Numbered from the stretch's first letter, positions 1 through 64,000 are shown. The stretch: DNA of 64,000 nucleotides from a virus (IMGVR_UViG_3300002220_000285); one strand, 5' to 3'. Program-made: numbers and translations. Notes: a model not told the origin generated them from the letters alone.

Positions 1-2
1 AA

Positions 3-251
3 GGCAGCGCCGAAGGCAGCGCCAGCGCGATCAAGTTTTCGGAAGGTTTTGAACCGGAACGGCTGCTTTCGGTGGACACCGAAGGCGTCAAGGTTGTAGA
101 CGCGGAAAGCGTTATGGTGGCCATCATCCGCAAGGTTGGCGCCAAACGGGCCACCGCACTCCTGAAGCAAGTAGCGGCATGGGACGAATTCGTTAGTGCC
201 GAAGGCAAGCGCCGCGCCGAGCCTGCCGCCGCCGAACAGGCTGCAGCCTGA
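3..251 (+). CDS. hypothetical protein, 5'-truncated at window edge (C-terminal 82 aa: ...AEPAAAEQAAA*)
   Basis: Open frame from window start to TGA at 249-251; GC-rich codon usage like neighbours; function unknown. Confidence 0.45.
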   Translation, partial: GSAEGSASAIKFSEGFEPERLLSVDTEGVKVVDAESVMVAIIRKVGAKRATALLKQVAAWDEFVSAEGKRRAEPAAAEQAAA

Positions 252-266
252 CCCTAACAGGTTAGG
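252..266. repeat. variant copy of intergenic palindrome (CCTAAC-AG-GTTAGG)
   Basis: Immediately after stop of upstream CDS; 6-bp arms; followed by GGACGGGG-ACAA-CCCCGTCC hairpin. Confidence 0.5.
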
Positions 267-284
267 ACGGGGACAACCCCGTCC
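265..284 (+). terminator. GC-rich hairpin GGACGGGG-ACAA-CCCCGTCC (terminator-like, no U-run)
   Basis: 8-bp perfect stem, 4-nt loop, downstream of CDS ending at 251; member of GGACGGGGAC hairpin family also at 2561 and 31329. Confidence 0.35.
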
Positions 285-526
285 TAGCCTGTCTTACCTT
301 CCGCGAGTGCATTGGATAGCCTTCGGGCTATCTACTGTGTTTGCCGTGCCTGGAAACGAACGGCGGCGCCCTAAAAAGGCCGCTGGGAATCGCCTTCAGT
401 CTGGCTTCACCTGTTCTTTAACAATTTGGCTGATCTGTTCATCTATTTGGGGCCGAGCATCCCCTATAGATTTTGGCCCGGCTCGAGTCAGGGGAAATTT
501 CGTCCTGACTCAGAACCGAACCGAAT

Positions 527-541
527 CCCTAACCGTTAGGG
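527..541. repeat. intergenic palindrome CCCTAACCGTTAGGG
   Basis: Exact 15-mer, 7-bp inverted arms around central C. Confidence 0.6.
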
Positions 542-799
542 AAACAGATGACGGGCAGTTAGCTGCCCGCGGATGCAAAACTACCGTTTAGCGAGCCTCG
601 TGAGAGTCCGGGGCCGCTGTCGAGGAGAGGGCCGGGGACAACCCCGCACCTTACCCCTTCGATTCCTGCAGTAACGGGGAGAACGGCACGGGCCTAAGGC
701 TCGATGCAAGCCGCGGGAATCTACTGTCGGGGGCGATCCTGAGTGACGCTGCAAGCGAAGCCCCAACCCCTGTCCCATGCCCGGATTGGCAACCCGAAG

Positions 800-866
800 G
801 CAGGGGACGGGGATGACAAGCCCTGTGCAAGGTCCCTTGTGCAAGTGAGTCATCCCCGTCCCCTGC
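800..866. repeat. 18-bp perfect inverted repeat GCAGGGGACGGGGATGAC / GTCATCCCCGTCCCCTGC with 31-nt spacer
   Basis: Arms at 800-817 and 849-866 are exact reverse complements; followed by pyrimidine/T-rich tract CTTTGCTCTTACCCCTCTTTATCCTTATTGTT. Confidence 0.7.
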
Positions 867-879
867 CTTTGCTCTTACC

Positions 880-1320
880 CCTCTTTATCCTTATTGTTAA
901 ACGGTAGAAAACTTTAATAAAAAAAGGACTGTTTTTGTTTTTTCGCAAACGCGAAAATCCGCCTTTTCGCAAAAACGAAAACAAGCCGCCAGAAGTTAGA
1001 GGATAACAACTGGTCATTTGTTAAACCTTTTCGTTAAACGCCGAAACCCGCGCCAGTATTGGCTCTCCGCCTTATCGTACTGGAGTAACATCGCCGTTTA
1101 ACAGTTAAACGCCGTTTTTGTCCGCTAATTGCCCAATTAAGAGGCAAATCTGCTGCACTGCAACAGCCGTGCGACCTTGCCTAACCGACTTGAATTCGGT
1201 CTCAAACTCGATTTTGGTTTCACTTCTGGTCCTGTAAGAAACCCTTATCTGCCAGAGACCGTATCAGGGTGAAACGCCTGTTTTCCCTTGTTCGTGATGT
1301 TTAACGAACGCCACTTGAGG
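880..1320. promoter_or_regulatory. AT-rich regulatory island (candidate early promoter/operator cluster or origin) with TTTTCG-N6-8-CGAAAA and CGTTTAAC-A-GTTAAACG inverted repeats
   Basis: Local AT content far above the ~60% GC genome; TTTTCGCAAACGCGAAAA (939-956), TTTTCGCAAAAACGAAAA (964-981), TTTTCGTTAAACGCCGAAA (1028-1046), CGTTTAACAGTTAAACG (1095-1111); no ORF; precedes first early gene. Confidence 0.4.
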
Positions 1321-1330
1321 AGTACCTCCC

Positions 1331-1591
1331 ATGTTCCGCACCGGCCGCACCCGTCGCACCCTCCAGCCCCGCGCCTTCGTTTGCTACTGGGATTTCCAGG
1401 GCACGACTGTCGCCAACCGCACAACGACCCTTGCATCGGCTCGCAAACAAGCCGACCGCCGCCCGATGGGGTACGTGGTGGACACCCGAACCCATCGGAC
1501 CGTCTACCTCTCGGACTCCGCCCGCTCGCGCCTTGCTCGGCGCCTGGGAACCGGGATGGATTCCGTGAACGCCCTGCTGGCCCTTGCCTGA
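1331..1591 (+). CDS. hypothetical early protein (86 aa, basic, Arg-rich)
   Basis: ORF with GAGGAG SD 7 nt upstream; stop abuts palindrome at 1593. Confidence 0.6.
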   Translation: MFRTGRTRRTLQPRAFVCYWDFQGTTVANRTTTLASARKQADRRPMGYVVDTRTHRTVYLSDSARSRLARRLGTGMDSVNALLALA

Positions 1592-1592
1592 C

Positions 1593-1607
1593 CCCTAACC
1601 GTTAGGG
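1593..1607. repeat. intergenic palindrome CCCTAACCGTTAGGG
   Basis: Exact copy, followed by ATTGCCTCAGCGATCCCTGCACTACTTTTGGAGAGTCTC leader. Confidence 0.6.
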
Positions 1608-1648
1608 ATTGCCTCAGCGATCCCTGCACTACTTTTGGAGAGTCTCAA

Positions 1649-1828
1649 ATGGAAGTCGAAACCGCCCTGATGCTGTCCCCGCTGGAGCAGGCCGTGCTGA
1701 AGCAGGCCCTGCTCGTTCAGCGCAGCAACCTCTCCGCCGTCCTGGATTCGCTGGACAGTCGCAACTGCTTCCGCTCCTCGCTGAAACAGGAACTCGAGGT
1801 GGTGCGCGCCTTGCTGGAGCGCGTGTGA
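1649..1828 (+). CDS. hypothetical small protein (59 aa; below ORF-track cutoff)
   Basis: ATG 7 nt after CTACTTTTGGAGAGTCTCAA leader; uninterrupted frame checked codon by codon; TGA overlaps next ATG (TGATG). Confidence 0.55.
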   Translation: MEVETALMLSPLEQAVLKQALLVQRSNLSAVLDSLDSRNCFRSSLKQELEVVRALLERV

Positions 1829-2016
1829 TGGAAGACGCCCCCGTGATGATGCTGCACCTGACGGACGCACAAGCAAACCTGATTGGGTTTGCCTTGCGCG
1901 CCCTGATTCGATCGCACAGCGTGGAAATCTCCAAACTCTCGAATGCCGAGGAGATCAAGGCGCTCGCCCACGAGATCGCCGAAGCCGACGTTCTGCTTCG
2001 GGAGATTTACGAGTGA
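1828..2016 (+). CDS. hypothetical small protein (62 aa)
   Basis: Internal ATG of track ORF 1609..2016 chosen because of TGATG coupling with upstream gene. Confidence 0.55.
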   Translation: MEDAPVMMLHLTDAQANLIGFALRALIRSHSVEISKLSNAEEIKALAHEIAEADVLLREIYE

Positions 2017-2135
2017 TGTCGATGACGACTGCCTACGTTCTCGGTTCGACCTTGTTTCTGGTCTGGCTTCCGATCTACCTCCTGTTCCGGGACGGGGACG
2101 ACTTCGTCCCCTCCGACGACAACGACAACCCCTAA
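2016..2135 (+). CDS. small hydrophobic membrane peptide (39 aa, MSMTTAYVLGSTLFLVWLPIYLLF...)
   Basis: TGATG-coupled start; single predicted TM helix; TAA stop lies inside the palindrome at 2130-2144. Confidence 0.5.
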   Translation: MSMTTAYVLGSTLFLVWLPIYLLFRDGDDFVPSDDNDNP

Positions 2136-2144
2136 CCGTTAGGG
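2130..2144. repeat. intergenic palindrome CCCTAACCGTTAGGG
   Basis: Exact copy containing TAA stop of upstream peptide gene; followed by CTCTACTTCTGGAGAGTCTC leader. Confidence 0.6.
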
Positions 2145-2183
2145 GTCGCAGCGGCGATCCCTGCTCTACTTCTGGAGAGTCTC

Positions 2184-2285
2184 ATGCAGAACCTGGAATT
2201 CGTTTGGCCCCTCATTCTGGTGGTGGGTGGGGTGTTTCTGCTCGCGCTGATCGCGCTGATGGCTGGCGCCAATGGAAGGGACTGA
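2184..2285 (+). CDS. small hydrophobic membrane peptide (33 aa, MQNLEFVWPLILVVGGVFLLALIALMAG...)
   Basis: ATG 6 nt after GGAGAGTCTC; one TM helix; frame verified. Confidence 0.5.
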   Translation: MQNLEFVWPLILVVGGVFLLALIALMAGANGRD

Positions 2286-2287
2286 CA

Positions 2288-2557
2288 ATGGAACTGATTA
2301 CGCTGGCGAAGGTGTTCTGCGCCCTCGTGCGCCTCGCCGCCTCTCAAGCTGGAGTGGATGCTGCGGATACCGACCCGGACGACTACTGCGACTCCAACCT
2401 GGTGATGGCTGCCGCCTTTACCGCGGTCATGGGGCGTCCCCCCGTGCTGCCTTCCGAGGTGGAGGCCGATCCCCACCTTGCCCAGCAGGAGGACTCGGAC
2501 CTCGCCCTGTGGAACGGCGCCTACGGTATGTCTAGGTACTGCCTGTATCAACTGTGA
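2288..2557 (+). CDS. hypothetical protein (89 aa)
   Basis: Internal ATG of track ORF 1943..2557 directly after upstream TGA. Confidence 0.5.
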   Translation: MELITLAKVFCALVRLAASQAGVDAADTDPDDYCDSNLVMAAAFTAVMGRPPVLPSEVEADPHLAQQEDSDLALWNGAYGMSRYCLYQL

Positions 2558-2560
2558 CCC

Positions 2561-2598
2561 GGACGGGGACGACCGCTCACCCGCTGTCGTCCCCGTCC
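2561..2598 (+). terminator. GC-rich hairpin GGACGGGGACGA...TCGTCCCCGTCC (12-bp stem) fused to palindrome
   Basis: Perfect 12-bp inverted arms 2561-2572 / 2587-2598 right after stop of 2288..2557; no U-run. Confidence 0.4.
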
Positions 2599-2611
2599 CT
2601 AACCGTTAGGG
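2597..2611. repeat. intergenic palindrome CCCTAACCGTTAGGG
   Basis: Exact copy. Confidence 0.6.
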
Positions 2612-2625
2612 ATTGCCTCAGCGAT

Positions 2626-2638
2626 CCCTAACCGTTAG
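2626..2638. repeat. degenerate half-copy CCCTAACCGTTAG(cc)
   Basis: Second tandem copy 15 nt after previous one, right arm mutated. Confidence 0.4.
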
Positions 2639-2660
2639 CCCCTTACCTATGGAGTACCTC

Positions 2661-3332
2661 ATGAACGACCTGACCCGCAACATCGCCGCCGCCCGCATCC
2701 TCATGTTCGGGGGCCACCGCGCCGTCTCCAAGGACACGCTGGCCGCGGCGCTGGCGAGCGTCGATCCCGACACCTTCTTCGAGGTCGTCCAGCGGTACGT
2801 GAACGATTACGAAACCAATCAGGAACCCGATCAGGAACCCGTCCCGAAGGAGTCGAATTCCGATTCCGATTGCGGCCCCGTCCCCGTCCCCGCCAGGCGT
2901 TATTCGCTGACGTCCCCGCCGCCGTCCCCGTTCGATGGGGAGGAGGCGCTCAAGGAGTTTAACTTCCGCCTTCAGGATGAGCTTTTGGAGCGGGTGACGG
3001 GGGACAACCTCGCCCAGTCCTATGTCGCCTTGCTGCACGCCAACACGGCTGTCTTCTGCATGGGGGTGCGCGCTCACTTCGCCGATCTTACGGTGACGGA
3101 AGCTCTCGAGCTGTTCAAACTCCTCACCTCCACCTTGCCAGACTGGATGCTGGGGGATTCCGCTTACGCCCCTGCACGCCTCAGTCATGAGGAGCAGGGG
3201 GAATGGGCGAAGTCCTTCCGTAACCTCGAGATTCTGGAGTCGTACATCAGCTTCTTGATGACGACGGAGATCGGTTACTGGAGGAGTATGTCCGATATGC
3301 GCAGCTACTGCAGGTTCTTGTTCGAGGACTGA
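2661..3332 (+). CDS. hypothetical protein (223 aa)
   Basis: ATG preceded by GGAG; track ORF 2613..3332 same frame. Confidence 0.6.
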   Translation: MNDLTRNIAAARILMFGGHRAVSKDTLAAALASVDPDTFFEVVQRYVNDYETNQEPDQEPVPKESNSDSDCGPVPVPARRYSLTSPPPSPFDGEEALKEFNFRLQDELLERVTGDNLAQSYVALLHANTAVFCMGVRAHFADLTVTEALELFKLLTSTLPDWMLGDSAYAPARLSHEEQGEWAKSFRNLEILESYISFLMTTEIGYWRSMSDMRSYCRFLFED

Positions 3333-3358
3333 AGCAGGAGCAGGGGACGCCTGGCGTC

Positions 3359-3373
3359 CCCTAACCGTTAGGG
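3359..3373. repeat. intergenic palindrome CCCTAACCGTTAGGG
   Basis: Exact copy, followed by CCTACTTTTGGAGG leader. Confidence 0.6.
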
Positions 3374-3394
3374 AACCTACTTTTGGAGGTGAAG

Positions 3395-4219
3395 ATGAAA
3401 TACGAACTGATCCCGGAAGGCGACCTGTTCAGGCTGCGCGCCTTGAAAGCCTTTGGGGATGTGCGGGAAGGGGAGCTGGGAGGCCTTGTTCAGGGGCCTG
3501 AGAACCTCTCACAAGAGGGCCTGTGCTGGGTCGCCGGGAACGCTCGCGTCTACGGGGACGCTCGCGTCTACGGGGACGCTCGCATCTACGGGAACGCTCG
3601 GGTCTACGGGGGCGCTGAGGTCTCCGGGAGCGCTCAGGTCTACGGGGGCGCTCGGGTCTTCGGGAACACTGAGGTCTCCGGGAGCGCTCAGGTCTTCGGG
3701 AACACTGAGGTCTCCGGGAGCGCTCGCGTCTCCGGGAGCGCTAGGGTCTACGGGAACGCTCGCGTCTCCGGGAGCGCTCGGGTCTACGGGAGCGCTCGGG
3801 TCTACGGAAACTCTCGAGTCTACGGAAACTCTGACGTCTCCTGGTGCGCTTGCGTCTACGGGGACGCTAAGGTCTACGGGGACGCTCTCGTCAACGGTAA
3901 CGCTTGCGTCTCCGGGGACGCTTGCGTCTCCGTAGACGCTCATGTCTACGGGGACGCTCGGGTCTGCGGGAGCGCTCTGGTCTGCGGAAGAGACTTCCTG
4001 CTAGTCGGCCCGCTCGGCTCGCGCTCCTCCACGCTCACGATTACCCGCAACAGTGAGGGTACTCTGCTGTTTTCCACTGGATGCTTCCACGGCACCCTCG
4101 ACGAATTCGTCGCCGCCGTGAAAGAAGAGCACGAAGGTAACCAACACGAATTCGATTACCTCGCCGCGGTTGATCTGGCTAGGGTTATTTCTAGAAGTTG
4201 GCCCAACCCTAACCGTTAG
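3395..4219 (+). CDS. beta-helical hexapeptide-repeat protein (~25 repeats A-R-V-Y-G-[DNGS]; bactofilin-like V-x-G periodicity)
   Basis: Protein is ~25 consecutive 6-aa repeats (ARVYGD, ARIYGN, AEVSGS, AQVFGN...) flanked by non-repeat N- and C-terminal domains; encoded by 18-bp DNA tandem repeats. Confidence 0.7.
   Translation: MKYELIPEGDLFRLRALKAFGDVREGELGGLVQGPENLSQEGLCWVAGNARVYGDARVYGDARIYGNARVYGGAEVSGSAQVYGGARVFGNTEVSGSAQVFGNTEVSGSARVSGSARVYGNARVSGSARVYGSARVYGNSRVYGNSDVSWCACVYGDAKVYGDALVNGNACVSGDACVSVDAHVYGDARVCGSALVCGRDFLLVGPLGSRSSTLTITRNSEGTLLFSTGCFHGTLDEFVAAVKEEHEGNQHEFDYLAAVDLARVISRSWPNPNR
3532..3990. repeat. 18-bp tandem DNA repeat array (~25 units, consensus GGGGACGCTCGCGTCTAC) incl. 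an exact 36-bp duplication
   Basis: Visible periodicity; exact 36-mer GGGAACACTGAGGTCTCCGGGAGCGCTCAGGTCTTC occurs twice in tandem (~3662-3733). Confidence 0.8.
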
Positions 4220-4220
4220 G
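4207..4220. repeat. intergenic palindrome copy (CCCTAACCGTTAGG, one G short)
   Basis: Contains TAA stop of upstream gene. Confidence 0.5.
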
Positions 4221-4228
4221 AGTTTCTG

Positions 4229-4543
4229 ATGTACCTGTGTGAATTGATCGAGGCGCTCGAGAACGCGCCGCAAGACCTTGTCGTCCCCATCGGGTTTGCT
4301 GAGCCGCACAGCTACCGAGGCTACTACGAGGATTTGGAATTCACCCCTGCCATGAATGTGACCGTGGCCTCGATGCTTGCCCATGCGCGGTCCGCGTTGG
4401 GCGCGACGTTCTACGGCTACAAGGGCGGGGACTACAAGATGCACGAATACAGCCGCTGCTGGATCGGCGAGGCGGGGCTGGTGGAGGACCAATCGATCAG
4501 CCCGCTGCTGCTCAACTTCATGCTGGGCAACCCGGCCCTGTAG
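4229..4543 (+). CDS. hypothetical protein (104 aa)
   Basis: ATG after AGGAG SD. Confidence 0.6.
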   Translation: MYLCELIEALENAPQDLVVPIGFAEPHSYRGYYEDLEFTPAMNVTVASMLAHARSALGATFYGYKGGDYKMHEYSRCWIGEAGLVEDQSISPLLLNFMLGNPAL

Positions 4544-4558
4544 CCCTAACCATTAGGG
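4544..4558. repeat. intergenic palindrome variant CCCTAACCATTAGGG
   Basis: One-base variant. Confidence 0.5.
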
Positions 4559-4599
4559 ATTTGATCTGGACGGCCCCCACTACTTAAGGAGAACCTTTC

Positions 4600-5109
4600 A
4601 TGTCCGATTTCCAATTCGATACCAACCGCGAACCCTATGTCATCGTGGTCCCCTCGCACAACTACGGCTACGGTCACGTGTCGGCGCACTTCATGCTGCC
4701 CGACCCGAAGAACGGGTACTGGGATACCCGCATCGAGCTGGTGCTGCGTTGCCAGATCAACGGTGCCAGCTCCGATCATCGCCCCTTGAATCCCTACGCG
4801 GTTCGGTTCGAGGCTGAGGAGTTGAGGCTCAGGAACGTCAAGCGCCTTGCTCAGCTCGTCAACAAGCTGGAGAAGCTCCAGCCAGAACTCGAAGGGGAAG
4901 GGGACGACGGCACCGCCTTCTGGCTCACCCTGTTCACCGCGGCCCTGACGGCCTGGAAGGTGGATCACGTGTTCGTTCGGGAGTCGATTCGGGATTCCCG
5001 CGTCGTCCCGGACCTCCCGTATTTCACCAAGCTGAAGAATCCGGCAAACTCCCATGCCGCCCTCTCCTGCGTTGGGGAGGTGTTCAAGACGCTCTACAGG
5101 AGTATGTGA
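4600..5109 (+). CDS. hypothetical protein (169 aa)
   Basis: ATG after CTACTTAAGGAGAACC leader. Confidence 0.6.
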   Translation: MSDFQFDTNREPYVIVVPSHNYGYGHVSAHFMLPDPKNGYWDTRIELVLRCQINGASSDHRPLNPYAVRFEAEELRLRNVKRLAQLVNKLEKLQPELEGEGDDGTAFWLTLFTAALTAWKVDHVFVRESIRDSRVVPDLPYFTKLKNPANSHAALSCVGEVFKTLYRSM

Positions 5110-5471
5110 TGAAGCCAGAACCGAAGGATGTGATTCGCGCCTTGAACAAGGCTGCGAAGATGATCAGGGACGGGGACGTCATCTACATCTGTACCGCCCT
5201 CGACCATGTTCGCAAGTACCACCCGGAGCTGGCGCCTGCGGCGCTGTATTGCTGCAAGTGGGTCGATTCCATGCTGGGGAAAGGTCATACGCTGGAAATG
5301 TGGCTGAACGCCAATTGCGAGGACTATCGGGAAGCTGTCAGCAGCATCTCAATGCTCCCCTCAAGGTCTCCGCAGCTTCTGAGAGCGACCCAGAGAAGGT
5401 ACGACAAGGTGCAGCGCACCCGCCTTGCATGGATCGCGTGGATGAAGTCTGAGATCAAAACCAACCCCTAA
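5106..5471 (+). CDS. hypothetical protein (121 aa)
   Basis: ATGA overlap with upstream stop; TAA stop inside palindrome. Confidence 0.6.
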   Translation: MMKPEPKDVIRALNKAAKMIRDGDVIYICTALDHVRKYHPELAPAALYCCKWVDSMLGKGHTLEMWLNANCEDYREAVSSISMLPSRSPQLLRATQRRYDKVQRTRLAWIAWMKSEIKTNP

Positions 5472-5480
5472 CCGTTAGGG
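5466..5480. repeat. intergenic palindrome CCCTAACCGTTAGGG fused to GGGCTTCGGCCC tetraloop hairpin (5478-5489)
   Basis: Exact copy; its GGG arm forms the stem of a UUCG-loop hairpin. Confidence 0.6.
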
Positions 5481-5508
5481 CTTCGGCCCGTTACCTGAGG
5501 AGAAGTAC

Positions 5509-5916
5509 ATGCGTTGGTATCAACCTGGCGGCGACTACAGCCGCGATTACTGGCTGATTGATGATTCGGACCAGATCATCGCCCGAGTTCGTCACAACTT
5601 CGAGGGAACTTGGGCCTTCGGGGTTCGGGAGTTCCTGTCCGAGGAAGGCGCGAAGAAGGCGGCGATGCGCGCCAACGGCGCCACCTTGAAAGAGATTCTG
5701 GAAGTGTTCCCCCCGGAGGCTGCGCAGATGCCGGTTGGCGTCTGGCTTCCGTGGTCGGGCGGAAATCAGATTCCGGATGTACCGCCCGATCATCGGGTGG
5801 CGATCAGGTATCGGGGCGGTGAGGAAGGTGAACTCTCCTATGAGGGTGTTCCCCTTATGCGGTGGACCCACACAGAGACGACCGGGGACATCGTCGCCTA
5901 CAAGATCAACCCCTAA
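5509..5916 (+). CDS. hypothetical protein (135 aa)
   Basis: ATG after GAGGAG; TAA stop inside palindrome. Confidence 0.6.
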   Translation: MRWYQPGGDYSRDYWLIDDSDQIIARVRHNFEGTWAFGVREFLSEEGAKKAAMRANGATLKEILEVFPPEAAQMPVGVWLPWSGGNQIPDVPPDHRVAIRYRGGEEGELSYEGVPLMRWTHTETTGDIVAYKINP

Positions 5917-5925
5917 CCGTTAGGG
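5911..5925. repeat. intergenic palindrome CCCTAACCGTTAGGG
   Basis: Exact copy. Confidence 0.6.
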
Positions 5926-5932
5926 AATCAAC

Positions 5933-6406
5933 ATGACCGAAGAAGAAATGCGGGACGCTGACGTCCCGACGCTCGAGACCCTCGAGGAACTGACCGCCTA
6001 CATCTCAGAGCTGGTGAATCAGCCGCAGGACTACGGCACGTGCGTCTACGCGATGAGCATGGCCGCAACCGCGACGTTCAACTACGTTGCCCGAAATCTC
6101 GGGGTTACAGGATTCCAGGCCTCGTGTGCCGACATGGACATCCTTCGGCGCACTCGTGACCTCGAGGGTCCGTTCATGCTCGTCAAGGGCGAGAACCTTC
6201 TGTACCCGCAGTACGACATTCAGTCGAATGTTCAGGAATGGATCGGGAGCTGCACACCCTGGGCGGCGCAGGAGGCGAAGAAACTCCTTGCCAGCGCCAA
6301 CCCGGAAAACGTCGCGTACAACGTCTGGCGCCATTGGGAGAGGCTGGCCTCTGCAGGGGAGGAGCTGGACGCGCCTGAAACCTATGATCAAGGGGGTGGG
6401 GCGTGA
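5933..6406 (+). CDS. hypothetical protein (157 aa, acidic)
   Basis: ATG 8 nt after palindrome. Confidence 0.55.
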   Translation: MTEEEMRDADVPTLETLEELTAYISELVNQPQDYGTCVYAMSMAATATFNYVARNLGVTGFQASCADMDILRRTRDLEGPFMLVKGENLLYPQYDIQSNVQEWIGSCTPWAAQEAKKLLASANPENVAYNVWRHWERLASAGEELDAPETYDQGGGA

Positions 6407-7395
6407 CTAGTGAAGAACTGCGCGGACTGGCTCAGTGTATTGAAGACGGAAGCATCGGAAAAGGTGGGCGCATTGCGATTGCCCACCGGCTCCGCATCTA
6501 CGCCGATGCGCTGGATGCGGGGCCGGTGGCGTGGATGTATCCAGACGACTACGAGCGCATGGTGTCTGGCGAAACATTTTGCACCGTCTTCTCGGTGAAA
6601 GTGGGTAGCCCGACGCAGGGGACAACGACGGTTCAACTCTACCCGCACTGCATCCCGCCTGCGCCGCAACCTGTAAGCCACGCTGATGAGTTGGGGCCTG
6701 TCGCCGTGCGCTACGGGTGGGACGGCCACGGCTATCAGTACGCCGACAACGGCACGGGTAGCGACTGGCTGACGCGCCACGGTGACGCGGAGGCGCTCTA
6801 TCTCCACCCTCCAACGCTCCGACTTCCGGAGCCGATGGGCTACGCAGCGGGCATCGAGGCTGTAGCAGCGATGATCGAAGCGAAGGCGCAGTCGTTCGCC
6901 GGTCAGCATGGCTCAGACGACATGGGGAGCTTGTCGTTCGGGAGTGGCGACCACGCAGAGGCGAAGTCCGATTACTACAACTCGCTCGTTGAACTGGCGG
7001 AGGAGGTGCGGGCCATGCTCGACGCAGCCCCGACGCCATTTGTCGCCGAGAAGGCTCCCTATTCCGCCATCGTGGGTGATGGTGGCATGGACCCACGCAA
7101 CGCGCTCGACGAGTATCGCCACGCATCCGACCATTGCCTCGGCGCAGCGGAACAGGGCAAGGCCGATCAGGAATTGCTTGAGAAACTTCGCCGTCCCGCG
7201 CTCCGACTGCCGGAGCCGATGACGGATGGCGAGATGCTCGACGTGCTGATCGAGGCATCAAATGAGATGGCAGTCAATGCTGGCCACGACCCTGAATCGT
7301 TGAAGCTCGATCATGGAGCCATCCGGGACGGGCTTGTAGTGGGGCGGGCCATCGAATCAGCAATCCTGCGCCGAGTGAAGGAGGCGAACAAATGA
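6403..7395 (+). CDS. hypothetical protein (330 aa) with internal duplication (P[TA]LRLPEPM...IEA)
   Basis: GTG start overlapping upstream TGA (GTGA); repeated 20-aa segment at two positions. Confidence 0.55.
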   Translation: MTSEELRGLAQCIEDGSIGKGGRIAIAHRLRIYADALDAGPVAWMYPDDYERMVSGETFCTVFSVKVGSPTQGTTTVQLYPHCIPPAPQPVSHADELGPVAVRYGWDGHGYQYADNGTGSDWLTRHGDAEALYLHPPTLRLPEPMGYAAGIEAVAAMIEAKAQSFAGQHGSDDMGSLSFGSGDHAEAKSDYYNSLVELAEEVRAMLDAAPTPFVAEKAPYSAIVGDGGMDPRNALDEYRHASDHCLGAAEQGKADQELLEKLRRPALRLPEPMTDGEMLDVLIEASNEMAVNAGHDPESLKLDHGAIRDGLVVGRAIESAILRRVKEANK

Positions 7396-7694
7396 TGCGT
7401 GAGCGCCCCAAATTCAGCGACGAGGATTACATCGCATTCGACCCCTGCGAAGGGGACCGCGACGTAGACATCAAGTGTCGCACGGTCAAGCTCGTCGTCG
7501 CTCGCAAAGAGCATCCATGCTTCCTCGGCGAAGGCAGCTACGGCGACGGGCACACGATCAAACCGGGCAATCGCTACCGCTACGAGCGCGCGCTCGTGGA
7601 CAGCGACTACTGGGGGCAGTACCGCGTCTGCTTGCCGTGCATGGACAATTTCCTGAGTGGCTTGCGAGGGGAAGACGAGGAGGCGAACAAATGA
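7392..7694 (+). CDS. hypothetical Cys-containing protein (100 aa)
   Basis: ATGA overlap; several Cys/His residues (possible metal site). Confidence 0.5.
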   Translation: MMRERPKFSDEDYIAFDPCEGDRDVDIKCRTVKLVVARKEHPCFLGEGSYGDGHTIKPGNRYRYERALVDSDYWGQYRVCLPCMDNFLSGLRGEDEEANK

Positions 7695-8212
7695 AAATCC
7701 TCGAAGGATGGAAACTGGTGCCGGTGGAGGCTACCGACGAGATGCTGCACGACGCATCGGAAGTTGATCTAGCGGAGGAAACGCCGGAAGCCTACCAAGA
7801 GTACCTGCGCGCAATCCACCGTCGCTTAGTCGCATCCGCACCGACCCCGCCAGTGCAGCACTCGGACGATGTTGCCGTGGACAGGTTCGCGGCGGCGATG
7901 AAAGCGAAGCTGGCCCAGAAACGGGCCGAGGGCCGCGGCGGATGGGACGACCCCGAACAGTGCCCGGTCGAGCGGCTGGCGGAACTGCTGCACGAGCACG
8001 TCAGCAAGGGCGACCCTATCGACGTGGCGAATTTCGCAATGATGCTGTGGTGCCGAGGGGGCAGGACGACCCCGCCAGTGCAGCAGGACGACGAGGCGCT
8101 GGAGGTGCTGCGGGAGCTGGTTGCAGCTTGGGATTCCAACGGCAAGCTCCGCGAATTTGTTGACTCAGTGGGACGCGCCCGCGCCCTCATCGCAAAGCGA
8201 GGTGAGAAATGA
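7691..8212 (+). CDS. hypothetical protein (173 aa)
   Basis: ATG of MKILEGW... overlapping upstream stop (AAATGA); same frame as track ORF 7475..8212. Confidence 0.55.
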   Translation: MKILEGWKLVPVEATDEMLHDASEVDLAEETPEAYQEYLRAIHRRLVASAPTPPVQHSDDVAVDRFAAAMKAKLAQKRAEGRGGWDDPEQCPVERLAELLHEHVSKGDPIDVANFAMMLWCRGGRTTPPVQQDDEALEVLRELVAAWDSNGKLREFVDSVGRARALIAKRGEK

Positions 8213-8742
8213 CCGATGACCCCATCAGCCGCATCGAGGCGGCGCTGGAAGCCAATCCGACTCCGGGGCCGTGGCACTACAAAGAATGGGGCTCAGAAAT
8301 CGTCGACAGTGGAGTCGGATCGAGCCAACTGCTCATCGCCAAGGTTGCTGTGAATACCTTCAGGGACCAAGGGCGGCACAACGCCGACTTCATCGCCGCC
8401 TGCAACCCGACCGCCATCCGCACCCTGCTCGACCGACTCAAGGCTGCGGAGGCGGAGAACGAGCGGCTGCGCGCCGAGCTTGCCGAGTCACGCACGCCGA
8501 CGATGTTTTGGGACGCGGACGCTGGCAGTGAAGGCTATCTTGGCTTCACTTTGCAGGAGGCCGTCGAGGATGCGTGCGACTCGATGGGTCGGATGGATGA
8601 CCCGTATGAACTCGAAGTCTCATGCGCTCGCGCACTGCCCGGCATCAAGGTCCGCGCGTGGATCGACGATAAGGACAATCTGCAGTGGGATGAGGTCGAA
8701 GACGCCGCCATGCGCAAGGAGGGCGACGATGCCGATCTTTGA
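8209..8742 (+). CDS. hypothetical protein (177 aa), Ead/Ea22-like N-terminus (PGPWHY)
   Basis: ATGA overlap; N-terminal motif recalled from phage Ead/Ea22-like proteins; coiled-coil middle. Confidence 0.5.
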   Translation: MTDDPISRIEAALEANPTPGPWHYKEWGSEIVDSGVGSSQLLIAKVAVNTFRDQGRHNADFIAACNPTAIRTLLDRLKAAEAENERLRAELAESRTPTMFWDADAGSEGYLGFTLQEAVEDACDSMGRMDDPYELEVSCARALPGIKVRAWIDDKDNLQWDEVEDAAMRKEGDDADL

Positions 8743-8983
8743 AATCCAAATCGAAACCGTCGCGGTCGTCATTGCTGAAGATGCTGCCCACGCCGTCGAG
8801 ATCGTCTCTGATGAAATGCTCCAGATCGTTTCGGATGCGATCGGCTCGTCCCTCGAGGTCCACTCGGGAACCGAAATCGAAAGCCTCGACGAGCTGCCGA
8901 GAGGCTGGGACCCCATGTGCATTCCTTACGGCGGGGACGGGGACACCCGCCTCAAGGACCTCTTACCCGAAACCCAACCCTAA
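8729..8983 (+). CDS. hypothetical acidic protein (84 aa)
   Basis: ATG after AAGGAGG; internal start of track ORF 8480..8983; TAA in palindrome. Confidence 0.5.
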   Translation: MPIFEIQIETVAVVIAEDAAHAVEIVSDEMLQIVSDAIGSSLEVHSGTEIESLDELPRGWDPMCIPYGGDGDTRLKDLLPETQP

Positions 8984-8992
8984 CCGTTAGGG
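8978..8992. repeat. intergenic palindrome CCCTAACCGTTAGGG
   Basis: Exact copy. Confidence 0.6.
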
Positions 8993-9001
8993 AGGACTCC
9001 A

Positions 9002-9418
9002 ATGCTGCTCATCATCCGCGGCCTACCCGGTTCGGGTAAGTCGACGCTGGCTCGCGCCCTGTGCGAGGCAACCCCAGGAGCCAGACGCTACGAGGCTGAC
9101 GACTTCTTCTATAAGGAAGGCGAGTACCACTACGTCTCCTCCTACATCAAGCAGGCGCACAAGACCTGCCTCTACAACGTCAGGTACTCGCTGGAAAACC
9201 GGGCGCCGCTCGTCATCGTCTCCAACACCTTCCGCGAGGCGTGGGAAATGCGCCCGTATGCGGCCCTGGCTCGAGAACTCGAGGTCGATCTGCAACTGAT
9301 CGAGGTTCAGGGGAACTGGCCTTCGATTCACGCGCCGGATGAGGTTCGGCAACGGATGGCAGCCACCTGGCAGAAGGTGACGCTGACCGCGGACAAGCAC
9401 ATTCAACCGAGGAAATGA
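9002..9418 (+). CDS. P-loop NTPase / AAA_33-like kinase (possible polynucleotide or nucleotide kinase)
   Basis: Walker A GLPGSGKST at N-terminus, small single-domain protein. Confidence 0.6.
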   Translation: MLLIIRGLPGSGKSTLARALCEATPGARRYEADDFFYKEGEYHYVSSYIKQAHKTCLYNVRYSLENRAPLVIVSNTFREAWEMRPYAALARELEVDLQLIEVQGNWPSIHAPDEVRQRMAATWQKVTLTADKHIQPRK

Positions 9419-9419
9419 C

Positions 9420-9728
9420 ATGAGCCTAGTTCATCGGCAGTTTCTGTCCTACCCACACCACGACTTGCCTGCGATCCCCGTGGGCTGGGTGGACGATTCA
9501 TGGCACAACGACCACTGCCCGAGCTGGATCGTCGGGGAGTACCGCGACGATCTGGTCAAGGTCTACATCGACTGGCCTGAAGTGGAGGCTCGCTTGTCAC
9601 CCAGCGCCATGCGTTATTCAGTCGTGCTCGACTACAACTCTGGTGACGGGGTCTGGGAGGAGTTTGAAACCTTCGCGGAGGTGCGTGACTACCTGAAACA
9701 GTTCGACATCACCCCGTATTACCCCTAA
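9420..9728 (+). CDS. hypothetical protein (102 aa)
   Basis: ATG 2 nt after upstream stop; TAA stop in palindrome variant. Confidence 0.55.
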   Translation: MSLVHRQFLSYPHHDLPAIPVGWVDDSWHNDHCPSWIVGEYRDDLVKVYIDWPEVEARLSPSAMRYSVVLDYNSGDGVWEEFETFAEVRDYLKQFDITPYYP

Positions 9729-9737
9729 CAGTTAGGG
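9723..9737. repeat. intergenic palindrome variant CCCTAACAGTTAGGG
   Basis: Centre base changed. Confidence 0.5.
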
Positions 9738-9750
9738 ACCACTTCTGGAG

Positions 9751-10041
9751 ATGCCCGTGTTTGAGAAGCTGATGATTGTGTCGAGCAGTCACGTGACCAG
9801 CAATACCGCGGAGTGGATGGACACCAAGATCGGCGGAATGACGCTGCCAGGTGCCCCGTTCAAAGAGGAAGGTTGGATCGTCGACCTCTCGGAGTTGGCA
9901 GACAAGTCTGACCTGCCGCACTGCCTTGCCCAGCTTGTCGATATCGCCCGAGCCGGGGATGCCAGCTTCCTGTTCCTGAGTGAGTCAGGGTCCAGGTTGC
10001 CTGAACTGCCCGTGTACACGTGGGGCAAGAACTTTCCCTAA
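9751..10041 (+). CDS. hypothetical protein (96 aa)
   Basis: ATG after CTTCTGGAGATG leader. Confidence 0.55.
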   Translation: MPVFEKLMIVSSSHVTSNTAEWMDTKIGGMTLPGAPFKEEGWIVDLSELADKSDLPHCLAQLVDIARAGDASFLFLSESGSRLPELPVYTWGKNFP

Positions 10042-10050
10042 TGGTTAGGG
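10036..10050. repeat. intergenic palindrome variant CCCTAATGGTTAGGG
   Basis: Still a perfect palindrome with altered centre. Confidence 0.5.
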
Positions 10051-10072
10051 ATTCAACTTTTGGAGAGTGTCG

Positions 10073-10477
10073 ATGCAAATCGTTTCATGTGGGGGGCGCG
10101 AGCCTGACCTGATTGGGTTGTCGCTAAAGGAAGCTCACCAGCTCCGAGTGCTGGCTCAAGAGTTGCGTTCCAATCCACCCCCGCAAGGGGAGCGGACCAG
10201 GGAGCTCGGAGAGTGGCTCCACCTGCTGCTCGACTGTGCTGCACCGCTGTGCCTTGCTTCGACGCTGCAGTCTTATGTCGTGCTGTACCGGATCGAGAAG
10301 GAGATGTCCCCGCTTGATCCTCCGCAAGGGTTCCTATGCCAGGCGGAGGACGACGAGCACGCCGAAGAGCAGTGCGAGAACGCCTACCCGAACGCCGGGG
10401 TTCTTTGGGTGTTCGAGGGGGATTCCTACGACGATGCGCTGGATGATTATTACAACGCGACTGGGGAGGCCCTATGA
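10073..10477 (+). CDS. hypothetical acidic protein (134 aa)
   Basis: ATG 7 nt after GGAGAG; track ORF 10067 uses GTG. Confidence 0.55.
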   Translation: MQIVSCGGREPDLIGLSLKEAHQLRVLAQELRSNPPPQGERTRELGEWLHLLLDCAAPLCLASTLQSYVVLYRIEKEMSPLDPPQGFLCQAEDDEHAEEQCENAYPNAGVLWVFEGDSYDDALDDYYNATGEAL

Positions 10478-10932
10478 AAGTCAAAGTCGCTGAGGCCGAG
10501 GGCATCGTCCTCGACTGGCTGGTGGCGAAGTGCGAAGGGTTGACCCCAACGCTACATAAGAACCCATATGGCTATTGGGTGATGCCAAATATCCCTGGTA
10601 GTTACTCGACCGACTGGTCCCTCGGTGGGCCGATCATCGAGAAAGCCAACATCACCATTATCCGCGCAAACGATGAGTATGAGGTGGACGCAAAGGGGCT
10701 CTCCACCAGCAAGCCTATCCCCTGCTGGTTCGCTGAGTGCAGCCGTTGGACCGGGCACTCCCTGACCACCAGCTACGAAGGTGAGAGCATGGAACCAACC
10801 TTCATGATCGGGGAGTTGGATGGCTGTTACGGAGCCACCCCGCTCATCGCAGCCATGCGCTGCCTTTGTTGTAGTAAACTCGGCGATGTTGTAGACATTC
10901 CGGAGGAACTATGCCAGCAGCAAAGAAGTTAG
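10474..10932 (+). CDS. hypothetical protein (152 aa)
   Basis: ATGA overlap. Confidence 0.55.
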   Translation: MKVKVAEAEGIVLDWLVAKCEGLTPTLHKNPYGYWVMPNIPGSYSTDWSLGGPIIEKANITIIRANDEYEVDAKGLSTSKPIPCWFAECSRWTGHSLTTSYEGESMEPTFMIGELDGCYGATPLIAAMRCLCCSKLGDVVDIPEELCQQQRS

Positions 10933-11597
10933 ACGGTCAGGTGTTTGGACGCTTAACGGTGTTAAACCGCAGTGGGAATCTTGGTGGACGGGTCTTATGG
11001 TCATGCCAGTGCGCGTGTGGAAGATTGCATGAAGCAGTCAGTCATGCGCTTACGTCAGGGCATACAAAGTCCTGCGGCTGCTGGAAAGACGAGCGCAACA
11101 CCTCGACACCCTCAATTCACGGACACGCATCACGAGCTAAAGGTATTAGCCCTACCTACCGGACCTGGCAATGCATGATTACTCGCTGCACTAATGTGTC
11201 TGTTAAGTCATACAAAGACTATGGGGCGCGAGGCATATCTGTATATGCAGGTTGGCTAGTGTTTGAGAACTTTCTTGCCGACATGGGTGAGAAACCATCA
11301 GGCATGTCAATTGAGCGTATGGATAACGAAAAGGGCTACGGGCCGGATAACTGCAAGTGGGCCACCAAGATAGAACAGGCGCGAAATACTCGCGCTAACA
11401 AGTTCATCAGCTACAAAGGAAAACGCATGACACAAGCTGAATTCGCAGAGGTTATTGGACATAACCAATCAACAGTAAGTTATCGACTACGTTCCGGATG
11501 GACTCCTGAGCAAGTTGCTAACACACCTGCAAACCCAGGCAACCGTGTGGCCGACAAGCTGGGTGACGAGGTAGACGTCCCTGAGGAGCTGCTATGA
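10911..11597 (+). CDS. HNH-family homing endonuclease-like protein, paralogue 1 (N-terminal CxCxCG zinc motif, C-terminal ...GYGPDNCKWATKIEQARN)
   Basis: Shares FGRLTV / CxCxCG / YxxYGGRGI / NC[KRQ]WAT motifs with ORFs at 35644, 39595, 41748. Confidence 0.65.
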   Translation: MPAAKKLDGQVFGRLTVLNRSGNLGGRVLWSCQCACGRLHEAVSHALTSGHTKSCGCWKDERNTSTPSIHGHASRAKGISPTYRTWQCMITRCTNVSVKSYKDYGARGISVYAGWLVFENFLADMGEKPSGMSIERMDNEKGYGPDNCKWATKIEQARNTRANKFISYKGKRMTQAEFAEVIGHNQSTVSYRLRSGWTPEQVANTPANPGNRVADKLGDEVDVPEELL

Positions 11598-11872
11598 GTC
11601 CCTATGGAACGCTCACCGTCACCTACACCGCTCAGGTTTTTGTTCCCGGTGAGGTGTACGACGCTTTCTACTTCACTCGAGAATTCGGGCGTTTCGCTCG
11701 GAATGTCGCAAAGGACGCCAACAAATTCGGAGAGCTTCTCGACGAGGAGCCTAACGGGGTTCCTTCAGTCCAGTGGGCTGACTTCTTCGTGCGCCGAGAT
11801 GCTGAGGACTTCATCAACAACTGGCACAACCGCATCCTGCAATGGCAGGAAGAGTTGCGCTCAAGGCCCTAA
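11594..11872 (+). CDS. hypothetical protein (92 aa)
   Basis: ATGA overlap with HNH gene stop. Confidence 0.55.
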   Translation: MSPYGTLTVTYTAQVFVPGEVYDAFYFTREFGRFARNVAKDANKFGELLDEEPNGVPSVQWADFFVRRDAEDFINNWHNRILQWQEELRSRP

Positions 11873-11881
11873 CCGTTAGGG
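11867..11881. repeat. intergenic palindrome CCCTAACCGTTAGGG
   Basis: Exact copy; TAA of upstream gene inside. Confidence 0.6.
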
Positions 11882-11901
11882 CTTCTACTTCTGAGGTAGC
11901 T

Positions 11902-12174
11902 ATGACGAACCTTGAACTTCTCGCCCGCGCTGTTGTCGATCGCTGGGATAACGGGGACCTTGCCGAAGCTGTCCGAGAGCTGGCTTACGAAATTGCGAGG
12001 CAGGACGAACTTCGCAGCTCGTTTCAGCAAGAGATCACCCGCCTTCGCAACGCGGGGGAGGTCGAGCTTGATGACGAGCCGCTGATCTCTGAGGCCAACG
12101 AAGGCATCTGGGTTGGCACCTGGACTTGGATCGACCTTGAGAATGAGGAGAACAGTGATGGCGATGCGTATTGA
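11902..12174 (+). CDS. hypothetical acidic protein (90 aa)
   Basis: ATG after TCTACTTCTGAGGTAGCT leader. Confidence 0.5.
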   Translation: MTNLELLARAVVDRWDNGDLAEAVRELAYEIARQDELRSSFQQEITRLRNAGEVELDDEPLISEANEGIWVGTWTWIDLENEENSDGDAY

Positions 12175-12547
12175 CATCTTCGGGAGCTACGACCGTGAGC
12201 TTACTGAGGCGGAGGCCGATGCTTTTCAGAACCACCTCAGAACCTACTACTGCTACAGCTCGCCAACCGACGAGGTGACAGAGCGCTCCTTTTCCCTGCT
12301 CTACTGCTCTAACGACGACCTGCTCGCCTTGCAGATTGGCATCAATGATTGGTTGCCGCCTGACGTCACTGCCACTCTCGAGATTCACTATACCGAGTGC
12401 GAGGAGCCTGGAATCGAATTCGAGTTCCACGGCCCCAAGGACCTGATTCTTGAGTACGACTTCCTACAGGAGAAGATCGCGGACCTTGAGGAACAAAAAA
12501 TGAGAGTGCTCAGGCTTATTGCAGAACGGACGATCCCGATCGGCTGA
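12158..12547 (+). CDS. hypothetical protein (129 aa)
   Basis: ATG 7 nt after GAGGAG, overlaps upstream gene by 17 nt. Confidence 0.5.
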   Translation: MAMRIDIFGSYDRELTEAEADAFQNHLRTYYCYSSPTDEVTERSFSLLYCSNDDLLALQIGINDWLPPDVTATLEIHYTECEEPGIEFEFHGPKDLILEYDFLQEKIADLEEQKMRVLRLIAERTIPIG

Positions 12548-12548
12548 C

Positions 12549-12563
12549 CCCTAATCGTTAGGG
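12549..12563. repeat. intergenic palindrome variant CCCTAATCGTTAGGG
   Basis: One-base variant. Confidence 0.5.
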
Positions 12564-12583
12564 ACCTACTTTTGGAGAGGAAC

Positions 12584-12994
12584 ATGAAACCTTCTGGACA
12601 TGAATTCTGGCTGTGCCAGGACTGCGTGCAGGTTGCCGTCAACGGGGATTACAGCGGGATCGACTACTACGCGAAGAACGAAGCCGAAGCGAGTGACATC
12701 GTTCACCGCATTGACAAGGGTCTCGCGGCACTTGGTCCCAACCTTGTCCCGGACTTCTGGGACTCTAGCGAACCCCGCTACAGGTGTGAGGACTGCGACC
12801 ATGAGTTCGACCTGGCTGACGCACAGAGAGTCGAGGATGAGGACGGGTACATCTGTATCGCCTGCCCGGAATGCAAGAGCTTGGACACCAACGAGCGCGA
12901 CTATGGAGAGGAGGAGTTCTCCTACAGGGAATGCGACTGCTGCGGGGAAGACCTTGCTGGTTACCGCTTTCGATTCACAACCCTGATCCCCTAA
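12584..12994 (+). CDS. Cys-rich zinc-ribbon protein (136 aa; 4+ CxxC pairs)
   Basis: CQDC, CEDCDHEF, CIACPEC, CDCCGED motifs; ATG after CCTACTTTTGGAGAGG leader. Confidence 0.55.
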   Translation: MKPSGHEFWLCQDCVQVAVNGDYSGIDYYAKNEAEASDIVHRIDKGLAALGPNLVPDFWDSSEPRYRCEDCDHEFDLADAQRVEDEDGYICIACPECKSLDTNERDYGEEEFSYRECDCCGEDLAGYRFRFTTLIP

Positions 12995-13003
12995 CCGTTA
13001 GGG
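12989..13003. repeat. intergenic palindrome CCCTAACCGTTAGGG
   Basis: Exact copy. Confidence 0.6.
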
Positions 13004-13022
13004 ACTACTTGAGGAGAGCAGT

Positions 13023-13574
13023 ATGGGATGGACCTGCACCTACAAACCGAGCGATCTGTCGATGCTCGAGTTCTTTCAACGCGAAGGCGCTCTGACCTGG
13101 AGCGCTGATTCCCCCAACAAGTACCGAGTGCTGGACAGTGGAACCGTGGCGAGGACCACGTTCTACGCCGCGGTCGAGCGCATCGATCCGGAGGGCAAGC
13201 GGGATGTGTTCGCCCTGATCTTCCTGCTGCGTTGGACGACCGGGCATCACAACCTTTGCTACAAGGATATGGACGAGACGATGGGACCGCTCGAGGCCCG
13301 CTGCCCGGAGCGCATCCTTGACCTGCTGACGCCCACTGACAACGAGTATGCGAATCAATGGCGTCACGACTGCCGCCATTACCACGCCAAGAGGAAGAAG
13401 ACGAAGACTTTGAAGGAAGGCCAGGTTCTTCAATACGGAGGCAAGTCGTACAAGCTGCTTCGCAGCCTGGGGCGCCGCGGGTGGGAGGTCCAGCTTGTCA
13501 CCTCGCCGTTCACTGCCTACCGGATGAAGACGTCTCAGCTTGTGCAGTGTGACCTTATCTCAACGGAGGTGTGA
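13023..13574 (+). CDS. hypothetical protein (183 aa)
   Basis: ATG after GAGGAGAG. Confidence 0.55.
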   Translation: MGWTCTYKPSDLSMLEFFQREGALTWSADSPNKYRVLDSGTVARTTFYAAVERIDPEGKRDVFALIFLLRWTTGHHNLCYKDMDETMGPLEARCPERILDLLTPTDNEYANQWRHDCRHYHAKRKKTKTLKEGQVLQYGGKSYKLLRSLGRRGWEVQLVTSPFTAYRMKTSQLVQCDLISTEV

Positions 13575-13575
13575 C

Positions 13576-13863
13576 ATGAAGAAGATGATCGCTGCACTAG
13601 CTGTATTCCTCGCCAGTAGTGCTTCCGCAACCGAGGTGGTTGCATACTGGTTCCTGCCCTCAGGGCATTCGATCTCTATCCATACGGGGCAGCTCCTCTG
13701 CAAGGATGGGAGGAATGACGCAATGGCTACCCACCCTAACGGCTCTGTTCTAACCGGGTGTTGGAGGATTGCAGTCAAGGATGGAAAGAAGCAATTGTTG
13801 ATTCAGTTACACGGAGACGAAGAGAGGGCGTATGACGCCCTGCGTTTCACGATTGTCGAATAA
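13576..13863 (+). CDS. small secreted protein with Sec signal peptide (MKKMIAALAVFLASSASA|TE)
   Basis: N-terminal signal peptide with AxA site; internal start of track ORF 13540..13863 after GGAGGTG. Confidence 0.55.
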   Translation: MKKMIAALAVFLASSASATEVVAYWFLPSGHSISIHTGQLLCKDGRNDAMATHPNGSVLTGCWRIAVKDGKKQLLIQLHGDEERAYDALRFTIVE

Positions 13864-13866
13864 CTG

Positions 13867-13881
13867 CCCTAATCGTTAGGG
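13867..13881. repeat. intergenic palindrome variant CCCTAATCGTTAGGG
   Basis: One-base variant, followed by ATCTACTTTTGGAGAGC leader. Confidence 0.5.
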
Positions 13882-13901
13882 ATCTACTTTTGGAGAGCAA
13901 C

Positions 13902-14138
13902 ATGGCAAAGACCTACAACGGCCACCCCAACTGGAATCACTGGAACGTGAGCCTGTGGATCAACAACGACGAGGGCTTGTACGGCCTCGCTCGTGACTGT
14001 GTTCGGCAGAGCCGACGTAATCGGACCGTGGCAGTCGAGATGATGCTCGACATGCTGCAAGAGATGGGCACGACACACACTCCGGATGGGGCGCCCTACA
14101 GCAAGACGACGATCCGTCACGCGATGAAGGAGATGTGA
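13902..14138 (+). CDS. hypothetical protein (78 aa)
   Basis: ATG 7 nt after GGAGAG. Confidence 0.5.
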   Translation: MAKTYNGHPNWNHWNVSLWINNDEGLYGLARDCVRQSRRNRTVAVEMMLDMLQEMGTTHTPDGAPYSKTTIRHAMKEM

Positions 14139-14139
14139 G

Positions 14140-14424
14140 ATGAGTGAAGTTGTAGGCCCGCTGAAGCTGTTGTCCATCGACGCCTGGCGAGATGGGGAAG
14201 GCGGATGGAACTGGAACAACTTCTTCCTGCTGGAGGAGGGCATCTTCCTGACTGACCCGACACCCCGCAAGGTCCTGAGGTTCCTGCGGAACGCAGGCTT
14301 CCTGACGGACTTCTCGAAAGGTCTGCTGCGTGTGGATTTCTACCCCTCTTACGACGGAACGCTGATCGAGATTCAGCACCGGCATACGTTCGAGCCGGTG
14401 CTGGCCCTGAGCGACATTCACTGA
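14140..14424 (+). CDS. hypothetical protein (94 aa)
   Basis: ATG 2 nt after upstream stop. Confidence 0.5.
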   Translation: MSEVVGPLKLLSIDAWRDGEGGWNWNNFFLLEEGIFLTDPTPRKVLRFLRNAGFLTDFSKGLLRVDFYPSYDGTLIEIQHRHTFEPVLALSDIH

Positions 14425-14448
14425 TCACTCTACTTCTGGAGAGAAAGC

Positions 14449-15096
14449 ATGGACGACATTATTCGTATTGACGAGAATTTCCCGGACTGCACGGCGATCG
14501 TTACCGATGTCTGGCTCGAGCGCGTGCTGGGCGAGCCGCTGGAGCTGAGCGACGAGAACGGGTTCGGGAACTTCGCACCGGGCCAGTGGCTCATGCAGTG
14601 CGTCAACACGATCAAGGGAATGATCGAGGATCACGAAGGGCGCGAATACCGAGTGACTGAGGTGCAGAACACGTACAACAGCGAGAACGACTTCTCGGAT
14701 GACTTCCAGTTCGCGGTGTTCTACCCGGCTGACGCGAGTGACTGGGTTTACGCAGACGATGTCTACGTGGCGGTCGAGCCTCACCTGGGCGGGGACCCCC
14801 GCGGCAACTACGGGAACATTCGGATTTACAAATCTGGGGACCTTGTAGACGGGGGGTTCTTCGATTGGTGCCTCGGGTGGTCGGTCAACTACATCGACGA
14901 CGGGGAATCTGTCCCCGAGGTCGAACGGTTCTCGATCGGCTACGCCAGCTACCCGTTCGCTGAACTTGAAAAGCACCTGATCCCGAGAGACGGTGAGAGC
15001 TGGCCCCGCCTCGAATGGGAGAAGGAGAACGAGCGCATCGTCGCTCTCTACATGGACGGACGAGAAGTCGCCGTGTATCCGTACATTAACGTCTGA
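14449..15096 (+). CDS. hypothetical acidic protein (215 aa)
   Basis: ATG after CTACTTCTGGAGAGAAAGC leader. Confidence 0.55.
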   Translation: MDDIIRIDENFPDCTAIVTDVWLERVLGEPLELSDENGFGNFAPGQWLMQCVNTIKGMIEDHEGREYRVTEVQNTYNSENDFSDDFQFAVFYPADASDWVYADDVYVAVEPHLGGDPRGNYGNIRIYKSGDLVDGGFFDWCLGWSVNYIDDGESVPEVERFSIGYASYPFAELEKHLIPRDGESWPRLEWEKENERIVALYMDGREVAVYPYINV

Positions 15097-15106
15097 GGAA
15101 TCAGTG

Positions 15107-15493
15107 ATGAAGATGACGCCTGAGCAACTGCAAAACGAACTCGCTTACTACACCGGCACCGAGGCCTATCACAAGTTCTCGATCACTCGAGATGTGTGTA
15201 CGGACGGGGTGCTTTTCCTCGCCAAGGAGGCTGGCGCCTTCTGGCTGCTCGAGCAGATCGTGCTCAAGCTGAGGGAGGAGAGCTACGTTGAGAAGGACTA
15301 CTTCGCAGTTGTGAATGTCAAGGTCGAGGATAACAAGGCTCGAATTCAGTTCGAGGACGGGGACGAACACGTTTTCGCAGTCGTCTACGTTGACTACACC
15401 GACTTCCCTCTGCCAGAATGCAAGCTCTTTGCAATCTGGCAGGAAGAGACGAAGCCTGGATCGTGGCTTCTGCTCCTGCCTAGCGAGTACTGA
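15107..15493 (+). CDS. hypothetical protein (128 aa)
   Basis: ATG after GAGGAA; internal start of track ORF 14993..15493. Confidence 0.5.
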   Translation: MKMTPEQLQNELAYYTGTEAYHKFSITRDVCTDGVLFLAKEAGAFWLLEQIVLKLREESYVEKDYFAVVNVKVEDNKARIQFEDGDEHVFAVVYVDYTDFPLPECKLFAIWQEETKPGSWLLLLPSEY

Positions 15494-16049
15494 CCAATGA
15501 GTATGAGCGCACCATAGTCAACGAGTGAATCATCAAGACCGTGAGAACCAGGCTTGCCGAATGAGGCATGAAGACTGTGAGCACCAAGCTTTCCGAACGA
15601 GTCACACCAATCGACAGCTCCAAAAGGAGAGAACGAGTCACAGAACCAGACAGAACCGTGAAGGAAGAACGAGCCGACTCGGCAGATAGCAACACACGCT
15701 GGATGCGAACCCTAGATTCTGAGAGAACCCATATCGGTGAGTGAGACAGCGATACTGATAGAACCCCGGCTGAAGATCGAATCGCCACGCTGAGCAGAAC
15801 CAAACAGCACGAATGAGCCAACTACCCGAGAGAACCAAACGCGAAGCGAACCCTAATGCTTAGGGAACCATCGTGAGTAGTGAGTCAACGTAGACGAGAG
15901 CACCTAGTACAAGGATCGAGACGAGCTGCAAGAAAGGACCACAAAGCCAGATCGAGACAGCGCTGTAGACAGAAACAAAAGACCTGATCGAACCTAATTA
16001 CCGATAGCACCAGACCGGGCGAGTGAATCACCTACTTTTGGAGTAACGA
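15494..16049 (+). other. 556-bp non-coding, purine-rich/T-poor, stop-codon-rich segment with AGAACC iteron-like repeats (candidate ncRNA, origin or partition site)
   Basis: No plus-strand ORF; frequent TGA/TAG in all frames; AGAACC or GAACC about 10 times; GTGAG motifs; contains palindrome variant at 15851. Confidence 0.45.
15851..15865. repeat. intergenic palindrome variant CCCTAATGCTTAGGG
   Basis: 6-bp arms with 3-nt centre inside the non-coding segment. Confidence 0.45.
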
Positions 16050-17060
16050 ATGAGCTTCCCTAGCAACCCCTTCAATACTGCCACCATCCCCTTCGACCTC
16101 GAGCCTGTCCAGCGGCTCACCAAGGACCTCAAAACTGCGGCGCGCACCCTGCACGACGACGAGGCTCGATTCCTGGTCGACTACTACTACATCGCACAAG
16201 AAGACCGGAAGCGTTCCGGCAATCAGGTCCTCGCCCTCGGCGACAACTCGGAACCCAACTCGGTTCTCAAGTGGTTGTTCGACCAGTCGGCGAGCCTTGA
16301 GGATCAAATCAAGAAGGCCTTGGATTCCTACACCCAGTCTCACCCAATGGGCGCCTGGATGCGCAGCATCTACGGCATCGGTCCGGTGATCTCAGCGGGC
16401 CTGCTGGCGAACATCGACATCGAGCAGGCGCCGACCGTGGGTCACATCTGGAGGTTCGCAGGTTTGGACCCCACCGTCATCTGGAAGAAGACAGAGGACG
16501 TTGAGAAGGACGTCGCCGCGGTCAAGGAGATGGACGAGGTTGCCATCATCCGCCTTGCCAAGGAGTACGGACGGAACCCGGAAAACCTGATCAAGCGGTC
16601 CCGCAACGATAAGGGAGAACTTGACCGCAAGGAGCTGAAGCGCGCCCTTGCCATGCGTCCGTGGAACGCCTCGCTCAAAACTTTGCTTTGGAAGGCTGGG
16701 CAAAGCTTTATGAAGTTCTCAGGCCGGGACGAGTGCGTCTACGGCAAGGTCTACCTGAAGCGCAAGGCCTATGAGATCGAGCGCAATGAGGCAGGTGGTA
16801 ATGCTGTGGCGGCTGCGGCCGGGGCCAAACGTGTCGGCAAGTCTACCGATGCCTACGGTCACTACAGCAACGGCAAGCTGCCGCCCGCGCAGATTGATGC
16901 TCGAGCGCGGCGCTATGCGGTCAAGTTGTTCGTCGCTCACCTGCATGACGCCTGGTATCGGATTCACTTCGAGAAGGAGCCGCCGCTGCCGTACCCGATC
17001 GCCATCCTGGGTCACGCCCACCTGATTACCCACGAAGACCTGAACAGGAAAGCTGCATAA
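16050..17060 (+). CDS. helix-hairpin-helix DNA-binding protein (336 aa); HhH segment resembles IS110-family transposase C-terminal region but lacks RuvC/DEDD and SG catalytic motifs
   Basis: SIYGIGPVISAGLLANI...RFAGLDP matches the GIGP..A..L.AEI...F...GL.P HhH pattern; ATG after CCTACTTTTGGAGTAACGA leader. Confidence 0.55.
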   Translation: MSFPSNPFNTATIPFDLEPVQRLTKDLKTAARTLHDDEARFLVDYYYIAQEDRKRSGNQVLALGDNSEPNSVLKWLFDQSASLEDQIKKALDSYTQSHPMGAWMRSIYGIGPVISAGLLANIDIEQAPTVGHIWRFAGLDPTVIWKKTEDVEKDVAAVKEMDEVAIIRLAKEYGRNPENLIKRSRNDKGELDRKELKRALAMRPWNASLKTLLWKAGQSFMKFSGRDECVYGKVYLKRKAYEIERNEAGGNAVAAAAGAKRVGKSTDAYGHYSNGKLPPAQIDARARRYAVKLFVAHLHDAWYRIHFEKEPPLPYPIAILGHAHLITHEDLNRKAA

Positions 17061-17069
17061 GGAGAGAAC

Positions 17070-17249
17070 ATGAAGATTCAAGTCGAGGTTGACTTTGACG
17101 CGATGTTGGACTCCGGGGAGATCACCCCGGACGTCCTGATTGATTCCCTGCTCGGAGACCTGCATTGGCTTAGCGAGAGCATCACGACAAGAGATGTCTT
17201 GCGCCTTGAAGAGGCTGTTGGATACCTTAAGAAGGAGAAGAACCTGTGA
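17070..17249 (+). CDS. hypothetical acidic small protein (59 aa)
   Basis: ATG after AAGGAGAGAAC; frame verified; below track cutoff. Confidence 0.5.
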   Translation: MKIQVEVDFDAMLDSGEITPDVLIDSLLGDLHWLSESITTRDVLRLEEAVGYLKKEKNL

Positions 17250-17548
17250 GCGAACTCGTCTACCTCGGCAAGATCGAGGGTGAAATTTCCGTGCAATTCC
17301 CCAGTGGGGCGCACATGATCGGAGTTAGGGAGGGCAGGAATGCCAGTGTGGTTGCCTACGCTCTGGACGAAGGGGGGGCGAATGTCCTCATGTATTCCGT
17401 TGACAAGGCTCGAGAGCTTCGGGAGGGGGTGGATGAGCTGGTCGGCGCCCTCGCCAAGCTGATCGAGTACATGGACGAAGACTCCCTGATCGAGGAGGAC
17501 TGGGAGGCACTGGAGAATGGGCGGGAGCTTCTGGCGAAGTTTCCCTAA
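17246..17548 (+). CDS. hypothetical protein (100 aa)
   Basis: GTG start overlapping upstream TGA (GTGA). Confidence 0.5.
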   Translation: MSELVYLGKIEGEISVQFPSGAHMIGVREGRNASVVAYALDEGGANVLMYSVDKARELREGVDELVGALAKLIEYMDEDSLIEEDWEALENGRELLAKFP

Positions 17549-17557
17549 CCGTTAGGG
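17543..17557. repeat. intergenic palindrome CCCTAACCGTTAGGG fused to GGGGCTTCGGCCCC UUCG-tetraloop hairpin (17555-17568)
   Basis: Exact copy; last copy in window; hairpin followed by TTTACTTCTGGAGATG leader. Confidence 0.6.
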
Positions 17558-17581
17558 GCTTCGGCCCCTTTACTTCTGGAG

Positions 17582-18169
17582 ATGAGCATGACGAAGAAAT
17601 CTGAGCGCAAGGCGATGCGCAGGGCCGCGATCTACGAACGGGCGAAAGACGCCCTCAAGGACCTGTACCACAACGCCTCTCTCGGCTGGTTCTCCGTCCC
17701 GGAGAAAGATTGGGAACGCTTTCATGACTGGCAGGGCGCGGTGAACTCCGACGAGGTCTACCACATCCAGGGAGGCGGGGCTTACGGCGACCCGCAGGGT
17801 ATGCGGGATTACTTCAAGGGGCTTTACAAGTCCCCAGCCGCGGCTCACAGGGCATACCGGGGGTACGCGAGAAAGAGGGAAGAGGAACAGAACAGGTATG
17901 CAAAGTACGAACGTATCACTGAGTACGGGACGCTCTACCAGTGGGGACGGGGAGGCGCCACCCTTGCGCCGGATGGGCTGATCCGACAACGCGGGGGCGG
18001 CTCGTTCTCGATCGATACCGGGGTCGTAGAGGGAATGCCGTATGCCAACGTGATCGACCTGATGCTCGTTGTCGAGGCCTTCAACGCATACGTCGAATCC
18101 TGGTGTAGTGCTGAGAACCAGAAGTTCATGTGGGAGGTCGAGTGCGCGATTTACGAGGAGGGGGCATGA
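17582..18169 (+). CDS. hypothetical protein (195 aa)
   Basis: ATG after CTGGAGATGAGC. Confidence 0.55.
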   Translation: MSMTKKSERKAMRRAAIYERAKDALKDLYHNASLGWFSVPEKDWERFHDWQGAVNSDEVYHIQGGGAYGDPQGMRDYFKGLYKSPAAAHRAYRGYARKREEEQNRYAKYERITEYGTLYQWGRGGATLAPDGLIRQRGGGSFSIDTGVVEGMPYANVIDLMLVVEAFNAYVESWCSAENQKFMWEVECAIYEEGA

Positions 18170-18351
18170 GAGAGGAACTCGCCCGCATGTGGAACCTCGC
18201 TTGCCTCGTTTTCTACAAGGTGGTCGGGGACTGGGAGGTCAACGACTCTGCAGGCAACCTGCCGCACGGGGTTCGCCTAAAGATCGAAGACGGGGTGGGG
18301 CCGATGGTGGTCCCGCGCACCAAATACGACGACCAATGGAGCCGCCTGTGA
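18166..18351 (+). CDS. hypothetical small protein (61 aa)
   Basis: ATGA overlap; internal start of track ORF 18130..18351. Confidence 0.45.
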   Translation: MREELARMWNLACLVFYKVVGDWEVNDSAGNLPHGVRLKIEDGVGPMVVPRTKYDDQWSRL

Positions 18352-18710
18352 ACGCAAGACCAGAAGACCTCGCCTACATGGACCTGATCGACCTGAAGGA
18401 ACTGGAACGCCAGGCCTACATCGACGGGCAGCGGCTGCTGGGTGCAGCGGTCAACCGAATCATCGACGAGATCGAGGCTGCCGAAGAGGACAGGGAGGCC
18501 CTGGATGCGGCGGTCGGCGCGGAGTCTGGACTGCAGGCCACTTACGACGACCTGTGCAGCATGGTCGAGACGGTCCTTGATTTGATCCGGGTCCGAGAGA
18601 CGGAGGAGGGGGAGTATGAGTACTACCTGTATGACGACGGATGGGTGTTGAAGAACCTGTTCGATGAGAGGGGCATGAATATGCCGAAACTGGAGGTGAC
18701 CAGTGAGTAA
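18336..18710 (+). CDS. hypothetical acidic protein (124 aa)
   Basis: ATG (or GTG at 18348 overlapping stop) in frame with track ORF 18069..18710. Confidence 0.5.
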   Translation: MEPPVNARPEDLAYMDLIDLKELERQAYIDGQRLLGAAVNRIIDEIEAAEEDREALDAAVGAESGLQATYDDLCSMVETVLDLIRVRETEEGEYEYYLYDDGWVLKNLFDERGMNMPKLEVTSE

Positions 18711-19161
18711 CTACGCAACTTTCCTTGTGCCGGGGTTGGACGGGGACGTCTCAATCGAGGTTTGCTTCGATGACTACTTCTCTGAAGACGAGGTGAGGGA
18801 GTCCCTCGGGGTTACCGAGAACTGGGAACCGATCGTGTCAGAGGTAGACGGCGCTGCGGCTGAGGCTGCCACAGACGGAGAGAAGTTCGACTTCGACAGG
18901 TACTTCGACCTTGAGAAGCTGGACGACGATGTGCTAGAGGCCTACCAGGCGTGCGTCGGCAGCCCTAGCTCCGCTGCGGAGGTGGAGGACGCCTACATCG
19001 GCCACTACGATTCTGACCGAGACTTCGCCTGGGAGCTGCTAGAGAGTCTGGGAGCTTTCGAGGCCTGGGAGGCGCTGCCCTACTACATCGACTACGACAA
19101 GTTGGTGCGTGACCTCGAGATCGACTACTCCCACCACAACGGCCACTGGTTCCGGCCGTAG
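18703..19161 (+). CDS. ardA: ArdA-like antirestriction protein (acidic DNA mimic)
   Basis: 152 aa, strongly acidic; C-terminal ...LPYYIDYDKLVRDLEIDYSHHNGHWF resembles the ArdA family signature as recalled; GTG start after GGAGGTGAC. Confidence 0.55.
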   Translation: MSNYATFLVPGLDGDVSIEVCFDDYFSEDEVRESLGVTENWEPIVSEVDGAAAEAATDGEKFDFDRYFDLEKLDDDVLEAYQACVGSPSSAAEVEDAYIGHYDSDRDFAWELLESLGAFEAWEALPYYIDYDKLVRDLEIDYSHHNGHWFRP

Positions 19162-19226
19162 CCCTGGATTCCACCCGGAACCCAGGATAGAGTCCTGCCC
19201 GCTGCATCTTACCTCTGGAGACGACT

Positions 19227-19646
19227 GTGCTTAAAGTCAATGACTCGGGGCTGATCCTCGCCCAACCTGACACCCTTGAACTCCTGCAGCAGTGGACTGA
19301 TGCCAAGGCTGAGGAGCTTCACGCGAACCTGCGCCGCAAGCAGATCGAGGATCAGCTCGCGGCCCGTACTGCCGACTGCCCTCCCGAGGGGCAGAAGACC
19401 TACAAGTTCCCGCACTGGAGGGTGGTGCGGGTCAACAAGTTCAACTACAGAGGTGACATCGCAAAGTTGCTTCCCCTTGCACGGGAGTTGGAGATCGAGC
19501 CTCCTGTTTCCCCGAAGATTTCTGAATCCGCATGTAAGCGACTCCGGGCAAAAGACCCAACGACCTGGGAAATCCTGGTCTCAGAAGGCGCGGTTGCGTG
19601 TCAGGAGGGCAAACCTCAGTTTGACATCAGCCAAATTCCAACGTGA
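19227..19646 (+). CDS. hypothetical protein (139 aa)
   Basis: GTG start after CTCTGGAGACGACT leader. Confidence 0.5.
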   Translation: MLKVNDSGLILAQPDTLELLQQWTDAKAEELHANLRRKQIEDQLAARTADCPPEGQKTYKFPHWRVVRVNKFNYRGDIAKLLPLARELEIEPPVSPKISESACKRLRAKDPTTWEILVSEGAVACQEGKPQFDISQIPT

Positions 19647-19933
19647 CACCCTCACAACAAGTAGAACCTGAGCCAAAGGGGTCAGAGATGGTCCTCTACT
19701 TTCCCCTAAAGGTTGCCGTCCGTAGGTTGGGAGGCAATACCGAAGCAGCCCTGAAGTTGGGAGTGCCCACCACCACGCTCAATCATTGGACGCACCCGGA
19801 TAAGCGGGTGCGTCCAGGCTGGGAGCAACTGAGCCTACTCAGTGACCTCTCGGGTGTGGCGATGGCCTCCTTCCTGCGTTATTACGCCGCCCTAGACCGA
19901 TACCGAGAAGCCGAGAAAAATCGGCCACGGTGA
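19643..19933 (+). CDS. helix-turn-helix DNA-binding protein (putative transcriptional regulator)
   Basis: ...RRLGGNTEAALKLGVPTTTLNHWTH... HTH-like segment; GTGA-coupled start. Confidence 0.5.
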   Translation: MTPSQQVEPEPKGSEMVLYFPLKVAVRRLGGNTEAALKLGVPTTTLNHWTHPDKRVRPGWEQLSLLSDLSGVAMASFLRYYAALDRYREAEKNRPR

Positions 19934-19978
19934 TCTCGAAGCCCGCCCCGTGCGGGCCTCTTACTTTCGGAGACTTGC

Positions 19979-20371
19979 ATGAAATTTGCTGTTCGTCGGA
20001 CCAGCATGAAGCGATTCGAGATTTTCTTCTCCGGCGGTCTTTACGCCGGAAAGCGGGTTGGGGAGGCAGACGTCGTTCGCCTGACCAACACCGTGATCCA
20101 CACCAACAACCGGCCGATGGCGGTCGGGTCGATTCAAGCGGTCTGGGGGTTGGTTGTGGACCCCGCGCTCGAGCTGACTCGAATGGTGCTGTACGAAGTT
20201 GGCATCAACAAACCTTTCACCACGTTGCGCAACGCCAGGCGGGGACGCTTCCTCGCGCGAGACAAGGAGCTTGCACTGTGTCATGAGACAGGTATACTGC
20301 CGTTCGCTTCCGTCCTTCAGCTTGAAGAGGACGGGTTCGTCTACTCACTACATAAGAAGAACATCAAATGA
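19979..20371 (+). CDS. hypothetical protein (130 aa)
   Basis: ATG after CTTACTTTCGGAGACTTGC leader. Confidence 0.55.
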   Translation: MKFAVRRTSMKRFEIFFSGGLYAGKRVGEADVVRLTNTVIHTNNRPMAVGSIQAVWGLVVDPALELTRMVLYEVGINKPFTTLRNARRGRFLARDKELALCHETGILPFASVLQLEEDGFVYSLHKKNIK

Positions 20372-20715
20372 GTGAGACTACCTACGATTTCCCTCGTCTG
20401 TGTTCAGACCTGTACTCCCAATGGCAGGACCTGCAGACCCAGCATCAGAACACCGAGATGCTGCTCCAGCATCTGATCACTCTGTACGAGGTCCTTCAGA
20501 AGTTCACAGAGTACGTCCCTGAGGATGTGCAGAACTCCGTACAGAGTCAAATGCTTGAGGCCTCCTCGTTTGTGGTCGCTTACTGCCGTAAGCATCAGGC
20601 GGTCAGCGTATCTCACCTTGCCGCGGGTAACCTGTTCAAGGAGCTGCTTGACGGCATGAAGGCTGCACAGGCGATCCAGGACGTAGCGGAGAAGGTTGGC
20701 TACGGACGCGCCTGA
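20368..20715 (+). CDS. hypothetical protein (115 aa)
   Basis: ATGA overlap. Confidence 0.55.
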   Translation: MSETTYDFPRLCSDLYSQWQDLQTQHQNTEMLLQHLITLYEVLQKFTEYVPEDVQNSVQSQMLEASSFVVAYCRKHQAVSVSHLAAGNLFKELLDGMKAAQAIQDVAEKVGYGRA

Positions 20716-20736
20716 TTCTACTTTTGGAGATGATTC

Positions 20737-21087
20737 ATGAGTTCCCTCATGCCGAAGGACTGGCTCGATGCCGGTTACAAGCGGTTCCCTACCAGTAAAG
20801 ACCCTGTTTTAGGCCGCATGGCCGACTTCGGCCTGCAGCGCAAAGTCGCCGATGACAGAGGTATCTGCTACTTCCTTACGGTCTATGTCTATGACTGGAC
20901 CAAAGACCCCCCAATACCGGGTCGTAAAGGATGGGCGTTCATGCCTGAGCTTTACTTCACTGCGAAGACGTTTCCATCTATGGACATCACGTTTCGTGCG
21001 GACGACCTCAGTATTCAGGAGATCGAGGAGTACGTGCGTCGACTCTGGATCAAGCTGGACTGCCCCTACTACGAGTATTTCGAGTAA
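20737..21087 (+). CDS. hypothetical protein (116 aa)
   Basis: ATG after CTACTTTTGGAGATGATTC leader. Confidence 0.55.
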   Translation: MSSLMPKDWLDAGYKRFPTSKDPVLGRMADFGLQRKVADDRGICYFLTVYVYDWTKDPPIPGRKGWAFMPELYFTAKTFPSMDITFRADDLSIQEIEEYVRRLWIKLDCPYYEYFE

Positions 21088-21103
21088 CACAAGGAGAAGA
21101 AGA

Positions 21104-21373
21104 ATGGACAACCAACACCGAAAGATCAAAGGTTACCGGGAACTCTCCGTCGAGGAGATTGCCGTGATGAACAGAATCAAGGAGAAGGGGGCGGAGCTTC
21201 GTAGCCTCATCGAGGAGGTGAACAGTCACCTGGATCGGGGACTTGATGACGAGGAGGTCTGCGACCGCATTAGCCAGGCAGATGCCTACTTCTGGCTCAA
21301 CAGCGCGGAAGCCGACTTGAAGGTCGGCATCATGAAATTGGTGCGTGCTGTTGCCCAACCGGAGGGCTTCTGA
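21104..21373 (+). CDS. hypothetical protein (89 aa)
   Basis: ATG after AAGGAGAAGAAGA; internal start of track ORF 20852..21373. Confidence 0.5.
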   Translation: MDNQHRKIKGYRELSVEEIAVMNRIKEKGAELRSLIEEVNSHLDRGLDDEEVCDRISQADAYFWLNSAEADLKVGIMKLVRAVAQPEGF

Positions 21374-21714
21374 TGGACCTCGAGCAACTGAAGTTGGTCA
21401 TCACCAGCATGGAGGGCGTCGTCGGGAAGCTCTCCGAGGGCGCCGTACTCTGGCTGGGCCTTCACTACATCGTGGAGACGATCAAGGCGCTGGGGTGGAT
21501 TCTGGTGCCGACGATCATCGTTACAAGCATCGTTCGGGCGATCGCCGGTACTACCGAATCCTGTGAAGCATGGAAATCGGTAGCCGTGCAGTTGGGCCAA
21601 ATCAACCCGCACCCTTACTACGAATCATCGCGTGCTGCGGTCACCAAGAGGTTGCAGGACCTTCTGGACGCTGAGCGCGAAGTTAAGCGCCTTGCCAAGG
21701 AGGGCAAGAAATGA
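21373..21714 (+). CDS. small inner-membrane protein (2 TM; NfeD-like partner candidate)
   Basis: Hydrophobic helices; ATG overlaps upstream TGA. Confidence 0.5.
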   Translation: MDLEQLKLVITSMEGVVGKLSEGAVLWLGLHYIVETIKALGWILVPTIIVTSIVRAIAGTTESCEAWKSVAVQLGQINPHPYYESSRAAVTKRLQDLLDAEREVKRLAKEGKK

Positions 21715-21902
21715 AGCACGCCATCATGATTTTGTTTGTCGCCTTCTGTTTCTACTGCGGGTGGCAGGTCGCACCTAGAGACATTCGGGACACAGTGAAA
21801 ACGCTTGTCCGAAAGCACGCCACATTCACGTTGGCAACGATTCTTCTCTGCGCCCTCGCTGTTGTCCTTGCCTATTACCTCACCGCTACCAAAGTCCTCT
21901 AA
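21711..21902 (+). CDS. small membrane protein (63 aa, 2 TM)
   Basis: ATGA overlap; MKHAIMILFVAFCFYCGW... Confidence 0.5.
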   Translation: MKHAIMILFVAFCFYCGWQVAPRDIRDTVKTLVRKHATFTLATILLCALAVVLAYYLTATKVL

Positions 21903-21912
21903 GGAACCCAAC

Positions 21913-22728
21913 ATGAAAAAGATCATCCTCGCCGCTGCCGTCATCTTCCTCGGCGCCTGCTCCCAGATCGATACCGGCAACGTCGGTGTCGAGCGAACCC
22001 TCGGCAAGGTCAGCGAGACGCCGCTGCCGCAGGGTCTCTACTTCACGCTGTTCAAGACGGTCGATGAGTTCACCGCGAAGGAGGTCAGCTTCGCACTGAA
22101 CGACCTGACGCCGAAGTCGAAGGACAACCTGACGATGCGAGACGTCGACATCGACGTCTACTACAAGGCTGCGCCCGCGGCGATCCCGAAGTTGGTGACC
22201 AAGTACCAGGGCGACATCGCCAAGGACAAGAGCGGGGATTCCATCGCAGCTTGGGGACGAGTCACCCGTGAGGGTCGGGAGGCGGCATACCGTGCCGTGT
22301 CGGAACTGGACGCTACCACGATGCACACCCAGCGCACGGAGCTTGCTGAGTCGATCCGTCAGAAGCTGCAAGCGGGCCTGGAGGAAACCGATCCCGGCGC
22401 CTTCCTGGTTACTAGCGTGAACGTCCGTAGTCTCGTCACCGATCCTGCAATCGAGAAGGCGATCCGAGAGCGGGCGGAGATGGACCAGCAGGTCGAGCGC
22501 AAGAAGAAGGAACTGGAGCTTGCCAAGGCTGAGGCAGAGCGGCGCGAAGTTGAGGCGCGGGGCGAGGCGCGGGCTAACGACATCATCAGCTCGTCGCTGA
22601 CCCAGTCGCTGAAGGAGATCAAGCTGGCGGAGATCGCCCGTGATACCGCGTTCGCTGTGTCGAAGGGCGCTGGGAACACTGTGCTGCTTCAGGGCGGCGC
22701 GATGCCCCTGATCAACGTAGGCAAGTAA
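21913..22728 (+). CDS. SPFH/band-7 (stomatin/prohibitin/HflC-like) lipoprotein
   Basis: Lipoprotein signal MKKIILAAAVIFLGAC (lipobox LGAC); band-7-like core followed by E/A/R-rich coiled-coil (ERKKKELELAKAEAERREVEARGEARA). Confidence 0.65.
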   Translation: MKKIILAAAVIFLGACSQIDTGNVGVERTLGKVSETPLPQGLYFTLFKTVDEFTAKEVSFALNDLTPKSKDNLTMRDVDIDVYYKAAPAAIPKLVTKYQGDIAKDKSGDSIAAWGRVTREGREAAYRAVSELDATTMHTQRTELAESIRQKLQAGLEETDPGAFLVTSVNVRSLVTDPAIEKAIRERAEMDQQVERKKKELELAKAEAERREVEARGEARANDIISSSLTQSLKEIKLAEIARDTAFAVSKGAGNTVLLQGGAMPLINVGK

Positions 22729-22730
22729 GC

Positions 22731-23015
22731 ATGTTTTCCCTTGGTACGCTGCTGAGGGAAGGGGGTGAGGATTGGGAGGTTGTCGGAATCACGTTCACTG
22801 GCGGGGAGCGCTACTACATGCTCCTCGCCACCGATCGTAGTTGCTCCCTCCTCAGTCCCGCTTTTATGGTCGAGACCTACACGGTCATCGGCCACATTGA
22901 CCAAAACAAAAAGAACAGAGGTCATGATGGAACCTTCCTGCCACCTGTTGTGGTTCGCTTTCCTGATCCCGCTGGCGATGCTGGTATGGATGCACCTCGA
23001 GAACAGGGCGATTGA
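22731..23015 (+). CDS. hypothetical protein (94 aa); overlaps next ORF in another frame
   Basis: ATG 2 nt after SPFH stop; N-terminal half looks protein-like; C-terminal half may be out-of-frame overlap. Confidence 0.35.
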   Translation: MFSLGTLLREGGEDWEVVGITFTGGERYYMLLATDRSCSLLSPAFMVETYTVIGHIDQNKKNRGHDGTFLPPVVVRFPDPAGDAGMDAPREQGD

Positions 23016-23121
23016 GAAGCTGATTGCTGAACTCAACCTGGAAATCACCAGGGTTGAACTTGCCTATGCAGAAGACAAAGCTGCAGAGGACCTACTTAAG
23101 GAGAAACAGAATGCTGAGTGA
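22924..23121 (+). CDS. small membrane protein with TM helix plus coiled-coil (65 aa)
   Basis: MMEPSCHLLWFAFLIPLAMLVWMHL then charged helical tail. Confidence 0.4.
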   Translation: MMEPSCHLLWFAFLIPLAMLVWMHLENRAIEKLIAELNLEITRVELAYAEDKAAEDLLKEKQNAE

Positions 23122-23506
23122 GATGCAAGGGGACAACTACCTCCGGGAGCAAGAGCGCAGGGACGCTGCTCTAGAGGCTAGGGAGGAGTCTCAGGAGAAG
23201 TGCTACATGAAGGCGTATGCCTCCGTCTACCCTCTCGTTCGTCAAGAAGTGATGGACGCCTGCATGATGAACGCCCTGATCCCCGAAGGGAAGTACGGCA
23301 GGTATGCCGCGGGGTACGCTGCTGTCAACGCAGTCACCTACGCGGTGGAAGACCTTGAAGATATTCAGAGCCTGATCCGACCGAACGGGGACATCACCAA
23401 AATCTACGCCGCCTACGCCCACTACGTCGCAAACGAAGAGGCGGAGTATGTCGCGGAGCGAGCAGTGGCGGCGCTCGAGATTCTGATGGAGGGGGATGAG
23501 GTATGA
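23111..23506 (+). CDS. hypothetical protein (131 aa)
   Basis: ATG after AAGGAGAAACAGA; internal start of track ORF 23024..23506. Confidence 0.5.
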   Translation: MLSEMQGDNYLREQERRDAALEAREESQEKCYMKAYASVYPLVRQEVMDACMMNALIPEGKYGRYAAGYAAVNAVTYAVEDLEDIQSLIRPNGDITKIYAAYAHYVANEEAEYVAERAVAALEILMEGDEV

Positions 23507-24771
23507 AGCACGTTTACGATACGCTGCTGGCTCTGGCTGCGACGACGAAGAAAAACGAGAAGCAGCAGATTCTCAGGGACAACGGCACCCCAGAGTTCCG
23601 GCAGGTGCTACGACTTGCTTTGGACCCGTTCACCATGTACGGATTCAAGAAGCTGCCAGAGCACCTCGAGAGCGGGGACGGGGACTTCAACGAAGGCACT
23701 CTCCAGCTTCTGATCGCCCTTCACCACAAGGAGCTGACCGGAAACGCGGCGAAAGCTGCGGTCTCTGAGGAGCTGTCCCGCCTTGCCCCCGAGGACCGTG
23801 AGGTGTTCAAGCGCATCCTGCTCAAGGACCTGCGCGTCGGGATCGATGCGAAGAGTGTGAACTCGGTGTTCCCCCGCCTTGTTCCGACGTTCTCCGCGAT
23901 GCTGGCCGAACCGTTCGATGCGGCTCGAGTCAAGGCGTGGCCCGTCATGGTCCAGCCCAAGCTAGACGGGGTCCGGGTGCTGGTGTTCGTCGATCCGATC
24001 AAGGGGACAGCCAAGTTTCTGTCTCGCAGTGGCAAGGAATTCACTTCGTTCGACGACCTGGCGCAACCCTCCGTTGCACTGGCTCGCCGCCTGTACGGCC
24101 CGAACTTTCCTGATGGGGGCATCGTGCTGGACGGGGAGGTCATCACCAGTGACTTCCTTTCGACAGTGAGCGAGGTCCGTAGGAAGAACAAGACCTCAGA
24201 GAACGCCGTGCTGCACGTGTTCGATGCGGTCCCTGAGTCCCTGTACCGCGGCTACAGCCACCACCCCGTCAGCCAGGTCACGCGATACGAGATTCTGCAA
24301 GCCGGGGTCTCCCAGATCGACACCGACCGGATTCGCATGATCCGAAATTCGCTTGCTCACTCTACTGAGGAAGTGTATGACGCCTACGAGCGAGTCAGGG
24401 ATCAGGGAGGTGAGGGCGTCATCGTCAAGGATATGTCTGCACCATACGAGTGCAGGCGCACCTACAGTTGGATGAAGATCAAGGACTGTCAATCGGTGGA
24501 TGTCCCGATCGTCGATGTCGAGCGCGGTACTGGAAAGTATGCGGACTGCGCTGGCGCCGTTGTCATCGAGTTCGAGGGGGTGCGCGTTAGTGTCGGCTCT
24601 GGTCTGACTGACGCCCTGAGGCATGACCTGTGGCATCTGCACCAGACCTCCCCTTCCGAGGTACTTGGTCGCATCGTGGAGGTGGAGTACCATGAAAAGA
24701 CAGCCTACGGGTCACTGCGGCACCCGCGGTTCGTGAGGTTCCGAGATAGTCTGACTGGCGATAAAGAGTGA
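23503..24771 (+). CDS. lig: ATP-dependent DNA ligase
   Basis: KLDGVR adenylation motif (KxDG), 422 aa, ATGA-coupled start. Confidence 0.85.
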   Translation: MKHVYDTLLALAATTKKNEKQQILRDNGTPEFRQVLRLALDPFTMYGFKKLPEHLESGDGDFNEGTLQLLIALHHKELTGNAAKAAVSEELSRLAPEDREVFKRILLKDLRVGIDAKSVNSVFPRLVPTFSAMLAEPFDAARVKAWPVMVQPKLDGVRVLVFVDPIKGTAKFLSRSGKEFTSFDDLAQPSVALARRLYGPNFPDGGIVLDGEVITSDFLSTVSEVRRKNKTSENAVLHVFDAVPESLYRGYSHHPVSQVTRYEILQAGVSQIDTDRIRMIRNSLAHSTEEVYDAYERVRDQGGEGVIVKDMSAPYECRRTYSWMKIKDCQSVDVPIVDVERGTGKYADCAGAVVIEFEGVRVSVGSGLTDALRHDLWHLHQTSPSEVLGRIVEVEYHEKTAYGSLRHPRFVRFRDSLTGDKE

Positions 24772-24816
24772 TCAACAGGGCCGCTACCCAGCGGCCCACT
24801 ACTTGTGGGGACACGT

Positions 24817-25245
24817 ATGAACATCAAGACCCTTCTATCAAACCTGTGTGAAGCATCTGTCTACTCCCCGCGCCTTATGCAGGCCTACTACGTTCACTAC
24901 AACACGAAGGTGAACGGCGAACCCTATGTGTTTCGTGTGTCCGCAAACTCGCAGTGCGACAACCTTGCTGTCTGGAACCTTCTCTACCTGCTTGCCCCGA
25001 TGGTTCGGGAAGACATCGTCTTCCTCGACGGGGACGGCCCGAGCCTCGAGAAGATCAAGGCGCTGGCGAAGCTGGAAGTAGAGGGCGTCCCGTTAGAAGA
25101 GTTGATGGTGGGGACCCCTGCCTCCGCATTCCTTGACTTACTCAGTGCTGCTGCTGCTGCCTCCTACACTAACAAGAACGACTGGCAGCGGTGGCTTGCC
25201 AGAGCCAAAAAACGAGTACGAAAACATGAGCAGAGCACCGCGTAG
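24817..25245 (+). CDS. hypothetical protein (142 aa)
   Basis: ATG MNIKTLL... after CTACTTGTGGGGACACGT leader. Confidence 0.5.
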   Translation: MNIKTLLSNLCEASVYSPRLMQAYYVHYNTKVNGEPYVFRVSANSQCDNLAVWNLLYLLAPMVREDIVFLDGDGPSLEKIKALAKLEVEGVPLEELMVGTPASAFLDLLSAAAAASYTNKNDWQRWLARAKKRVRKHEQSTA

Positions 25246-25573
25246 GATGCAGGTCCGCTTCGGTGAACTCACCGAAGAGATCGCAATCGCCCACGGCCTC
25301 CCCCTCTCAGAGGTGGAGACGGTTCTTCACGCCTACAGCGCGGCGATTCGCCGCCTGTTGGCGGAGGAGTTCATCGTGGAGATCGCGGACGGACTCCGGG
25401 TTCAGGTCGAAACCTACCTCGATCGACACAACAACACCGTGAAGAAACGGGTGGTTGTGAACTCGGGTAACCGCCTTTCCCAGCGGAAGGCGACCAGTGC
25501 TGATCTAGAAATAGAAGAAGAAAATGAGCGCACTGCCGAAAAACTTAGAACTTACGGTGATGGAGACAGTTAA
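25226..25573 (+). CDS. hypothetical protein (115 aa), possibly a small DNA-binding protein
   Basis: Internal ATG of track ORF 25133..25573 overlapping upstream gene end; loose HU/IHF-like pattern only. Confidence 0.4.
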   Translation: MSRAPRRMQVRFGELTEEIAIAHGLPLSEVETVLHAYSAAIRRLLAEEFIVEIADGLRVQVETYLDRHNNTVKKRVVVNSGNRLSQRKATSADLEIEEENERTAEKLRTYGDGDS

Positions 25574-26960
25574 CTCCAACTACCGACTCCCCTTCCAACC
25601 TCGGGAGCAGCAGTCCAGGTGGATCGAGGAACTGGCTCACTTGGATCGCAGCGGGTGGTACGCAGACCCTGGCTGCGGCAAGACCCTGATGAGTACCTGC
25701 GTAGCCCTATACAAGTCCTGCTTCGACCCGAACCTCTGCACCGTGGTGGTCTGTCCCCCGATCCTTATCAACCAGTGGGTTCGCTGGCTGGAGAGCATCA
25801 AGGGTATCAGTAAGGTGGTGCCCTACAAAGGCACGCCGAAGCAGCGCACAGACCTTGAGATTCGAGATGCGCAGTTCATCGTGCTCTCCAATGAAATCTT
25901 CAAGCGCGACCTGGCGAGACTTGAACGAGACCTTGCGGGGCGCCCGCTGTACGGAATCGTCGATGAGGCAGCCTCAATCAAGAATGTCGGTACGGACAAC
26001 CACAAGAAGGTGCGGGACTTCTTCAACGGTCACTGCCTGTCCCTGCTGACGGGGACGCCACTGTCGACGCCTGCGGATGCGTATGCCTACGTGAAGCTGA
26101 TCTCTCCCATGATCTACCGCAGCCAGCGACAGTTCCTGAACATCCACGTGGAGGAAGAGGACTTCTTTGGCAAGGTGACCAAGTGGCGCAACCTCGAGCT
26201 GATGCAGGAGAACCTGCTGACCAACTCGATGAGGATGCTCAAGGAGGAGGCCCTTGCTGACCTGAAGAAGCCCCTGTACGTGCCGCTGACCTACGAGCTG
26301 GAGCCTGCCCACATGGCGCTCTACCTGCGTCTGATGCAAGAGCAGATTCTGCTGACGGAGAACGGCGGCAAGATCGACGCGACCGGCCAGAACCGTCTGT
26401 ACAACGCGGCGCAGCAGATCATCTTCAACTACGATTACTTCTCCGGAGACGACACGAAGAAGTCGGCGGCGTGGGACCTTGTCCAGAACACCATCGACGA
26501 GATCGGAATCAGCCGCGGCAGTGACCGTAAGCTGATCATCTTCGGGCAGTACAAGATGACCAACAGGAAGTTGACCGCCGCGCTTCAGGAGTACGGTGCA
26601 GTGGCCGCATTCTCTGAAGTTTCCGCCACGCAGAAGGACAGGAACATCGATCGGTTCATGAATGACCCGACCTGCAAGATTCTGGTGGCGCAGCCGCGGT
26701 CGGCGGGGATGGGGCTGAACCCGCAGGAGGTCTGCAGCGACATCCTGTTCATCGAGACGCCGACTGCCCCGATGTTCTTTCACCAGGCAGTCGGCCGCAT
26801 CTACCGGGACGGGCAGAAGCACGTTCCAGTAGTGCGGATCGCCATCGCAGAAAAGACGATTCAGGTTCGACTTCACAAGCAACTGCTGGAGAACGATGAG
26901 CTGATCAATAAGGTGCAGGTTTCCTACAAGGACTTGAGGGATGCGATCTACGGAGAATGA
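25524..26960 (+). CDS. SNF2/RAD54-family (superfamily 2) DNA helicase
   Basis: DEAD-like helicase motifs (GCGKT Walker A, DEAASIKN) and C-terminal helicase-C region; 478 aa. Confidence 0.75.
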   Translation: MSALPKNLELTVMETVNSNYRLPFQPREQQSRWIEELAHLDRSGWYADPGCGKTLMSTCVALYKSCFDPNLCTVVVCPPILINQWVRWLESIKGISKVVPYKGTPKQRTDLEIRDAQFIVLSNEIFKRDLARLERDLAGRPLYGIVDEAASIKNVGTDNHKKVRDFFNGHCLSLLTGTPLSTPADAYAYVKLISPMIYRSQRQFLNIHVEEEDFFGKVTKWRNLELMQENLLTNSMRMLKEEALADLKKPLYVPLTYELEPAHMALYLRLMQEQILLTENGGKIDATGQNRLYNAAQQIIFNYDYFSGDDTKKSAAWDLVQNTIDEIGISRGSDRKLIIFGQYKMTNRKLTAALQEYGAVAAFSEVSATQKDRNIDRFMNDPTCKILVAQPRSAGMGLNPQEVCSDILFIETPTAPMFFHQAVGRIYRDGQKHVPVVRIAIAEKTIQVRLHKQLLENDELINKVQVSYKDLRDAIYGE

Positions 26961-27471
26961 AGACGAGTTCACTCGTCCGGTGTTTGTCAACGAGCAGGAC
27001 AACCTTGCCGATCTGATCTCGAGGATGCCTGAGGAGGCTCGGCAGGAGTTCCAGAAGCTCGGGCACACCTACACAACGGCGGCGTTTATCGACCGGAAGT
27101 TCCTGATCGTGCAGACAATGGGCAAGCGGGAAGGGCGTCCCCGTCCCCCTAAGATGCTCGGGATCGTCAGAATCATTGGCTTCTCCGCGACTTCTGGCGG
27201 CGGTTGCACAGCTACGGTGCAGGACGAAGCGACTGGCAAGACCTTGCAAGTGGGGCACGTGCCGACTAGACTGTTCGGGTTCCCGGTTTTCATCTCCGTC
27301 CCCATCTACCAAGGCCTCAAGTGGGAGGCCAAGGAGCTGAGGGACGGCAGCTATCGGCGCTCGCTGGTCTTTGGCCTTTGCTTCAAACAGCAGAGCGCGA
27401 TCAAGTGGCTGAATCGGGACAACGTGGCAGTCCTCACGCCAAACGAGTACCGAGACATATTTGGTACTTGA
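26941..27471 (+). CDS. hypothetical protein (176 aa)
   Basis: Overlaps helicase end by 20 nt. Confidence 0.5.
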   Translation: MRSTENEDEFTRPVFVNEQDNLADLISRMPEEARQEFQKLGHTYTTAAFIDRKFLIVQTMGKREGRPRPPKMLGIVRIIGFSATSGGGCTATVQDEATGKTLQVGHVPTRLFGFPVFISVPIYQGLKWEAKELRDGSYRRSLVFGLCFKQQSAIKWLNRDNVAVLTPNEYRDIFGT

Positions 27472-27519
27472 CACGGACTAAAACTATGCGACCCAAAACA
27501 AGAAAAATAAGGGGTCTGG

Positions 27520-30462
27520 ATGTTTTTCTACTGGCAACAAGCCGGTGGGCAGGAGCGTTGGCATAAGGCATTGGCGGAAGCCAGGCCCCAGATCATTGCT
27601 GAGCAGCAGCCACGCCTGACCACGGTCCTAGACGTATCTCGAAGTGTTGACGACTGCCCCCCGGAAGAGATCGACAAGATCAAGTACAGGGGGCCGTTTT
27701 ACGTAGACTTCGACGCCGCCGACCTGTCGCTTGCCTCAACGCAGTTTCAGAAGCTGCTTGGCAAGCTCGAGGACAACGGCGTCAACCTGCGAAGCCTCTA
27801 CCTCTACGCCACCGGAGGTAGGGGCTTTCATATCGAGGTTCCGCTCGAGGCCTTCTTCGGCAAGTCCCCAAAGGACGGAATTCTCCATCTCCCCCTGATC
27901 TACAAGGAGATGGCGTACCGCCTTGTGGTCGACACGATGGACCTTCGCATCTACAGCGCCAAACGTGGCCGGATGTGGAGGACGCCGAACGTGCAGAGGG
28001 AGAACGGCAACTACAAGGTGCCGATCTCCCTGGAGGAGGCTCAGAGCATGACGCCTGAGCTGTACGCCAAGCTCTGTACGGGGCCTCGCACCTACGTCAA
28101 TGCAGACGTCTACTATGACGTCGTGGAGCGCGGGGGCGGGGACGACATCTCAATCGTCCCGTTCCCAGAACCCGCCTCTTTCTCTCACGGTCTGGGCATT
28201 CTGTTTTTGGAGGCACAGCAGAAGGTTGCTGATGCCACCAAGAAGAAGCGTGGCGCCAAGAAAGACCGGGCAGTTATCGAGCAGTTCAAGGGGCAGTGGC
28301 CTCCCACGGTTCAGGCCCTGCTGAAAGGGGAGAAACTCTCCCCGGATGCCGGGTGGAACCAGATCGCCATGCAAATTGCGATCGTCGCTAACGCCCTTGG
28401 CAAGGACCATGAAAAGGTTGTCGAGGAAGCGCAGACGCTGATCCAATCCCATCACGGGGACTCTGCCCGCTATGGCACCCCCGCCAAGCGTGAGGCGGAA
28501 CTGCGCACACAGCTTGCCTACACACAGGACAACCCCTGCTATGTCTACGCAGCCGGTGCCATCAAGGCCCTGCTGGTCGAGGGCGAGTATGCGGCTGACC
28601 TGGCAGGCATTACGGACAAGGCTGATGTTCAGGACTATGAGGAATCCAAGGCATTAGCTGAGGAGACCGAAGGTCGGGACCACACCGGAGGTCTGCTGGT
28701 AGGAACTGCTGGCATCCGGCTGAAAGATGCGGAGGGTATTCAAACCCTCTCCGTCGTCGGGTTCGATAACGTCGTTCAGCTCACGAAGATCGATGACTTT
28801 CTGCCCGTTGGGTTCGAGGCTGACCTCTACTACCGCGGCACCCGGCGCCTGCGGACGGTAGTGACACTGGACAGCTTCAGCTCCCGCGGGAAGCTGAATC
28901 AGTTCTTTTCTTCGACGACGGCAGGGACGTTTACTGGCAGTGACATCCAGGCTGCCTATGTTCAGGAGTCGTTGGTACTTAAGGCGAAACGCAGGGAGGA
29001 TCGTATGGGCGAGGAGTACATGGTTCGCCGAGAGGGTCTGGACATCATCAAGTTTCCGGCAACCGTGGATGTTCCTGAAGTCGCTCGGACGCCCTTTCCG
29101 GTACTAGGTACGACTGTTGGGTGTGCCATGCCTAAGCGCGTCGAAGATGCAGGGATGCGGTTCAGGTTCTACGGGAACCCAAACCCGCTCGGCTTCTTCC
29201 AGACGGACGTAATGCTGGCCCCGCAGCTCGAGAATTCGGAGCGGGTGCAGGAGGTGCTGCTTGCCTTGATGGGGATGAACAAGGAGAAGACGATCGCTCC
29301 TGTTCTGGGTTGGTTCTGCGCTGCGCACGCCCGAATGTTCTACCACGCCTACAAGAAGCAATTCCCCCTGCTAGCGGTATCCGGCCAGTCAGGCTCTGGC
29401 AAGACGACGACCACCAAGGCGTTGATGCACCTGCACTTCTACAAGCAGGAGCCGAAAACGCTGCAGGCTGGAGGCTCCTCGATCTACGGCTTGACGAGTG
29501 CGATCCAGGGGTCGGCTTCCGTCCCCTGCTTCATCGATGAGTACAAGCCGCGGGAACTGCCGCCTGGCAGGACCGGGCTGCTGCTGTCGATCTTTCGTGC
29601 CTGCTATGACAACGGCACCTTTACCAAGGGCGGCGGGACGCAGGGCGTTATGGCGAATGGCAGGGAGATCACAGAGCAGAGCTACTCTGCCCCCGTGCTC
29701 TTCCTCGGAGAAGCCCCAGAGATGCAGACCGCTATCGTGGAACGCTCTATTCAGGCGACCTTCGACAAGCAGTCCCTGTACGGGCGAGAAGAGAATCTGA
29801 AGCTAGTGCAGGGGAACCTCGACGTTCTTGCTTCGGTGGGGCGTCGACTCGCTGAGCTTCTGCTCTGGGTCGACTTCGATCGCTTCTGCGAGACCTTTGA
29901 CCGGGACTACGCAGAGGTGGAATCGGTGATGAAGTCAAAGGGCAACTATCGAATCGTCTACAACTATGCGGTTGGGTTGCACGGACTGACCCTGCTTGGA
30001 GAGGTCCTACGACTTGAAGGGATCGATACGCTCGGGCGCCTTGACGATCTCCGCAAGGCCTTGCTCTCGTTCGGCGCTACGGCTGGGGAGGGATCGATGG
30101 TGGTTGCGAAGTCGGAAGCTGCGAAGGTTCTGACCGAGTTCGCCATGATGTCCCTGATTGGCGGGGAGGGCGACTCCTTCACGCTCTACGAGAACCAGGA
30201 CTACGCCTACTCCGAGGTTGGCGGGATCGATGTTCTCGAGGTGTGCCTGCCGTTCGCTTTCACCAAGTACGAGGACTTCTGCCGACGTCGAGGCAGAAGC
30301 CCGCTGTACGACAACGAGGATGCCTTCGAGCTTGCCATGCGCAACTTCGTGGCGTTCTTCGACGCTGTCCCGTCGAAGCTGACATCGCAACCCAATGTGA
30401 TGCTCTTCAGGATGGATCGCTTGCAAGAGGAACGTGTCACGCAGTTCAAGAAGAAGCGTTGA
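27520..30462 (+). CDS. bifunctional primase-polymerase (AEP family) / SF3-type helicase
   Basis: AEP motifs YVDFDAAD and TGGRGFHIEVP near N-terminus; Walker A GQSGSGKTTTTKA around residue 620; 980 aa. Confidence 0.75.
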   Translation: MFFYWQQAGGQERWHKALAEARPQIIAEQQPRLTTVLDVSRSVDDCPPEEIDKIKYRGPFYVDFDAADLSLASTQFQKLLGKLEDNGVNLRSLYLYATGGRGFHIEVPLEAFFGKSPKDGILHLPLIYKEMAYRLVVDTMDLRIYSAKRGRMWRTPNVQRENGNYKVPISLEEAQSMTPELYAKLCTGPRTYVNADVYYDVVERGGGDDISIVPFPEPASFSHGLGILFLEAQQKVADATKKKRGAKKDRAVIEQFKGQWPPTVQALLKGEKLSPDAGWNQIAMQIAIVANALGKDHEKVVEEAQTLIQSHHGDSARYGTPAKREAELRTQLAYTQDNPCYVYAAGAIKALLVEGEYAADLAGITDKADVQDYEESKALAEETEGRDHTGGLLVGTAGIRLKDAEGIQTLSVVGFDNVVQLTKIDDFLPVGFEADLYYRGTRRLRTVVTLDSFSSRGKLNQFFSSTTAGTFTGSDIQAAYVQESLVLKAKRREDRMGEEYMVRREGLDIIKFPATVDVPEVARTPFPVLGTTVGCAMPKRVEDAGMRFRFYGNPNPLGFFQTDVMLAPQLENSERVQEVLLALMGMNKEKTIAPVLGWFCAAHARMFYHAYKKQFPLLAVSGQSGSGKTTTTKALMHLHFYKQEPKTLQAGGSSIYGLTSAIQGSASVPCFIDEYKPRELPPGRTGLLLSIFRACYDNGTFTKGGGTQGVMANGREITEQSYSAPVLFLGEAPEMQTAIVERSIQATFDKQSLYGREENLKLVQGNLDVLASVGRRLAELLLWVDFDRFCETFDRDYAEVESVMKSKGNYRIVYNYAVGLHGLTLLGEVLRLEGIDTLGRLDDLRKALLSFGATAGEGSMVVAKSEAAKVLTEFAMMSLIGGEGDSFTLYENQDYAYSEVGGIDVLEVCLPFAFTKYEDFCRRRGRSPLYDNEDAFELAMRNFVAFFDAVPSKLTSQPNVMLFRMDRLQEERVTQFKKKR

Positions 30463-30487
30463 CATCTTGCAAGCACCTGTGTAGGAT
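30459..30487 (+). promoter_or_regulatory. putative sigma70-type promoter (TTGACA-17 bp-TAGGAT)
   Basis: Near-consensus -35 (30459-30464) and -10 (30482-30487) with 17-bp spacer, ~65 nt upstream of ATG at 30557. Confidence 0.5.
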
Positions 30488-30556
30488 GCGTTCTCCGGTC
30501 ACGCAAACCAAGACCGGCTCTCTGACCTAGATCAATAATCAAACCGGAGTTGAAAA

Positions 30557-31318
30557 ATGGTACTCAAAGCTCGCAATACCGCTGCCGCCGCCCCCGCCCC
30601 CGCCTTCGAGGAAGGTGAAGATGACGTTGCAGTCGCTCAGCAGGAAGCGCCTGCTGTTCAGGCCCCCGCTGACACGGCACCCGCCTCCGCTGCTGTCCCG
30701 GCTGTGAAGCCCGCCGCTGCCGGTGCTGTGGCTGTCAAGCCGAAGCCGGTCAACATGGCCGACTTCGACGTCCTCGGCCTGCTGAAGGATCGCCTGCCGC
30801 CCGTAGACTTCGGCGAAGGCGTCCGTCTGGTCGGCTCGAACGGTCAGCTCATGGACGGCGACAAGAAGCTGCTGGGTGAGTCGATCACCCTCACGATGCT
30901 GTCGTGGAACGAGCGCTGGGTTGTCAGCCCCGGCGAGAATGGCGCTGAGGCCAAGGAGCACGCCCGCTACTCGATGGACGGAGTCACCACCACGAAGGGT
31001 GAGGACGTCAACGAGTACCTCCGCGAACTGAAGGAGCTGGGCTACAACAAGGCGTCGGTCAAGGTCTACGTCGACCTGTTCGGCATCCTTGAGGAATCGG
31101 GCAAGCCGTCCGACCACGAGGGTTCCTCGATCGTCGTGAGCCTTTCGCCCGATAGCGTGAAGGCGCTCTCCGGGTTCCGTCGTGACCTTGTGGTCAAGGG
31201 CATGATGGGCCGCATCGAGCCGATCGACGTCAGCACTGGCGTTCGTCTGAAGGTGTCGACTGAGGTGAAGTCCGGTAACGGAAACACCTGGACCCGGCTG
31301 ATCTGCGATCTGGCGTAA
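30557..31318 (+). CDS. hypothetical protein with Ala/Pro-rich N-terminus (253 aa); possible ssDNA-binding/recombination protein
   Basis: Own promoter-like signal and downstream terminator; AGTTGAAAAATG start context. Confidence 0.55.
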   Translation: MVLKARNTAAAAPAPAFEEGEDDVAVAQQEAPAVQAPADTAPASAAVPAVKPAAAGAVAVKPKPVNMADFDVLGLLKDRLPPVDFGEGVRLVGSNGQLMDGDKKLLGESITLTMLSWNERWVVSPGENGAEAKEHARYSMDGVTTTKGEDVNEYLRELKELGYNKASVKVYVDLFGILEESGKPSDHEGSSIVVSLSPDSVKALSGFRRDLVVKGMMGRIEPIDVSTGVRLKVSTEVKSGNGNTWTRLICDLA

Positions 31319-31328
31319 GCGATGGATA

Positions 31329-31360
31329 GGACGGGGACAGAGATGTCCCCGTCCTTCTTT
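31329..31360 (+). terminator. rho-independent terminator (GGACGGGGACA-GAGA-TGTCCCCGTCC + TTCTTT)
   Basis: 11-bp perfect stem, 4-nt loop, T-rich tail, 11 nt after stop at 31318. Confidence 0.7.
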
Positions 31361-31436
31361 GCGCCCTTAGCTCAGCGGAGAGAGCAACGGCTTTCTAATC
31401 CGTAGGTCGCTGGTTCGATTCCAGCAGGGCGTGCCA
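31361..31436 (+). tRNA. tRNA-Arg (anticodon UCU)
   Basis: Manual cloverleaf: acceptor GCGCCCT/AGGGCGT (G1-U72 wobble), D-stem GCTC/GAGC, anticodon loop TTTCTAA, T-arm GCTGG-TTCGATT-CCAGC, encoded CCA. Confidence 0.85.
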
Positions 31437-31453
31437 AACAATAAGAACTACAC

Positions 31454-32134
31454 ATGAGCAAGCGCCGCTACCTTCTTGGGGACGTCGAGACGACCGGATT
31501 TTCCGGCACACCTGGCGTCGTAGAGATCGCCTGGTTCGAGGTCGACGAAGACCTGAACATCATCGACAAGCAATACAGCCTGATCGACCCCCAGCGCCCA
31601 ATTGATCCGGGTGCTTCTGGCGTTCATCACATCACGAATGCGATGGTTGCTGAAGCTCCTACGATCTCGGAGTTTTTCGAGTACATCTACGGTGGCAAGA
31701 TCGAGGGCGACATCGTTCTGGTGGCGCACAACTCCAAGTACGATCGAGAGTTCTTCGGCCCGTGGTGCAACAAGCTGAACCACGAAATCTGCACCTTGAA
31801 ACTTGCCCGTCGCTACCTGCCCGAGCAAGACAACCACAAGCTGCAGACCCTGCGCTACAGCCTCGGGCTGGACGCAGGTACGGCCCACTCCGCGGAAGGC
31901 GACGTCACCGCGCTGTACAACCTTCTGCGTCACCTGCTGGACCTCTCGGGCGAGACTCTTGAGAGCCTGATCACCCGCTCGTCCGAGCCTCTGTTCGTCC
32001 ACAAGATGCCCTTCGGCAAACACAAAGGTTTGCCGATTCAGGAAGTCCCGAAGGACTACCTGCAGTGGCTCTCCCGCCAGGACAACGTCGACCCTGACCT
32101 CCGATACACCCTTGACAAGGTGCTGACCAAATGA
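31454..32134 (+). CDS. DnaQ-like 3'-5' exonuclease (DEDDh family)
   Basis: Exo I DVETTG, Exo II LVAHNSKYD, Exo III HSAEGDV motifs. Confidence 0.8.
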   Translation: MSKRRYLLGDVETTGFSGTPGVVEIAWFEVDEDLNIIDKQYSLIDPQRPIDPGASGVHHITNAMVAEAPTISEFFEYIYGGKIEGDIVLVAHNSKYDREFFGPWCNKLNHEICTLKLARRYLPEQDNHKLQTLRYSLGLDAGTAHSAEGDVTALYNLLRHLLDLSGETLESLITRSSEPLFVHKMPFGKHKGLPIQEVPKDYLQWLSRQDNVDPDLRYTLDKVLTK

Positions 32135-32721
32135 ACGCTGCTACCTACTACAACAACGCACTTCGCACAGCGAACCTCTTCAACTCCGACCTCGATCGGA
32201 TGCACGCCTTCCTCGGCATGATGAGTGAAGTCGGGGAGCTTGCCGACATCCTCAAGCGCAAGATCGCCTACGGCAAGCCCATCGACGCAGTTCACTTCCT
32301 CGAGGAAGCCGGGGACGCCCTCTGGTATGTCCCTCTGCTGCTTAAGTCCTGCGACGGTGACGAGGTCCTGTTCTCCGCAATCGTGGAGGAGTGTCTGAAG
32401 CACGCACCGGACGTCGTTAATGCAGCAAATGACGAGCGTAGGGAGGTGGAGGAAAGCGATTTCGTGCTGGTCACCGGGGCTGTGGTTTCTCTCTCTGACA
32501 TCCTCTCCCAAAAGGAAAATATTGTTGACGGACTTGGGATGTTCATCCTCTCCCTGAGCGCGATGCTGGTTAGTCAGGGTCTGACTCTGGAAGACGCGAT
32601 GGAGAAGAACATCGCCAAGCTGCAGGCGCGCTACCCGGATAAGTTCACTGTTGAGGCTGCCCTGCACCGGGACCTCGAGCGTGAGCGCTCCGCACTGGAG
32701 GGGAGCAATGAAGCAGCCTGA
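32131..32721 (+). CDS. mazG: MazG-like nucleoside triphosphate pyrophosphohydrolase
   Basis: EVGELADILKRK and EEAGDALWY (E..E..E..D-like) motifs; ATGA overlap. Confidence 0.7.
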   Translation: MNAATYYNNALRTANLFNSDLDRMHAFLGMMSEVGELADILKRKIAYGKPIDAVHFLEEAGDALWYVPLLLKSCDGDEVLFSAIVEECLKHAPDVVNAANDERREVEESDFVLVTGAVVSLSDILSQKENIVDGLGMFILSLSAMLVSQGLTLEDAMEKNIAKLQARYPDKFTVEAALHRDLERERSALEGSNEAA

Positions 32722-33805
32722 CAAGCAGGATCAACTGCTGTTGGAGACCGCTGGAGCCCATCTGACGAAGATGGGCTTTTCCTATAGCGGTGCCTATCTG
32801 TCCATGTTGCAGCCTGACCTTCCCCTACCTGCCATTGGGTATTCTGGAATGCTTGGGGGTATTGATGTCGGCGCGCTTGCCGCAAGGGTCGGAAGACTCT
32901 CTCCGGAAAAGCAGGCAAAAGCGCTCGACATTTACACCGGGTGGGTCGGCAACATCCTTGAGGCAGAACGGGGAACGCGCCACAGGAGCAAGCGCCTAGA
33001 AATCTACTGGAGGCACAACGAAACCTGGACGGTGCGTAGGTTGAACACCTTGTTCGCCCCCGTAGGCTTTGGGTACTACGGAGTCTCCGCTGGGGAGGTC
33101 GCTCTTGGGTATCACGTGGCTGAGATCGTCTACTACCTGTCTCGAGCGGTGGAGGGGGTTGAGCTTCGACTGTCCGAGACCTCCTGCGTGGCAGAGGTTA
33201 TGGGCGAGCTGGTCGGCGTGGTTGACGATCAGATTCTGATGCCCGGAGGCGGGACGATTCAAAGCGCTTACCCGTTTGAGAAGTACAAATTTTTCGGGGA
33301 GTTCCGGCACGCTCTTAGCCCGCTCCCCGATCGCCCCCCGCTGTGGTCTGCAATCTCTGCATTCCTCCGCCACCACAAAGACGCGGACCCAGCGTTGATC
33401 CAGGCACTTGCCCACTGCCGCCACTACTATGCAGGGCGAGCGGACTGGGACGGGGGCCGTGTTGGGTTCACCCTTGGGCGCCCTAAGCTCCTCAAGATGG
33501 GGGAGACGAGGCCCAAGGACGGCAGGAACCAGAGGGCGGTGTCTGCAGTGGAACGCCTGACCATCGTGGAGAACGCGGTGGAGTTGTCGAACAACCTGTT
33601 CACTCCTAGCCACGTGTTTAAGGACATGCTGGTCCCAGCGGTGCTTACTACGCATGAGTTCAGGGAGAGGTTTGGCGGCTCAAGCGGCCCCACCCAGGGC
33701 AAGAGACTGCACACGAAGCGGGTACATCGCTTGCAGGTAGAGTTGGTTCACCTCAAACAAGAACTAGAACAGGAGGTACGCAATGGAAGTGAAGGTTATT
33801 GCTGA
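32708..33805 (+). CDS. hypothetical protein (365 aa) embedded in nucleotide-metabolism gene cluster
   Basis: ATG after GGAGGGGAGCA overlapping mazG end; no recognisable motif; track ORF 32651..33805 same frame. Confidence 0.55.
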   Translation: MKQPDKQDQLLLETAGAHLTKMGFSYSGAYLSMLQPDLPLPAIGYSGMLGGIDVGALAARVGRLSPEKQAKALDIYTGWVGNILEAERGTRHRSKRLEIYWRHNETWTVRRLNTLFAPVGFGYYGVSAGEVALGYHVAEIVYYLSRAVEGVELRLSETSCVAEVMGELVGVVDDQILMPGGGTIQSAYPFEKYKFFGEFRHALSPLPDRPPLWSAISAFLRHHKDADPALIQALAHCRHYYAGRADWDGGRVGFTLGRPKLLKMGETRPKDGRNQRAVSAVERLTIVENAVELSNNLFTPSHVFKDMLVPAVLTTHEFRERFGGSSGPTQGKRLHTKRVHRLQVELVHLKQELEQEVRNGSEGYC

Positions 33806-34622
33806 CAGCGTCTCCCAAAGCGGGGTACGCCTGACGACGCTGCAGCTCAAGTATTGGCGAGCGATCCATGCTGAAGTGATGACTCATCGTTGCATGAGCA
33901 GGAACGCCTCGAGCAGCCGTGCGATCCCGATCGATAAGATGATCGAGCAGGTGCGTACCAATCCGGCAGGCCCCGCCTACTGGGGGACCAACAAGCCGGG
34001 GATGCAGGCCGGGGACGAAATCGTTGGCATCGACGAGGCTAGGGAGCGGTGGCTGGCTGCTGCCAGTTCCGCTGCGTGGCAGGCGGAGCGTCTTCAGGAC
34101 CTTGGCCTTCACAAACAGGTCGTCAACCGGGTACTCGAGCCGTTCCAGTTCATCCACGTGGTCATCTCTGCGACCGATTGGGAGAACTTCTTCAATCTCA
34201 GAATCCACCCGGACGCTCAGCCTGAAATCCGGCTTCTGGCGGAAGCAATACGGGACGCAAGGGACGCTTCCACCCCCCGATTCAAGGGGCTGGACAGGGG
34301 GGATGCGATTAACTGGCACCTTCCCTACCTCCTTGATTCCGAGATGCTGGACCTTCGCAATGATCCTATCAAGCTGGCGCGGATCAGCGCGGCGCGGTGC
34401 GCGAGGGTGAGCTACCTCAAGCATGACGGACAGTCTCCGAGCATTGAGGATGACCTCGCCCTGTACGAGCGACTGGCCGGATCGGCGCCGATCCACGCCT
34501 CACCACTTGAACACCAGGCGTACCCCCTGACCAAGCGCGAGTGGAAGGGCGCCAATTTCCGAGGTTGGGGACAGTTCAGGGCAATGGTTGAAATCGAACT
34601 CCAAAACGAGTTCGACGTCTGA
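33783..34622 (+). CDS. thyX: flavin-dependent thymidylate synthase ThyX
   Basis: ThyX-type HRCMSRNASSSRAIP (RHR-X7-S) motif, 279 aa. Confidence 0.8.
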   Translation: MEVKVIADSVSQSGVRLTTLQLKYWRAIHAEVMTHRCMSRNASSSRAIPIDKMIEQVRTNPAGPAYWGTNKPGMQAGDEIVGIDEARERWLAAASSAAWQAERLQDLGLHKQVVNRVLEPFQFIHVVISATDWENFFNLRIHPDAQPEIRLLAEAIRDARDASTPRFKGLDRGDAINWHLPYLLDSEMLDLRNDPIKLARISAARCARVSYLKHDGQSPSIEDDLALYERLAGSAPIHASPLEHQAYPLTKREWKGANFRGWGQFRAMVEIELQNEFDV

Positions 34623-34624
34623 CT

Positions 34625-34897
34625 ATGCAGACTCGCCTGCACTCGATAGCGGAACAGGTGCTCAATGTAGGCACTGGCTTCGTCATCAGCCTCTTGCTCT
34701 GGGAGTTCCTCATCAAGCCTGTGTGGAACATTCAGGCTGATCTGGTGGACAACCTGCAGATCACCTCGCTCTTTACCGTGGTCTCCATCGCTCGGGGGTA
34801 CATCTTCCGGCGTCTGGCGAACCGCATCACCGTTCGACAACAAAAACAAAAAGAGAACGACCATGCCGCTACTTATCGGACTGACTGGAAGGGCTAG
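34625..34897 (+). CDS. small membrane protein (90 aa)
   Basis: Hydrophobic helix GTGFVISLLLWEFLI; starts 2 nt after thyX stop. Confidence 0.45.
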   Translation: MQTRLHSIAEQVLNVGTGFVISLLLWEFLIKPVWNIQADLVDNLQITSLFTVVSIARGYIFRRLANRITVRQQKQKENDHAATYRTDWKG

Positions 34898-35411
34898 GGT
34901 AGGCAAGGACACCGCCGCCTCCTTCCTCGCCAACGACTACCTGCTCAAGCGCTACGCCTTCGCGCAGCCCATCAAAGACGCCGCTGAGGCGATGGGGTTC
35001 GCGCGCAGCGTGTACGACAACGATGACATGAAGGAACGTGTCATTCAGGGTCTGGGCGTTTCATACCGCAGGATTCTGCAGACCCTTGGAACGGAGTGGG
35101 GCCGCTCCCTGAACCCTGACTTCTGGTTGCTCCTTGCCAAGCTCCAGTGGGAGCAAGTCAAGAGGCAGGGTGTAGGCATGGTGATCAGCGACGTTCGGTT
35201 TGCCAATGAGGCGAACTGGATTCGATCAGAAGGCGGTCTGCTCATCCACATTGACGGCCCCGTCCGCGCTGATGTCTCAGAAGCAACGATGAGGCACGCC
35301 TCGGAAAACGGGGTGGAACGCGACCTCGGCGATGTCGTGGTATCGAACATCGCCAGCCTGGACTTCCTGCAGCTTCAACTGCGCTCTGCTGTTGAGAGGT
35401 TCCGGACATGA
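34863..35411 (+). CDS. deoxynucleoside monophosphate kinase (phage dNMP kinase-like)
   Basis: Walker A GLTGRARVGKDT at N-terminus, 182 aa. Confidence 0.65.
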   Translation: MPLLIGLTGRARVGKDTAASFLANDYLLKRYAFAQPIKDAAEAMGFARSVYDNDDMKERVIQGLGVSYRRILQTLGTEWGRSLNPDFWLLLAKLQWEQVKRQGVGMVISDVRFANEANWIRSEGGLLIHIDGPVRADVSEATMRHASENGVERDLGDVVVSNIASLDFLQLQLRSAVERFRT

Positions 35412-35647
35412 AAGGGGACATCGCTGACCAGGCGCAAGACCAGATCGAGGCGTTCAACGAGCAGAGCGTGGAGCGCGCTCGGCGCAAGGCGCAGCAACCC
35501 GAGGCAGACCCCGACTTCAATAATGAGAACTGCCTCGACTGTGGCATCGACATTCCGAAGGCGCGCCTTGCATTGGGCCGCATCCGGTGCGTCGAGTGCC
35601 AGACCCTCTTGGAACGCGCGGAAAAAATGAAAAGAGGCGGGCGGTGA
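35408..35647 (+). CDS. TraR/DksA-family C4 zinc-finger protein
   Basis: C-terminal CLDCGIDIPKARLALGRIRCVECQ four-Cys finger, 79 aa. Confidence 0.7.
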   Translation: MKGDIADQAQDQIEAFNEQSVERARRKAQQPEADPDFNNENCLDCGIDIPKARLALGRIRCVECQTLLERAEKMKRGGR

Positions 35648-36267
35648 AGCACGGGCACGCTAGCAGCGGTGAGCTATCCCCCACGTACCACTCCTGGGCA
35701 GGAATGCTGTCTAGATGTAGGAGTCCAAGTCACAAAGACTATAGGAGCTACGGAGGGCGAGGAATAGAAGTCTGCCCTGAGTGGCGCGAGTTCAAGAGGT
35801 TCCTTGCCGACATGGGTGAAAGGCCGAAGGGGAAGACCCTTGAACGAAGAGACGTAAACGGCCCGTATTCCAAAGAGAACTGCCAGTGGGCAACGGCACA
35901 AGAACAAGGGTGGAACAGGAGGGGTAATAGGCTGGTAACCGTGAACGGGGAGTCAAAGCCCTTGTCACGTTGGATCAAGGAGATGGGACTTAATAGCCGC
36001 ACGGTGTGCGCACGAATCTACAACCTTGGTTGGTCTGCGGAAGCCGCTTTATCTGTCTCTGTGAAGGAGGCGAGACTGGGCGCGCATAAGCGGCACCCGA
36101 GAACAAGGTTCATTGAGTTTGGCGGGCGGAGCCAATCTATTGCCGAGTGGTCTAGAGAACTTGGAATCAGCCCCTCCACTCTCTACACGAGGTTGAACAA
36201 AGGGCTGTCAGTTGAAGATGCCCTGAAGAAAAACAAGAACGAACTACTTGAGAATAGGAGGCGCTGA
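35644..36267 (+). CDS. HNH-family homing endonuclease-like protein, paralogue 2 (lacks N-terminal CxCxCG)
   Basis: YRSYGGRGIEVCPEW, FLADMGERPKG, RRDVNGPYSKENCQWAT motifs shared with paralogues; GTG start overlapping TraR stop. Confidence 0.6.
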   Translation: MKHGHASSGELSPTYHSWAGMLSRCRSPSHKDYRSYGGRGIEVCPEWREFKRFLADMGERPKGKTLERRDVNGPYSKENCQWATAQEQGWNRRGNRLVTVNGESKPLSRWIKEMGLNSRTVCARIYNLGWSAEAALSVSVKEARLGAHKRHPRTRFIEFGGRSQSIAEWSRELGISPSTLYTRLNKGLSVEDALKKNKNELLENRRR

Positions 36268-39200
36268 TGGCCCGCATCTATTTCGATATGGCGAACGTCT
36301 TGAAGCGTTCGCTCTTCGTGGGGAAAGACACCGAGAACGGCGTCGAGGTCCCCGACCCAGAGAAGCCCGACAAGATGGTTTGGGTCAACGGCTGGCAGTA
36401 CGGATTCGAGAACGTGCTGACGCTGATGTATTCGGCCATGCAGAAGTACGGCTTCACGCCGAAAGACCTCGTCATGGTCTTCGAGGGACGCCAGCCGACC
36501 GCGGTGCGGACCAAGAAGGTCAAGGACTACAGCAAGGGACGTAGCAAGCGACCTGACAAGGTGTACATCGAGCTGGGGCGCCTGCGTACCGAGGTGGAGA
36601 AGTTCTTCCTCGAGCTGGGCGCAGCCTCCGTGACGCAGGACCAGGTCGAGGGCGACGACGTTCTCGCCTACCTGGCGAAGCACACCGAGGTCCCCTGCAT
36701 GGTCTACAGCCATGACGGCGACCTGATGCGTCTCTCTGGGGAGAATGACAAGGGCGTGAAGATCACGGTCGGCAACAATGACGTCATCGACACGAACCCC
36801 TACGGCCCGTTTCCCTTCAACCTGATCACGGTCTACAAGGCGCTGGTCGGGGACGTAGGCGACGGCATCAAGGGTGCCAAAGGTTTTGGCGATGCCGCTT
36901 TCCTTAAAGTCATGGCCGTGTTCGGCGAAGAGGGTCTGCTGGAGATCGAGAATTTGATCCAGCGGCAGGAACTCTACCGGCTGCAGGAGAACGTCGCCGA
37001 GTGCTCGGTTCTGAAGAAGATCGTGGAAGACGACAAGGGTGTGTACGACAGCTACAAGCTGGCGAGCCTGTACCCGGAAGCGGTCGACACGATGCAGCAA
37101 CCGCTGCAGTGGAAGTACGGCATGGTGCGCGATCGCCGCCCCGACGACGACACCCGGTACGCCAGGTGGTACGGGACGCGCACCCTTGTCCACGCCAGCA
37201 ACTTCAAGGCGGAGGTTGAGCGAGCTGCCAGCACGCGAACCCCCTTCGTTGCCCTGGACCTTGAGACCAGCACTCCGGAGGAATCCGACGAGTGGGTTGA
37301 AGACAACAAGAAGCGCGAGGGCGAGATTCGCATCGATGTCATCGGCTCCGAGATCGTCGGCATGGGTCTGACGCTGGGCGATAACCTTCAGCACACTTGG
37401 TACTTCACCTACCAGCACGCCGACGAAGAGGACCTCGAGCAACTGACCGAAGACCAGATCGCCGAGGCGATCGAGCGCATTTGCTTCAAGCGGCGCGTCG
37501 TCTGCCACAACGCACAGGGCTTCGAGCTTCCCGTCATCGCCGGTCATTTCCAGGAACGCTGGAAGGACAACGGCTGGGGAGGGCTACTTCCCGATGTCCT
37601 CTGCTCCAAAATCCTCGCCTCCTACGTGGACGAGAACAAGTCGAGCGGCCTGAAGCCCAGCGCCAAGGCGTACCTCGACTACGACCAGCAGACCTACGAG
37701 GAAGCGACGACCTATGAGGGGCCGGTCGGCAGCCTGCCAGAGGGCGGCAAGCAGGTTCGGCTGATCGAGGAAAAGGACGACGACGGCAACGTCGTGTCTG
37801 TGGTCGAGCGTCGGCAGTACAAGATGCACGAGCTGACTGCTTCGCACGTGTTCCATTACGGCACGGACGATACGATCGTCACTGCGGCGCTGTTCAATCA
37901 CTGGCAGTTCCGCACTCAGCTCGAGGGCACCTGGAAGGTCTACCTCGAGGTCGAGCAGCTCCCGATGTACCTCACCGCGGACGCCTATCGCAAAGGCGTG
38001 CCGATCTCCCTTGAATACATGCGGCAGATCGAGGATGAGGACGACCAGGCGTTCGATGCTGCGTGGGCAACTCTGCGCCAATACCTTGTTGAGAACGGGT
38101 GGGAGGGCACGGCCTGCCCGACGTTCGATGGGGAGCTGACGCCCGCCGCAGTGAAGGAAGCCTTCCTGATCGTGACGGGCCGGGAGCTGCAGACGCAGGT
38201 TCGCAAGATCGAGAAGCTGTGCATCCTGATCCGAGAGGAGGGGGAGGACCAGCTTGCCGACCTGATCGAGGCCCGCCACAAAGGCGAAGCTGCGGACAAT
38301 CTGAACCGCCTCATCAAGCTGCACTTCAAGGGTGAGCCTGAGTTCAACGCAGACAGCCCGAAGCAGATGCAGAAGCTGCTGTACGAGGTCATGGGTCTGC
38401 CGATCCGCATCCGGAACAAGCCGACCGCCAACATGCGGGCAGCGGGCATCCGGGAGGGGACGCCGAAGACGGACGACCTTGCCATCGAGTCGGCCCTGCA
38501 CTACGACAAGGATGCCTGCGACGTCGAGGTGCTGAAGGCGATTCAGACCATGAAGACGGTGCAGACGCGGCGCAAGTTGTTCTACGGCCCGTACAAGCAC
38601 GTGCCGCACTGGAGGACCGGGCTGGTTCATGCCTCGTTCAACCAATGCGCGACGGTGACTCGTCGCTACTCGTGCAGCGGCCCGAACCTGCAGCAGCTTC
38701 CGAAGAATACGGACGAGGGAAGGTTCAGGCGCATTTTTGTCCCCCACCACAAGGGTGCCGTCATCGTCTCTCTGGACTTCAACGCTCAGGAGATTCGCGT
38801 GGCCGCTGAGCTGAGCCAGGACGAGAATCTGCTCGCCTGTTACGTCGGGGACAGCCCTAAGGACCTGCACGCCATGACAGCATCTGCGTCCTCTGCGTCT
38901 CAGTGGGGTGTGCAGGTGGGGTATGAAGACTTCGTTGAGATGCTGGACAGTCCTGACAAGGAAGTGAAGGCCAAGGCGAAGCTGCTCCGAGGACTTGCCA
39001 AGGTCGTTAATTTTGCTGCGCTCTACCAGGCTCAGGCGGTGAAGCTGTCTCAGACGCTGATGATCAGCGAAGGGGCGGCTCAGGACATCTTGGATGCGCG
39101 AGCCAGTGCGTTTCCTGATCTGGTTGCATGGTCTGACAAGGCTGCAGAGGAGGCGAGGAGCCAAGGTTATGTCTCTACGCTGATGGGAGGGCGCAGGCAC

Positions 39201-39614
39201 CTCCGGGACGCCTTCAACTCCGACGACTACATGACCAAGAACAAGGCTGAGCGTCAGGCGGGGAATTTCCAGGTGCAGGGTTCCTCCGCAGAGATGACCA
39301 AGCTCGCCATGAAGCGGATGTGGGAGCGAAAGGTCCCCTTCCGCTTCGACTGTGTCTTCATCGGCCCCGTCCATGACGAGGTGGTGTGGTCCGTGTCGCT
39401 AAAGGACCTAAAGCCGTTCCTGAACGACTTGCACTGGTGCATGGTCCAGCCTTACGCCACGATGCGTGTGCCGATCGCCTCCAGCATTTCTTTCGGCCCT
39501 AACTTCGGAGATCAGATCGAGATCGGGGACATGCCTACAGACGAATCGATTGACCGGGGACTTGAGGAACTCGCTGAGATGCTGGGAGCCGACCGTGACA
39601 AGCAAGCGGCTTGA
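36267..39614 (+). CDS. polA: DNA polymerase I (family A) with 5'-3' exonuclease, 3'-5' exonuclease and polymerase domains
   Basis: FEN-like N-terminus (EGDDVLA, HDGDL), exo DLETS, pol motif B RGLAKVVNFAALYQ and motif C HDEVV; 1115 aa. Confidence 0.85.
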   Translation: MARIYFDMANVLKRSLFVGKDTENGVEVPDPEKPDKMVWVNGWQYGFENVLTLMYSAMQKYGFTPKDLVMVFEGRQPTAVRTKKVKDYSKGRSKRPDKVYIELGRLRTEVEKFFLELGAASVTQDQVEGDDVLAYLAKHTEVPCMVYSHDGDLMRLSGENDKGVKITVGNNDVIDTNPYGPFPFNLITVYKALVGDVGDGIKGAKGFGDAAFLKVMAVFGEEGLLEIENLIQRQELYRLQENVAECSVLKKIVEDDKGVYDSYKLASLYPEAVDTMQQPLQWKYGMVRDRRPDDDTRYARWYGTRTLVHASNFKAEVERAASTRTPFVALDLETSTPEESDEWVEDNKKREGEIRIDVIGSEIVGMGLTLGDNLQHTWYFTYQHADEEDLEQLTEDQIAEAIERICFKRRVVCHNAQGFELPVIAGHFQERWKDNGWGGLLPDVLCSKILASYVDENKSSGLKPSAKAYLDYDQQTYEEATTYEGPVGSLPEGGKQVRLIEEKDDDGNVVSVVERRQYKMHELTASHVFHYGTDDTIVTAALFNHWQFRTQLEGTWKVYLEVEQLPMYLTADAYRKGVPISLEYMRQIEDEDDQAFDAAWATLRQYLVENGWEGTACPTFDGELTPAAVKEAFLIVTGRELQTQVRKIEKLCILIREEGEDQLADLIEARHKGEAADNLNRLIKLHFKGEPEFNADSPKQMQKLLYEVMGLPIRIRNKPTANMRAAGIREGTPKTDDLAIESALHYDKDACDVEVLKAIQTMKTVQTRRKLFYGPYKHVPHWRTGLVHASFNQCATVTRRYSCSGPNLQQLPKNTDEGRFRRIFVPHHKGAVIVSLDFNAQEIRVAAELSQDENLLACYVGDSPKDLHAMTASASSASQWGVQVGYEDFVEMLDSPDKEVKAKAKLLRGLAKVVNFAALYQAQAVKLSQTLMISEGAAQDILDARASAFPDLVAWSDKAAEEARSQGYVSTLMGGRRHLRDAFNSDDYMTKNKAERQAGNFQVQGSSAEMTKLAMKRMWERKVPFRFDCVFIGPVHDEVVWSVSLKDLKPFLNDLHWCMVQPYATMRVPIASSISFGPNFGDQIEIGDMPTDESIDRGLEELAEMLGADRDKQAA

Positions 39615-40218
39615 CCTCTCGGGCCTGCGCTTCGACAGGCTCACAGCTATCCGTGACGTAGGTGCATCTGAGAGGAAGCAGAGGCTGTGGCTGTGCGTGT
39701 GTGACTGCGGGGCTACGACAATCGTGCCTGCCAACATGCTCCGGAGTGGGAACACCAAAAGTTGCGGATGCCTGAGAGCAGAGGGGATGTCCAAAGTCTC
39801 GCTGCGGCATGGGGCAACGCGAGGTAAGCGTCCTCGCAGCTACGGGGTCTGGCAAGGAATGCGGGCGAGGTGTCTGGACCCCCTCCACCCCAACTATGGG
39901 GGCCGCGGTATCACAGTCTGCGATAGGTGGAACGACTACTCGAACTTCGCAGAGGACATGGGTGAGCCGTTGAGAGGAGCAACACTTGACCGCATCGACA
40001 ACGACCAAGGCTACAGCCCAGAGAACTGCAGATGGGCCACGATGAAAGAGCAAAGCAGGAACCGGCGATCCAACCGCAGGGTTACTTACCGGGGCGAAAC
40101 AAGGGCCCTGATTGAGTGGGCTGAGATTTCTGGCATCAATTTTGGAACTCTGAAATCGCGCCTCAACCGAGGCTGGGCAGTTGAGAAATCTATTGAAACT
40201 CCAGTTAGAGCTGCATAG
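39595..40218 (+). CDS. HNH-family homing endonuclease-like protein, paralogue 3
   Basis: GTG start after GGAGCC; FDRLTAI, WLCVCDCG, GGRGITVCDRW, RIDNDQGYSPENCRWAT motifs. Confidence 0.6.
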   Translation: MTSKRLDLSGLRFDRLTAIRDVGASERKQRLWLCVCDCGATTIVPANMLRSGNTKSCGCLRAEGMSKVSLRHGATRGKRPRSYGVWQGMRARCLDPLHPNYGGRGITVCDRWNDYSNFAEDMGEPLRGATLDRIDNDQGYSPENCRWATMKEQSRNRRSNRRVTYRGETRALIEWAEISGINFGTLKSRLNRGWAVEKSIETPVRAA

Positions 40219-40390
40219 ACGAGTGGCGTCATAGCCGGTCTGGGACCGCTGGGTACGTGGCCTAACTGACCGGGTCGATCAGGGCACTCGTCTGGGTTTC
40301 TCCTCTGATCGGCGCCTCCAAAAACGTGCGCGGGGCACGTAACGTACCAACCCCGCAACCCCAATAAAAACAACAAGAAAGAGGGTTGCT

Positions 40391-41299
40391 GTGCGCTACT
40401 TATCAGTGGCGAGCGGCATCGAGGCTGCATCTGTTGCCTGGTCGCCGCTCGGCTGGAGAGCCGTTGGGTTCTCCGAAATCGAGCCTTTCCCTTCTCGTCT
40501 TCTCCAACACCACTACCCCGACGTCACGAACTTCGGGGACATGAATAATTACAAGGAGTGGGATGTTGAACCCTTCGACGTACTCATCGGCGGAACGCCC
40601 TGCCAGTCCTTCTCCAGTGCCGGTCTGCGACGAGGATTGGACGACCCGCGTGGCAATCTGGCCCTCGTCTTTTGCGGCCTTGTTGATCGATTCCGGCCGC
40701 GGTATGTCATCTGGGAAAACGTCCCCGGTGCCTTGTCATCGAGCGGAGGACGGGACTTTGGTTCCATCGTCGGGGCGCTGGTCGAACTCGGGTATGGCGT
40801 GTGCTGGCGAGTCCTGGACGCTAAGCATTTCGGAGTCGCCCAGCGGCGCCGTAGAGTGTTTCTTGTCGCAAGTGTTGACGGTTGGCATCGCGCCGCCGCA
40901 ACTCTTTTTGAGTCCGAGAGCAGCCTCCGGAATCCTGCGCCGCGCCGCCAACGTCAAGAAGAGCTTGCACCCCCGCTTAAGAAAGGCTTTGGAGACGGTC
41001 GCGGCAGCGACGATCCCTTGTGCTGGTGGGACGGAGGACAACTGAGTCAGACGGCCGATGCCGTGCTCTACAAGAAGCAGACGATGCCTGAGAAGAATCG
41101 CTTCCCGGCCTGCTTCGAGGGTGAGCACGTGCGGTTCCTGATGCCCGAGGAGTGGGAACTGTTGCAAGGGTTCCCGTGGGGCTACACGGATGTCCCCGGC
41201 GCTTTAGCTTCGGATCGGTACAAGGCGCTTGGCAATTCCTTCCCCGTCCCTGTCATTCGCTGGTTGGGCGAGCGCATTCAATTTGTGGAGTCTCTATGA
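40391..41299 (+). CDS. DNA (cytosine-5)-methyltransferase
   Basis: Motif I-like SVASGIEAAS, motif IV GGTPCQSFSSAG, motif VI ENV; GTG start after GAGGG. Confidence 0.8.
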   Translation: MRYLSVASGIEAASVAWSPLGWRAVGFSEIEPFPSRLLQHHYPDVTNFGDMNNYKEWDVEPFDVLIGGTPCQSFSSAGLRRGLDDPRGNLALVFCGLVDRFRPRYVIWENVPGALSSSGGRDFGSIVGALVELGYGVCWRVLDAKHFGVAQRRRRVFLVASVDGWHRAAATLFESESSLRNPAPRRQRQEELAPPLKKGFGDGRGSDDPLCWWDGGQLSQTADAVLYKKQTMPEKNRFPACFEGEHVRFLMPEEWELLQGFPWGYTDVPGALASDRYKALGNSFPVPVIRWLGERIQFVESL

Positions 41300-41751
41300 G
41301 CCTAGGTAGGTACAAGAAATTTGTCCCCGTCGTCCTGTCCGTTGCCAGCATGAGCAAGGACAGGTCGACGAAGGTGGGTGCAATCGCGCTGGGTCCGGAC
41401 CTCGAGATCAGGTCGGTCGGCTACAACGGGTTCCCCCGCGGCGTCAACGATGACGATGACGCACGGCACGAGCGCCCTACGAAACTTTTCCTCACTGCCC
41501 ATGCGGAAAGCAATGCTGTGGCGCAAGCGGCACGCTCTGGGGTGTCGCTTGCCGGATGCACCGTTATGGTTAGTTCTCTTTACCCCTGCTCTACATGCGC
41601 AAAAATGCTAATTCAAGCGGGGGTTACTCGGGTCCTTGCTGTCGGGGTTAACCACGAGAGTATGTCTAGATGGGCTGAAGAGTGGTCCTACTCCAAGGTG
41701 ATGTTTGAAGAGGCGGGGGTGGAATTTTGCGAGTTAAAGGAACAAGGTTGA
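41296..41751 (+). CDS. dCMP deaminase
   Basis: HAESNAV zinc-binding motif and PCSTCAKM; ATGA overlap with methyltransferase stop. Confidence 0.75.
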   Translation: MSLGRYKKFVPVVLSVASMSKDRSTKVGAIALGPDLEIRSVGYNGFPRGVNDDDDARHERPTKLFLTAHAESNAVAQAARSGVSLAGCTVMVSSLYPCSTCAKMLIQAGVTRVLAVGVNHESMSRWAEEWSYSKVMFEEAGVEFCELKEQG

Positions 41752-42368
41752 TTGACATCTCCGGGCAAAGGTTCGGAAGGCTTACCGTGCTAGAGATTTC
41801 TAGGCGTGAGCGACTCTCCAGGGGAACTTTGGTGTTTTGGAAGTGCGGCTGTGATTGTGGAAATACTATTGAGGTGAGAGGCCAGGCGCTCCGCACAGGG
41901 ACAACCAAATCGTGTGGGTGCCTGCGCAACGAACTGACGGGAGATCGCTCCAGAACCCACGGTCGATCTAAAACACCTACGCACAACTCATGGCGGGCGA
42001 TGAGGGAGAGATGCCAGAACCCGAAGAACGTCGCCTACAAGAATTATGGAGGGAGGGGCATCTCCGTATGCAAAAGGTGGGAGGAGTTCGAGGGGTTCTT
42101 GGAGGATATGGGCGAGCGCCCAGAGGGCACCACCTTGGAGCGTAGAGATGTTCAAAAAGGTTACTCCCCTGATAACTGCGTCTGGCTGGAGGCTAAAAAA
42201 CAATGCGAAAACACGACTAGGTCTCGAAAAATAGAGTTCAATGGCGAGACCCGATTGCTCAGGGACTGGGCGAAATCGTTAGGCATCACCAGTACCGCTT
42301 TGTCAGTAAGGCTGAGGCGCTACCCTAAAAATATAGCTATGACTCGAGGGCGATACGATTTCCGATAG
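41748..42368 (+). CDS. HNH-family homing endonuclease-like protein, paralogue 4
   Basis: TTG start (alternatively 41727); FGRLTVL, WKCGCDCG, YGGRGISVCKRW, RRDVQKGYSPDNCVWLE motifs. Confidence 0.55.
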   Translation: MIDISGQRFGRLTVLEISRRERLSRGTLVFWKCGCDCGNTIEVRGQALRTGTTKSCGCLRNELTGDRSRTHGRSKTPTHNSWRAMRERCQNPKNVAYKNYGGRGISVCKRWEEFEGFLEDMGERPEGTTLERRDVQKGYSPDNCVWLEAKKQCENTTRSRKIEFNGETRLLRDWAKSLGITSTALSVRLRRYPKNIAMTRGRYDFR

Positions 42369-42442
42369 CTGTGACTCAGGGTTGAAAATAGGTAAACACA
42401 GGTATAGAGTTCTGACAGTCCAACCATAAGAAGAAGAAAAAC

Positions 42443-42913
42443 ATGGACGAGAAAGCAAGAAAGGCAGCAGGCCAGCGAGGCAAGCTGCCTGAGAAGAAGG
42501 TGCGCGAGCTGCTTGAGCGTCTAAAGGCGCAGAAGGCGGGTTTCGACTACGAACGCAAGTACGACGCCCGGTCCGCGGGCGGGCGGTTCCAGTCACAGGC
42601 AGGCGATTTCGGTTTCTTCGCCCACAGCCTGCACGGCCTGATCGAGGTGAAGGAAGTTGATCACGACTTTCGCCTCCCGAGGAAGAACTTCCCGGACGAG
42701 CAGCGAGCAAGGTTGAGGCTGCGCGAGCTTGCCGGGGGGCTGATCATCGTCCTCATCTACCACACCTCGACGAAGCTCTGGAGGGTGTGTCGTCTATCCG
42801 ATTTCAGGGAAGGCGTCCCGTCCTGGGACCTCAGCGACATCCCGACCTTTCCCAACGTAACCCAAGCAGTCGAATCGATCGAAGATTGGTACGGCGGCTT
42901 CCCTTTCAGGTGA
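42443..42913 (+). CDS. PD-(D/E)xK-fold nuclease (possible Holliday-junction resolvase/VRR-NUC-like)
   Basis: GDFGFF ... LIEVKEV (D...E-x-K) pattern, 156 aa, located just upstream of SbcCD homologues. Confidence 0.5.
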   Translation: MDEKARKAAGQRGKLPEKKVRELLERLKAQKAGFDYERKYDARSAGGRFQSQAGDFGFFAHSLHGLIEVKEVDHDFRLPRKNFPDEQRARLRLRELAGGLIIVLIYHTSTKLWRVCRLSDFREGVPSWDLSDIPTFPNVTQAVESIEDWYGGFPFR

Positions 42914-42916
42914 CCT

Positions 42917-43201
42917 ATGTCGATCTTTGACCGTGTGAGTGATGAGGAACTGCGTGAGGAATTCACCCACAAGGGGTGGTTCGTCATGTGCCCGATCTGG
43001 TACGGAGAGCACCAGGACGGCACCCCTGTTGTCAGCGAGCGCAACTGGGTGCCCGAATGGTGGTTAGGCCTGAACCTCTGGCTGTCAAGGAGCCTTGATG
43101 AACTCGGGCTGTTCCTGTCGCCCGCGACCTACGAACCTTCTTTCCACTTCCGACTGACCCCGCTTTGGGAGGACGACGATGCCCTTAACTCTGATCAATG
43201 A
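42917..43201 (+). CDS. hypothetical protein (94 aa)
   Basis: ATG 4 nt after upstream stop. Confidence 0.5.
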   Translation: MSIFDRVSDEELREEFTHKGWFVMCPIWYGEHQDGTPVVSERNWVPEWWLGLNLWLSRSLDELGLFLSPATYEPSFHFRLTPLWEDDDALNSDQ

Positions 43202-44231
43202 CACCCATCTGGGGGTGCAACGCAACGCGGGGACAACCCCGCGTTCTTCTTCTGCGCTGAAGGAATGGCTGAACTCAGAGTTCGCCTCGCTTGTTCATAG
43301 AGCGGAAGGCGATCTCTGCATCCTCGGCGACCTGTTCGACCAGTACCTCGTGCCGAACACCGACCTGGTCAGTGCAGTAGCGACTCTCTCGTTCTGGTGC
43401 AAGCAGCACCCGCACAACACCCTGCACCTTGTCGCTGGCAATCACGACTTGAGCAAGGATTCCAGCCGCTTGTCCTCGTTCGAGGTGTTGTGCCAGTTGC
43501 TCGAGTACATGCACAAGAATGTCTCGATCCACATGGAGCCTGGGTGGGTCAAGGAAGGCGTTTGGGTCATCCCTCACTGCGTCAATCAGGACCTGTTCGA
43601 CATCTACCTAGAGCAGGTTCCGGAGGGTACGAGGGTATTGCTTCTTCATGCCAATTACGACAACTTTCACGCAGAGCAAAGTGATGGCAGTTTAAATGTC
43701 AAGGAATCTGTGGCTCAGGGCCTCGTAGAGCGCGGGGTGACTCTGGTCTTCGCTCACGAGCACCAGCATCGACTTGCTCTGGACGGCAACGTCATCGTGG
43801 TAGGCAACCAGATTCCGACCAGTGTGGCGGATTGCTTGGGCGCCCCGAACAAATACAAGCTGGAGATCGACGGGGAGGCCCCTCGCCTCGTGCGGGTGCT
43901 ACAGGTCAGCGACGTTTTTGAGCGCCGTGACTGGCGCAACCTCGGAACCCCTCCCCTGTCCGGAGACACCAAGTTCATCCGCGTCGAGGGTAGTGCTACT
44001 GCGAACGAGGCGGCGGATGTCGTCACCGCCATCTCCAAGTACCGGAGCAAGTCGGATGCCTTCGTCATCACCAACGCGGTGAAGATCGAGGGAATCTCTG
44101 AACTGAAGGACCTCCCCGCAACGCTCGAGGCTGCAAAGGCCTTCGATGTGCTGTCCGCGATTCTCGAGACGCTCGATGAGCGGGAGAGGGTGGTCGTCAA
44201 GAAACTTCTGCAGGAGGGATCAACGTGCTGA
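43179..44231 (+). CDS. sbcD: SbcD/Mre11-like metallophosphoesterase nuclease
   Basis: Calcineurin-like motifs DTHLG, GDLFD, GNHD. Confidence 0.8.
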   Translation: MPLTLINDTHLGVQRNAGTTPRSSSALKEWLNSEFASLVHRAEGDLCILGDLFDQYLVPNTDLVSAVATLSFWCKQHPHNTLHLVAGNHDLSKDSSRLSSFEVLCQLLEYMHKNVSIHMEPGWVKEGVWVIPHCVNQDLFDIYLEQVPEGTRVLLLHANYDNFHAEQSDGSLNVKESVAQGLVERGVTLVFAHEHQHRLALDGNVIVVGNQIPTSVADCLGAPNKYKLEIDGEAPRLVRVLQVSDVFERRDWRNLGTPPLSGDTKFIRVEGSATANEAADVVTAISKYRSKSDAFVITNAVKIEGISELKDLPATLEAAKAFDVLSAILETLDERERVVVKKLLQEGSTC

Positions 44232-46372
44232 AGAAGCTACACCTCACTAATTTCCGGAAGCACGAGGACCTTGAGGTCCTGTTCTCTCCTGGGATCGTTG
44301 TGATTCGTGGCGCGAATGAAGCTGGCAAGTCAACGCTTTCCGAGTCCATCGCCTACGCCATGTTCGGCGCCAAGGCCTGCCGTCAACCTATCGACGAGGT
44401 CGTCACTTGGGGCAAGCCGGTCAACACCTTGAAGGTAGGCCTCGAGTTTGTCTTCGATGGCGTGGATTACACCGTCTCGCGGTCGAAGTCAGGCGCGGAA
44501 CTGCGCTATGAGGGCGGGGTTGTCACCGGGCAGAACGAGGTGACCGGCTTCATTGAGCGGTTGATGGGCGCCCCAGCCAAGTTGGCGACCTCTCTGTGGT
44601 TCGTCAGCCAGAACTCGATCCGTGGCGCACTTGAATCCGGAGCCAACGCTACCGCGCAGATGATCGAACAGCTTGCAGACTTCGAGCTGGTCGACCGGAT
44701 CGTAGAGCTGATCCAGAACAACCTTGCCACGGGGCAGGCGAGGCCCTACGAGGAGCGTCTGAAGCAGGCGCAGGACAACATGGAGAACTTCCGGGAGGAG
44801 GTTCAACCGCCCAGCCAGTTTGCGGTCGACTGGCTGGAGGCTGCCAAGCGGGAGCTTGTGCTCTGGCAATCCGCTCTGGTCGAGATGAAAAAGGAGAGCC
44901 AGGAGTTCGACGCCACGGTCATGAAGCCCTTGCTCGACAAGGCGACGAACCTTGACACCGTGATGAGCATGGTGAAGGACCTGGAGGAGAAGGTCGCGGA
45001 AGGGCAGAGCAGGGTCGACAGCTTCGTCGTCGTTGGGTTCAACCCGGAAGAGTTGCGAAAGGTAGAGAAGCTGCAGGCGGAGGCGGAAGCCCTGTGGCGC
45101 AGCCAGAACGAGATCGCTGCGGGGCACGCCGCATTCAAGAAGCTGCCCGATCCGTCCAACTGCCTGTGGGACGGGGATCGCGCTTCCTACGACGCCTTCG
45201 TAGAAGACATGAAGGTGCGCAGGAATGACAACGCCAAGCGTCTGTACGAGATCACCTCTGACCTGAAGGTGGAGAAGGCCTCGATCATCTCCCAGCAGAG
45301 TTGTGGGCTGTGTGGCAAGGACCTGCGGGAGGTGCCGGAAGTCGTCACCAAGAACGAGGCGGCGTCTCGGCGCATCGAGCAGCTTGAGGAGGAGCAGAAG
45401 CAACTGAAGCTGCTGTCACAGGAGATCGAAGCGGAGGTAGCCGCGGTAGCAGCCATCGACAAGATGGTGGTGACCTACGCTGCGTTCATCTCCAAGTACG
45501 AGGCTACAGGCTGGATCGAAGTCAAGGACGTCTCCGTCCCCGCCCAGGTGGTCTGGGTCGGCCCCACCCCTTCGGGCGACTCTTTCGCTGACTACAGCGA
45601 GGACATCAGAAACCTGAAGGCTGCAGAGCAGGCGCACAACAAAGGCAAGGCGCAGCTCGAGATGCTAGAGCAGCAGCTTGTGGAGTCCAAAACCAAACTT
45701 CAGACTCTGCAAGAGCAGACGCTCCAGTTTCACGCGGAGAACCCTAACCTCCTTGAGCGGGTGGAAGAGGTCAGTTCCGAGGCCTTGAGGCTGACCAACG
45801 CCTACGTTCAACAGGAGGGGGAGATCAGCAAGCTGCAGGCTGAGATCAAAGAGACTGCTGACGCGGTCGCCACCCAGACCCGCCTCTATAACCTCTTCCA
45901 GAAGACGAAGGAGGCTGCGGAGCAGGCGCTGCGCAAGGCGGAGAAAGACCTCGAGGAGCTGACGCAGAACAACCTGCTGCTGAAGAAGGTGCGCGCCTCT
46001 CGCCCTGCCATCGTGGATCGCCTCTGGACTGTGGTGCTGTCGGCCGTCTCGTTCTACTTCGGGTCGATGCGCGGAACGGCAGGCGTCTCGGTGGTGCGCT
46101 CGGAAGGCGGGTTCCTTGTCGACGGCAAGCCGATCGAGGGTCTGTCCGGGTCCACGCTTGACATCCTCGGCCTGGCCATCCGCCTTGCCTTGCTGAAGAC
46201 CTTCCTGCCGTCCTGCAGCTTCCTGCTTCTGGACGAGCCGGGAGCGGCCTGTGACGACAACCGTGAGTCCTCCCTCATCGGAACGATCGCCACCAGTCAC
46301 TTCGACCAGATTCTGCTGGTGACGCACTCCGATGTTGCCGATGCCTATGCCAACCAACTCGTGATCATCTGA
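44225..46372 (+). CDS. sbcC: SbcC/Rad50-like SMC ATPase
   Basis: N-terminal Walker A GANEAGKST, long coiled-coil, C-terminal LLLDEP Walker B; 715 aa. Confidence 0.8.
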   Translation: MLKKLHLTNFRKHEDLEVLFSPGIVVIRGANEAGKSTLSESIAYAMFGAKACRQPIDEVVTWGKPVNTLKVGLEFVFDGVDYTVSRSKSGAELRYEGGVVTGQNEVTGFIERLMGAPAKLATSLWFVSQNSIRGALESGANATAQMIEQLADFELVDRIVELIQNNLATGQARPYEERLKQAQDNMENFREEVQPPSQFAVDWLEAAKRELVLWQSALVEMKKESQEFDATVMKPLLDKATNLDTVMSMVKDLEEKVAEGQSRVDSFVVVGFNPEELRKVEKLQAEAEALWRSQNEIAAGHAAFKKLPDPSNCLWDGDRASYDAFVEDMKVRRNDNAKRLYEITSDLKVEKASIISQQSCGLCGKDLREVPEVVTKNEAASRRIEQLEEEQKQLKLLSQEIEAEVAAVAAIDKMVVTYAAFISKYEATGWIEVKDVSVPAQVVWVGPTPSGDSFADYSEDIRNLKAAEQAHNKGKAQLEMLEQQLVESKTKLQTLQEQTLQFHAENPNLLERVEEVSSEALRLTNAYVQQEGEISKLQAEIKETADAVATQTRLYNLFQKTKEAAEQALRKAEKDLEELTQNNLLLKKVRASRPAIVDRLWTVVLSAVSFYFGSMRGTAGVSVVRSEGGFLVDGKPIEGLSGSTLDILGLAIRLALLKTFLPSCSFLLLDEPGAACDDNRESSLIGTIATSHFDQILLVTHSDVADAYANQLVII

Positions 46373-46374
46373 CC

Positions 46375-46818
46375 ATGCCTGCCACAAAAAGAACAAGAAA
46401 GGCGTACCGCCCGAGGGTGGTGGGGAAACCCATCACCGCAGGCGCGCACAGAGCCTTCATGCACCCCTCGTACATGGCGCTGCAGACCCTTGCCACTAGC
46501 GTCAGGAAGGAGGACCTCGTCAGCGCACGGCACACCCTTGTTGCCCTGTTCAACTACCTCTCCACCGCAGCAATGATCGACGGGCGGGACGTTGAACAGG
46601 TGCAGGAGGGTCTGCAGGCGATCTTCGTCATGGACGATCGGTTCGAGCGGACTGGCGTGGTGCGCCCAAGCGGGGAGGAGCTGCAGGTTCTGCGAGCGGC
46701 GGTCGCATGGTGCGATCGAACTCTCCCGTACCTGAGAACCGACCTACTGGCGGAAGCCAGAACGAAGGTGAATGCTGCACTTCGGGAGATGAAGGGGGAA
46801 GCATGTACCCCCATCTGA
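46375..46818 (+). CDS. hypothetical protein (147 aa)
   Basis: ATG 3 nt after sbcC stop. Confidence 0.5.
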   Translation: MPATKRTRKAYRPRVVGKPITAGAHRAFMHPSYMALQTLATSVRKEDLVSARHTLVALFNYLSTAAMIDGRDVEQVQEGLQAIFVMDDRFERTGVVRPSGEELQVLRAAVAWCDRTLPYLRTDLLAEARTKVNAALREMKGEACTPI

Positions 46819-47030
46819 TCCCCTTCCAAGAGGTGTGCAAACGGCTGGGGATTGTGGAGCGGACGGGATACAACAAGGTCTACCGCAAGTGTTTCCCCGT
46901 CCCTATCAAGAAGGTGGATGGCAGAAATTACGTGCTGTCCACCGATCTTGAGAATTACTTCGACTCCTTGTCCTTGCCTTCGGCCCCGCCTCCCCGGCGC
47001 CGGGGCCGACCCTCCCGCACTTGCGTCTGA
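46803..47030 (+). CDS. AlpA/Xis-family HTH protein (putative excisionase/regulator)
   Basis: LIPFQEVCKRLGIVERTGYNKVYRKCFPVPIKKVDGRNYVLSTDLENYF fits the AlpA pattern; overlaps integrase 3' end convergently. Confidence 0.6.
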   Translation: MYPHLIPFQEVCKRLGIVERTGYNKVYRKCFPVPIKKVDGRNYVLSTDLENYFDSLSLPSAPPPRRRGRPSRTCV

Positions 47031-48064
47031 GCAAGGCGGGTGGCGAGACGCTGCGCCTCCACCACGGTGTAGTGCTCTCTCAGCGTGTTCAAGGACCTGT
47101 GCCCGGTGACGCCCGCGACACTAGCCAGGTCCCACCCCTCTTCTATCAGGCGCGTTGCACGCTCGCGCCTGATGTCATGAATCCAGACGGTGTTGTCCCC
47201 GGCCAGTGACCGCGCATCGCTCCAAGCTCGAGCGAAACCGCGGTAGCTGACCGGCCAGATGACGTCCTCTGCGTATCCCGTCAGGTCGTAGTACCCGCCA
47301 CCCGGCGCGGCAAACGACTTCGGCAACTTCTTCCTCAGCTCTATCACTTCCTTCAGAATCCCCAGCGCCCGTGGCGACAGGGGAACCGAACGCTGGACCC
47401 CGCCCTTGCCAACCACGGTCAGCACACTGTGAGGGGCGTCGATGTCCCCGGCCTTCAAGGTCAGCGGCTCATGGACCCGCATCGCAGTCTCTAGCAAGAA
47501 CTCCGCCAGCGGAGCGTAGAACGGATTCACGTGACGCTGCAGCGCGGGCAGAATCTTGCCCCAGAGGTCAGGGGAGACCCTCTTCTTCCTGCCCTTGGAG
47601 ACTGGCGGCATGTCGATGTCATGCAATGGGTTCGCCAGATTCGTCTCCTTCCATTCCTTCCTAGCGCTTTCCCAGACCGCAGAGCAATCCTGCAAGTAGT
47701 GCCTCACCGTCTGGGGCGCCAACCCCGTAGCCAGCAGTCGACCCTTCAGGGTCTCGAAATCCCCCGGCTTTAGAGTTGCGGTGGACTTCGCAGCGATCGA
47801 CATCTTCGCCAGCTTGTTGAGCCTGGACTTCTTGTCCTTGGCCGTCACGTGACGGTCTGCCACCTCAAGGATGTAGCGCTGAATCCACTGCCCGAACGTC
47901 CCGGAAGGGAGGGGGGTTTCCCCTGGTTGCAGTAGGATGCGCGCCTCCTCCCGCTTGCCCCAGTCGACTGCCTCGCGCTCCGTATCGAACGTGGCGAACA
48001 GCGACTGCCCGTTCGTCCGAACCTTCGCCTGATACCGCCCATTGCGCTTCTGAATGCTCGCCAC
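46955..48064 (-). CDS. int: tyrosine site-specific integrase
   Basis: C-terminal catalytic region HDIRRERATRLIEEGWDLASVAGVTGH...LREHY (R, H-x-x-R, Y); 369 aa. Confidence 0.85.
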   Translation of the reverse strand: MASIQKRNGRYQAKVRTNGQSLFATFDTEREAVDWGKREEARILLQPGETPLPSGTFGQWIQRYILEVADRHVTAKDKKSRLNKLAKMSIAAKSTATLKPGDFETLKGRLLATGLAPQTVRHYLQDCSAVWESARKEWKETNLANPLHDIDMPPVSKGRKKRVSPDLWGKILPALQRHVNPFYAPLAEFLLETAMRVHEPLTLKAGDIDAPHSVLTVVGKGGVQRSVPLSPRALGILKEVIELRKKLPKSFAAPGGGYYDLTGYAEDVIWPVSYRGFARAWSDARSLAGDNTVWIHDIRRERATRLIEEGWDLASVAGVTGHRSLNTLREHYTVVEAQRLATRLAQTQVREGRPRRRGGGAEGKDKESK

Positions 48065-48139
48065 GTTTACCTCCTGTTACCTCTGCTTACCTCAAGGGTG
48101 GAGCAGATTGGAGCAGTCAAACGTGGAAGTCAATACTGG

Positions 48140-48210
48140 TGCCGGTCTTCAGAGGATGGCAGCGGCCTGCAAAGCCGTGTACGCCGGTTCGATTCCGACC
48201 CCCGCCTCCA
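48140..48210. other. attP-like core: partial tRNA 3' segment (anticodon-arm-like CTGCAAA loop, T-arm GTTCGATTC, acceptor 3' strand, CCA)
   Basis: ...GGTTCGATTCCGACCCCCGCCTCCA at 48186-48210 looks like a tRNA T-arm/acceptor end but no matching 5' acceptor strand upstream; adjacent to int. Confidence 0.5.
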
Positions 48211-48474
48211 TATAAATCAAGCACTTAGCGGAAAGTCAGGTATCCGGGAGTTACCCGGATTTACCTAGCGTACTTCTTTTTGTGGAGCAGATTTGGAGCC
48301 GCTCCACGGGGGTTGGAGCCGTGGAGCAGCGTGGAGCAGACGATCCACACGCGCTCTCAGCTCGTGGATGCCGTAGAACCAGCCGTTGAGTTTCATCGTC
48401 CGCTGATGGCAGCAACCCATGCCGCGTAGGTTCGGACCCAGACCGTAGCCCAGGCTTCTACAAAGAGGATGGGA

Positions 48475-48681
48475 TCAGGCACGTGCAAGGTCCCATGCAG
48501 GGTCGTTGGGGGAACCGATCAGGATGACCGGACCCTTAGCAAGCAGCCCATCTTCGGGGAGGTAACGCACGTTCTCCGCGTAGTACGCCGCCTGCAGCTC
48601 GATCTTGATCCTGGCCCAACACCCGCAGACCGGGACATCCGGGCCGCGGGCGAGGATTCTAGCCAGTTCGTGAGAGGTCAC
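48475..48681 (-). CDS. hypothetical protein (68 aa)
   Basis: ATGA-type overlap with upstream gene on minus strand. Confidence 0.45.
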   Translation of the reverse strand: MTSHELARILARGPDVPVCGCWARIKIELQAAYYAENVRYLPEDGLLAKGPVILIGSPNDPAWDLARA

Positions 48682-48950
48682 TCAGCAGCCGAGGGCTTGA
48701 AGACCCCGGACTTGTTGAACATAGCGACCACGCCGGAAACCGTGCGCTCGAGGGTCGGCCACAGTTCGGAGAAGGTGATGCCGACGTCCCCGGCCGCGTC
48801 ATAGACGCCAGCGATCAACTCACGCAGCAGTTGGAGCTTGTCAGCTCCCTTGCCGCCAGCGGGGACAGCCGCCTCAATGGCGCGGATCGCCTCGATCACC
48901 GCGGGGAGGATCAGGAGGACGGCTTGAAGAATCTTGATGAAGCGGGTCAT
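48678..48950 (-). CDS. small membrane protein (one N-terminal TM; holin/antiholin candidate)
   Basis: FIKILQAVLLILPAVIEAI hydrophobic helix; lies in lysis cluster. Confidence 0.4.
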   Translation of the reverse strand: MTRFIKILQAVLLILPAVIEAIRAIEAAVPAGGKGADKLQLLRELIAGVYDAAGDVGITFSELWPTLERTVSGVVAMFNKSGVFKPSAAE

Positions 48951-48960
48951 GCGATTTCCT

Positions 48961-49233
48961 TCAGAATGTACAAGTGATAGTCAAGGCGACGGGCGGAAGC
49001 CCTCGCCAGTGGGCTAGGGCCTCATAGGCCAGGAGACTCCCCTGGTCCGGTGCGCTGCTCTTCACCTCCGCTACTCCTGGGAGGCAGTCCAACGCTTCCG
49101 GTAGTCGTGGCAGTGATGCCAGCGTCGAACATGCTGACAAGTGCCCAAACGAGACCGCCAACAGCAATAAGCGTGTCCTCATCGACAGCGAGTTCATAGC
49201 CGAGTGCCTTGCTGATGCCGACCCCGCCTGCAA
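48961..49233 (-). CDS. outer-membrane lipoprotein, o-spanin (Rz1)-like, embedded out-of-frame in 3' end of endolysin ORF
   Basis: Lipoprotein signal ...MRTRLLLLAVSFGHLSAC (lipobox LSAC), short Pro-rich mature part with Cys residues. Confidence 0.5.
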   Translation of the reverse strand: MQAGSASARHSAMNSLSMRTRLLLLAVSFGHLSACSTLASLPRLPEALDCLPGVAEVKSSAPDQGSLLAYEALAHWRGLPPVALTITCTF

Positions 49234-49972
49234 GCAGACCAGCGATAGAGTTGACTGCGATCTGGCGTTTCTTCCAGGTGGTCGAGCGGGCCAGCTTGAA
49301 ACCTGCCTGCAAGGCCTTCCACAGGGAGGAGACCAGCTCTACGTGGTCGACGTCTCGCTCAGGCGCCGGGACGGGCGCAGGCGCCGGTTCGTTCACGATC
49401 ACCGGCTGGCTCTCCTCGATCGGGGCCGCAGCCAGCGCTTCTACCGCAGGAAGGGCCGCTGCGTAGTAGGCGCGGCGAGCGGCGAGGCCGTTGGTGCCCC
49501 CGTTGATCCTTTTCGTCACCGCCAGAACAGGGTCGTCAGCGACGTCCTGCAATCTTCCGCACCCGGACAGATGCCAAAACCATCCGCTCACCTCCGCGGC
49601 GTGTTCCGGCTTCTCGAGCAGTTCAGGGTGCTCCAGCAAGGGGAGGTCAAGTGCTTCCCCGGCACGCCTGTAGTTGTCCCGCCCGGTAAGTTGAATGAAA
49701 CCTCGCCCGCGGAAGCGTTGACCGTCTCCGGGTTGGGTGTTGCCGAGGTCCTTGCGTCCTTCGTAGGCGTTGCCGCTGGCGATCTCGCGCAGGTAGCGAA
49801 GCTCCCCGGATTCGTGCGCGAGCTGAGCAAGCCACATGGCGACATGCTCGGGCTTCTCACCAACCCATTTGACGCGAGCCAACTCCAGGTGGGCGGCGTA
49901 TAGCTCGGCCCTTCCGCCAGCATTCGGCATCACCTGGCTGACGAGTGCCGGGGTGATCTTGATCCGAGACAT
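49022..49972 (-). CDS. glycoside hydrolase family 19 (chitinase-like) endolysin with C-terminal two-TM extension
   Basis: GH19 region HESGELRY...RGRGFIQLTGRDNY; C-terminal ~100 aa contains two hydrophobic segments (IAVNSIAGLLAGGVGI, LIAVGGLVWALVSMF). Confidence 0.7.
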   Translation of the reverse strand: MSRIKITPALVSQVMPNAGGRAELYAAHLELARVKWVGEKPEHVAMWLAQLAHESGELRYLREIASGNAYEGRKDLGNTQPGDGQRFRGRGFIQLTGRDNYRRAGEALDLPLLEHPELLEKPEHAAEVSGWFWHLSGCGRLQDVADDPVLAVTKRINGGTNGLAARRAYYAAALPAVEALAAAPIEESQPVIVNEPAPAPVPAPERDVDHVELVSSLWKALQAGFKLARSTTWKKRQIAVNSIAGLLAGGVGISKALGYELAVDEDTLIAVGGLVWALVSMFDAGITATTTGSVGLPPRSSGGEEQRTGPGESPGL

Positions 49973-50069
49973 TCATGATCCTTAAAAGGATTCTTCTTTT
50001 AGTAGGGAAGTCAAGCACTTAGCTTGATTTCCCTGAAGCATACATCTACAGGGTGTCAGTTGTCGATCT

Positions 50070-50612
50070 TCACTTGATGCTCGGCTTCTCGCCAGTGAGG
50101 CGGGCCAGCTCCCGGTGAATGTGGTCGTTCAGGCGTCCGTAGAAGGTGTCATCCGGGTGGATGCCGTCCAGCGTCTCGCCCTCAATCCAACTGACGTCGA
50201 TGTCCGTCATGTCAGCGATCGCCTCGTTGGTGGGGCGCTCAAACCCGGTCGGGGTTTGTGACACGTTGACCACAATCGGACGACTTCCGCGGGCCTGCAC
50301 CTTGCTTCGCAAGTCCAGCAGGTTCCTGCGTGTCTCTTGCGGGGTCAGGCCGTGCGCAGCATCGGCCATCCCGTATCTCAGAACCACCACAGGCGCGTCG
50401 TCTGAAGGATGCAAGGGCGCATCCGAGTGCTGGCCTCCAATGGAGTAGTCAGCCCAGTCGAAAGTCTCCTTTGCAATGGAGGGGACCTGCTGTGTGGTGA
50501 TCGAATCCCCATAGAAAGCGATCTTCAGTTTCTGGGGCGATGCTCCGCCCCCTCCGCCGCCACACGCGGCGAGCAACCCGACCAGTACCGGGATAAGGAA
50601 CTTTGTTCTCAT
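50070..50612 (-). CDS. secreted SGNH/GDSL-family hydrolase lipoprotein (esterase/deacetylase-like)
   Basis: Lipoprotein signal MRTKFLIPVLVGLLAAC (lipobox LAAC); block I FYGDSIT; C-terminal DGIHPD (DxxH) block. Confidence 0.7.
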   Translation of the reverse strand: MRTKFLIPVLVGLLAACGGGGGGASPQKLKIAFYGDSITTQQVPSIAKETFDWADYSIGGQHSDAPLHPSDDAPVVVLRYGMADAAHGLTPQETRRNLLDLRSKVQARGSRPIVVNVSQTPTGFERPTNEAIADMTDIDVSWIEGETLDGIHPDDTFYGRLNDHIHRELARLTGEKPSIK

Positions 50613-50623
50613 TGTTTTTGTCC

Positions 50624-53600
50624 TTAGCCACAGAGGTAGATGCAAGCGACTTGCTTAACCTCCTCTGGGGTGGTGAAAGTGACCGCCTCTCGAGCTTTGG
50701 CGACCGTGTAGCTTCTAACGATGTCGTCAGCCTGCTTCATCCCCTTGCCGGGGGTGCTGGAGGTAACGATGAGGTCCCCGAGAGCGATGTCGCCTGCCTC
50801 CCCGCAGACGTTGATGAGGCCCTCGCCAAGGGCGTTAACGTGAACAACCTTCATGTTTTCTGGCAGCTCCTCCTCCCAGCCAACAGGCGGGGATTCGTAC
50901 AGCTCTGAGCAGACCCCAATCACGCCCTTTTGCAAGGGAAGGGTCGACGTCTTGTACTCCACCACAACAGAAGAGATGCTCTCTTTCTCAAGGACAGCAT
51001 AGTCTACACAAATGTCACCGATTGCAGGAGTGTCCAAGGTAAGCCCATCGTGGAACCCAGTGAACGGTCCAGCCCCATCGACGATGTAGTGCTTGCCCTT
51101 TCCGGTCGGCGAGTAGATCGAGTAGCTGGCGTTCGCAAGGTAAACCTGCTTACCGGAGTTCACCTGATCTGCCAGGGCGGCGTAAGTCGGGTTACCCGCA
51201 ACAAACTGCGAGAGTTTGGTTGACTCACTCCAGGCATACGCGCCGATACCGAATCCGCTTCCAAAAGCAGAGCCAACAACTGCGGGGTAATTAGCTGTGT
51301 AGTTAGAGCCAGTGATAGCGCACCGCTCTACACCTATCCCGGCTGACGCCTGAACCACGCCGTTGAATTGGGTAATCAGGCTGCTTCCGCCCAATCTGAA
51401 CGCGCCGAGGCTCGTCATCGTCATCGTCGACCCGCTGACGAGCCTGTCAAGAGTCACCGAGTTAGCGAGTATCTGATCCGCGCTGATTGCGCCTGCTTTG
51501 ATGAGTTCGGCACCGATCGAGTTGGCCGCAATCTGCTCGGCCCGAATCGTGCCGGTGCTGATCTGGTTGCCGTCGATGATGGTGCGCGATACTTCAGTCG
51601 TGAGTGACGTCTCGCCGCGATAGAGCGCCAGAATCGCGTTGTTCGCCCCGTTGGCGGTTGCCGCCGAGGTGGTTGTGCTCAGACTGACGGTGCCGGTACT
51701 GCCGTTGATGAAGTAGACGTAGACGGTTCCGGCTGTCCACGCAACGCTACCGGCGCTCACGTTGACCGTCGTGAGCGTCCCGGCGTCGTTGTAGTAGTCG
51801 ATCGAGCCCGAACTCCACGCAACGTTCTTATACGACAGGCGCTCGATTTCGATCGACCATGTCGAGCCCGCAGAAGGCGCGCTCGGCAGCGCCTCGACCG
51901 ATACGCTTGAGTAGGTGTTGACGGTCGAGACGCTGGTAGTGATGCGCCGGGTGTAGAGCGTGCCGTTGATGTCGATGTTGATGCGGTAGACGATGTTCGC
52001 CTGCAGCGTGACGGTCTTGCCCAGCGGGATCGAGGTGGTAGTTGCAGACGCGCCAACCGTGCCCGAATAGGTGATCGGATCAAGTCGGGTCGGCACAATC
52101 AGCACCCGCGAGCCCGACGCGGGGGCGAAGCTCAGGGGCTTGATGTTCGACACCGTCAGGGTCGAGGTTGTGACCGTGGTCGAGGTGCTGTTGGAAAGCT
52201 CTACGGTTTCAAGGCGCCCGTCACTGTTGAAGAATGTCGCGCTGTAGAAGTGCTGCGCGGCCAACGTGACCGATGCGTTAACGGCAATGCTGGTCGCAGT
52301 TGGCGTGCCCGACGCGGTTCGCGGTGCCCAAGCGGGGGCAAACTCGATGTCGGTAACCTTCAGCCCGCGAAGCCCGACACTGATCTTGTTGGCGCTGATG
52401 GTGTTCGCTGCAATCGACCCGCCCTCGATCTTCGTAGCGTCGGTGCCGTTGCGCCAGCTCGCAAGGGTCGTGCCCCCGCTGATCTCGATCTTCCCCGGCT
52501 CGATCGTCGTAGAACCCGCGTTGATCCGAGTAGCGGGGTTCTGAGCGCCAAGCGAGGCGTTCGTCACCACCGTAGCCGCGGTCGACCCGTTGATGTTCGC
52601 GGTGTAGTTCGGCGTGCCACCGCCAGAAACGCCCCGCCAATCCGGGGCGGAAATCGGCGCTTGAATCGTACCGATTTCAAGGCCCGTCTCGGACTTCCTC
52701 GCTGCTGCAATGCCGAAGGAGTAGGTGTCAGAGGGGTTGACGCCCTCGAAGTTGTAGTAGGAGGCCGCGGTGTTCACATTGAACACGATCGACGAGTCGT
52801 TCTGCGTCGGCGCGGTTCCATCCTTGCGCCAGAACAGGACGATGAAGTCTGCTGGCAGGGCGCCCTGAGTGTAGGTGCCCCAATCAAGTCTGATGTTCGC
52901 CGTACCGTTGGTATTGGCAGTAACGGTGATTCCGCTCGGGGTGGGGTTGTTCGTCGGGGCACCAGCAGTCCGGTACTTGGCCGTGCCGCTGAAAGCGCTG
53001 ACACCGCTATCCGCATTGGTCTTGACCGTTTCGATCGTGACGCCGGTCGTGCCAACCGTGATCGAGCCCGGAAGACTCGTCGTCGTGCTGATGCGGTCGC
53101 CCTGGATCGTCCCTGCAACGAGGCGATCGCCGGTGATCGTGCCTGCCGCGATGTCCGAGTTGGTGATCGCCGCAGTCGCCTTCGAGATGCCTGTCGAAAA
53201 CGCGCTCTTGTTGCCGCTCGAGTCGACTGCCTTGACCCAGTAGTAGTAGGTGGTCGACGCCGCAAGGCCCGCATCGGTGAACCCTCCAACCATTCCTCGG
53301 TTTGCGTTGACCGTTGCGATGGCAACCGCAGTGCCGGAGTTGTTCGTGCTGTTGCGGTACACCTCGACAGCGGCGAGGTCGTAGTCGGCAACCGCGTTCC
53401 CGTTCGCCCAGGTGAGGAAGATGCTGCGCACCGAAGCAAGTGCCGCCAGCCCGATCGGCACAGAGGGGGCAACGGTATCGACTGCGGTCGTGTGCGTTGC
53501 GCTGAGGGAGTAGGGTCCGAGGTTGCCGGTGAAGTCGACTGCCCGCACCCGCACGGTGTAGGAGATACCGGGCTTGACCGTCCACGAGTAGGTGGTGTTC

Positions 53601-56600
53601 GAGCCCGTTGCGAAGGCGATGAACCCTCCCGCACCCTCTTTGAGGTCCACCTCGTAGTAGGCAAGGTCCTCATCCGCCACCGCAGTCCACGAGACCGTAA
53701 GGGAGACGATCTGCTCTCCGTTCGTGCCAGTCGTCACCGCGCTAGTGAGGCCCACTCCGGTCACCTGAGCAGGCGGCGTCGTATCGATGCTCTCCAGCGC
53801 GACACTCGCGCCCATCACCCCACCAGTTGCGCTCAGAGGATGCCAGTCACTCTCATTTCCGGAGTAGTCGACTGCCCGACCCCAGTAGTAGCGAATCACC
53901 TCGAGACTCGATTCCAACCCACCGTGAAGGTAGTTATCACCAGAGACCGTGGCGATCTTCGTAGCAAAGTTTCGATCGTTAGAGGAGTTGGCCCAAATCT
54001 CGACATGCGAGAAGTCGGAGTCAGTCGGGTTGATCCAGTTGAGCTGGATGTAGCCGAACCCACCAAGAGCGGTGAGGCCAGAGATCGGGCCGGGAGGGGT
54101 GGTGTCCCCACCCACAAGGAAATCGGCAGACTGCGCCCAGGTGGACTTCGCACCGTAGATGTCCACCGTGCGAACGCGGACCTGAACCGTCTGACCTGAG
54201 ATGACAGGCCTGTACTCGAAACGCGGGGTGCCGCTAGTGCCCAGCGGATACCACTCTACGTCGGCGAGGTACTTACCCTCCACTTCATAGTAGAGAGCGG
54301 TCGTCCCCCCAGGGGGCGTCCAGGAGATTCTGATGCCCTGCTGCAGGGTTCCGTCGACCTGCATCCCGCCGACAAGCTCGATGCCCACGAGCGTCGGGGG
54401 AGCCACAACGGGGACCATGAAATCAGTAGTGAACTCCCACGCGGAGAACGCACCGGAAGCAGTGACGGCGCGGACCCGGAACTCATAAATCTTGCCTGCC
54501 AGCACCGTCGCGTGGTGGTACTTGGGCGTGGCTGCATCTACCGTGCCAAGGGAGACCCAGTTCAGGTCGCCGTCAAAGCGGGTGCCCAGCTCGTAGTGCG
54601 TGACGCGATCGTCGGTCGAGGGCGTCCATGCCACCTCTAGCATGGAGACCGGGGCCGTAGCCCCAGTGGGCGTGATGCCGACCAACGTGACCGTCGCGTT
54701 CTCCGGGGCGTCGATCTCCGTGATGTAAAAGTCTGTCGCCTGTGCCCACTCGGAGTAGGAGCCATTGCCCGCTACCGCTCGCACGCGAATCTGGTAGGTG
54801 ATGCCAAGCAGCGCCGGGGCAAGGATCATGTAGTCCGTGTCCGGGCCGACCGTGCCGTAGGGGTGCCAGTCAACGCTGTGCCCAACCGCGAAGGTCTGCA
54901 CCTCATACGAGGCAATCCAAGGGCTAGGGCTGAGCGTCCAGGTGAGCTTGGCGCCGTAGACGATGTCTCCGCTGGGGCCAGCGACCTTGTATTCCTCGAC
55001 GATCGGGTTCGTCGGAGGTTCAAGGGTCAGCACACCTTGGGTCACCGTCCAGACGATCTCTCCAGAGTTGCTGCCGCCATAGACACCATCGGCGCCGTAC
55101 ACCACAACCCGGATGGTGTAGATCGAGGCGACCTTCGCAATGAAGCGGCAGTTCCTGCCGGTCGTCTCAGCGATGAGGTTGAACTGGCCGTTGTCTTCCT
55201 TGATGTACACCTGGCCGAAGTTGTACTCAGGGCCGACGACGTCCCAGTCGACCTGGACGTTGACGCTCTGGACAGCGTTGAAGTCGACCGAATCAAGGAC
55301 GGTCGCACGCAGGCCAGAAACCGTAGGAATGCGGGTCGTGGGGGCGGCGACACCGGGGGCGTAGTCAACGAGGTTGAATTCGCAGGCGTAATACTCGGGG
55401 TTCTCGTCGGTCGCGGTTACCCGGACCCGGCTCTCATCGAGCGGCTCGATCGCCAGAATCTTGACCTTCTTCCCCGGCACCTCCTGCGGGCCATACATCC
55501 AGACATAGTCGGAGGCATGGTGGTCCCCGTCCCCGCCTGGGACCACAGGCAGGGGGTCAAGCAGGGTGAGCGTGTCAGATGTGCCCGAGAACCCCGCAAC
55601 TCTGTGCTGCGTCAAGGCGCTGTTGTCAGGCCTGCGGAAGACAAGCCACTGCGTAGCTCCGCTCCCCGTCACCGGCTTGTCGAGCACGATGCTGGTCGTC
55701 GAAGCCGCGGAGAACACTCGACCCGTGGCAGCCCACGAGGTCATGTCGTGCGACAGCAGGACGACGTCGCCGCGGCTGACGATCAGACCCTCGAGGTCCG
55801 TCTCCCACTGAATGCGGCGGCGCCTCCAGAGCTGGGCGGCGGCAATGAGGTTGCCCTCGCGCTTTGCCTGGTCGGTGTAGACCACACCGAAGAGGTCGAC
55901 CTCGGCGGGGTTCTGCCCAGTGGTGCTGGCCCCAGGCACCGTGATGCGGATGGTGTCGGGCTTGTAGAAGTTCTCGGAGTTGAAGAAGCGGACGATCACC
56001 TCGTCGGCAGTCTTCTCCGTCGTGTACTCGATGGAGAAGGTGCCGGGGAGCATGTTGTGCGGGCCGAAGAGCGCGACAGGCGCCAGATTCGGCGCATCCC
56101 ACACCACGCCCAGCTTCCCGCTGGAAAAAGAGAGCGAACCGCGCCCGACTCGAGCAATCTTGGAGAGCGCCTCGCCGATGGACATCCGGCTATCGAATAC
56201 GGCACTGACGTATAGACTGTTCGCGTAGCAGAAGTCTGCCCATGCGGAGATGGCAGCGATGTCGATCTGCGTGTCTGCAAGGCCTGCACCCGCAAGGAGC
56301 TTCCCCGTGGTCGGGTGGTAGAAGCCGCGGGCGATTTTCAGGAACCACCACGCCGGGTTCTCACTCACCAGCGTGAGGTCAACACTGAGGTCGTGCGCCT
56401 TGCCCTGTACAAGCGCCGAGTAGCGATCGATCGCGCCGTTGACCTGACCGGACGCCTTGACCGTCATCCCGAGCCGGGTCTGCCCGCCGACATCAAAAGG
56501 CTGCTCCTGGGTGAAGCGCATCCCCAGCAGCGCGGTCTCGGTGGTGACCTGGGAGTCCGTGGAGTCCTCAGTCAGTCGCTTAATCCGAACGTCGTAGCGA

Positions 56601-56725
56601 CCCTTAGTAACAGGGAACTTGAACGAGGAACGGACGGGCGTGCGCCCATTTCCAACCATAGAAGCTGAACCCTGAGACGCATAGATTGCGTCCCCGCCGA
56701 GCTGTCTTCTCCACTGGTATGCCAT
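50624..56725 (-). CDS. tail fibre / host-specificity protein (lambda gpJ-like central fibre), 2033 aa
   Basis: Position after I/K/L/M homologues; very large, Thr/Ser/Gly/Val-rich beta-repeat (FN3-like) segments. Confidence 0.8.
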   Translation of the reverse strand: MAYQWRRQLGGDAIYASQGSASMVGNGRTPVRSSFKFPVTKGRYDVRIKRLTEDSTDSQVTTETALLGMRFTQEQPFDVGGQTRLGMTVKASGQVNGAIDRYSALVQGKAHDLSVDLTLVSENPAWWFLKIARGFYHPTTGKLLAGAGLADTQIDIAAISAWADFCYANSLYVSAVFDSRMSIGEALSKIARVGRGSLSFSSGKLGVVWDAPNLAPVALFGPHNMLPGTFSIEYTTEKTADEVIVRFFNSENFYKPDTIRITVPGASTTGQNPAEVDLFGVVYTDQAKREGNLIAAAQLWRRRRIQWETDLEGLIVSRGDVVLLSHDMTSWAATGRVFSAASTTSIVLDKPVTGSGATQWLVFRRPDNSALTQHRVAGFSGTSDTLTLLDPLPVVPGGDGDHHASDYVWMYGPQEVPGKKVKILAIEPLDESRVRVTATDENPEYYACEFNLVDYAPGVAAPTTRIPTVSGLRATVLDSVDFNAVQSVNVQVDWDVVGPEYNFGQVYIKEDNGQFNLIAETTGRNCRFIAKVASIYTIRVVVYGADGVYGGSNSGEIVWTVTQGVLTLEPPTNPIVEEYKVAGPSGDIVYGAKLTWTLSPSPWIASYEVQTFAVGHSVDWHPYGTVGPDTDYMILAPALLGITYQIRVRAVAGNGSYSEWAQATDFYITEIDAPENATVTLVGITPTGATAPVSMLEVAWTPSTDDRVTHYELGTRFDGDLNWVSLGTVDAATPKYHHATVLAGKIYEFRVRAVTASGAFSAWEFTTDFMVPVVAPPTLVGIELVGGMQVDGTLQQGIRISWTPPGGTTALYYEVEGKYLADVEWYPLGTSGTPRFEYRPVISGQTVQVRVRTVDIYGAKSTWAQSADFLVGGDTTPPGPISGLTALGGFGYIQLNWINPTDSDFSHVEIWANSSNDRNFATKIATVSGDNYLHGGLESSLEVIRYYWGRAVDYSGNESDWHPLSATGGVMGASVALESIDTTPPAQVTGVGLTSAVTTGTNGEQIVSLTVSWTAVADEDLAYYEVDLKEGAGGFIAFATGSNTTYSWTVKPGISYTVRVRAVDFTGNLGPYSLSATHTTAVDTVAPSVPIGLAALASVRSIFLTWANGNAVADYDLAAVEVYRNSTNNSGTAVAIATVNANRGMVGGFTDAGLAASTTYYYWVKAVDSSGNKSAFSTGISKATAAITNSDIAAGTITGDRLVAGTIQGDRISTTTSLPGSITVGTTGVTIETVKTNADSGVSAFSGTAKYRTAGAPTNNPTPSGITVTANTNGTANIRLDWGTYTQGALPADFIVLFWRKDGTAPTQNDSSIVFNVNTAASYYNFEGVNPSDTYSFGIAAARKSETGLEIGTIQAPISAPDWRGVSGGGTPNYTANINGSTAATVVTNASLGAQNPATRINAGSTTIEPGKIEISGGTTLASWRNGTDATKIEGGSIAANTISANKISVGLRGLKVTDIEFAPAWAPRTASGTPTATSIAVNASVTLAAQHFYSATFFNSDGRLETVELSNSTSTTVTTSTLTVSNIKPLSFAPASGSRVLIVPTRLDPITYSGTVGASATTTSIPLGKTVTLQANIVYRINIDINGTLYTRRITTSVSTVNTYSSVSVEALPSAPSAGSTWSIEIERLSYKNVAWSSGSIDYYNDAGTLTTVNVSAGSVAWTAGTVYVYFINGSTGTVSLSTTTSAATANGANNAILALYRGETSLTTEVSRTIIDGNQISTGTIRAEQIAANSIGAELIKAGAISADQILANSVTLDRLVSGSTMTMTSLGAFRLGGSSLITQFNGVVQASAGIGVERCAITGSNYTANYPAVVGSAFGSGFGIGAYAWSESTKLSQFVAGNPTYAALADQVNSGKQVYLANASYSIYSPTGKGKHYIVDGAGPFTGFHDGLTLDTPAIGDICVDYAVLEKESISSVVVEYKTSTLPLQKGVIGVCSELYESPPVGWEEELPENMKVVHVNALGEGLINVCGEAGDIALGDLIVTSSTPGKGMKQADDIVRSYTVAKAREAVTFTTPEEVKQVACIYLCG

Positions 56726-56756
56726 TTCTTGTTCTTATTTTTGGTCTAGTGTTTCG

Positions 56757-57818
56757 TCAGAAGCCGGGGCTGTCGTACTCAGGTGCGTCGTACAACTCCC
56801 AGCCCTCGCCAGCGGGCTTCGTGGCATTTGGATTTTCCGGATCAGCGATCGGGCCGTACTCCCAAGTGATCGGGGTGTAGCCGGTGATTACGTCAGGCAG
56901 GCTGGCAACAGGCGTCCAGCTTCCGGAGCCGTGGACGGAATACTCAATACTGAAAGAAGCTGTGAGGTTGGTCTCCTCACCCTTGTTGTTGTAGGAGACG
57001 AGAATTCCTGAAACGTCGATCGCAATTTCTGTCGTGTCGACAGGGCTGGTTCGCGTCACCCAACCCGTGCTGAACTTCAGCTCGTTGCCAGGCTCGGAAT
57101 CGACGTTCGTGACATAGGCCTTGTCGTACTCGAGAGCAGAGATGCCGAGGTCTTCAAGGGCCGACTCCCCGATCCTGTGGTCCGTCAGGACAAGGTCGCC
57201 CAGACCGAAGTTGAAGGTCTGGGTCAGGATTTGGTCGTTGTTCTCGAAGTACGTGAACGGCTTCTCGTCGAGGTCCGCGAACACCCGATGCTTGCCAACC
57301 ACAATGGGCAGCGGCTCATACGGACGCAGGCTGTTGGACCCACCAGACAAGCTGTAAGTGGGGTCCTGCGCAGCACCCGAGATCGGCTCCCGAGTGCTCA
57401 TCGGGAAGATGCTGTTGACTAGAAGCTGCCCGCCAACCATGACCGCCGCGGAACTAGCTACTGCCGCAAAACTGCCAGGGGCTAAATTCAGCAGGTACGG
57501 GGCGTAGAACGCCGCGATGACGACCAAAATCGTTGCAAGGATTCGACCGAAATCAGAGTCGCCGCCCCCGGCGTGCGCAGCATGTACGGAGAGGCGTTGA
57601 GCCGGTTGGAACACCGTATCGAGCCACTGCTCTTTGGGAACAAAGCGCCCATCGAGGTAAGCAACAGCGTAGGTGTCGATTGGTGCATCCCAACCTACAC
57701 GATCAAGGTACTCCGCAATCGACTCTTCTTCCTGCGGGGGGGTGAGTGAAAGCTCCCGCCCAGCCGAGGCGTCGTAGGGGTTGGGGTGCCAGCTCGCAAA
57801 AGGCAGCATCAGTTCCAT
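56757..57818 (-). CDS. tail assembly protein I-like (353 aa, with hydrophobic segment)
   Basis: Position between K-like and J-like genes. Confidence 0.5.
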   Translation of the reverse strand: MELMLPFASWHPNPYDASAGRELSLTPPQEEESIAEYLDRVGWDAPIDTYAVAYLDGRFVPKEQWLDTVFQPAQRLSVHAAHAGGGDSDFGRILATILVVIAAFYAPYLLNLAPGSFAAVASSAAVMVGGQLLVNSIFPMSTREPISGAAQDPTYSLSGGSNSLRPYEPLPIVVGKHRVFADLDEKPFTYFENNDQILTQTFNFGLGDLVLTDHRIGESALEDLGISALEYDKAYVTNVDSEPGNELKFSTGWVTRTSPVDTTEIAIDVSGILVSYNNKGEETNLTASFSIEYSVHGSGSWTPVASLPDVITGYTPITWEYGPIADPENPNATKPAGEGWELYDAPEYDSPGF

Positions 57819-58246
57819 GTGTAGAACCCCTCAGCAACCCAACCGAATTTCCACAGGTCCTTCAGCTTGGTGGCGATCACCCCATGCTTCTTGATGTTGT
57901 GGAGGACGTATCCTTCACCGCCCTGCTCGTAGTAGACGCCAACGTGAACAAGGTCCATCGAGACCTTGATCTGCACCGCACACCCTTCAACCGGGTTCTC
58001 GACTCGCTCGACAAGTCGCTCGAGGGTGTCAAGTGCCTCCGCCAGCTTCTGCATCTCGGCGCTGCGATAGGACGGACGCTCGCCGGTATCCGGGACGTCT
58101 CGATTGAAGACCTCGCGTTGAACGTCGACCACGAGAGAGGCGCAGTCGTACTTGCCGCGGATGTACTCCCGCCCGATGAACTGTTCGCTCCAGTGCTGCA
58201 TCAGAACATCCCCGGATGAGTGTCCGGGCGGTATTGCGCACGGCAC
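57809..58246 (-). CDS. NlpC/P60-family tail protein (lambda gpK C-terminal-domain-like)
   Basis: Catalytic Cys in YDCASLV, His in HVGVYY; position in tail tip module. Confidence 0.65.
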   Translation of the reverse strand: MPCAIPPGHSSGDVLMQHWSEQFIGREYIRGKYDCASLVVDVQREVFNRDVPDTGERPSYRSAEMQKLAEALDTLERLVERVENPVEGCAVQIKVSMDLVHVGVYYEQGGEGYVLHNIKKHGVIATKLKDLWKFGWVAEGFYTWN

Positions 58247-58689
58247 AAGGGCTTGAAGAAGATGTTGTCGAAGCCGAGTTCAGCCTTGACTTCAGTTGGG
58301 GTGGCCGTCACGGAGATGATGTCCATCTCGACGGACAGCTCGACGTTGTTGGGCGCGGAGCGGAGAACCTGCATGATCTTGACCCGCGCACCTTGCCCCC
58401 CAGCGCTCAGCTCGAGCCACTGCATCAGCTCGCGGCCGATGTTGTCGATGGAGATGCTGGCACGTGGCGCCTGGTCTTCCTGGTCGTCAGGAAAGACGAA
58501 CCTGAACGGCACCGCGAGGTAGACGTTGCCGTTGCTCGTGATGTCAAGCGTGTCTCGCACCACCCGAATAGGCTGGGGCAGGGAGGCTTGATTGATCTCG
58601 AGCAAGGTGAGCGGATACTCGGGCGCGGCGGTACGCATGATGCGATCGCGCAGGGCAGAGCTGACGACTTTAGGCATCCCAGGCCTCAA
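58201..58689 (-). CDS. minor tail protein L-like
   Basis: Position and size between M-like and K-like genes. Confidence 0.55.
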   Translation of the reverse strand: MRPGMPKVVSSALRDRIMRTAAPEYPLTLLEINQASLPQPIRVVRDTLDITSNGNVYLAVPFRFVFPDDQEDQAPRASISIDNIGRELMQWLELSAGGQGARVKIMQVLRSAPNNVELSVEMDIISVTATPTEVKAELGFDNIFFKPLCRAQYRPDTHPGMF

Positions 58690-59032
58690 TCACGAATTTG
58701 ATACTCCACTTTTCCAACGTCGGCTCGAACGGCACCTCTTCTTCAAGAGCGCCCGAAGCGATCCGAGCCTGGATGACGATTCCGGTAGTTGGGTCGGGCC
58801 AGTCAAACCAACTAGCACCGCGGTTGATGTCCACGTTGAACCAAGTCAGGAAGGCGAGGTAGTTGGCCTTCGTGCTGAAGCCGTAGACGACGTCACGCGA
58901 GACAAGCACCCGGCTCCAGCGCTTCTGCTGCTTCGTGAAGCCGTCTTCAAACTCAGTCCGCGTGACCGCGCTGTTCCTGCGGACTTTGAACCCATCGCGC
59001 AGGAGTACTGCATAGGTTGGGAAGGTCGCCAT
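58670..59032 (-). CDS. minor tail protein M-like
   Basis: 120 aa, immediately downstream of tape measure gene. Confidence 0.55.
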   Translation of the reverse strand: MATFPTYAVLLRDGFKVRRNSAVTRTEFEDGFTKQQKRWSRVLVSRDVVYGFSTKANYLAFLTWFNVDINRGASWFDWPDPTTGIVIQARIASGALEEEVPFEPTLEKWSIKFVIEAWDA

Positions 59033-59034
59033 GC

Positions 59035-62000
59035 TTACCTCTTGCTCAGCCCGGTGATGCCCTTGCTGATCGGGCCGTTGCGGCTCAGGTCGTCCATGAT
59101 CACGTTCACGATCATGCGTTTCCCGTCGAACTCAGTCGTCACGTTGGACGCTTCCTGAGCCGTGCCGTTGTTGATGATGTTGACCTCGACCTGCGGAGCA
59201 GACGGGGCAGCAAGTGCTCCGCCCAGGGCCTGCTGTTGGCCTTTCGTGAGCACCATCTCGCCTTTCTCGGCGATGATCGGCACCTCGTTGCGGCCAATCG
59301 TGCCTCCGGAATGGAAGCGCGGGGCGCCAGAGAACACAGAGGGGTGGACAGACCGCATCGACTTAGCTGAGTCTTTTCCGAGCACCCCGCCCGAGTGCCA
59401 CAGACCAGCCATCGTTGCCGGGTTCGCAAGTCCAGGAACAGGGAGGCCAGCACTAAACGCGAAGCCGGGGAACATGGCTCCAATTCCCCCGGACATCAGG
59501 GAACCAATCAGCCCGCCGCCGCCCCCGACGCCGAACAGGTTCTCAAACAGCGGCTTCGTGATCATCGCCTGAGTCGCCATGCGAATCAGGTCAGAGACGA
59601 CAGAGTTGGCGAGGTCGGAGAAGGACATCTTCCCGGTCATGGCAAGGTTCACGAAGAAGTCCTCGATTCCCTTGCCAAGCTGCTTCACCATCTGCTCGCC
59701 AGTGCTGGCTTGATTGGTGACCTCGTCGATGTAGGACCGCGCCCCGCGCTTCGCCCCGGCGTAGAACGACTGCTCGTACTCAGCCCTGCGCTTGGCAGAC
59801 TCTAGCGCGTAGCCCTCCAGCTCTTCGTAGAGGGCAAGCGTCTCTTTCTTGCGCTGCTCGTTGAAGGTGGGGTCTCGCTCAACCTTCTTCCGCAGCTCCG
59901 CGAATTGCTGAACGATCTGGAGGCGGCGCTCCTCGACCTGGCGCTGCACGTAGGGCAGGTCGTCAAGGTTCTTTTTAAGGTCGCTGATCGCCTCTTCATT
60001 GGCGATACGCTCGCGCATGGACTGCAAGTCCGCATCGAGGCGGGTGCGGAAGTCTTTCCCTTTTCCAAGAGCGTCAATGTTCTTGTTTACGCTGGCGGTT
60101 GTAGCTTTGCTTATAGCCTCTGCCACCTTAGCTTCAGCCCCTTCTGCGTACTGCTCGAGGGTTTTCTTGAGAGCCTCTACCTGAGACTTGCCCTCACCTT
60201 TCGGGTCCTTGATCTGCGCAAGAGCCGTTCTGTACATCCGCGGCAGGTCCTGCTCGAGGTACTGACGAGCAGTGGCTGCTTCCTCCGCGAAGCGCTGATC
60301 ATTCAGCTTGTACAGCTCAGTGTTCAGCGTCTCCTGATCGATGAGGTGATTGCGCCCCATCGCCTGAAGAATCTGGGAAGCGCGATCGTACTGAGACTCG
60401 AGCTGCCTGAAGTCGAGCGAGAACATGGCGTTCTCCGCGCTGTTTGCGCGACCCGCGGCAGCACCTCCTGCACCCCCTCCTTTATCATCAGGGGTCCAGT
60501 GATTCTTACCTACTTTGAGAGCCTCCATCGACTGAGCGTAGACAGCCTCACTGGCGTTCTTAGTCGCCAGCGATAGAGAAGCATTTTTGTCCTTCGCGGC
60601 AGCAATACGTTCCAGAATCTTGCGGTTATCCGCGATCTCCGCGTCGATTTTTTCAATCTCTGCGTTTACCCCGCTATTGCGAAGAGCAGCAACAGCCCGA
60701 CTGGTTGCCGAGTTCTCGTCAGGCTTCCACAGCCACCCCTGCAGCCTCTCTTTACGCCCGAGAAGGTTTGCTTGTTTCGTAGCCGTCTGGTCAAAGAGCG
60801 AGTCAAGAGCTTTACTCTCTTTAGCCGCCTCTGGGTCTTTACCTGCAAGCCGGTCAAGCAGTGTGGTGAGCTGGTCGCCGCGCTGCTTCAGGCGATCCTC
60901 GGCGCCCTTAAGAAGGTCCTTTCCTGCCTGGTCATTGGCCTTAGAGGCATCCCCCATGACGGCCTTGTAGGTCTGCCATGCAGCAGTGGCTAGGCCTACC
61001 GCCGTAAGGATGGTTCCGATGACCGGCAGCATCCGGCCGAAGGAAGCAGCAAGGCCTCCAGCCGCAGTAATAGTGTTCCCCATCGACCCGGTAAGGGTTC
61101 CAGCGGCGCCTGCCGCTCCAAGGCTCGTCGCGGCCTTCTGAGCAGCACCGGCGAGGCCTTCAAGGGACAGCTTCTGCCCATTGACCACGAGCGTAAACGC
61201 ACCGGCTGTCAGTGCCGAGGCTCCAAACTGGGTAGCAAGGGCGCGTAGTGTCCCCACCACAGCAACCACAGCAGAGACCGCCCTGACACCGAGATATGTG
61301 CCGAACACAAGAAGGATCGTATCGGCGTTCTCTACGAGAACCTGAACGAACGCAGCCATCGTCTTAGCGATGCCGCCCAAGGCCTCCTGGAAACCTTGGG
61401 AGCTAGCGAGATCGTTGAACGCCTTAGCAATAAGGCGCAGCGGACCTTCCGCCGCTGCACCCGCCTCGATAAACGTGGCTTTCAGGTTGTTGAGGGAAAT
61501 GATCATCCGATTTTTCACGGACGATTCGATAGTCAGTGAGGCATCGTCAAGGAAGCCTGCAGCCTGCCCCATCTGGTCTATAGCTTTCTTGATCCCCTCA
61601 AGGTCGTTGAGCATGGCGGAACCGACCTTACCGCCACGCTCTCCGAAGATCACCTGGAAGAACCTATCCTGGGACTCCTTGTCGAAATTCTGTACAGCAC
61701 CAGCCATTTCCTCCATGACCTGAAGGAAGGGCTTCATCTGCTTGGTCGCCGCGTCGTAAGCCGTGATGCCGAGGGCTTGAAGCGCAGACCGGGCCTTGTC
61801 AGTCGGGGTGTAGATTTCCTTGTAGGCATTGCGCATCGCAGTACCGGCAGCAGTACCGTCGATGTTCCGTTTCGCCAGCACGGCAAGGATCGCGGAGACG
61901 TCCTCGATCTTCGCGCCGAACTGCTCAGCAACCACTGAGGAGACCCTGATCGATTGGGTCATCCTTTCGATCGAGGTCTGCGAGATCGCAGCAGCCTTTG

Positions 62001-63690
62001 CGACTACGTCACCGACGTAGCCCATCATCTCGACAGGTTTGCCGAACGCAGTTGAAATACCAACAAGCGACTGAGCCGCGCTGTCGAGATTCATCTCGCC
62101 TACAGTGGCGAACTTGAGAACCTCAGGGACGACCTTAAGGGACTCCGCAGTCGTAAGACCAGCCTGCGTCAGAACCCTGAGACTCTCTACGACCTGTTGC
62201 GGCCCGAAAATGCTGTCACGGCCCAGAGCAAGAGCTGCCTCTCCGAGCTTGGCGACCGACGCCTCGCTCTCACCTGCAACACCCTGAATCAGCTTGAGCT
62301 GATTCTGGAAATCCATGAACCCGCGGATGGACTCCCGGATTCCTGCAGACACTGCGAAGCCAGCCCAGAGGGCCGTCATCGGCTTGCCCCAGGTCAGCCA
62401 GATTTGGCCCATGCCGCCCGCCACACCGCGCATGGAGGTGTGGAGGTACTGGTAGGCCTCCCCGGCTTTCAGGACCTGTAGCGTGTGCTCGTTCGCGGAC
62501 TGCTTCGTACCCTTCTGGGCGCGCTCCAGTTCCCGATACTCCCGCGCCATGCGCGAAAGCTCGCCCTCATCCTTAGATGTCTTACCGTACAGGGTCGCCT
62601 GAATCTGACCAGCACCCTGCAGGGAGGCGCCAAACGCACGCTGCTTAGCAAGGGCGAGACGGGTCTCCCCTGCCGCCGCCTCTTTCTCAAGCATCAGGTA
62701 GTGACGGCGGAGCGCCCCAAGCGCCTCCTCGTCCTCCTTGCTTCGACGAGCAATGACGGTTTGGAGAGACGCGCCCCAGGCCTTTGCTTTAGCAGCCTGA
62801 ACCTTAGCCTCACCTGCCGTGGTTGCCCGCTCTAGGCCGAGGTAGTGAGCCTTCAGACCGTCCAGTTCTTTCGCGCTCTGCTCTGACTTCCCATACAGAG
62901 TGCTCTGAATGTTGGCTTCCCCGCGCAGGGAAGAACCCCACTGGCGGGACCTGGCAACATTCAGCTTCTGGGTACGGGCTTCAGCCTCTTTAGCAAGGGT
63001 GTCGGCTTCTCGAGCGAGGGCTTGGTAATCCGCCCGAAGGTCAGCAAGAGCCTTAGCGCTTTGCGCAGACTGACCGTACAGGGTGCTACGAAGTGCAGCC
63101 TCTCCCTGGAGTGCTGCCCCAAATACGCGCTGCTTAGAGGCCTCGAGCTGAGCAAGCAGGGTCTCCTGTTCCTTGACCAGAACTTTAAGCTCTGCGTTCT
63201 GCCTCTTTTGAGACTCGAGCAGGGACCTGTCCAGCGGGCTAAGGCTAACGCCTTGAGTGCGAAGCGCCCCCATGACCTGAGGAGGAAGGCCAGTACCTCC
63301 CCCAGCACTCAGGTTCTTTTCGTAGGTCTTCTGCAGTTCGTCGCGGAGCTTACGAACAGTGAGGGCCTCATCGTCTAGCGCTTTCTTGCGCTTTCGTGAA
63401 GCTGTCCCGTCATCAGCCTGCGTGCTCGTCTTGAGCGCCTGCTCGAGCTGCTTCAGCCCGGAGTTCAGCTTGACGATCTCAGTCTGAACAGTAGCAAAGC
63501 CAGCCTTCGCCGCGGTGGCAAGCTCTGTGAATCCGGTGGTGGTCTTGGCTACTTCAGAGTTGGCGCCGCTGAGCGAAGATTTGAGATTGGGCGCGAGCGC
63601 GCGCATCTCGTTTGCGAACGACTTGAGCTTCTGGAGATCGTCAAGATTCGTAACCCTGATGTTCAGGGTTAGTTCGCGGGAGGCGCTCAC
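59035..63690 (-). CDS. tail tape measure protein (1551 aa)
   Basis: Very long, Ala/Leu/Gln/Lys-rich predicted coiled-coil, Gly-rich hydrophobic segments; followed by M/L/K/I/J-like genes. Confidence 0.85.
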   Translation of the reverse strand: MSASRELTLNIRVTNLDDLQKLKSFANEMRALAPNLKSSLSGANSEVAKTTTGFTELATAAKAGFATVQTEIVKLNSGLKQLEQALKTSTQADDGTASRKRKKALDDEALTVRKLRDELQKTYEKNLSAGGGTGLPPQVMGALRTQGVSLSPLDRSLLESQKRQNAELKVLVKEQETLLAQLEASKQRVFGAALQGEAALRSTLYGQSAQSAKALADLRADYQALAREADTLAKEAEARTQKLNVARSRQWGSSLRGEANIQSTLYGKSEQSAKELDGLKAHYLGLERATTAGEAKVQAAKAKAWGASLQTVIARRSKEDEEALGALRRHYLMLEKEAAAGETRLALAKQRAFGASLQGAGQIQATLYGKTSKDEGELSRMAREYRELERAQKGTKQSANEHTLQVLKAGEAYQYLHTSMRGVAGGMGQIWLTWGKPMTALWAGFAVSAGIRESIRGFMDFQNQLKLIQGVAGESEASVAKLGEAALALGRDSIFGPQQVVESLRVLTQAGLTTAESLKVVPEVLKFATVGEMNLDSAAQSLVGISTAFGKPVEMMGYVGDVVAKAAAISQTSIERMTQSIRVSSVVAEQFGAKIEDVSAILAVLAKRNIDGTAAGTAMRNAYKEIYTPTDKARSALQALGITAYDAATKQMKPFLQVMEEMAGAVQNFDKESQDRFFQVIFGERGGKVGSAMLNDLEGIKKAIDQMGQAAGFLDDASLTIESSVKNRMIISLNNLKATFIEAGAAAEGPLRLIAKAFNDLASSQGFQEALGGIAKTMAAFVQVLVENADTILLVFGTYLGVRAVSAVVAVVGTLRALATQFGASALTAGAFTLVVNGQKLSLEGLAGAAQKAATSLGAAGAAGTLTGSMGNTITAAGGLAASFGRMLPVIGTILTAVGLATAAWQTYKAVMGDASKANDQAGKDLLKGAEDRLKQRGDQLTTLLDRLAGKDPEAAKESKALDSLFDQTATKQANLLGRKERLQGWLWKPDENSATSRAVAALRNSGVNAEIEKIDAEIADNRKILERIAAAKDKNASLSLATKNASEAVYAQSMEALKVGKNHWTPDDKGGGAGGAAAGRANSAENAMFSLDFRQLESQYDRASQILQAMGRNHLIDQETLNTELYKLNDQRFAEEAATARQYLEQDLPRMYRTALAQIKDPKGEGKSQVEALKKTLEQYAEGAEAKVAEAISKATTASVNKNIDALGKGKDFRTRLDADLQSMRERIANEEAISDLKKNLDDLPYVQRQVEERRLQIVQQFAELRKKVERDPTFNEQRKKETLALYEELEGYALESAKRRAEYEQSFYAGAKRGARSYIDEVTNQASTGEQMVKQLGKGIEDFFVNLAMTGKMSFSDLANSVVSDLIRMATQAMITKPLFENLFGVGGGGGLIGSLMSGGIGAMFPGFAFSAGLPVPGLANPATMAGLWHSGGVLGKDSAKSMRSVHPSVFSGAPRFHSGGTIGRNEVPIIAEKGEMVLTKGQQQALGGALAAPSAPQVEVNIINNGTAQEASNVTTEFDGKRMIVNVIMDDLSRNGPISKGITGLSKR

Positions 63691-63730
63691 GGCATCTTCT
63701 TATTCTTGTGGCCGACAACGCAGTGTAGAC

Positions 63731-63757
63731 GACAAGTCCTTGATTTTCAAGGACTTG
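63731..63757. repeat. perfect hairpin ACAAGTCCTTGA-TTT-TCAAGGACTTGT between chaperone ORF and tape measure start
   Basis: 12-bp inverted arms with 3-nt loop. Confidence 0.6.
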
Positions 63758-63998
63758 TCGCTTGCTTCTCTGACGCAGATTTAGACTCTGCTTTTTCTGC
63801 TTGGTATTCCATGTAGGTCTGATCCAAGCGCCCAATTAGGCGGAAGAACCAATCCCTATCCTCTACAGAAGTAACGCCGTACTCATCGCAGTAACGAGCC
63901 TTGGAGGAGAACGGGATGTACCCAACTCCTCCCATTCCCCCGATCGGGCGATCGGTGTTGAGGAAGTAGAAAACCTCGAGCCAGTGCCGCAGTTCCAC
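63747..63998 (-). CDS. putative tail assembly chaperone (G/GT-like), possibly N-terminally truncated by window edge
   Basis: Position immediately upstream of tape measure gene; small acidic protein. Confidence 0.35.
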   Translation of the reverse strand: MELRHWLEVFYFLNTDRPIGGMGGVGYIPFSSKARYCDEYGVTSVEDRDWFFRLIGRLDQTYMEYQAEKAESKSASEKQATSP

Positions 63999-64000
63999 CG

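Follow-up and report, generated by a model that had tools for sequence, protein, structure and literature searches.

A two-gene phage cassette encoding a predicted prohibitin-like SPFH lipoprotein and a conserved membrane hairpin

Introduction

A gene at positions 21913-22728 of a 64,000-nucleotide stretch of phage DNA, the whole of which is called the window here, encodes an SPFH/band-7 protein with a coiled-coil region and a predicted lipid anchor. The gene immediately upstream encodes a membrane hairpin of 63 amino acids, and its adjacency to and co-divergence with the SPFH gene suggest that the hairpin is a conserved partner of the lipoprotein. The functional unit is probably this two-gene cassette (hairpin plus SPFH) and not a block of five ORFs. 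The cassette is far beyond chance expectation, given the E-values of its domains and its conserved synteny in about 70 independent loci. Phage SPFH lipoproteins were already annotated (phrog_200), and the new element is the conserved pairing with the hairpin.

SPFH proteins (prohibitin, stomatin, flotillin, HflK/C and erlin) form membrane cages, and to our knowledge neither a client nor a function has been assigned to most bacterial members. Phage-encoded SPFH proteins have been mentioned without explanation in the literature since 2006. A literature search for functional studies of these phage proteins, with anti-phage, superinfection exclusion and prohibitin among its subjects, returned annotation-level mentions only.

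Results

Genomic context of the cassette

The window is from a phage, as seen from its genes for a tape measure protein, a tail J-like protein, PolA, a helicase, a primase and SbcCD. An integrase and an endolysin are also encoded, and the presence of the integrase indicates that this phage is temperate. The features of the region that are relevant to this study are as follows.

21104..21373, + strand: Acb2/Tad1-like protein, 89 aa (PF24729, 38.8 bits versus a cut-off of 27, E = 1.1e-9; phrog_717, E = 1e-13)
21373..21714, + strand: orfA, 113 aa, membrane protein that probably spans the membrane once, charged helix at the C terminus (one hydrophobic stretch, ~38-58)
21711..21902, + strand: two-TM hairpin protein, 63 aa (two hydrophobic stretches, RBS, ATGA start/stop overlap with orfA)
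21913..22728, + strand: prohibitin-like SPFH/band-7 lipoprotein (predicted), 271 aa, MKKIILAAAVIFLGAC (Pfam Band_7, phrog_200, AF2 fold)
21913..21960, + strand: predicted signal peptide and lipobox, MKKIILAAAVIFLGA followed by C, with the Cys16 codon at 21958-21960 (canonical sequence features)
21964..22533, + strand: SPFH/Band_7 domain, residues 18-207 (Pfam envelope)
22444..22665, + strand: long coiled-coil-type helical region, residues 178-251 (DSSP on the AF2 model, H178-228 and H231-251)
22731..23015, + strand: orfD, 94 aa, soluble, between the SPFH gene and orfE (ORF list, GC3)
22924/22927..23121, + strand: orfE, 64-65 aa, N-terminal TM segment plus amphipathic charged helix (hydrophobicity, GC3)
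23503..24771, + strand: ATP-dependent DNA ligase, first gene of the downstream replication block (Pfam DNA_ligase_A_M, E = 4.7e-19; DNA_ligase_OB_2, E = 3.2e-15)

The Acb2/Tad1-like gene is in the same operon as the cassette, with its stop overlapping the start of orfA, and its family (PF24729) comprises cyclic-nucleotide sponges involved in counter-defence. An ArdA gene (PF07275) is located upstream and is co-oriented with the cassette. The hairpin/SPFH pair resides two genes 3' of the Acb2/Tad1-like gene and 5' of the replication genes, all in one orientation, and the SPFH gene is located in this early/replication operon and not in the structural module. The gene after orfE begins at 23111 and overlaps the end of orfE.

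GC3 periodicity backs the coding status of the SPFH gene, the hairpin gene and orfE. A promoter scan of the interval from 18.5 to 25.6 kb yielded no promoter-like sites, and terminator-like sites in this same interval occur at or below the expectation from shuffled sequence. A megablast search with positions 20300-24800 against 50,697 phage records returned no match.

The SPFH lipoprotein

The original prediction had described a lipoprotein with a lipobox, and this description holds. The N terminus is a canonical signal peptide (MKK-IILAAAVIF-LGA-C) with a basic n-region, a hydrophobic h-region and a lipobox that conforms to [LVI][ASTVIG][GAS]C, which places the predicted lipid attachment at Cys16. 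In addition, the protein matches the phrog_200 'lipoprotein' family (E = 9.7e-42, 144 bits, residues 4-242). The residues right after Cys16, SQIDTGNVGVERTLGK, are invariant throughout the family, and a lipobox with the motif C[ST]QIDTGNVGVE is found in 83 loci. The residue at position +2 relative to the lipobox cysteine is T (45 loci), S (37) or G (1), and is never D. In the TM-anchored relatives L054-L056, a TM helix occupies the position of the lipobox, ahead of ETGNVGVERTLGK.

A band-7 core and a coiled coil had also been proposed, and both were recovered. The protein matches Pfam Band_7 (PF01145) with E = 1.5e-14 and 54.9 bits (gathering cut-off 23.6) over residues 18-207. The AF2 monomer model presents an SPFH core (pLDDT 70-90) followed by a long helix, with low confidence at N-terminal residues 12-52. 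The helical region at 178-251 aligns to the prohibitin coiled coil, and in the alignment it is followed by a conserved C-terminal segment, GNTVLL...PL(I/V)xVGK.

Foldseek searches with the AF2 model yielded 54 PDB matches at E <= 0.001, and the best 50 of these 54 all have the SPFH fold, so the absence of a band-7 fold that would have argued against the original prediction is not observed. The top matches are PHB1/2, erlin, stomatin and HflK/C, with PHB1/2 the best (E = 1e-9), and superposition of the SPFH core with the SPFH domain of mouse stomatin gives TMt values of 0.75-0.81 and an rmsd of about 3 A. A PDB profile search likewise ranked prohibitins as the best sequence matches (E = 7e-8). 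Identity to prohibitins is only 18-20%, and erlin, stomatin and HflK/C score nearly as well. As to the SPFH fold, the earlier description of the protein as stomatin/HflC-like is correct, but its best matches, by a narrow margin, are prohibitins rather than HflK/C. A scan of six ORFs against NCBIfam gave no useful match, and the SPFH lipoprotein had no family at E <= 0.1, HflK/HflC models included. A PADLOC scan of these six ORFs gave nothing but a spurious match (E = 0.009) for the SPFH protein.

Strong purifying selection acts on the SPFH gene. Relative to phage L001, its dN/dS is 0.089, with synonymous sites near saturation, and its dN is 0.097 versus 0.33 for the ligase gene. It is also the best-conserved gene between the window and L092. 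The window and every related locus carry a single SPFH gene.

The hairpin partner

In the hairpin protein, a basic loop (R..R/K-H) joins TM1 (~3-22) to TM2 (~35-55), and the C terminus carries an AYYxxxxxL tail. The conserved positions in its family are H3, Y15, W18, R/K35 and H36. In most related loci, a homologous two-TM ORF of 55-70 codons ends -4 to +24 nucleotides from the SPFH start. An HMM of the hairpin family matches 69 ORFs, all directly 5' of the SPFH gene, corresponding to 69 of about 82 loci and including that of Salmonella phage Vi01. No other match to this HMM was found elsewhere in those loci (about 1.4 Mb). Furthermore, the pairwise identities of the hairpin and the SPFH protein are correlated (r = 0.76), a value reached by none of 999 Mantel permutations.

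The hairpin is not strictly required for the SPFH lipoprotein, because thirteen lipoprotein loci (the Acidovorax clade and others) have no hairpin detectable with the HMM. The hairpin is also missing from all three TM-anchored relatives. Its rate of evolution exceeds that of the SPFH protein 3-4-fold (37% versus 85% identity for the closest divergent phage pair), which is unusual in a tight stoichiometric partner. A homologue search with the hairpin sequence retrieved only the query itself, and a Pfam scan of 34 hairpin homologues gave scattered single matches at E > 0.001 with no covering family.

Two small two-TM proteins had been predicted upstream of the SPFH gene. This is accurate for the hairpin, whereas orfA has one clear hydrophobic segment. 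These proteins had also been likened to an NfeD/SPFH arrangement, a proposal that fails because no NfeD domain is present in either upstream protein and the hairpin is the sole conserved partner. NfeD identity was rejected: PF01957 is matched by neither orfA, the hairpin nor the 34 hairpin homologues, and 63 amino acids are too few for an OB-fold.

Neighbouring ORFs specific to this phage lineage

A TM plus coiled-coil protein had been predicted to follow the SPFH gene. The protein exists as orfE, which has an N-terminal TM segment and a charged helix and was predicted as a gene of 64 aa in several copies from metagenomes, but the intervening orfD had been missed. The 3' 92 nucleotides of orfD (its last 31 codons) overlap orfE in a different frame. 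GC3 of the non-overlapping part of orfD is 0.69, and the orfE frame dominates the overlap with a GC3 of 0.84. Gene callers disagree on orfD.

The three ORFs orfA, orfD and orfE are lineage-specific and lie outside the conserved cassette. Homologues of orfA and orfE are absent from 86 related loci, including the nearest divergent relative, L001, and the notion that these flanking membrane proteins form a module with the SPFH gene was abandoned. No homologue of orfD was found in other loci. The only copies of orfA in a set of 5.8 billion proteins are 99% and 81% identical, and this protein has no match in Pfam, PHROG, NCBIfam or PADLOC. Similarly, orfA, orfD, orfE and orfF correspond to no Pfam or PHROG family at meaningful E-values. 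A conserved third partner was rejected, since the flanks differ by genus in bacteria and membrane proteins flanking the cassette do not recur in phages (4 of 27 upstream, 5 of 25 downstream).

Distribution in bacteria and phages

Full-length homologues of the SPFH protein with 64-69% identity are found in Burkholderiales chromosomes, where the pair forms a stand-alone operon among housekeeping genes in many of these bacteria. The chromosomal neighbours (EamA, AsmA, ArgJ, DUF815, M1 peptidase, P450, thiolase and ASL) exhibit genus-level synteny, and the chromosomal SPFH tree tracks the genera, as is typical of vertical inheritance. No ftsH or protease gene is near the cassette in the loci with annotated flanks.

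The cassette is also found in 26 IMG/VR contigs, in a Methylibium prophage (beside an integrase), in Vi01 and in the early regions of diverse phages that include Vi01-like myoviruses. Strictly lytic Ackermannviridae carry the same cassette. Its neighbours in viral contigs are genes for integrase, Nin, SSB, recombinase and repressor proteins. In a rooted tree, the branches basal to the chromosomal clade comprise Vi01, a clade in which 20 of 21 members are viral, and several further viral contigs. Phage copies are nested within a sampled host genus or the chromosomal clade in just 3 of 100 bootstraps, and recent capture from a sampled host genus was rejected for this reason.

Discussion

A possible periplasmic SPFH cage

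We consider the most likely role of the cassette, at an even balance between right and wrong, to be that of a periplasm-facing SPFH ring or cage that acts with a membrane-embedded partner to corral a conserved envelope client. Processing by signal peptidase II would leave the SPFH protein tethered via lipidated Cys16, next to the first beta-strand. Its long helix and C-terminal segment would then mediate oligomerisation, with a ring or cage forming at the periplasmic face of the membrane as in prohibitin and HflK/C; we infer this oligomerisation from the behaviour of the family and from the conservation of the helix and C-terminal segment. The hairpin would provide the membrane-embedded component of the assembly. 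Such an assembly could enclose an area of membrane or a conserved client in the envelope, with FtsH or a similar membrane protease as the most plausible candidate. If the phage copy is expressed early, it might keep the homeostasis of the envelope and of membrane proteins favourable to infection.

Some observations bear on individual parts of this model. Under the E. coli +2 rule, a residue other than Asp directs a lipoprotein to the outer membrane. If this rule also applied in Burkholderiales, the SPFH lipoprotein would be sorted away from the inner-membrane hairpin, which speaks against the model. The loci that lack the hairpin and its faster evolution speak against a tight partnership, and gene context points to no client, with no FtsH or other protease gene nearby in any annotated context.

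Alternative roles

An alternative that we regard as unlikely, but that deserves serious weighing, is superinfection exclusion, in which the lipoprotein, expressed early and located in the periplasm, would together with the hairpin occupy or remodel the envelope and thereby block ejection of incoming DNA across the inner membrane. The logic is like that of T5 Llp, Cor, T4 Imm/Sp and HK97 gp15. A lipoprotein with a small inner-membrane protein in the early or moron-like regions of temperate phages fits this role, and the Vi01 cassette lies two genes 3' of a homologue of the P22 gp17-type 'superinfection exclusion' protein (PF17420, E = 6e-52). The basal position of the phage copies is likewise compatible with domestication of a phage exclusion gene by the host. 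However, Pfam, PHROG and PADLOC scans revealed no similarity to known Sie families, and the literature searched yields no exclusion data. The extreme conservation of the SPFH protein (invariant N-terminal motif, dN/dS of 0.09) and the vertical inheritance with genus-level synteny in free-living bacteria fit a protein that binds a conserved component of the host and do not fit an exclusion factor engaged in an arms race.

A broader proposal, which we view as doubtful, is that the cassette is an ancestrally phage-borne 'split' periplasmic SPFH cage whose TM part is a separate mini-protein. It would be deployed early beside ArdA/Acb2-type counter-defence genes, protecting the membrane against superinfecting phages or membrane-attacking abortive-infection effectors, and would have been domesticated later by Burkholderiales. 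An ancestral phage device is compatible with the data because viral copies are basal in the rooted tree and because of the operon context.

It seems improbable that the cassette serves counter-defence as part of an early anti-defence block, helping the cytoplasmic membrane to withstand abortive-infection effectors that form pores or disrupt membranes (for example, the TM effectors of CBASS, Pycsar or Thoeris-like systems). The operon shared with ArdA and the Acb2/Tad1-like gene two genes upstream are suggestive, and SPFH proteins are generally tied to membrane integrity and stress, with flotillin and HflK/C as established examples. This argument is from gene context alone, however, and the neighbours of the cassette in other phages are recombination, Nin and immunity genes, not known anti-defence genes. 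Moreover, the cellular orthologues are in housekeeping contexts instead of defence islands, there is no PADLOC match, and most such effectors enter the membrane from the cytoplasm, opposite the predicted periplasmic location of the SPFH domain.

We give still less credence to a canonical NfeD-SPFH pair, or to an HflK/C orthologue that mimics HflKC control of FtsH and of lambda-type CII stability. Here one operon contains the gene for a small membrane protein followed by an SPFH gene, the SPFH domain is predicted to face the periplasm like that of HflK/C, and FtsH-dependent lysis-lysogeny control would be meaningful for a temperate phage with an integrase. The authors of the CSP3 study speculated on the same FtsH/HflKC-type role for their own phage (PMC10269572). 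Against these points, neither orfA nor the hairpin has an NfeD domain, NCBIfam models (HflK/HflC included) are not matched, one SPFH gene is present in place of a K/C pair, a predicted lipid anchor replaces the N-terminal TM helix, and strictly lytic Ackermannviridae have the same cassette.

It is very improbable that the cassette controls lysis, with a hairpin of the class II holin or pinholin-like type and a lipoprotein that serves as a regulator or spanin-like outer-membrane component. The size and two-TM topology of the hairpin resemble those of class II holins, a coiled-coil lipoprotein with inner-membrane partners superficially recalls spanins, and Vi01 has an annotated Rz-like spanin some 3 kb 5' of its cassette. 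Yet the phage has its own endolysin (49022-49972, opposite strand, phrog_181, E = 2.5e-57) together with an adjacent TM protein, a putative holin, at 48.7-50.0 kb, which is 26 kb from the cassette. Also, a protein of 271 amino acids with an SPFH fold is unlike o-spanins, the pair is a stand-alone operon amid housekeeping genes in many bacteria, and none of 144 neighbour genes in viral contigs belongs to a lysis family. The suggestion that the cassette sets lysis timing is therefore disfavoured.

Finally, a recently captured host operon carried as neutral cargo with no phage role is hardly credible despite the close full-length homologues in Burkholderiales chromosomes, given the low dN/dS between two phages near synonymous saturation, the standing of the SPFH gene as the best conserved of its region, the rare nesting of phage copies in a sampled host genus and the recurrence of the cassette in many unrelated phages.

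Significance

The locus defines a compact two-gene system, with a predicted lipid anchor that replaces a TM helix and a conserved 63-aa hairpin that has no database annotation. Culturable bacteria possess the system, as do phages close to model systems, namely the Vi01-like phages of Salmonella and E. coli. It raises the questions of what a minimal periplasmic SPFH assembly encloses and why phages carry SPFH genes. A role in exclusion or counter-defence would constitute a new mechanistic class, and a role in proteostasis would make the cassette a membrane-level auxiliary gene.

Comparison with known systems

The lipoprotein of Ackermannviridae (Vi01-like Kuttervirus and Erwinia phages; phrog_200) has in common with the window protein the N-terminal motif C-x-x-[IV]-D-x-G-N-V-G-V and an SPFH domain, with 39% identity over residues 4-193. 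In the Vi01-like locus, a gene for a 69-aa two-TM hairpin is located directly 5' of the SPFH gene with a 1-nucleotide overlap. This SPFH protein forms a distant branch that is basal in 100 of 100 bootstraps, its C-terminal part is divergent (tblastn covers 70% of the query), and the phages are strictly lytic myoviruses of enterobacteria in which the cassette has neighbours other than those in the window (a gp17-like Sie protein and a LysM protein). The original prediction would have been weakened by homologues that are virion structural proteins, but mass spectrometry of virions detected only 3 peptides of the Vi01-like homologue, versus 196-311 for structural proteins (PMC10892097). A virion structural role was rejected on this basis and from the location in an early/replication operon.

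The Burkholderiales operon (Undibacterium, Roseateles/Pelomonas, Inhella, Hydrogenophaga, Ideonella and Methylibium) has the same lipobox and an upstream gene for a hairpin of 59-63 amino acids. Its copies are cellular and vertically inherited, with housekeeping flanks that vary by genus, and the window copy branches outside their clade. Our literature search found no functional study of this chromosomal operon.

T5 Llp and phi80/N15 Cor are also early phage lipoproteins in the envelope, a likeness that is one of functional analogy only. These are small receptor blockers with no relation in sequence or fold, whereas the window protein is a 271-aa scaffold-type protein with cellular orthologues.

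In the SPFH-NfeD operons (QmcA-YbbJ, YqiK-YqiJ and PH1511-PH1510), a gene for a small membrane protein is likewise located directly upstream and is co-inherited, and the QmcA-YbbJ structure 8z5g is among the fold matches of the window protein. Those partners have an OB-fold, whereas the partner in the window is a bare TM hairpin with neither an OB-fold nor a protease domain. Furthermore, QmcA and YqiK face the cytoplasm, and the window protein is predicted to be exported.

E. coli HflK/HflC-FtsH is a periplasm-facing SPFH cage of the inner membrane, and its structures (7vhq, 7wi3 and 9cz2) match the fold of the window protein. It offers a model for protease sequestration, but the window protein has neither an N-terminal TM segment nor a K/C pair nor an NCBIfam HflK/HflC match. 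Membership in the HflK/C family was refuted at the sequence level by the lack of an NCBIfam match, the lipobox in place of a TM anchor and the single SPFH gene.

Prohibitins PHB1/PHB2 have the architecture of the window protein, namely an SPFH domain, a long coiled coil and a C-terminal segment. They reside in the mitochondrial inner membrane and regulate the m-AAA protease. As in the predicted topology of the window protein, their SPFH domain is on the non-cytoplasmic side, in the intermembrane space, which is equivalent to the periplasm. Prohibitins use an N-terminal TM anchor and form a hetero-oligomer of two paralogues, whereas the window system comprises one SPFH gene, a predicted lipid anchor and a separate hairpin.

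A hairpin and an SPFH lipoprotein form the conserved unit

The window is a segment of a phage genome that encodes a 1551-amino-acid tape measure protein, a tail J-like protein, PolA, a helicase, a primase and SbcCD; no near-identical relative was found among 50,697 deposited phage genomes. The interval under study is part of a long plus-strand operon whose genes abut tightly or overlap. Gene calls are backed by ribosome-binding sites, by GC3 periodicity and by gene calls made independently on metagenomes. No promoter-like sites were found in the operon, and terminator-like sites are no commoner than in shuffled sequence.

Genes of the window considered in this analysis
18703-19161, +, ArdA antirestriction homologue (PF07275, 35.9 bits versus a cut-off of 27)
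21104-21373, +, Acb2/Tad1-like protein, 89 aa (PF24729, 38.8 bits versus a cut-off of 27, E = 1.1e-9; phrog_717, E = 1e-13)
21373-21714, +, orfA, 113 aa, a single clear hydrophobic segment
21711-21902, +, hairpin, 63 aa, two transmembrane (TM) segments
21913-22728, +, SPFH lipoprotein, 271 aa, lipobox and Band_7 domain
22731-23015, +, orfD, 94 aa, soluble, absent from the original prediction
22924/22927-23121, +, orfE, 64-65 aa, TM segment followed by a charged helix
23111-23506, +, orfF, 131 aa, without a family match
23503-24771, +, ATP-dependent DNA ligase, 422 aa
46955-48064, -, tyrosine integrase (phrog_1, E = 5e-48)
48678-48950, -, putative holin, 90 aa, N-terminal TM segment, adjoining the endolysin
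49022-49972, -, endolysin (phrog_181, E = 2.5e-57)

Related loci were compared from 56 species-representative genomes, 26 IMG/VR viral contigs, two homologue contexts and Salmonella phage Vi01. At most of them, an ORF of 55-70 amino acids with two hydrophobic segments ends between -4 and +24 nucleotides from the SPFH start; in Vi01 a 69-amino-acid hairpin overlaps this start by 1 nucleotide. A hairpin HMM run on all six-frame ORFs from the window and the loci (~1.4 Mb) yielded 69 matches, each on the strand of the SPFH gene and immediately before it, and none elsewhere. The conserved hairpin positions are H3, Y15, W18, R/K35, H36, A54-Y55 and a terminal L, and no Pfam model covers these proteins. 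Across 65 loci, pairwise identities of hairpin and SPFH protein are correlated (r = 0.76, a value reached in 0 of 999 Mantel permutations), with the hairpin diverging 3-4 times faster. The TM hairpin encoded immediately upstream is co-inherited with the SPFH protein, and both are conserved in cells and phages.

The flanking ORFs behave differently. For orfA, orfD, orfE and two ORFs upstream of the Acb2-like gene, a homologue was found in no locus, including L001 and L002, which represent a related phage that shares with the window the ligase (64-70% identity), orfF (~50%), the SPFH protein (85%) and two further upstream genes (42-43%). Only near-identical copies of the window's own phage carry orfA, and extra membrane proteins beside the pair do not recur in phages (4/27 upstream, 5/25 downstream). 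Because the hairpin recurs while its neighbours are lineage-specific, the conserved unit is the hairpin plus the SPFH lipoprotein. Of the larger membrane-protein module originally proposed, the hairpin-SPFH association therefore stands, while orfA and orfE are lineage-specific filler; nor are there two small two-TM proteins upstream, as orfA has one clear hydrophobic segment. The last 31 codons of orfD (92 nucleotides, 22924-23015) overlap orfE in another frame; GC3 there reaches 0.84 for the orfE frame versus 0.32 for that of orfD, so that the orfD tail looks unconstrained. Gene callers run on other copies differ over whether orfD is a gene.

The hairpin went undetected within 10 kb at 13 chromosomal lipoprotein loci: L005, L007, L009, L011, L012 (Acidovorax clade), L008, L023, L053, L045, L047-L049 and L059. 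A hairpin partner is thus usual without being indispensable, and some lineages have lost or replaced it.

The lipoprotein has an SPFH fold and an unusual anchor

The N-terminus of the SPFH protein, MKKIILAAAVIFLGA followed by Cys, is a canonical lipoprotein signal. The protein matches Pfam Band_7 (E = 1.5e-14, 54.9 bits versus a cut-off of 23.6) and phrog_200, a phage 'lipoprotein' family (E = 9.7e-42). Its AlphaFold2 model (mean pLDDT 68.9; 70-90 in the core, low for residues 12-52) comprises an alpha/beta SPFH core followed by helices at 178-228 and 231-251. All 50 of the 50 Foldseek matches listed from the PDB have the SPFH fold and nearly all are membrane cage proteins, with human PHB1/2 the best match (E = 1e-9), ahead of erlin, stomatin, HflK/C, flotillin and QmcA. 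The core aligns to mouse stomatin with a TMt of ~0.8 and an rmsd of ~3 A. A sequence-profile search of the PDB returned prohibitins only (best E = 7e-8). The gene product is an exported SPFH protein with a lipobox and a prohibitin-like architecture, and the original prediction of a phage-encoded band-7 lipoprotein is borne out by lipobox, domain match and modelled fold. Nor is its Vi01-like homologue a virion structural protein, which would have spoken against that prediction: mass spectrometry of a Vi01-like phage virion detected 3 peptides of the SPFH homologue versus 196-311 for structural proteins (PMC10892097).

Over 83 loci the mature N-terminus reads C-[ST]-Q-I-D-T-G-N-V-G-V-E, with C-G-G-V-I-D-E-G-N-V-G-V in Vi01, and the protein carries the invariant segment SQIDTGNVGVERTLGK. 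Three more distant relatives from gammaproteobacterial MAGs (41-45% identity; L054 9601-10503, L055 5606-6505 and L056 2889-3782), the closest ones that are not lipoproteins, keep the ETGNVGVERTLGK strand and have a hydrophobic TM helix ahead of it, exactly where the lipobox sits in the lipoproteins. No hairpin gene was found upstream in these three. These cases, only three in number, fit a scheme in which a lipid anchor took the place of the N-terminal TM helix usual in SPFH proteins, with the separate hairpin as the membrane-embedded element. Residue +2 is S, T or G and never Asp across the 83 loci. In E. coli, S, T or G at this position directs lipoproteins to the outer membrane, although Gly can also keep them back. 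By this rule, which may not be that of Burkholderiales, the protein would reach the outer membrane, an awkward location for the partner of an inner-membrane hairpin.

The pair occurs in bacterial chromosomes, prophages and phages

Short metagenome contigs carry a 100% identical SPFH protein as well as relatives of 85% and 71% identity. The best 120 homologues are mostly from Burkholderiales (64-69% identity over the full length), several on megabase contigs. In bacteria the pair is surrounded by ordinary genes, with synteny within genera and different neighbours between them: an EamA transporter, an AsmA-family protein, ArgJ, a DUF815 ATPase and an M1 peptidase in Undibacterium; thiolase and P450 in Roseateles/Pelomonas; argininosuccinate lyase in Hydrogenophaga; and DUF4401/GDYXXLXY in Ideonella. 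The SPFH protein tree tracks genera, and the bacterial pair is a native, self-contained operon without a conserved third gene. The exception is Methylibium sp. (L003 5799-8937), in which the pair lies within a prophage, moron-like at its end and ~1 kb from an integrase that borders the RNase T and isc/hsc genes of the host.

On viral contigs, the surroundings (up to 3.5-4 kb) are enriched in integrases, Nin-region genes, SSB, YqaJ/RecT/Sak/RdgC recombinases, CI/Cro-type regulators and nucleotide kinases; these surroundings correspond to the early part of temperate phage genomes. Outside Ackermannviridae (170 records at 39% identity, labelled 'lipoprotein' or 'SPFH domain band 7 family protein'), the family is practically absent from isolated phages; SPFH folds generally are widespread across phages and giant viruses. 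In Vi01 (L004 2143-3765), two genes with overlapping stops and starts precede the pair: a P22 gp17-type 'superinfection exclusion' homologue (PF17420, E = 6e-52) and a 102-amino-acid LysM-domain protein labelled 'endolysin' but without a catalytic domain match.

In a distance-based neighbour-joining tree of this motif-seeded sample, with its root placed on the TM-anchored relatives, Vi01 branches off first (100/100 bootstraps) and the next clade is 20/21 viral (99/100). The window pairs with L001 (100/100), sister to a clade of the Methylibium prophage and chromosomal Burkholderiales copies. The window falls outside the chromosomal grouping in 75/100 replicates and is nested inside it in only 3/100, so that the gene was not recently captured from any host genus sampled.

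Divergence between the window and L001
SPFH protein: dN 0.097, dS 1.09, dN/dS 0.089, 85% amino acid identity
Ligase (N-terminal 290 aa): dN 0.33, dS 1.78, dN/dS 0.185, 64% amino acid identity
Hairpin: dN 0.70, dS saturated, dN/dS not computable, 37% amino acid identity

The low dN/dS of the SPFH gene reflects purifying selection in the phage lineage. Relative to the closer relative L092, this gene is also the best-conserved gene (97.9% nucleotide, 99% amino acid identity), and orfA is the most diverged (82.5% nucleotide identity). Conservation between L092 1546-3948 and window 21104-23506 is mosaic, with the hairpin at 92.2% nucleotide identity. The orfA changes cluster in its C-terminal half, a pattern that suggests local diversification or recombination.

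The operon is early and lies apart from the lysis genes

The ArdA and Acb2/Tad1-like genes lie upstream of the pair in the same operon, the stop codon of the latter overlapping the start of orfA; the 89-amino-acid product is likely a cyclic-nucleotide sponge against CBASS or Thoeris. Downstream are ligase, helicase, primase and polymerase genes. Given the ArdA homologue in the same plus-strand operon, this stretch is read as an early counter-defence and host-takeover region. The lysis genes are 26 kb from the pair on the opposite strand, and the pair belongs to an early, non-lysis, non-structural operon. The tyrosine integrase, encoded next to the lysis region, shows the phage to be temperate.

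Several other genes were recorded. The operon also contains an IS110-family transposase-like gene (16050-17060, +; phrog_4285, E = 4e-45, with a weak match to Pfam Transposase_20). A Transposase_20-type gene is likewise called upstream in the matching operon of L001 (1864-2862), so the gene may be fixed in the phage and not an active IS. Paralogous HNH endonuclease genes (10911-11597, +, and 41727-42368, +; phrog_374, E = 2e-64 and 2e-68) and a DNA methyltransferase gene (40391-41299, +; phrog_116, E = 2e-77) are dispersed across the early and replication region. One tRNA-Arg (anticodon TCT; 31361-31436, +) sits amid replication genes, and a second lipoprotein (191 aa, LLAAC-GGGGGG...; 50070-50645, -) is encoded next to tail genes.

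A possible envelope scaffold acting on host membrane proteins

Rings or cages attached to membranes are the established assembly form of HflK/C, prohibitin, stomatin, erlin and flotillin alike. By analogy, the mature SPFH protein would be tethered through lipidated Cys16 at the very start of the SPFH domain, and the long helix and conserved C-terminal segment may drive oligomerisation into a periplasmic-side ring or cage. The hairpin loop is basic, so its termini are predicted to face the periplasm; the hairpin could be the part within the membrane, or a marker of the patch that is enclosed. A contact between the two proteins, if there is one, would probably join the periplasmic AYYxPxxxLL tail or TM2 of the hairpin to the SQIDTGNVGVERTLGK segment. 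That the SPFH protein is so extremely conserved, in phages and bacteria alike, speaks for a conserved host component as the target, rather than a rapidly evolving phage protein, and hence favours a role in host physiology. Candidates would be lipids or a conserved membrane protein, for which an FtsH-like membrane protease is the obvious choice, although naming FtsH as the client is a guess. We give about even odds, structural steps included, to the hypothesis that the phage brings its own copy of an envelope scaffold and, while infecting, uses it to maintain or redirect the homeostasis of membrane proteins.

Superinfection exclusion is a possible but doubtful alternative: a lipoprotein would suit it, as would the moron-like positions, the gp17-like neighbour in Vi01 and the basal placement of phage copies, but evolution of the family in cells is slow and vertical. 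The genomic context would also accommodate counter-defence by protection of the membrane, which we consider improbable. The original framing by HflK/C and NfeD fails as a matter of family membership; the SPFH protein matched no model in an NCBIfam scan that included HflK and HflC. Direct mimicry of these proteins keeps a slim chance through the possible FtsH link. Control of lysis is very improbable, with no lysis families among the top 25 viral-contig neighbours listed, and carriage as neutral cargo is scarcely credible for this gene.

Relation to known SPFH systems

SPFH proteins have been listed in the T4-like phages 44RR, Aeh1 and RB43 since 2006 (PMC1524935), and are already listed for Vi01-like phages. 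An SPFH gene of Burkholderia phage CSP3 was reported as a moron (PMC10269572), and for a schitovirus the authors state that the reason for carrying such a gene 'remains unclear' (PMC13239085). Our literature search found no functional study of phage-encoded SPFH proteins. The hairpin/SPFH locus, with its putative mechanism, offers a tractable way into an open though non-central question. The SPFH lipoprotein itself belongs to the annotated family phrog_200, as a new member. What appears to be new is the conserved, unannotated 63-amino-acid hairpin partner, the exchange of the TM helix for a lipid anchor, and the distribution common to cells and phages; the locus varies the SPFH-plus-partner theme in a new way.
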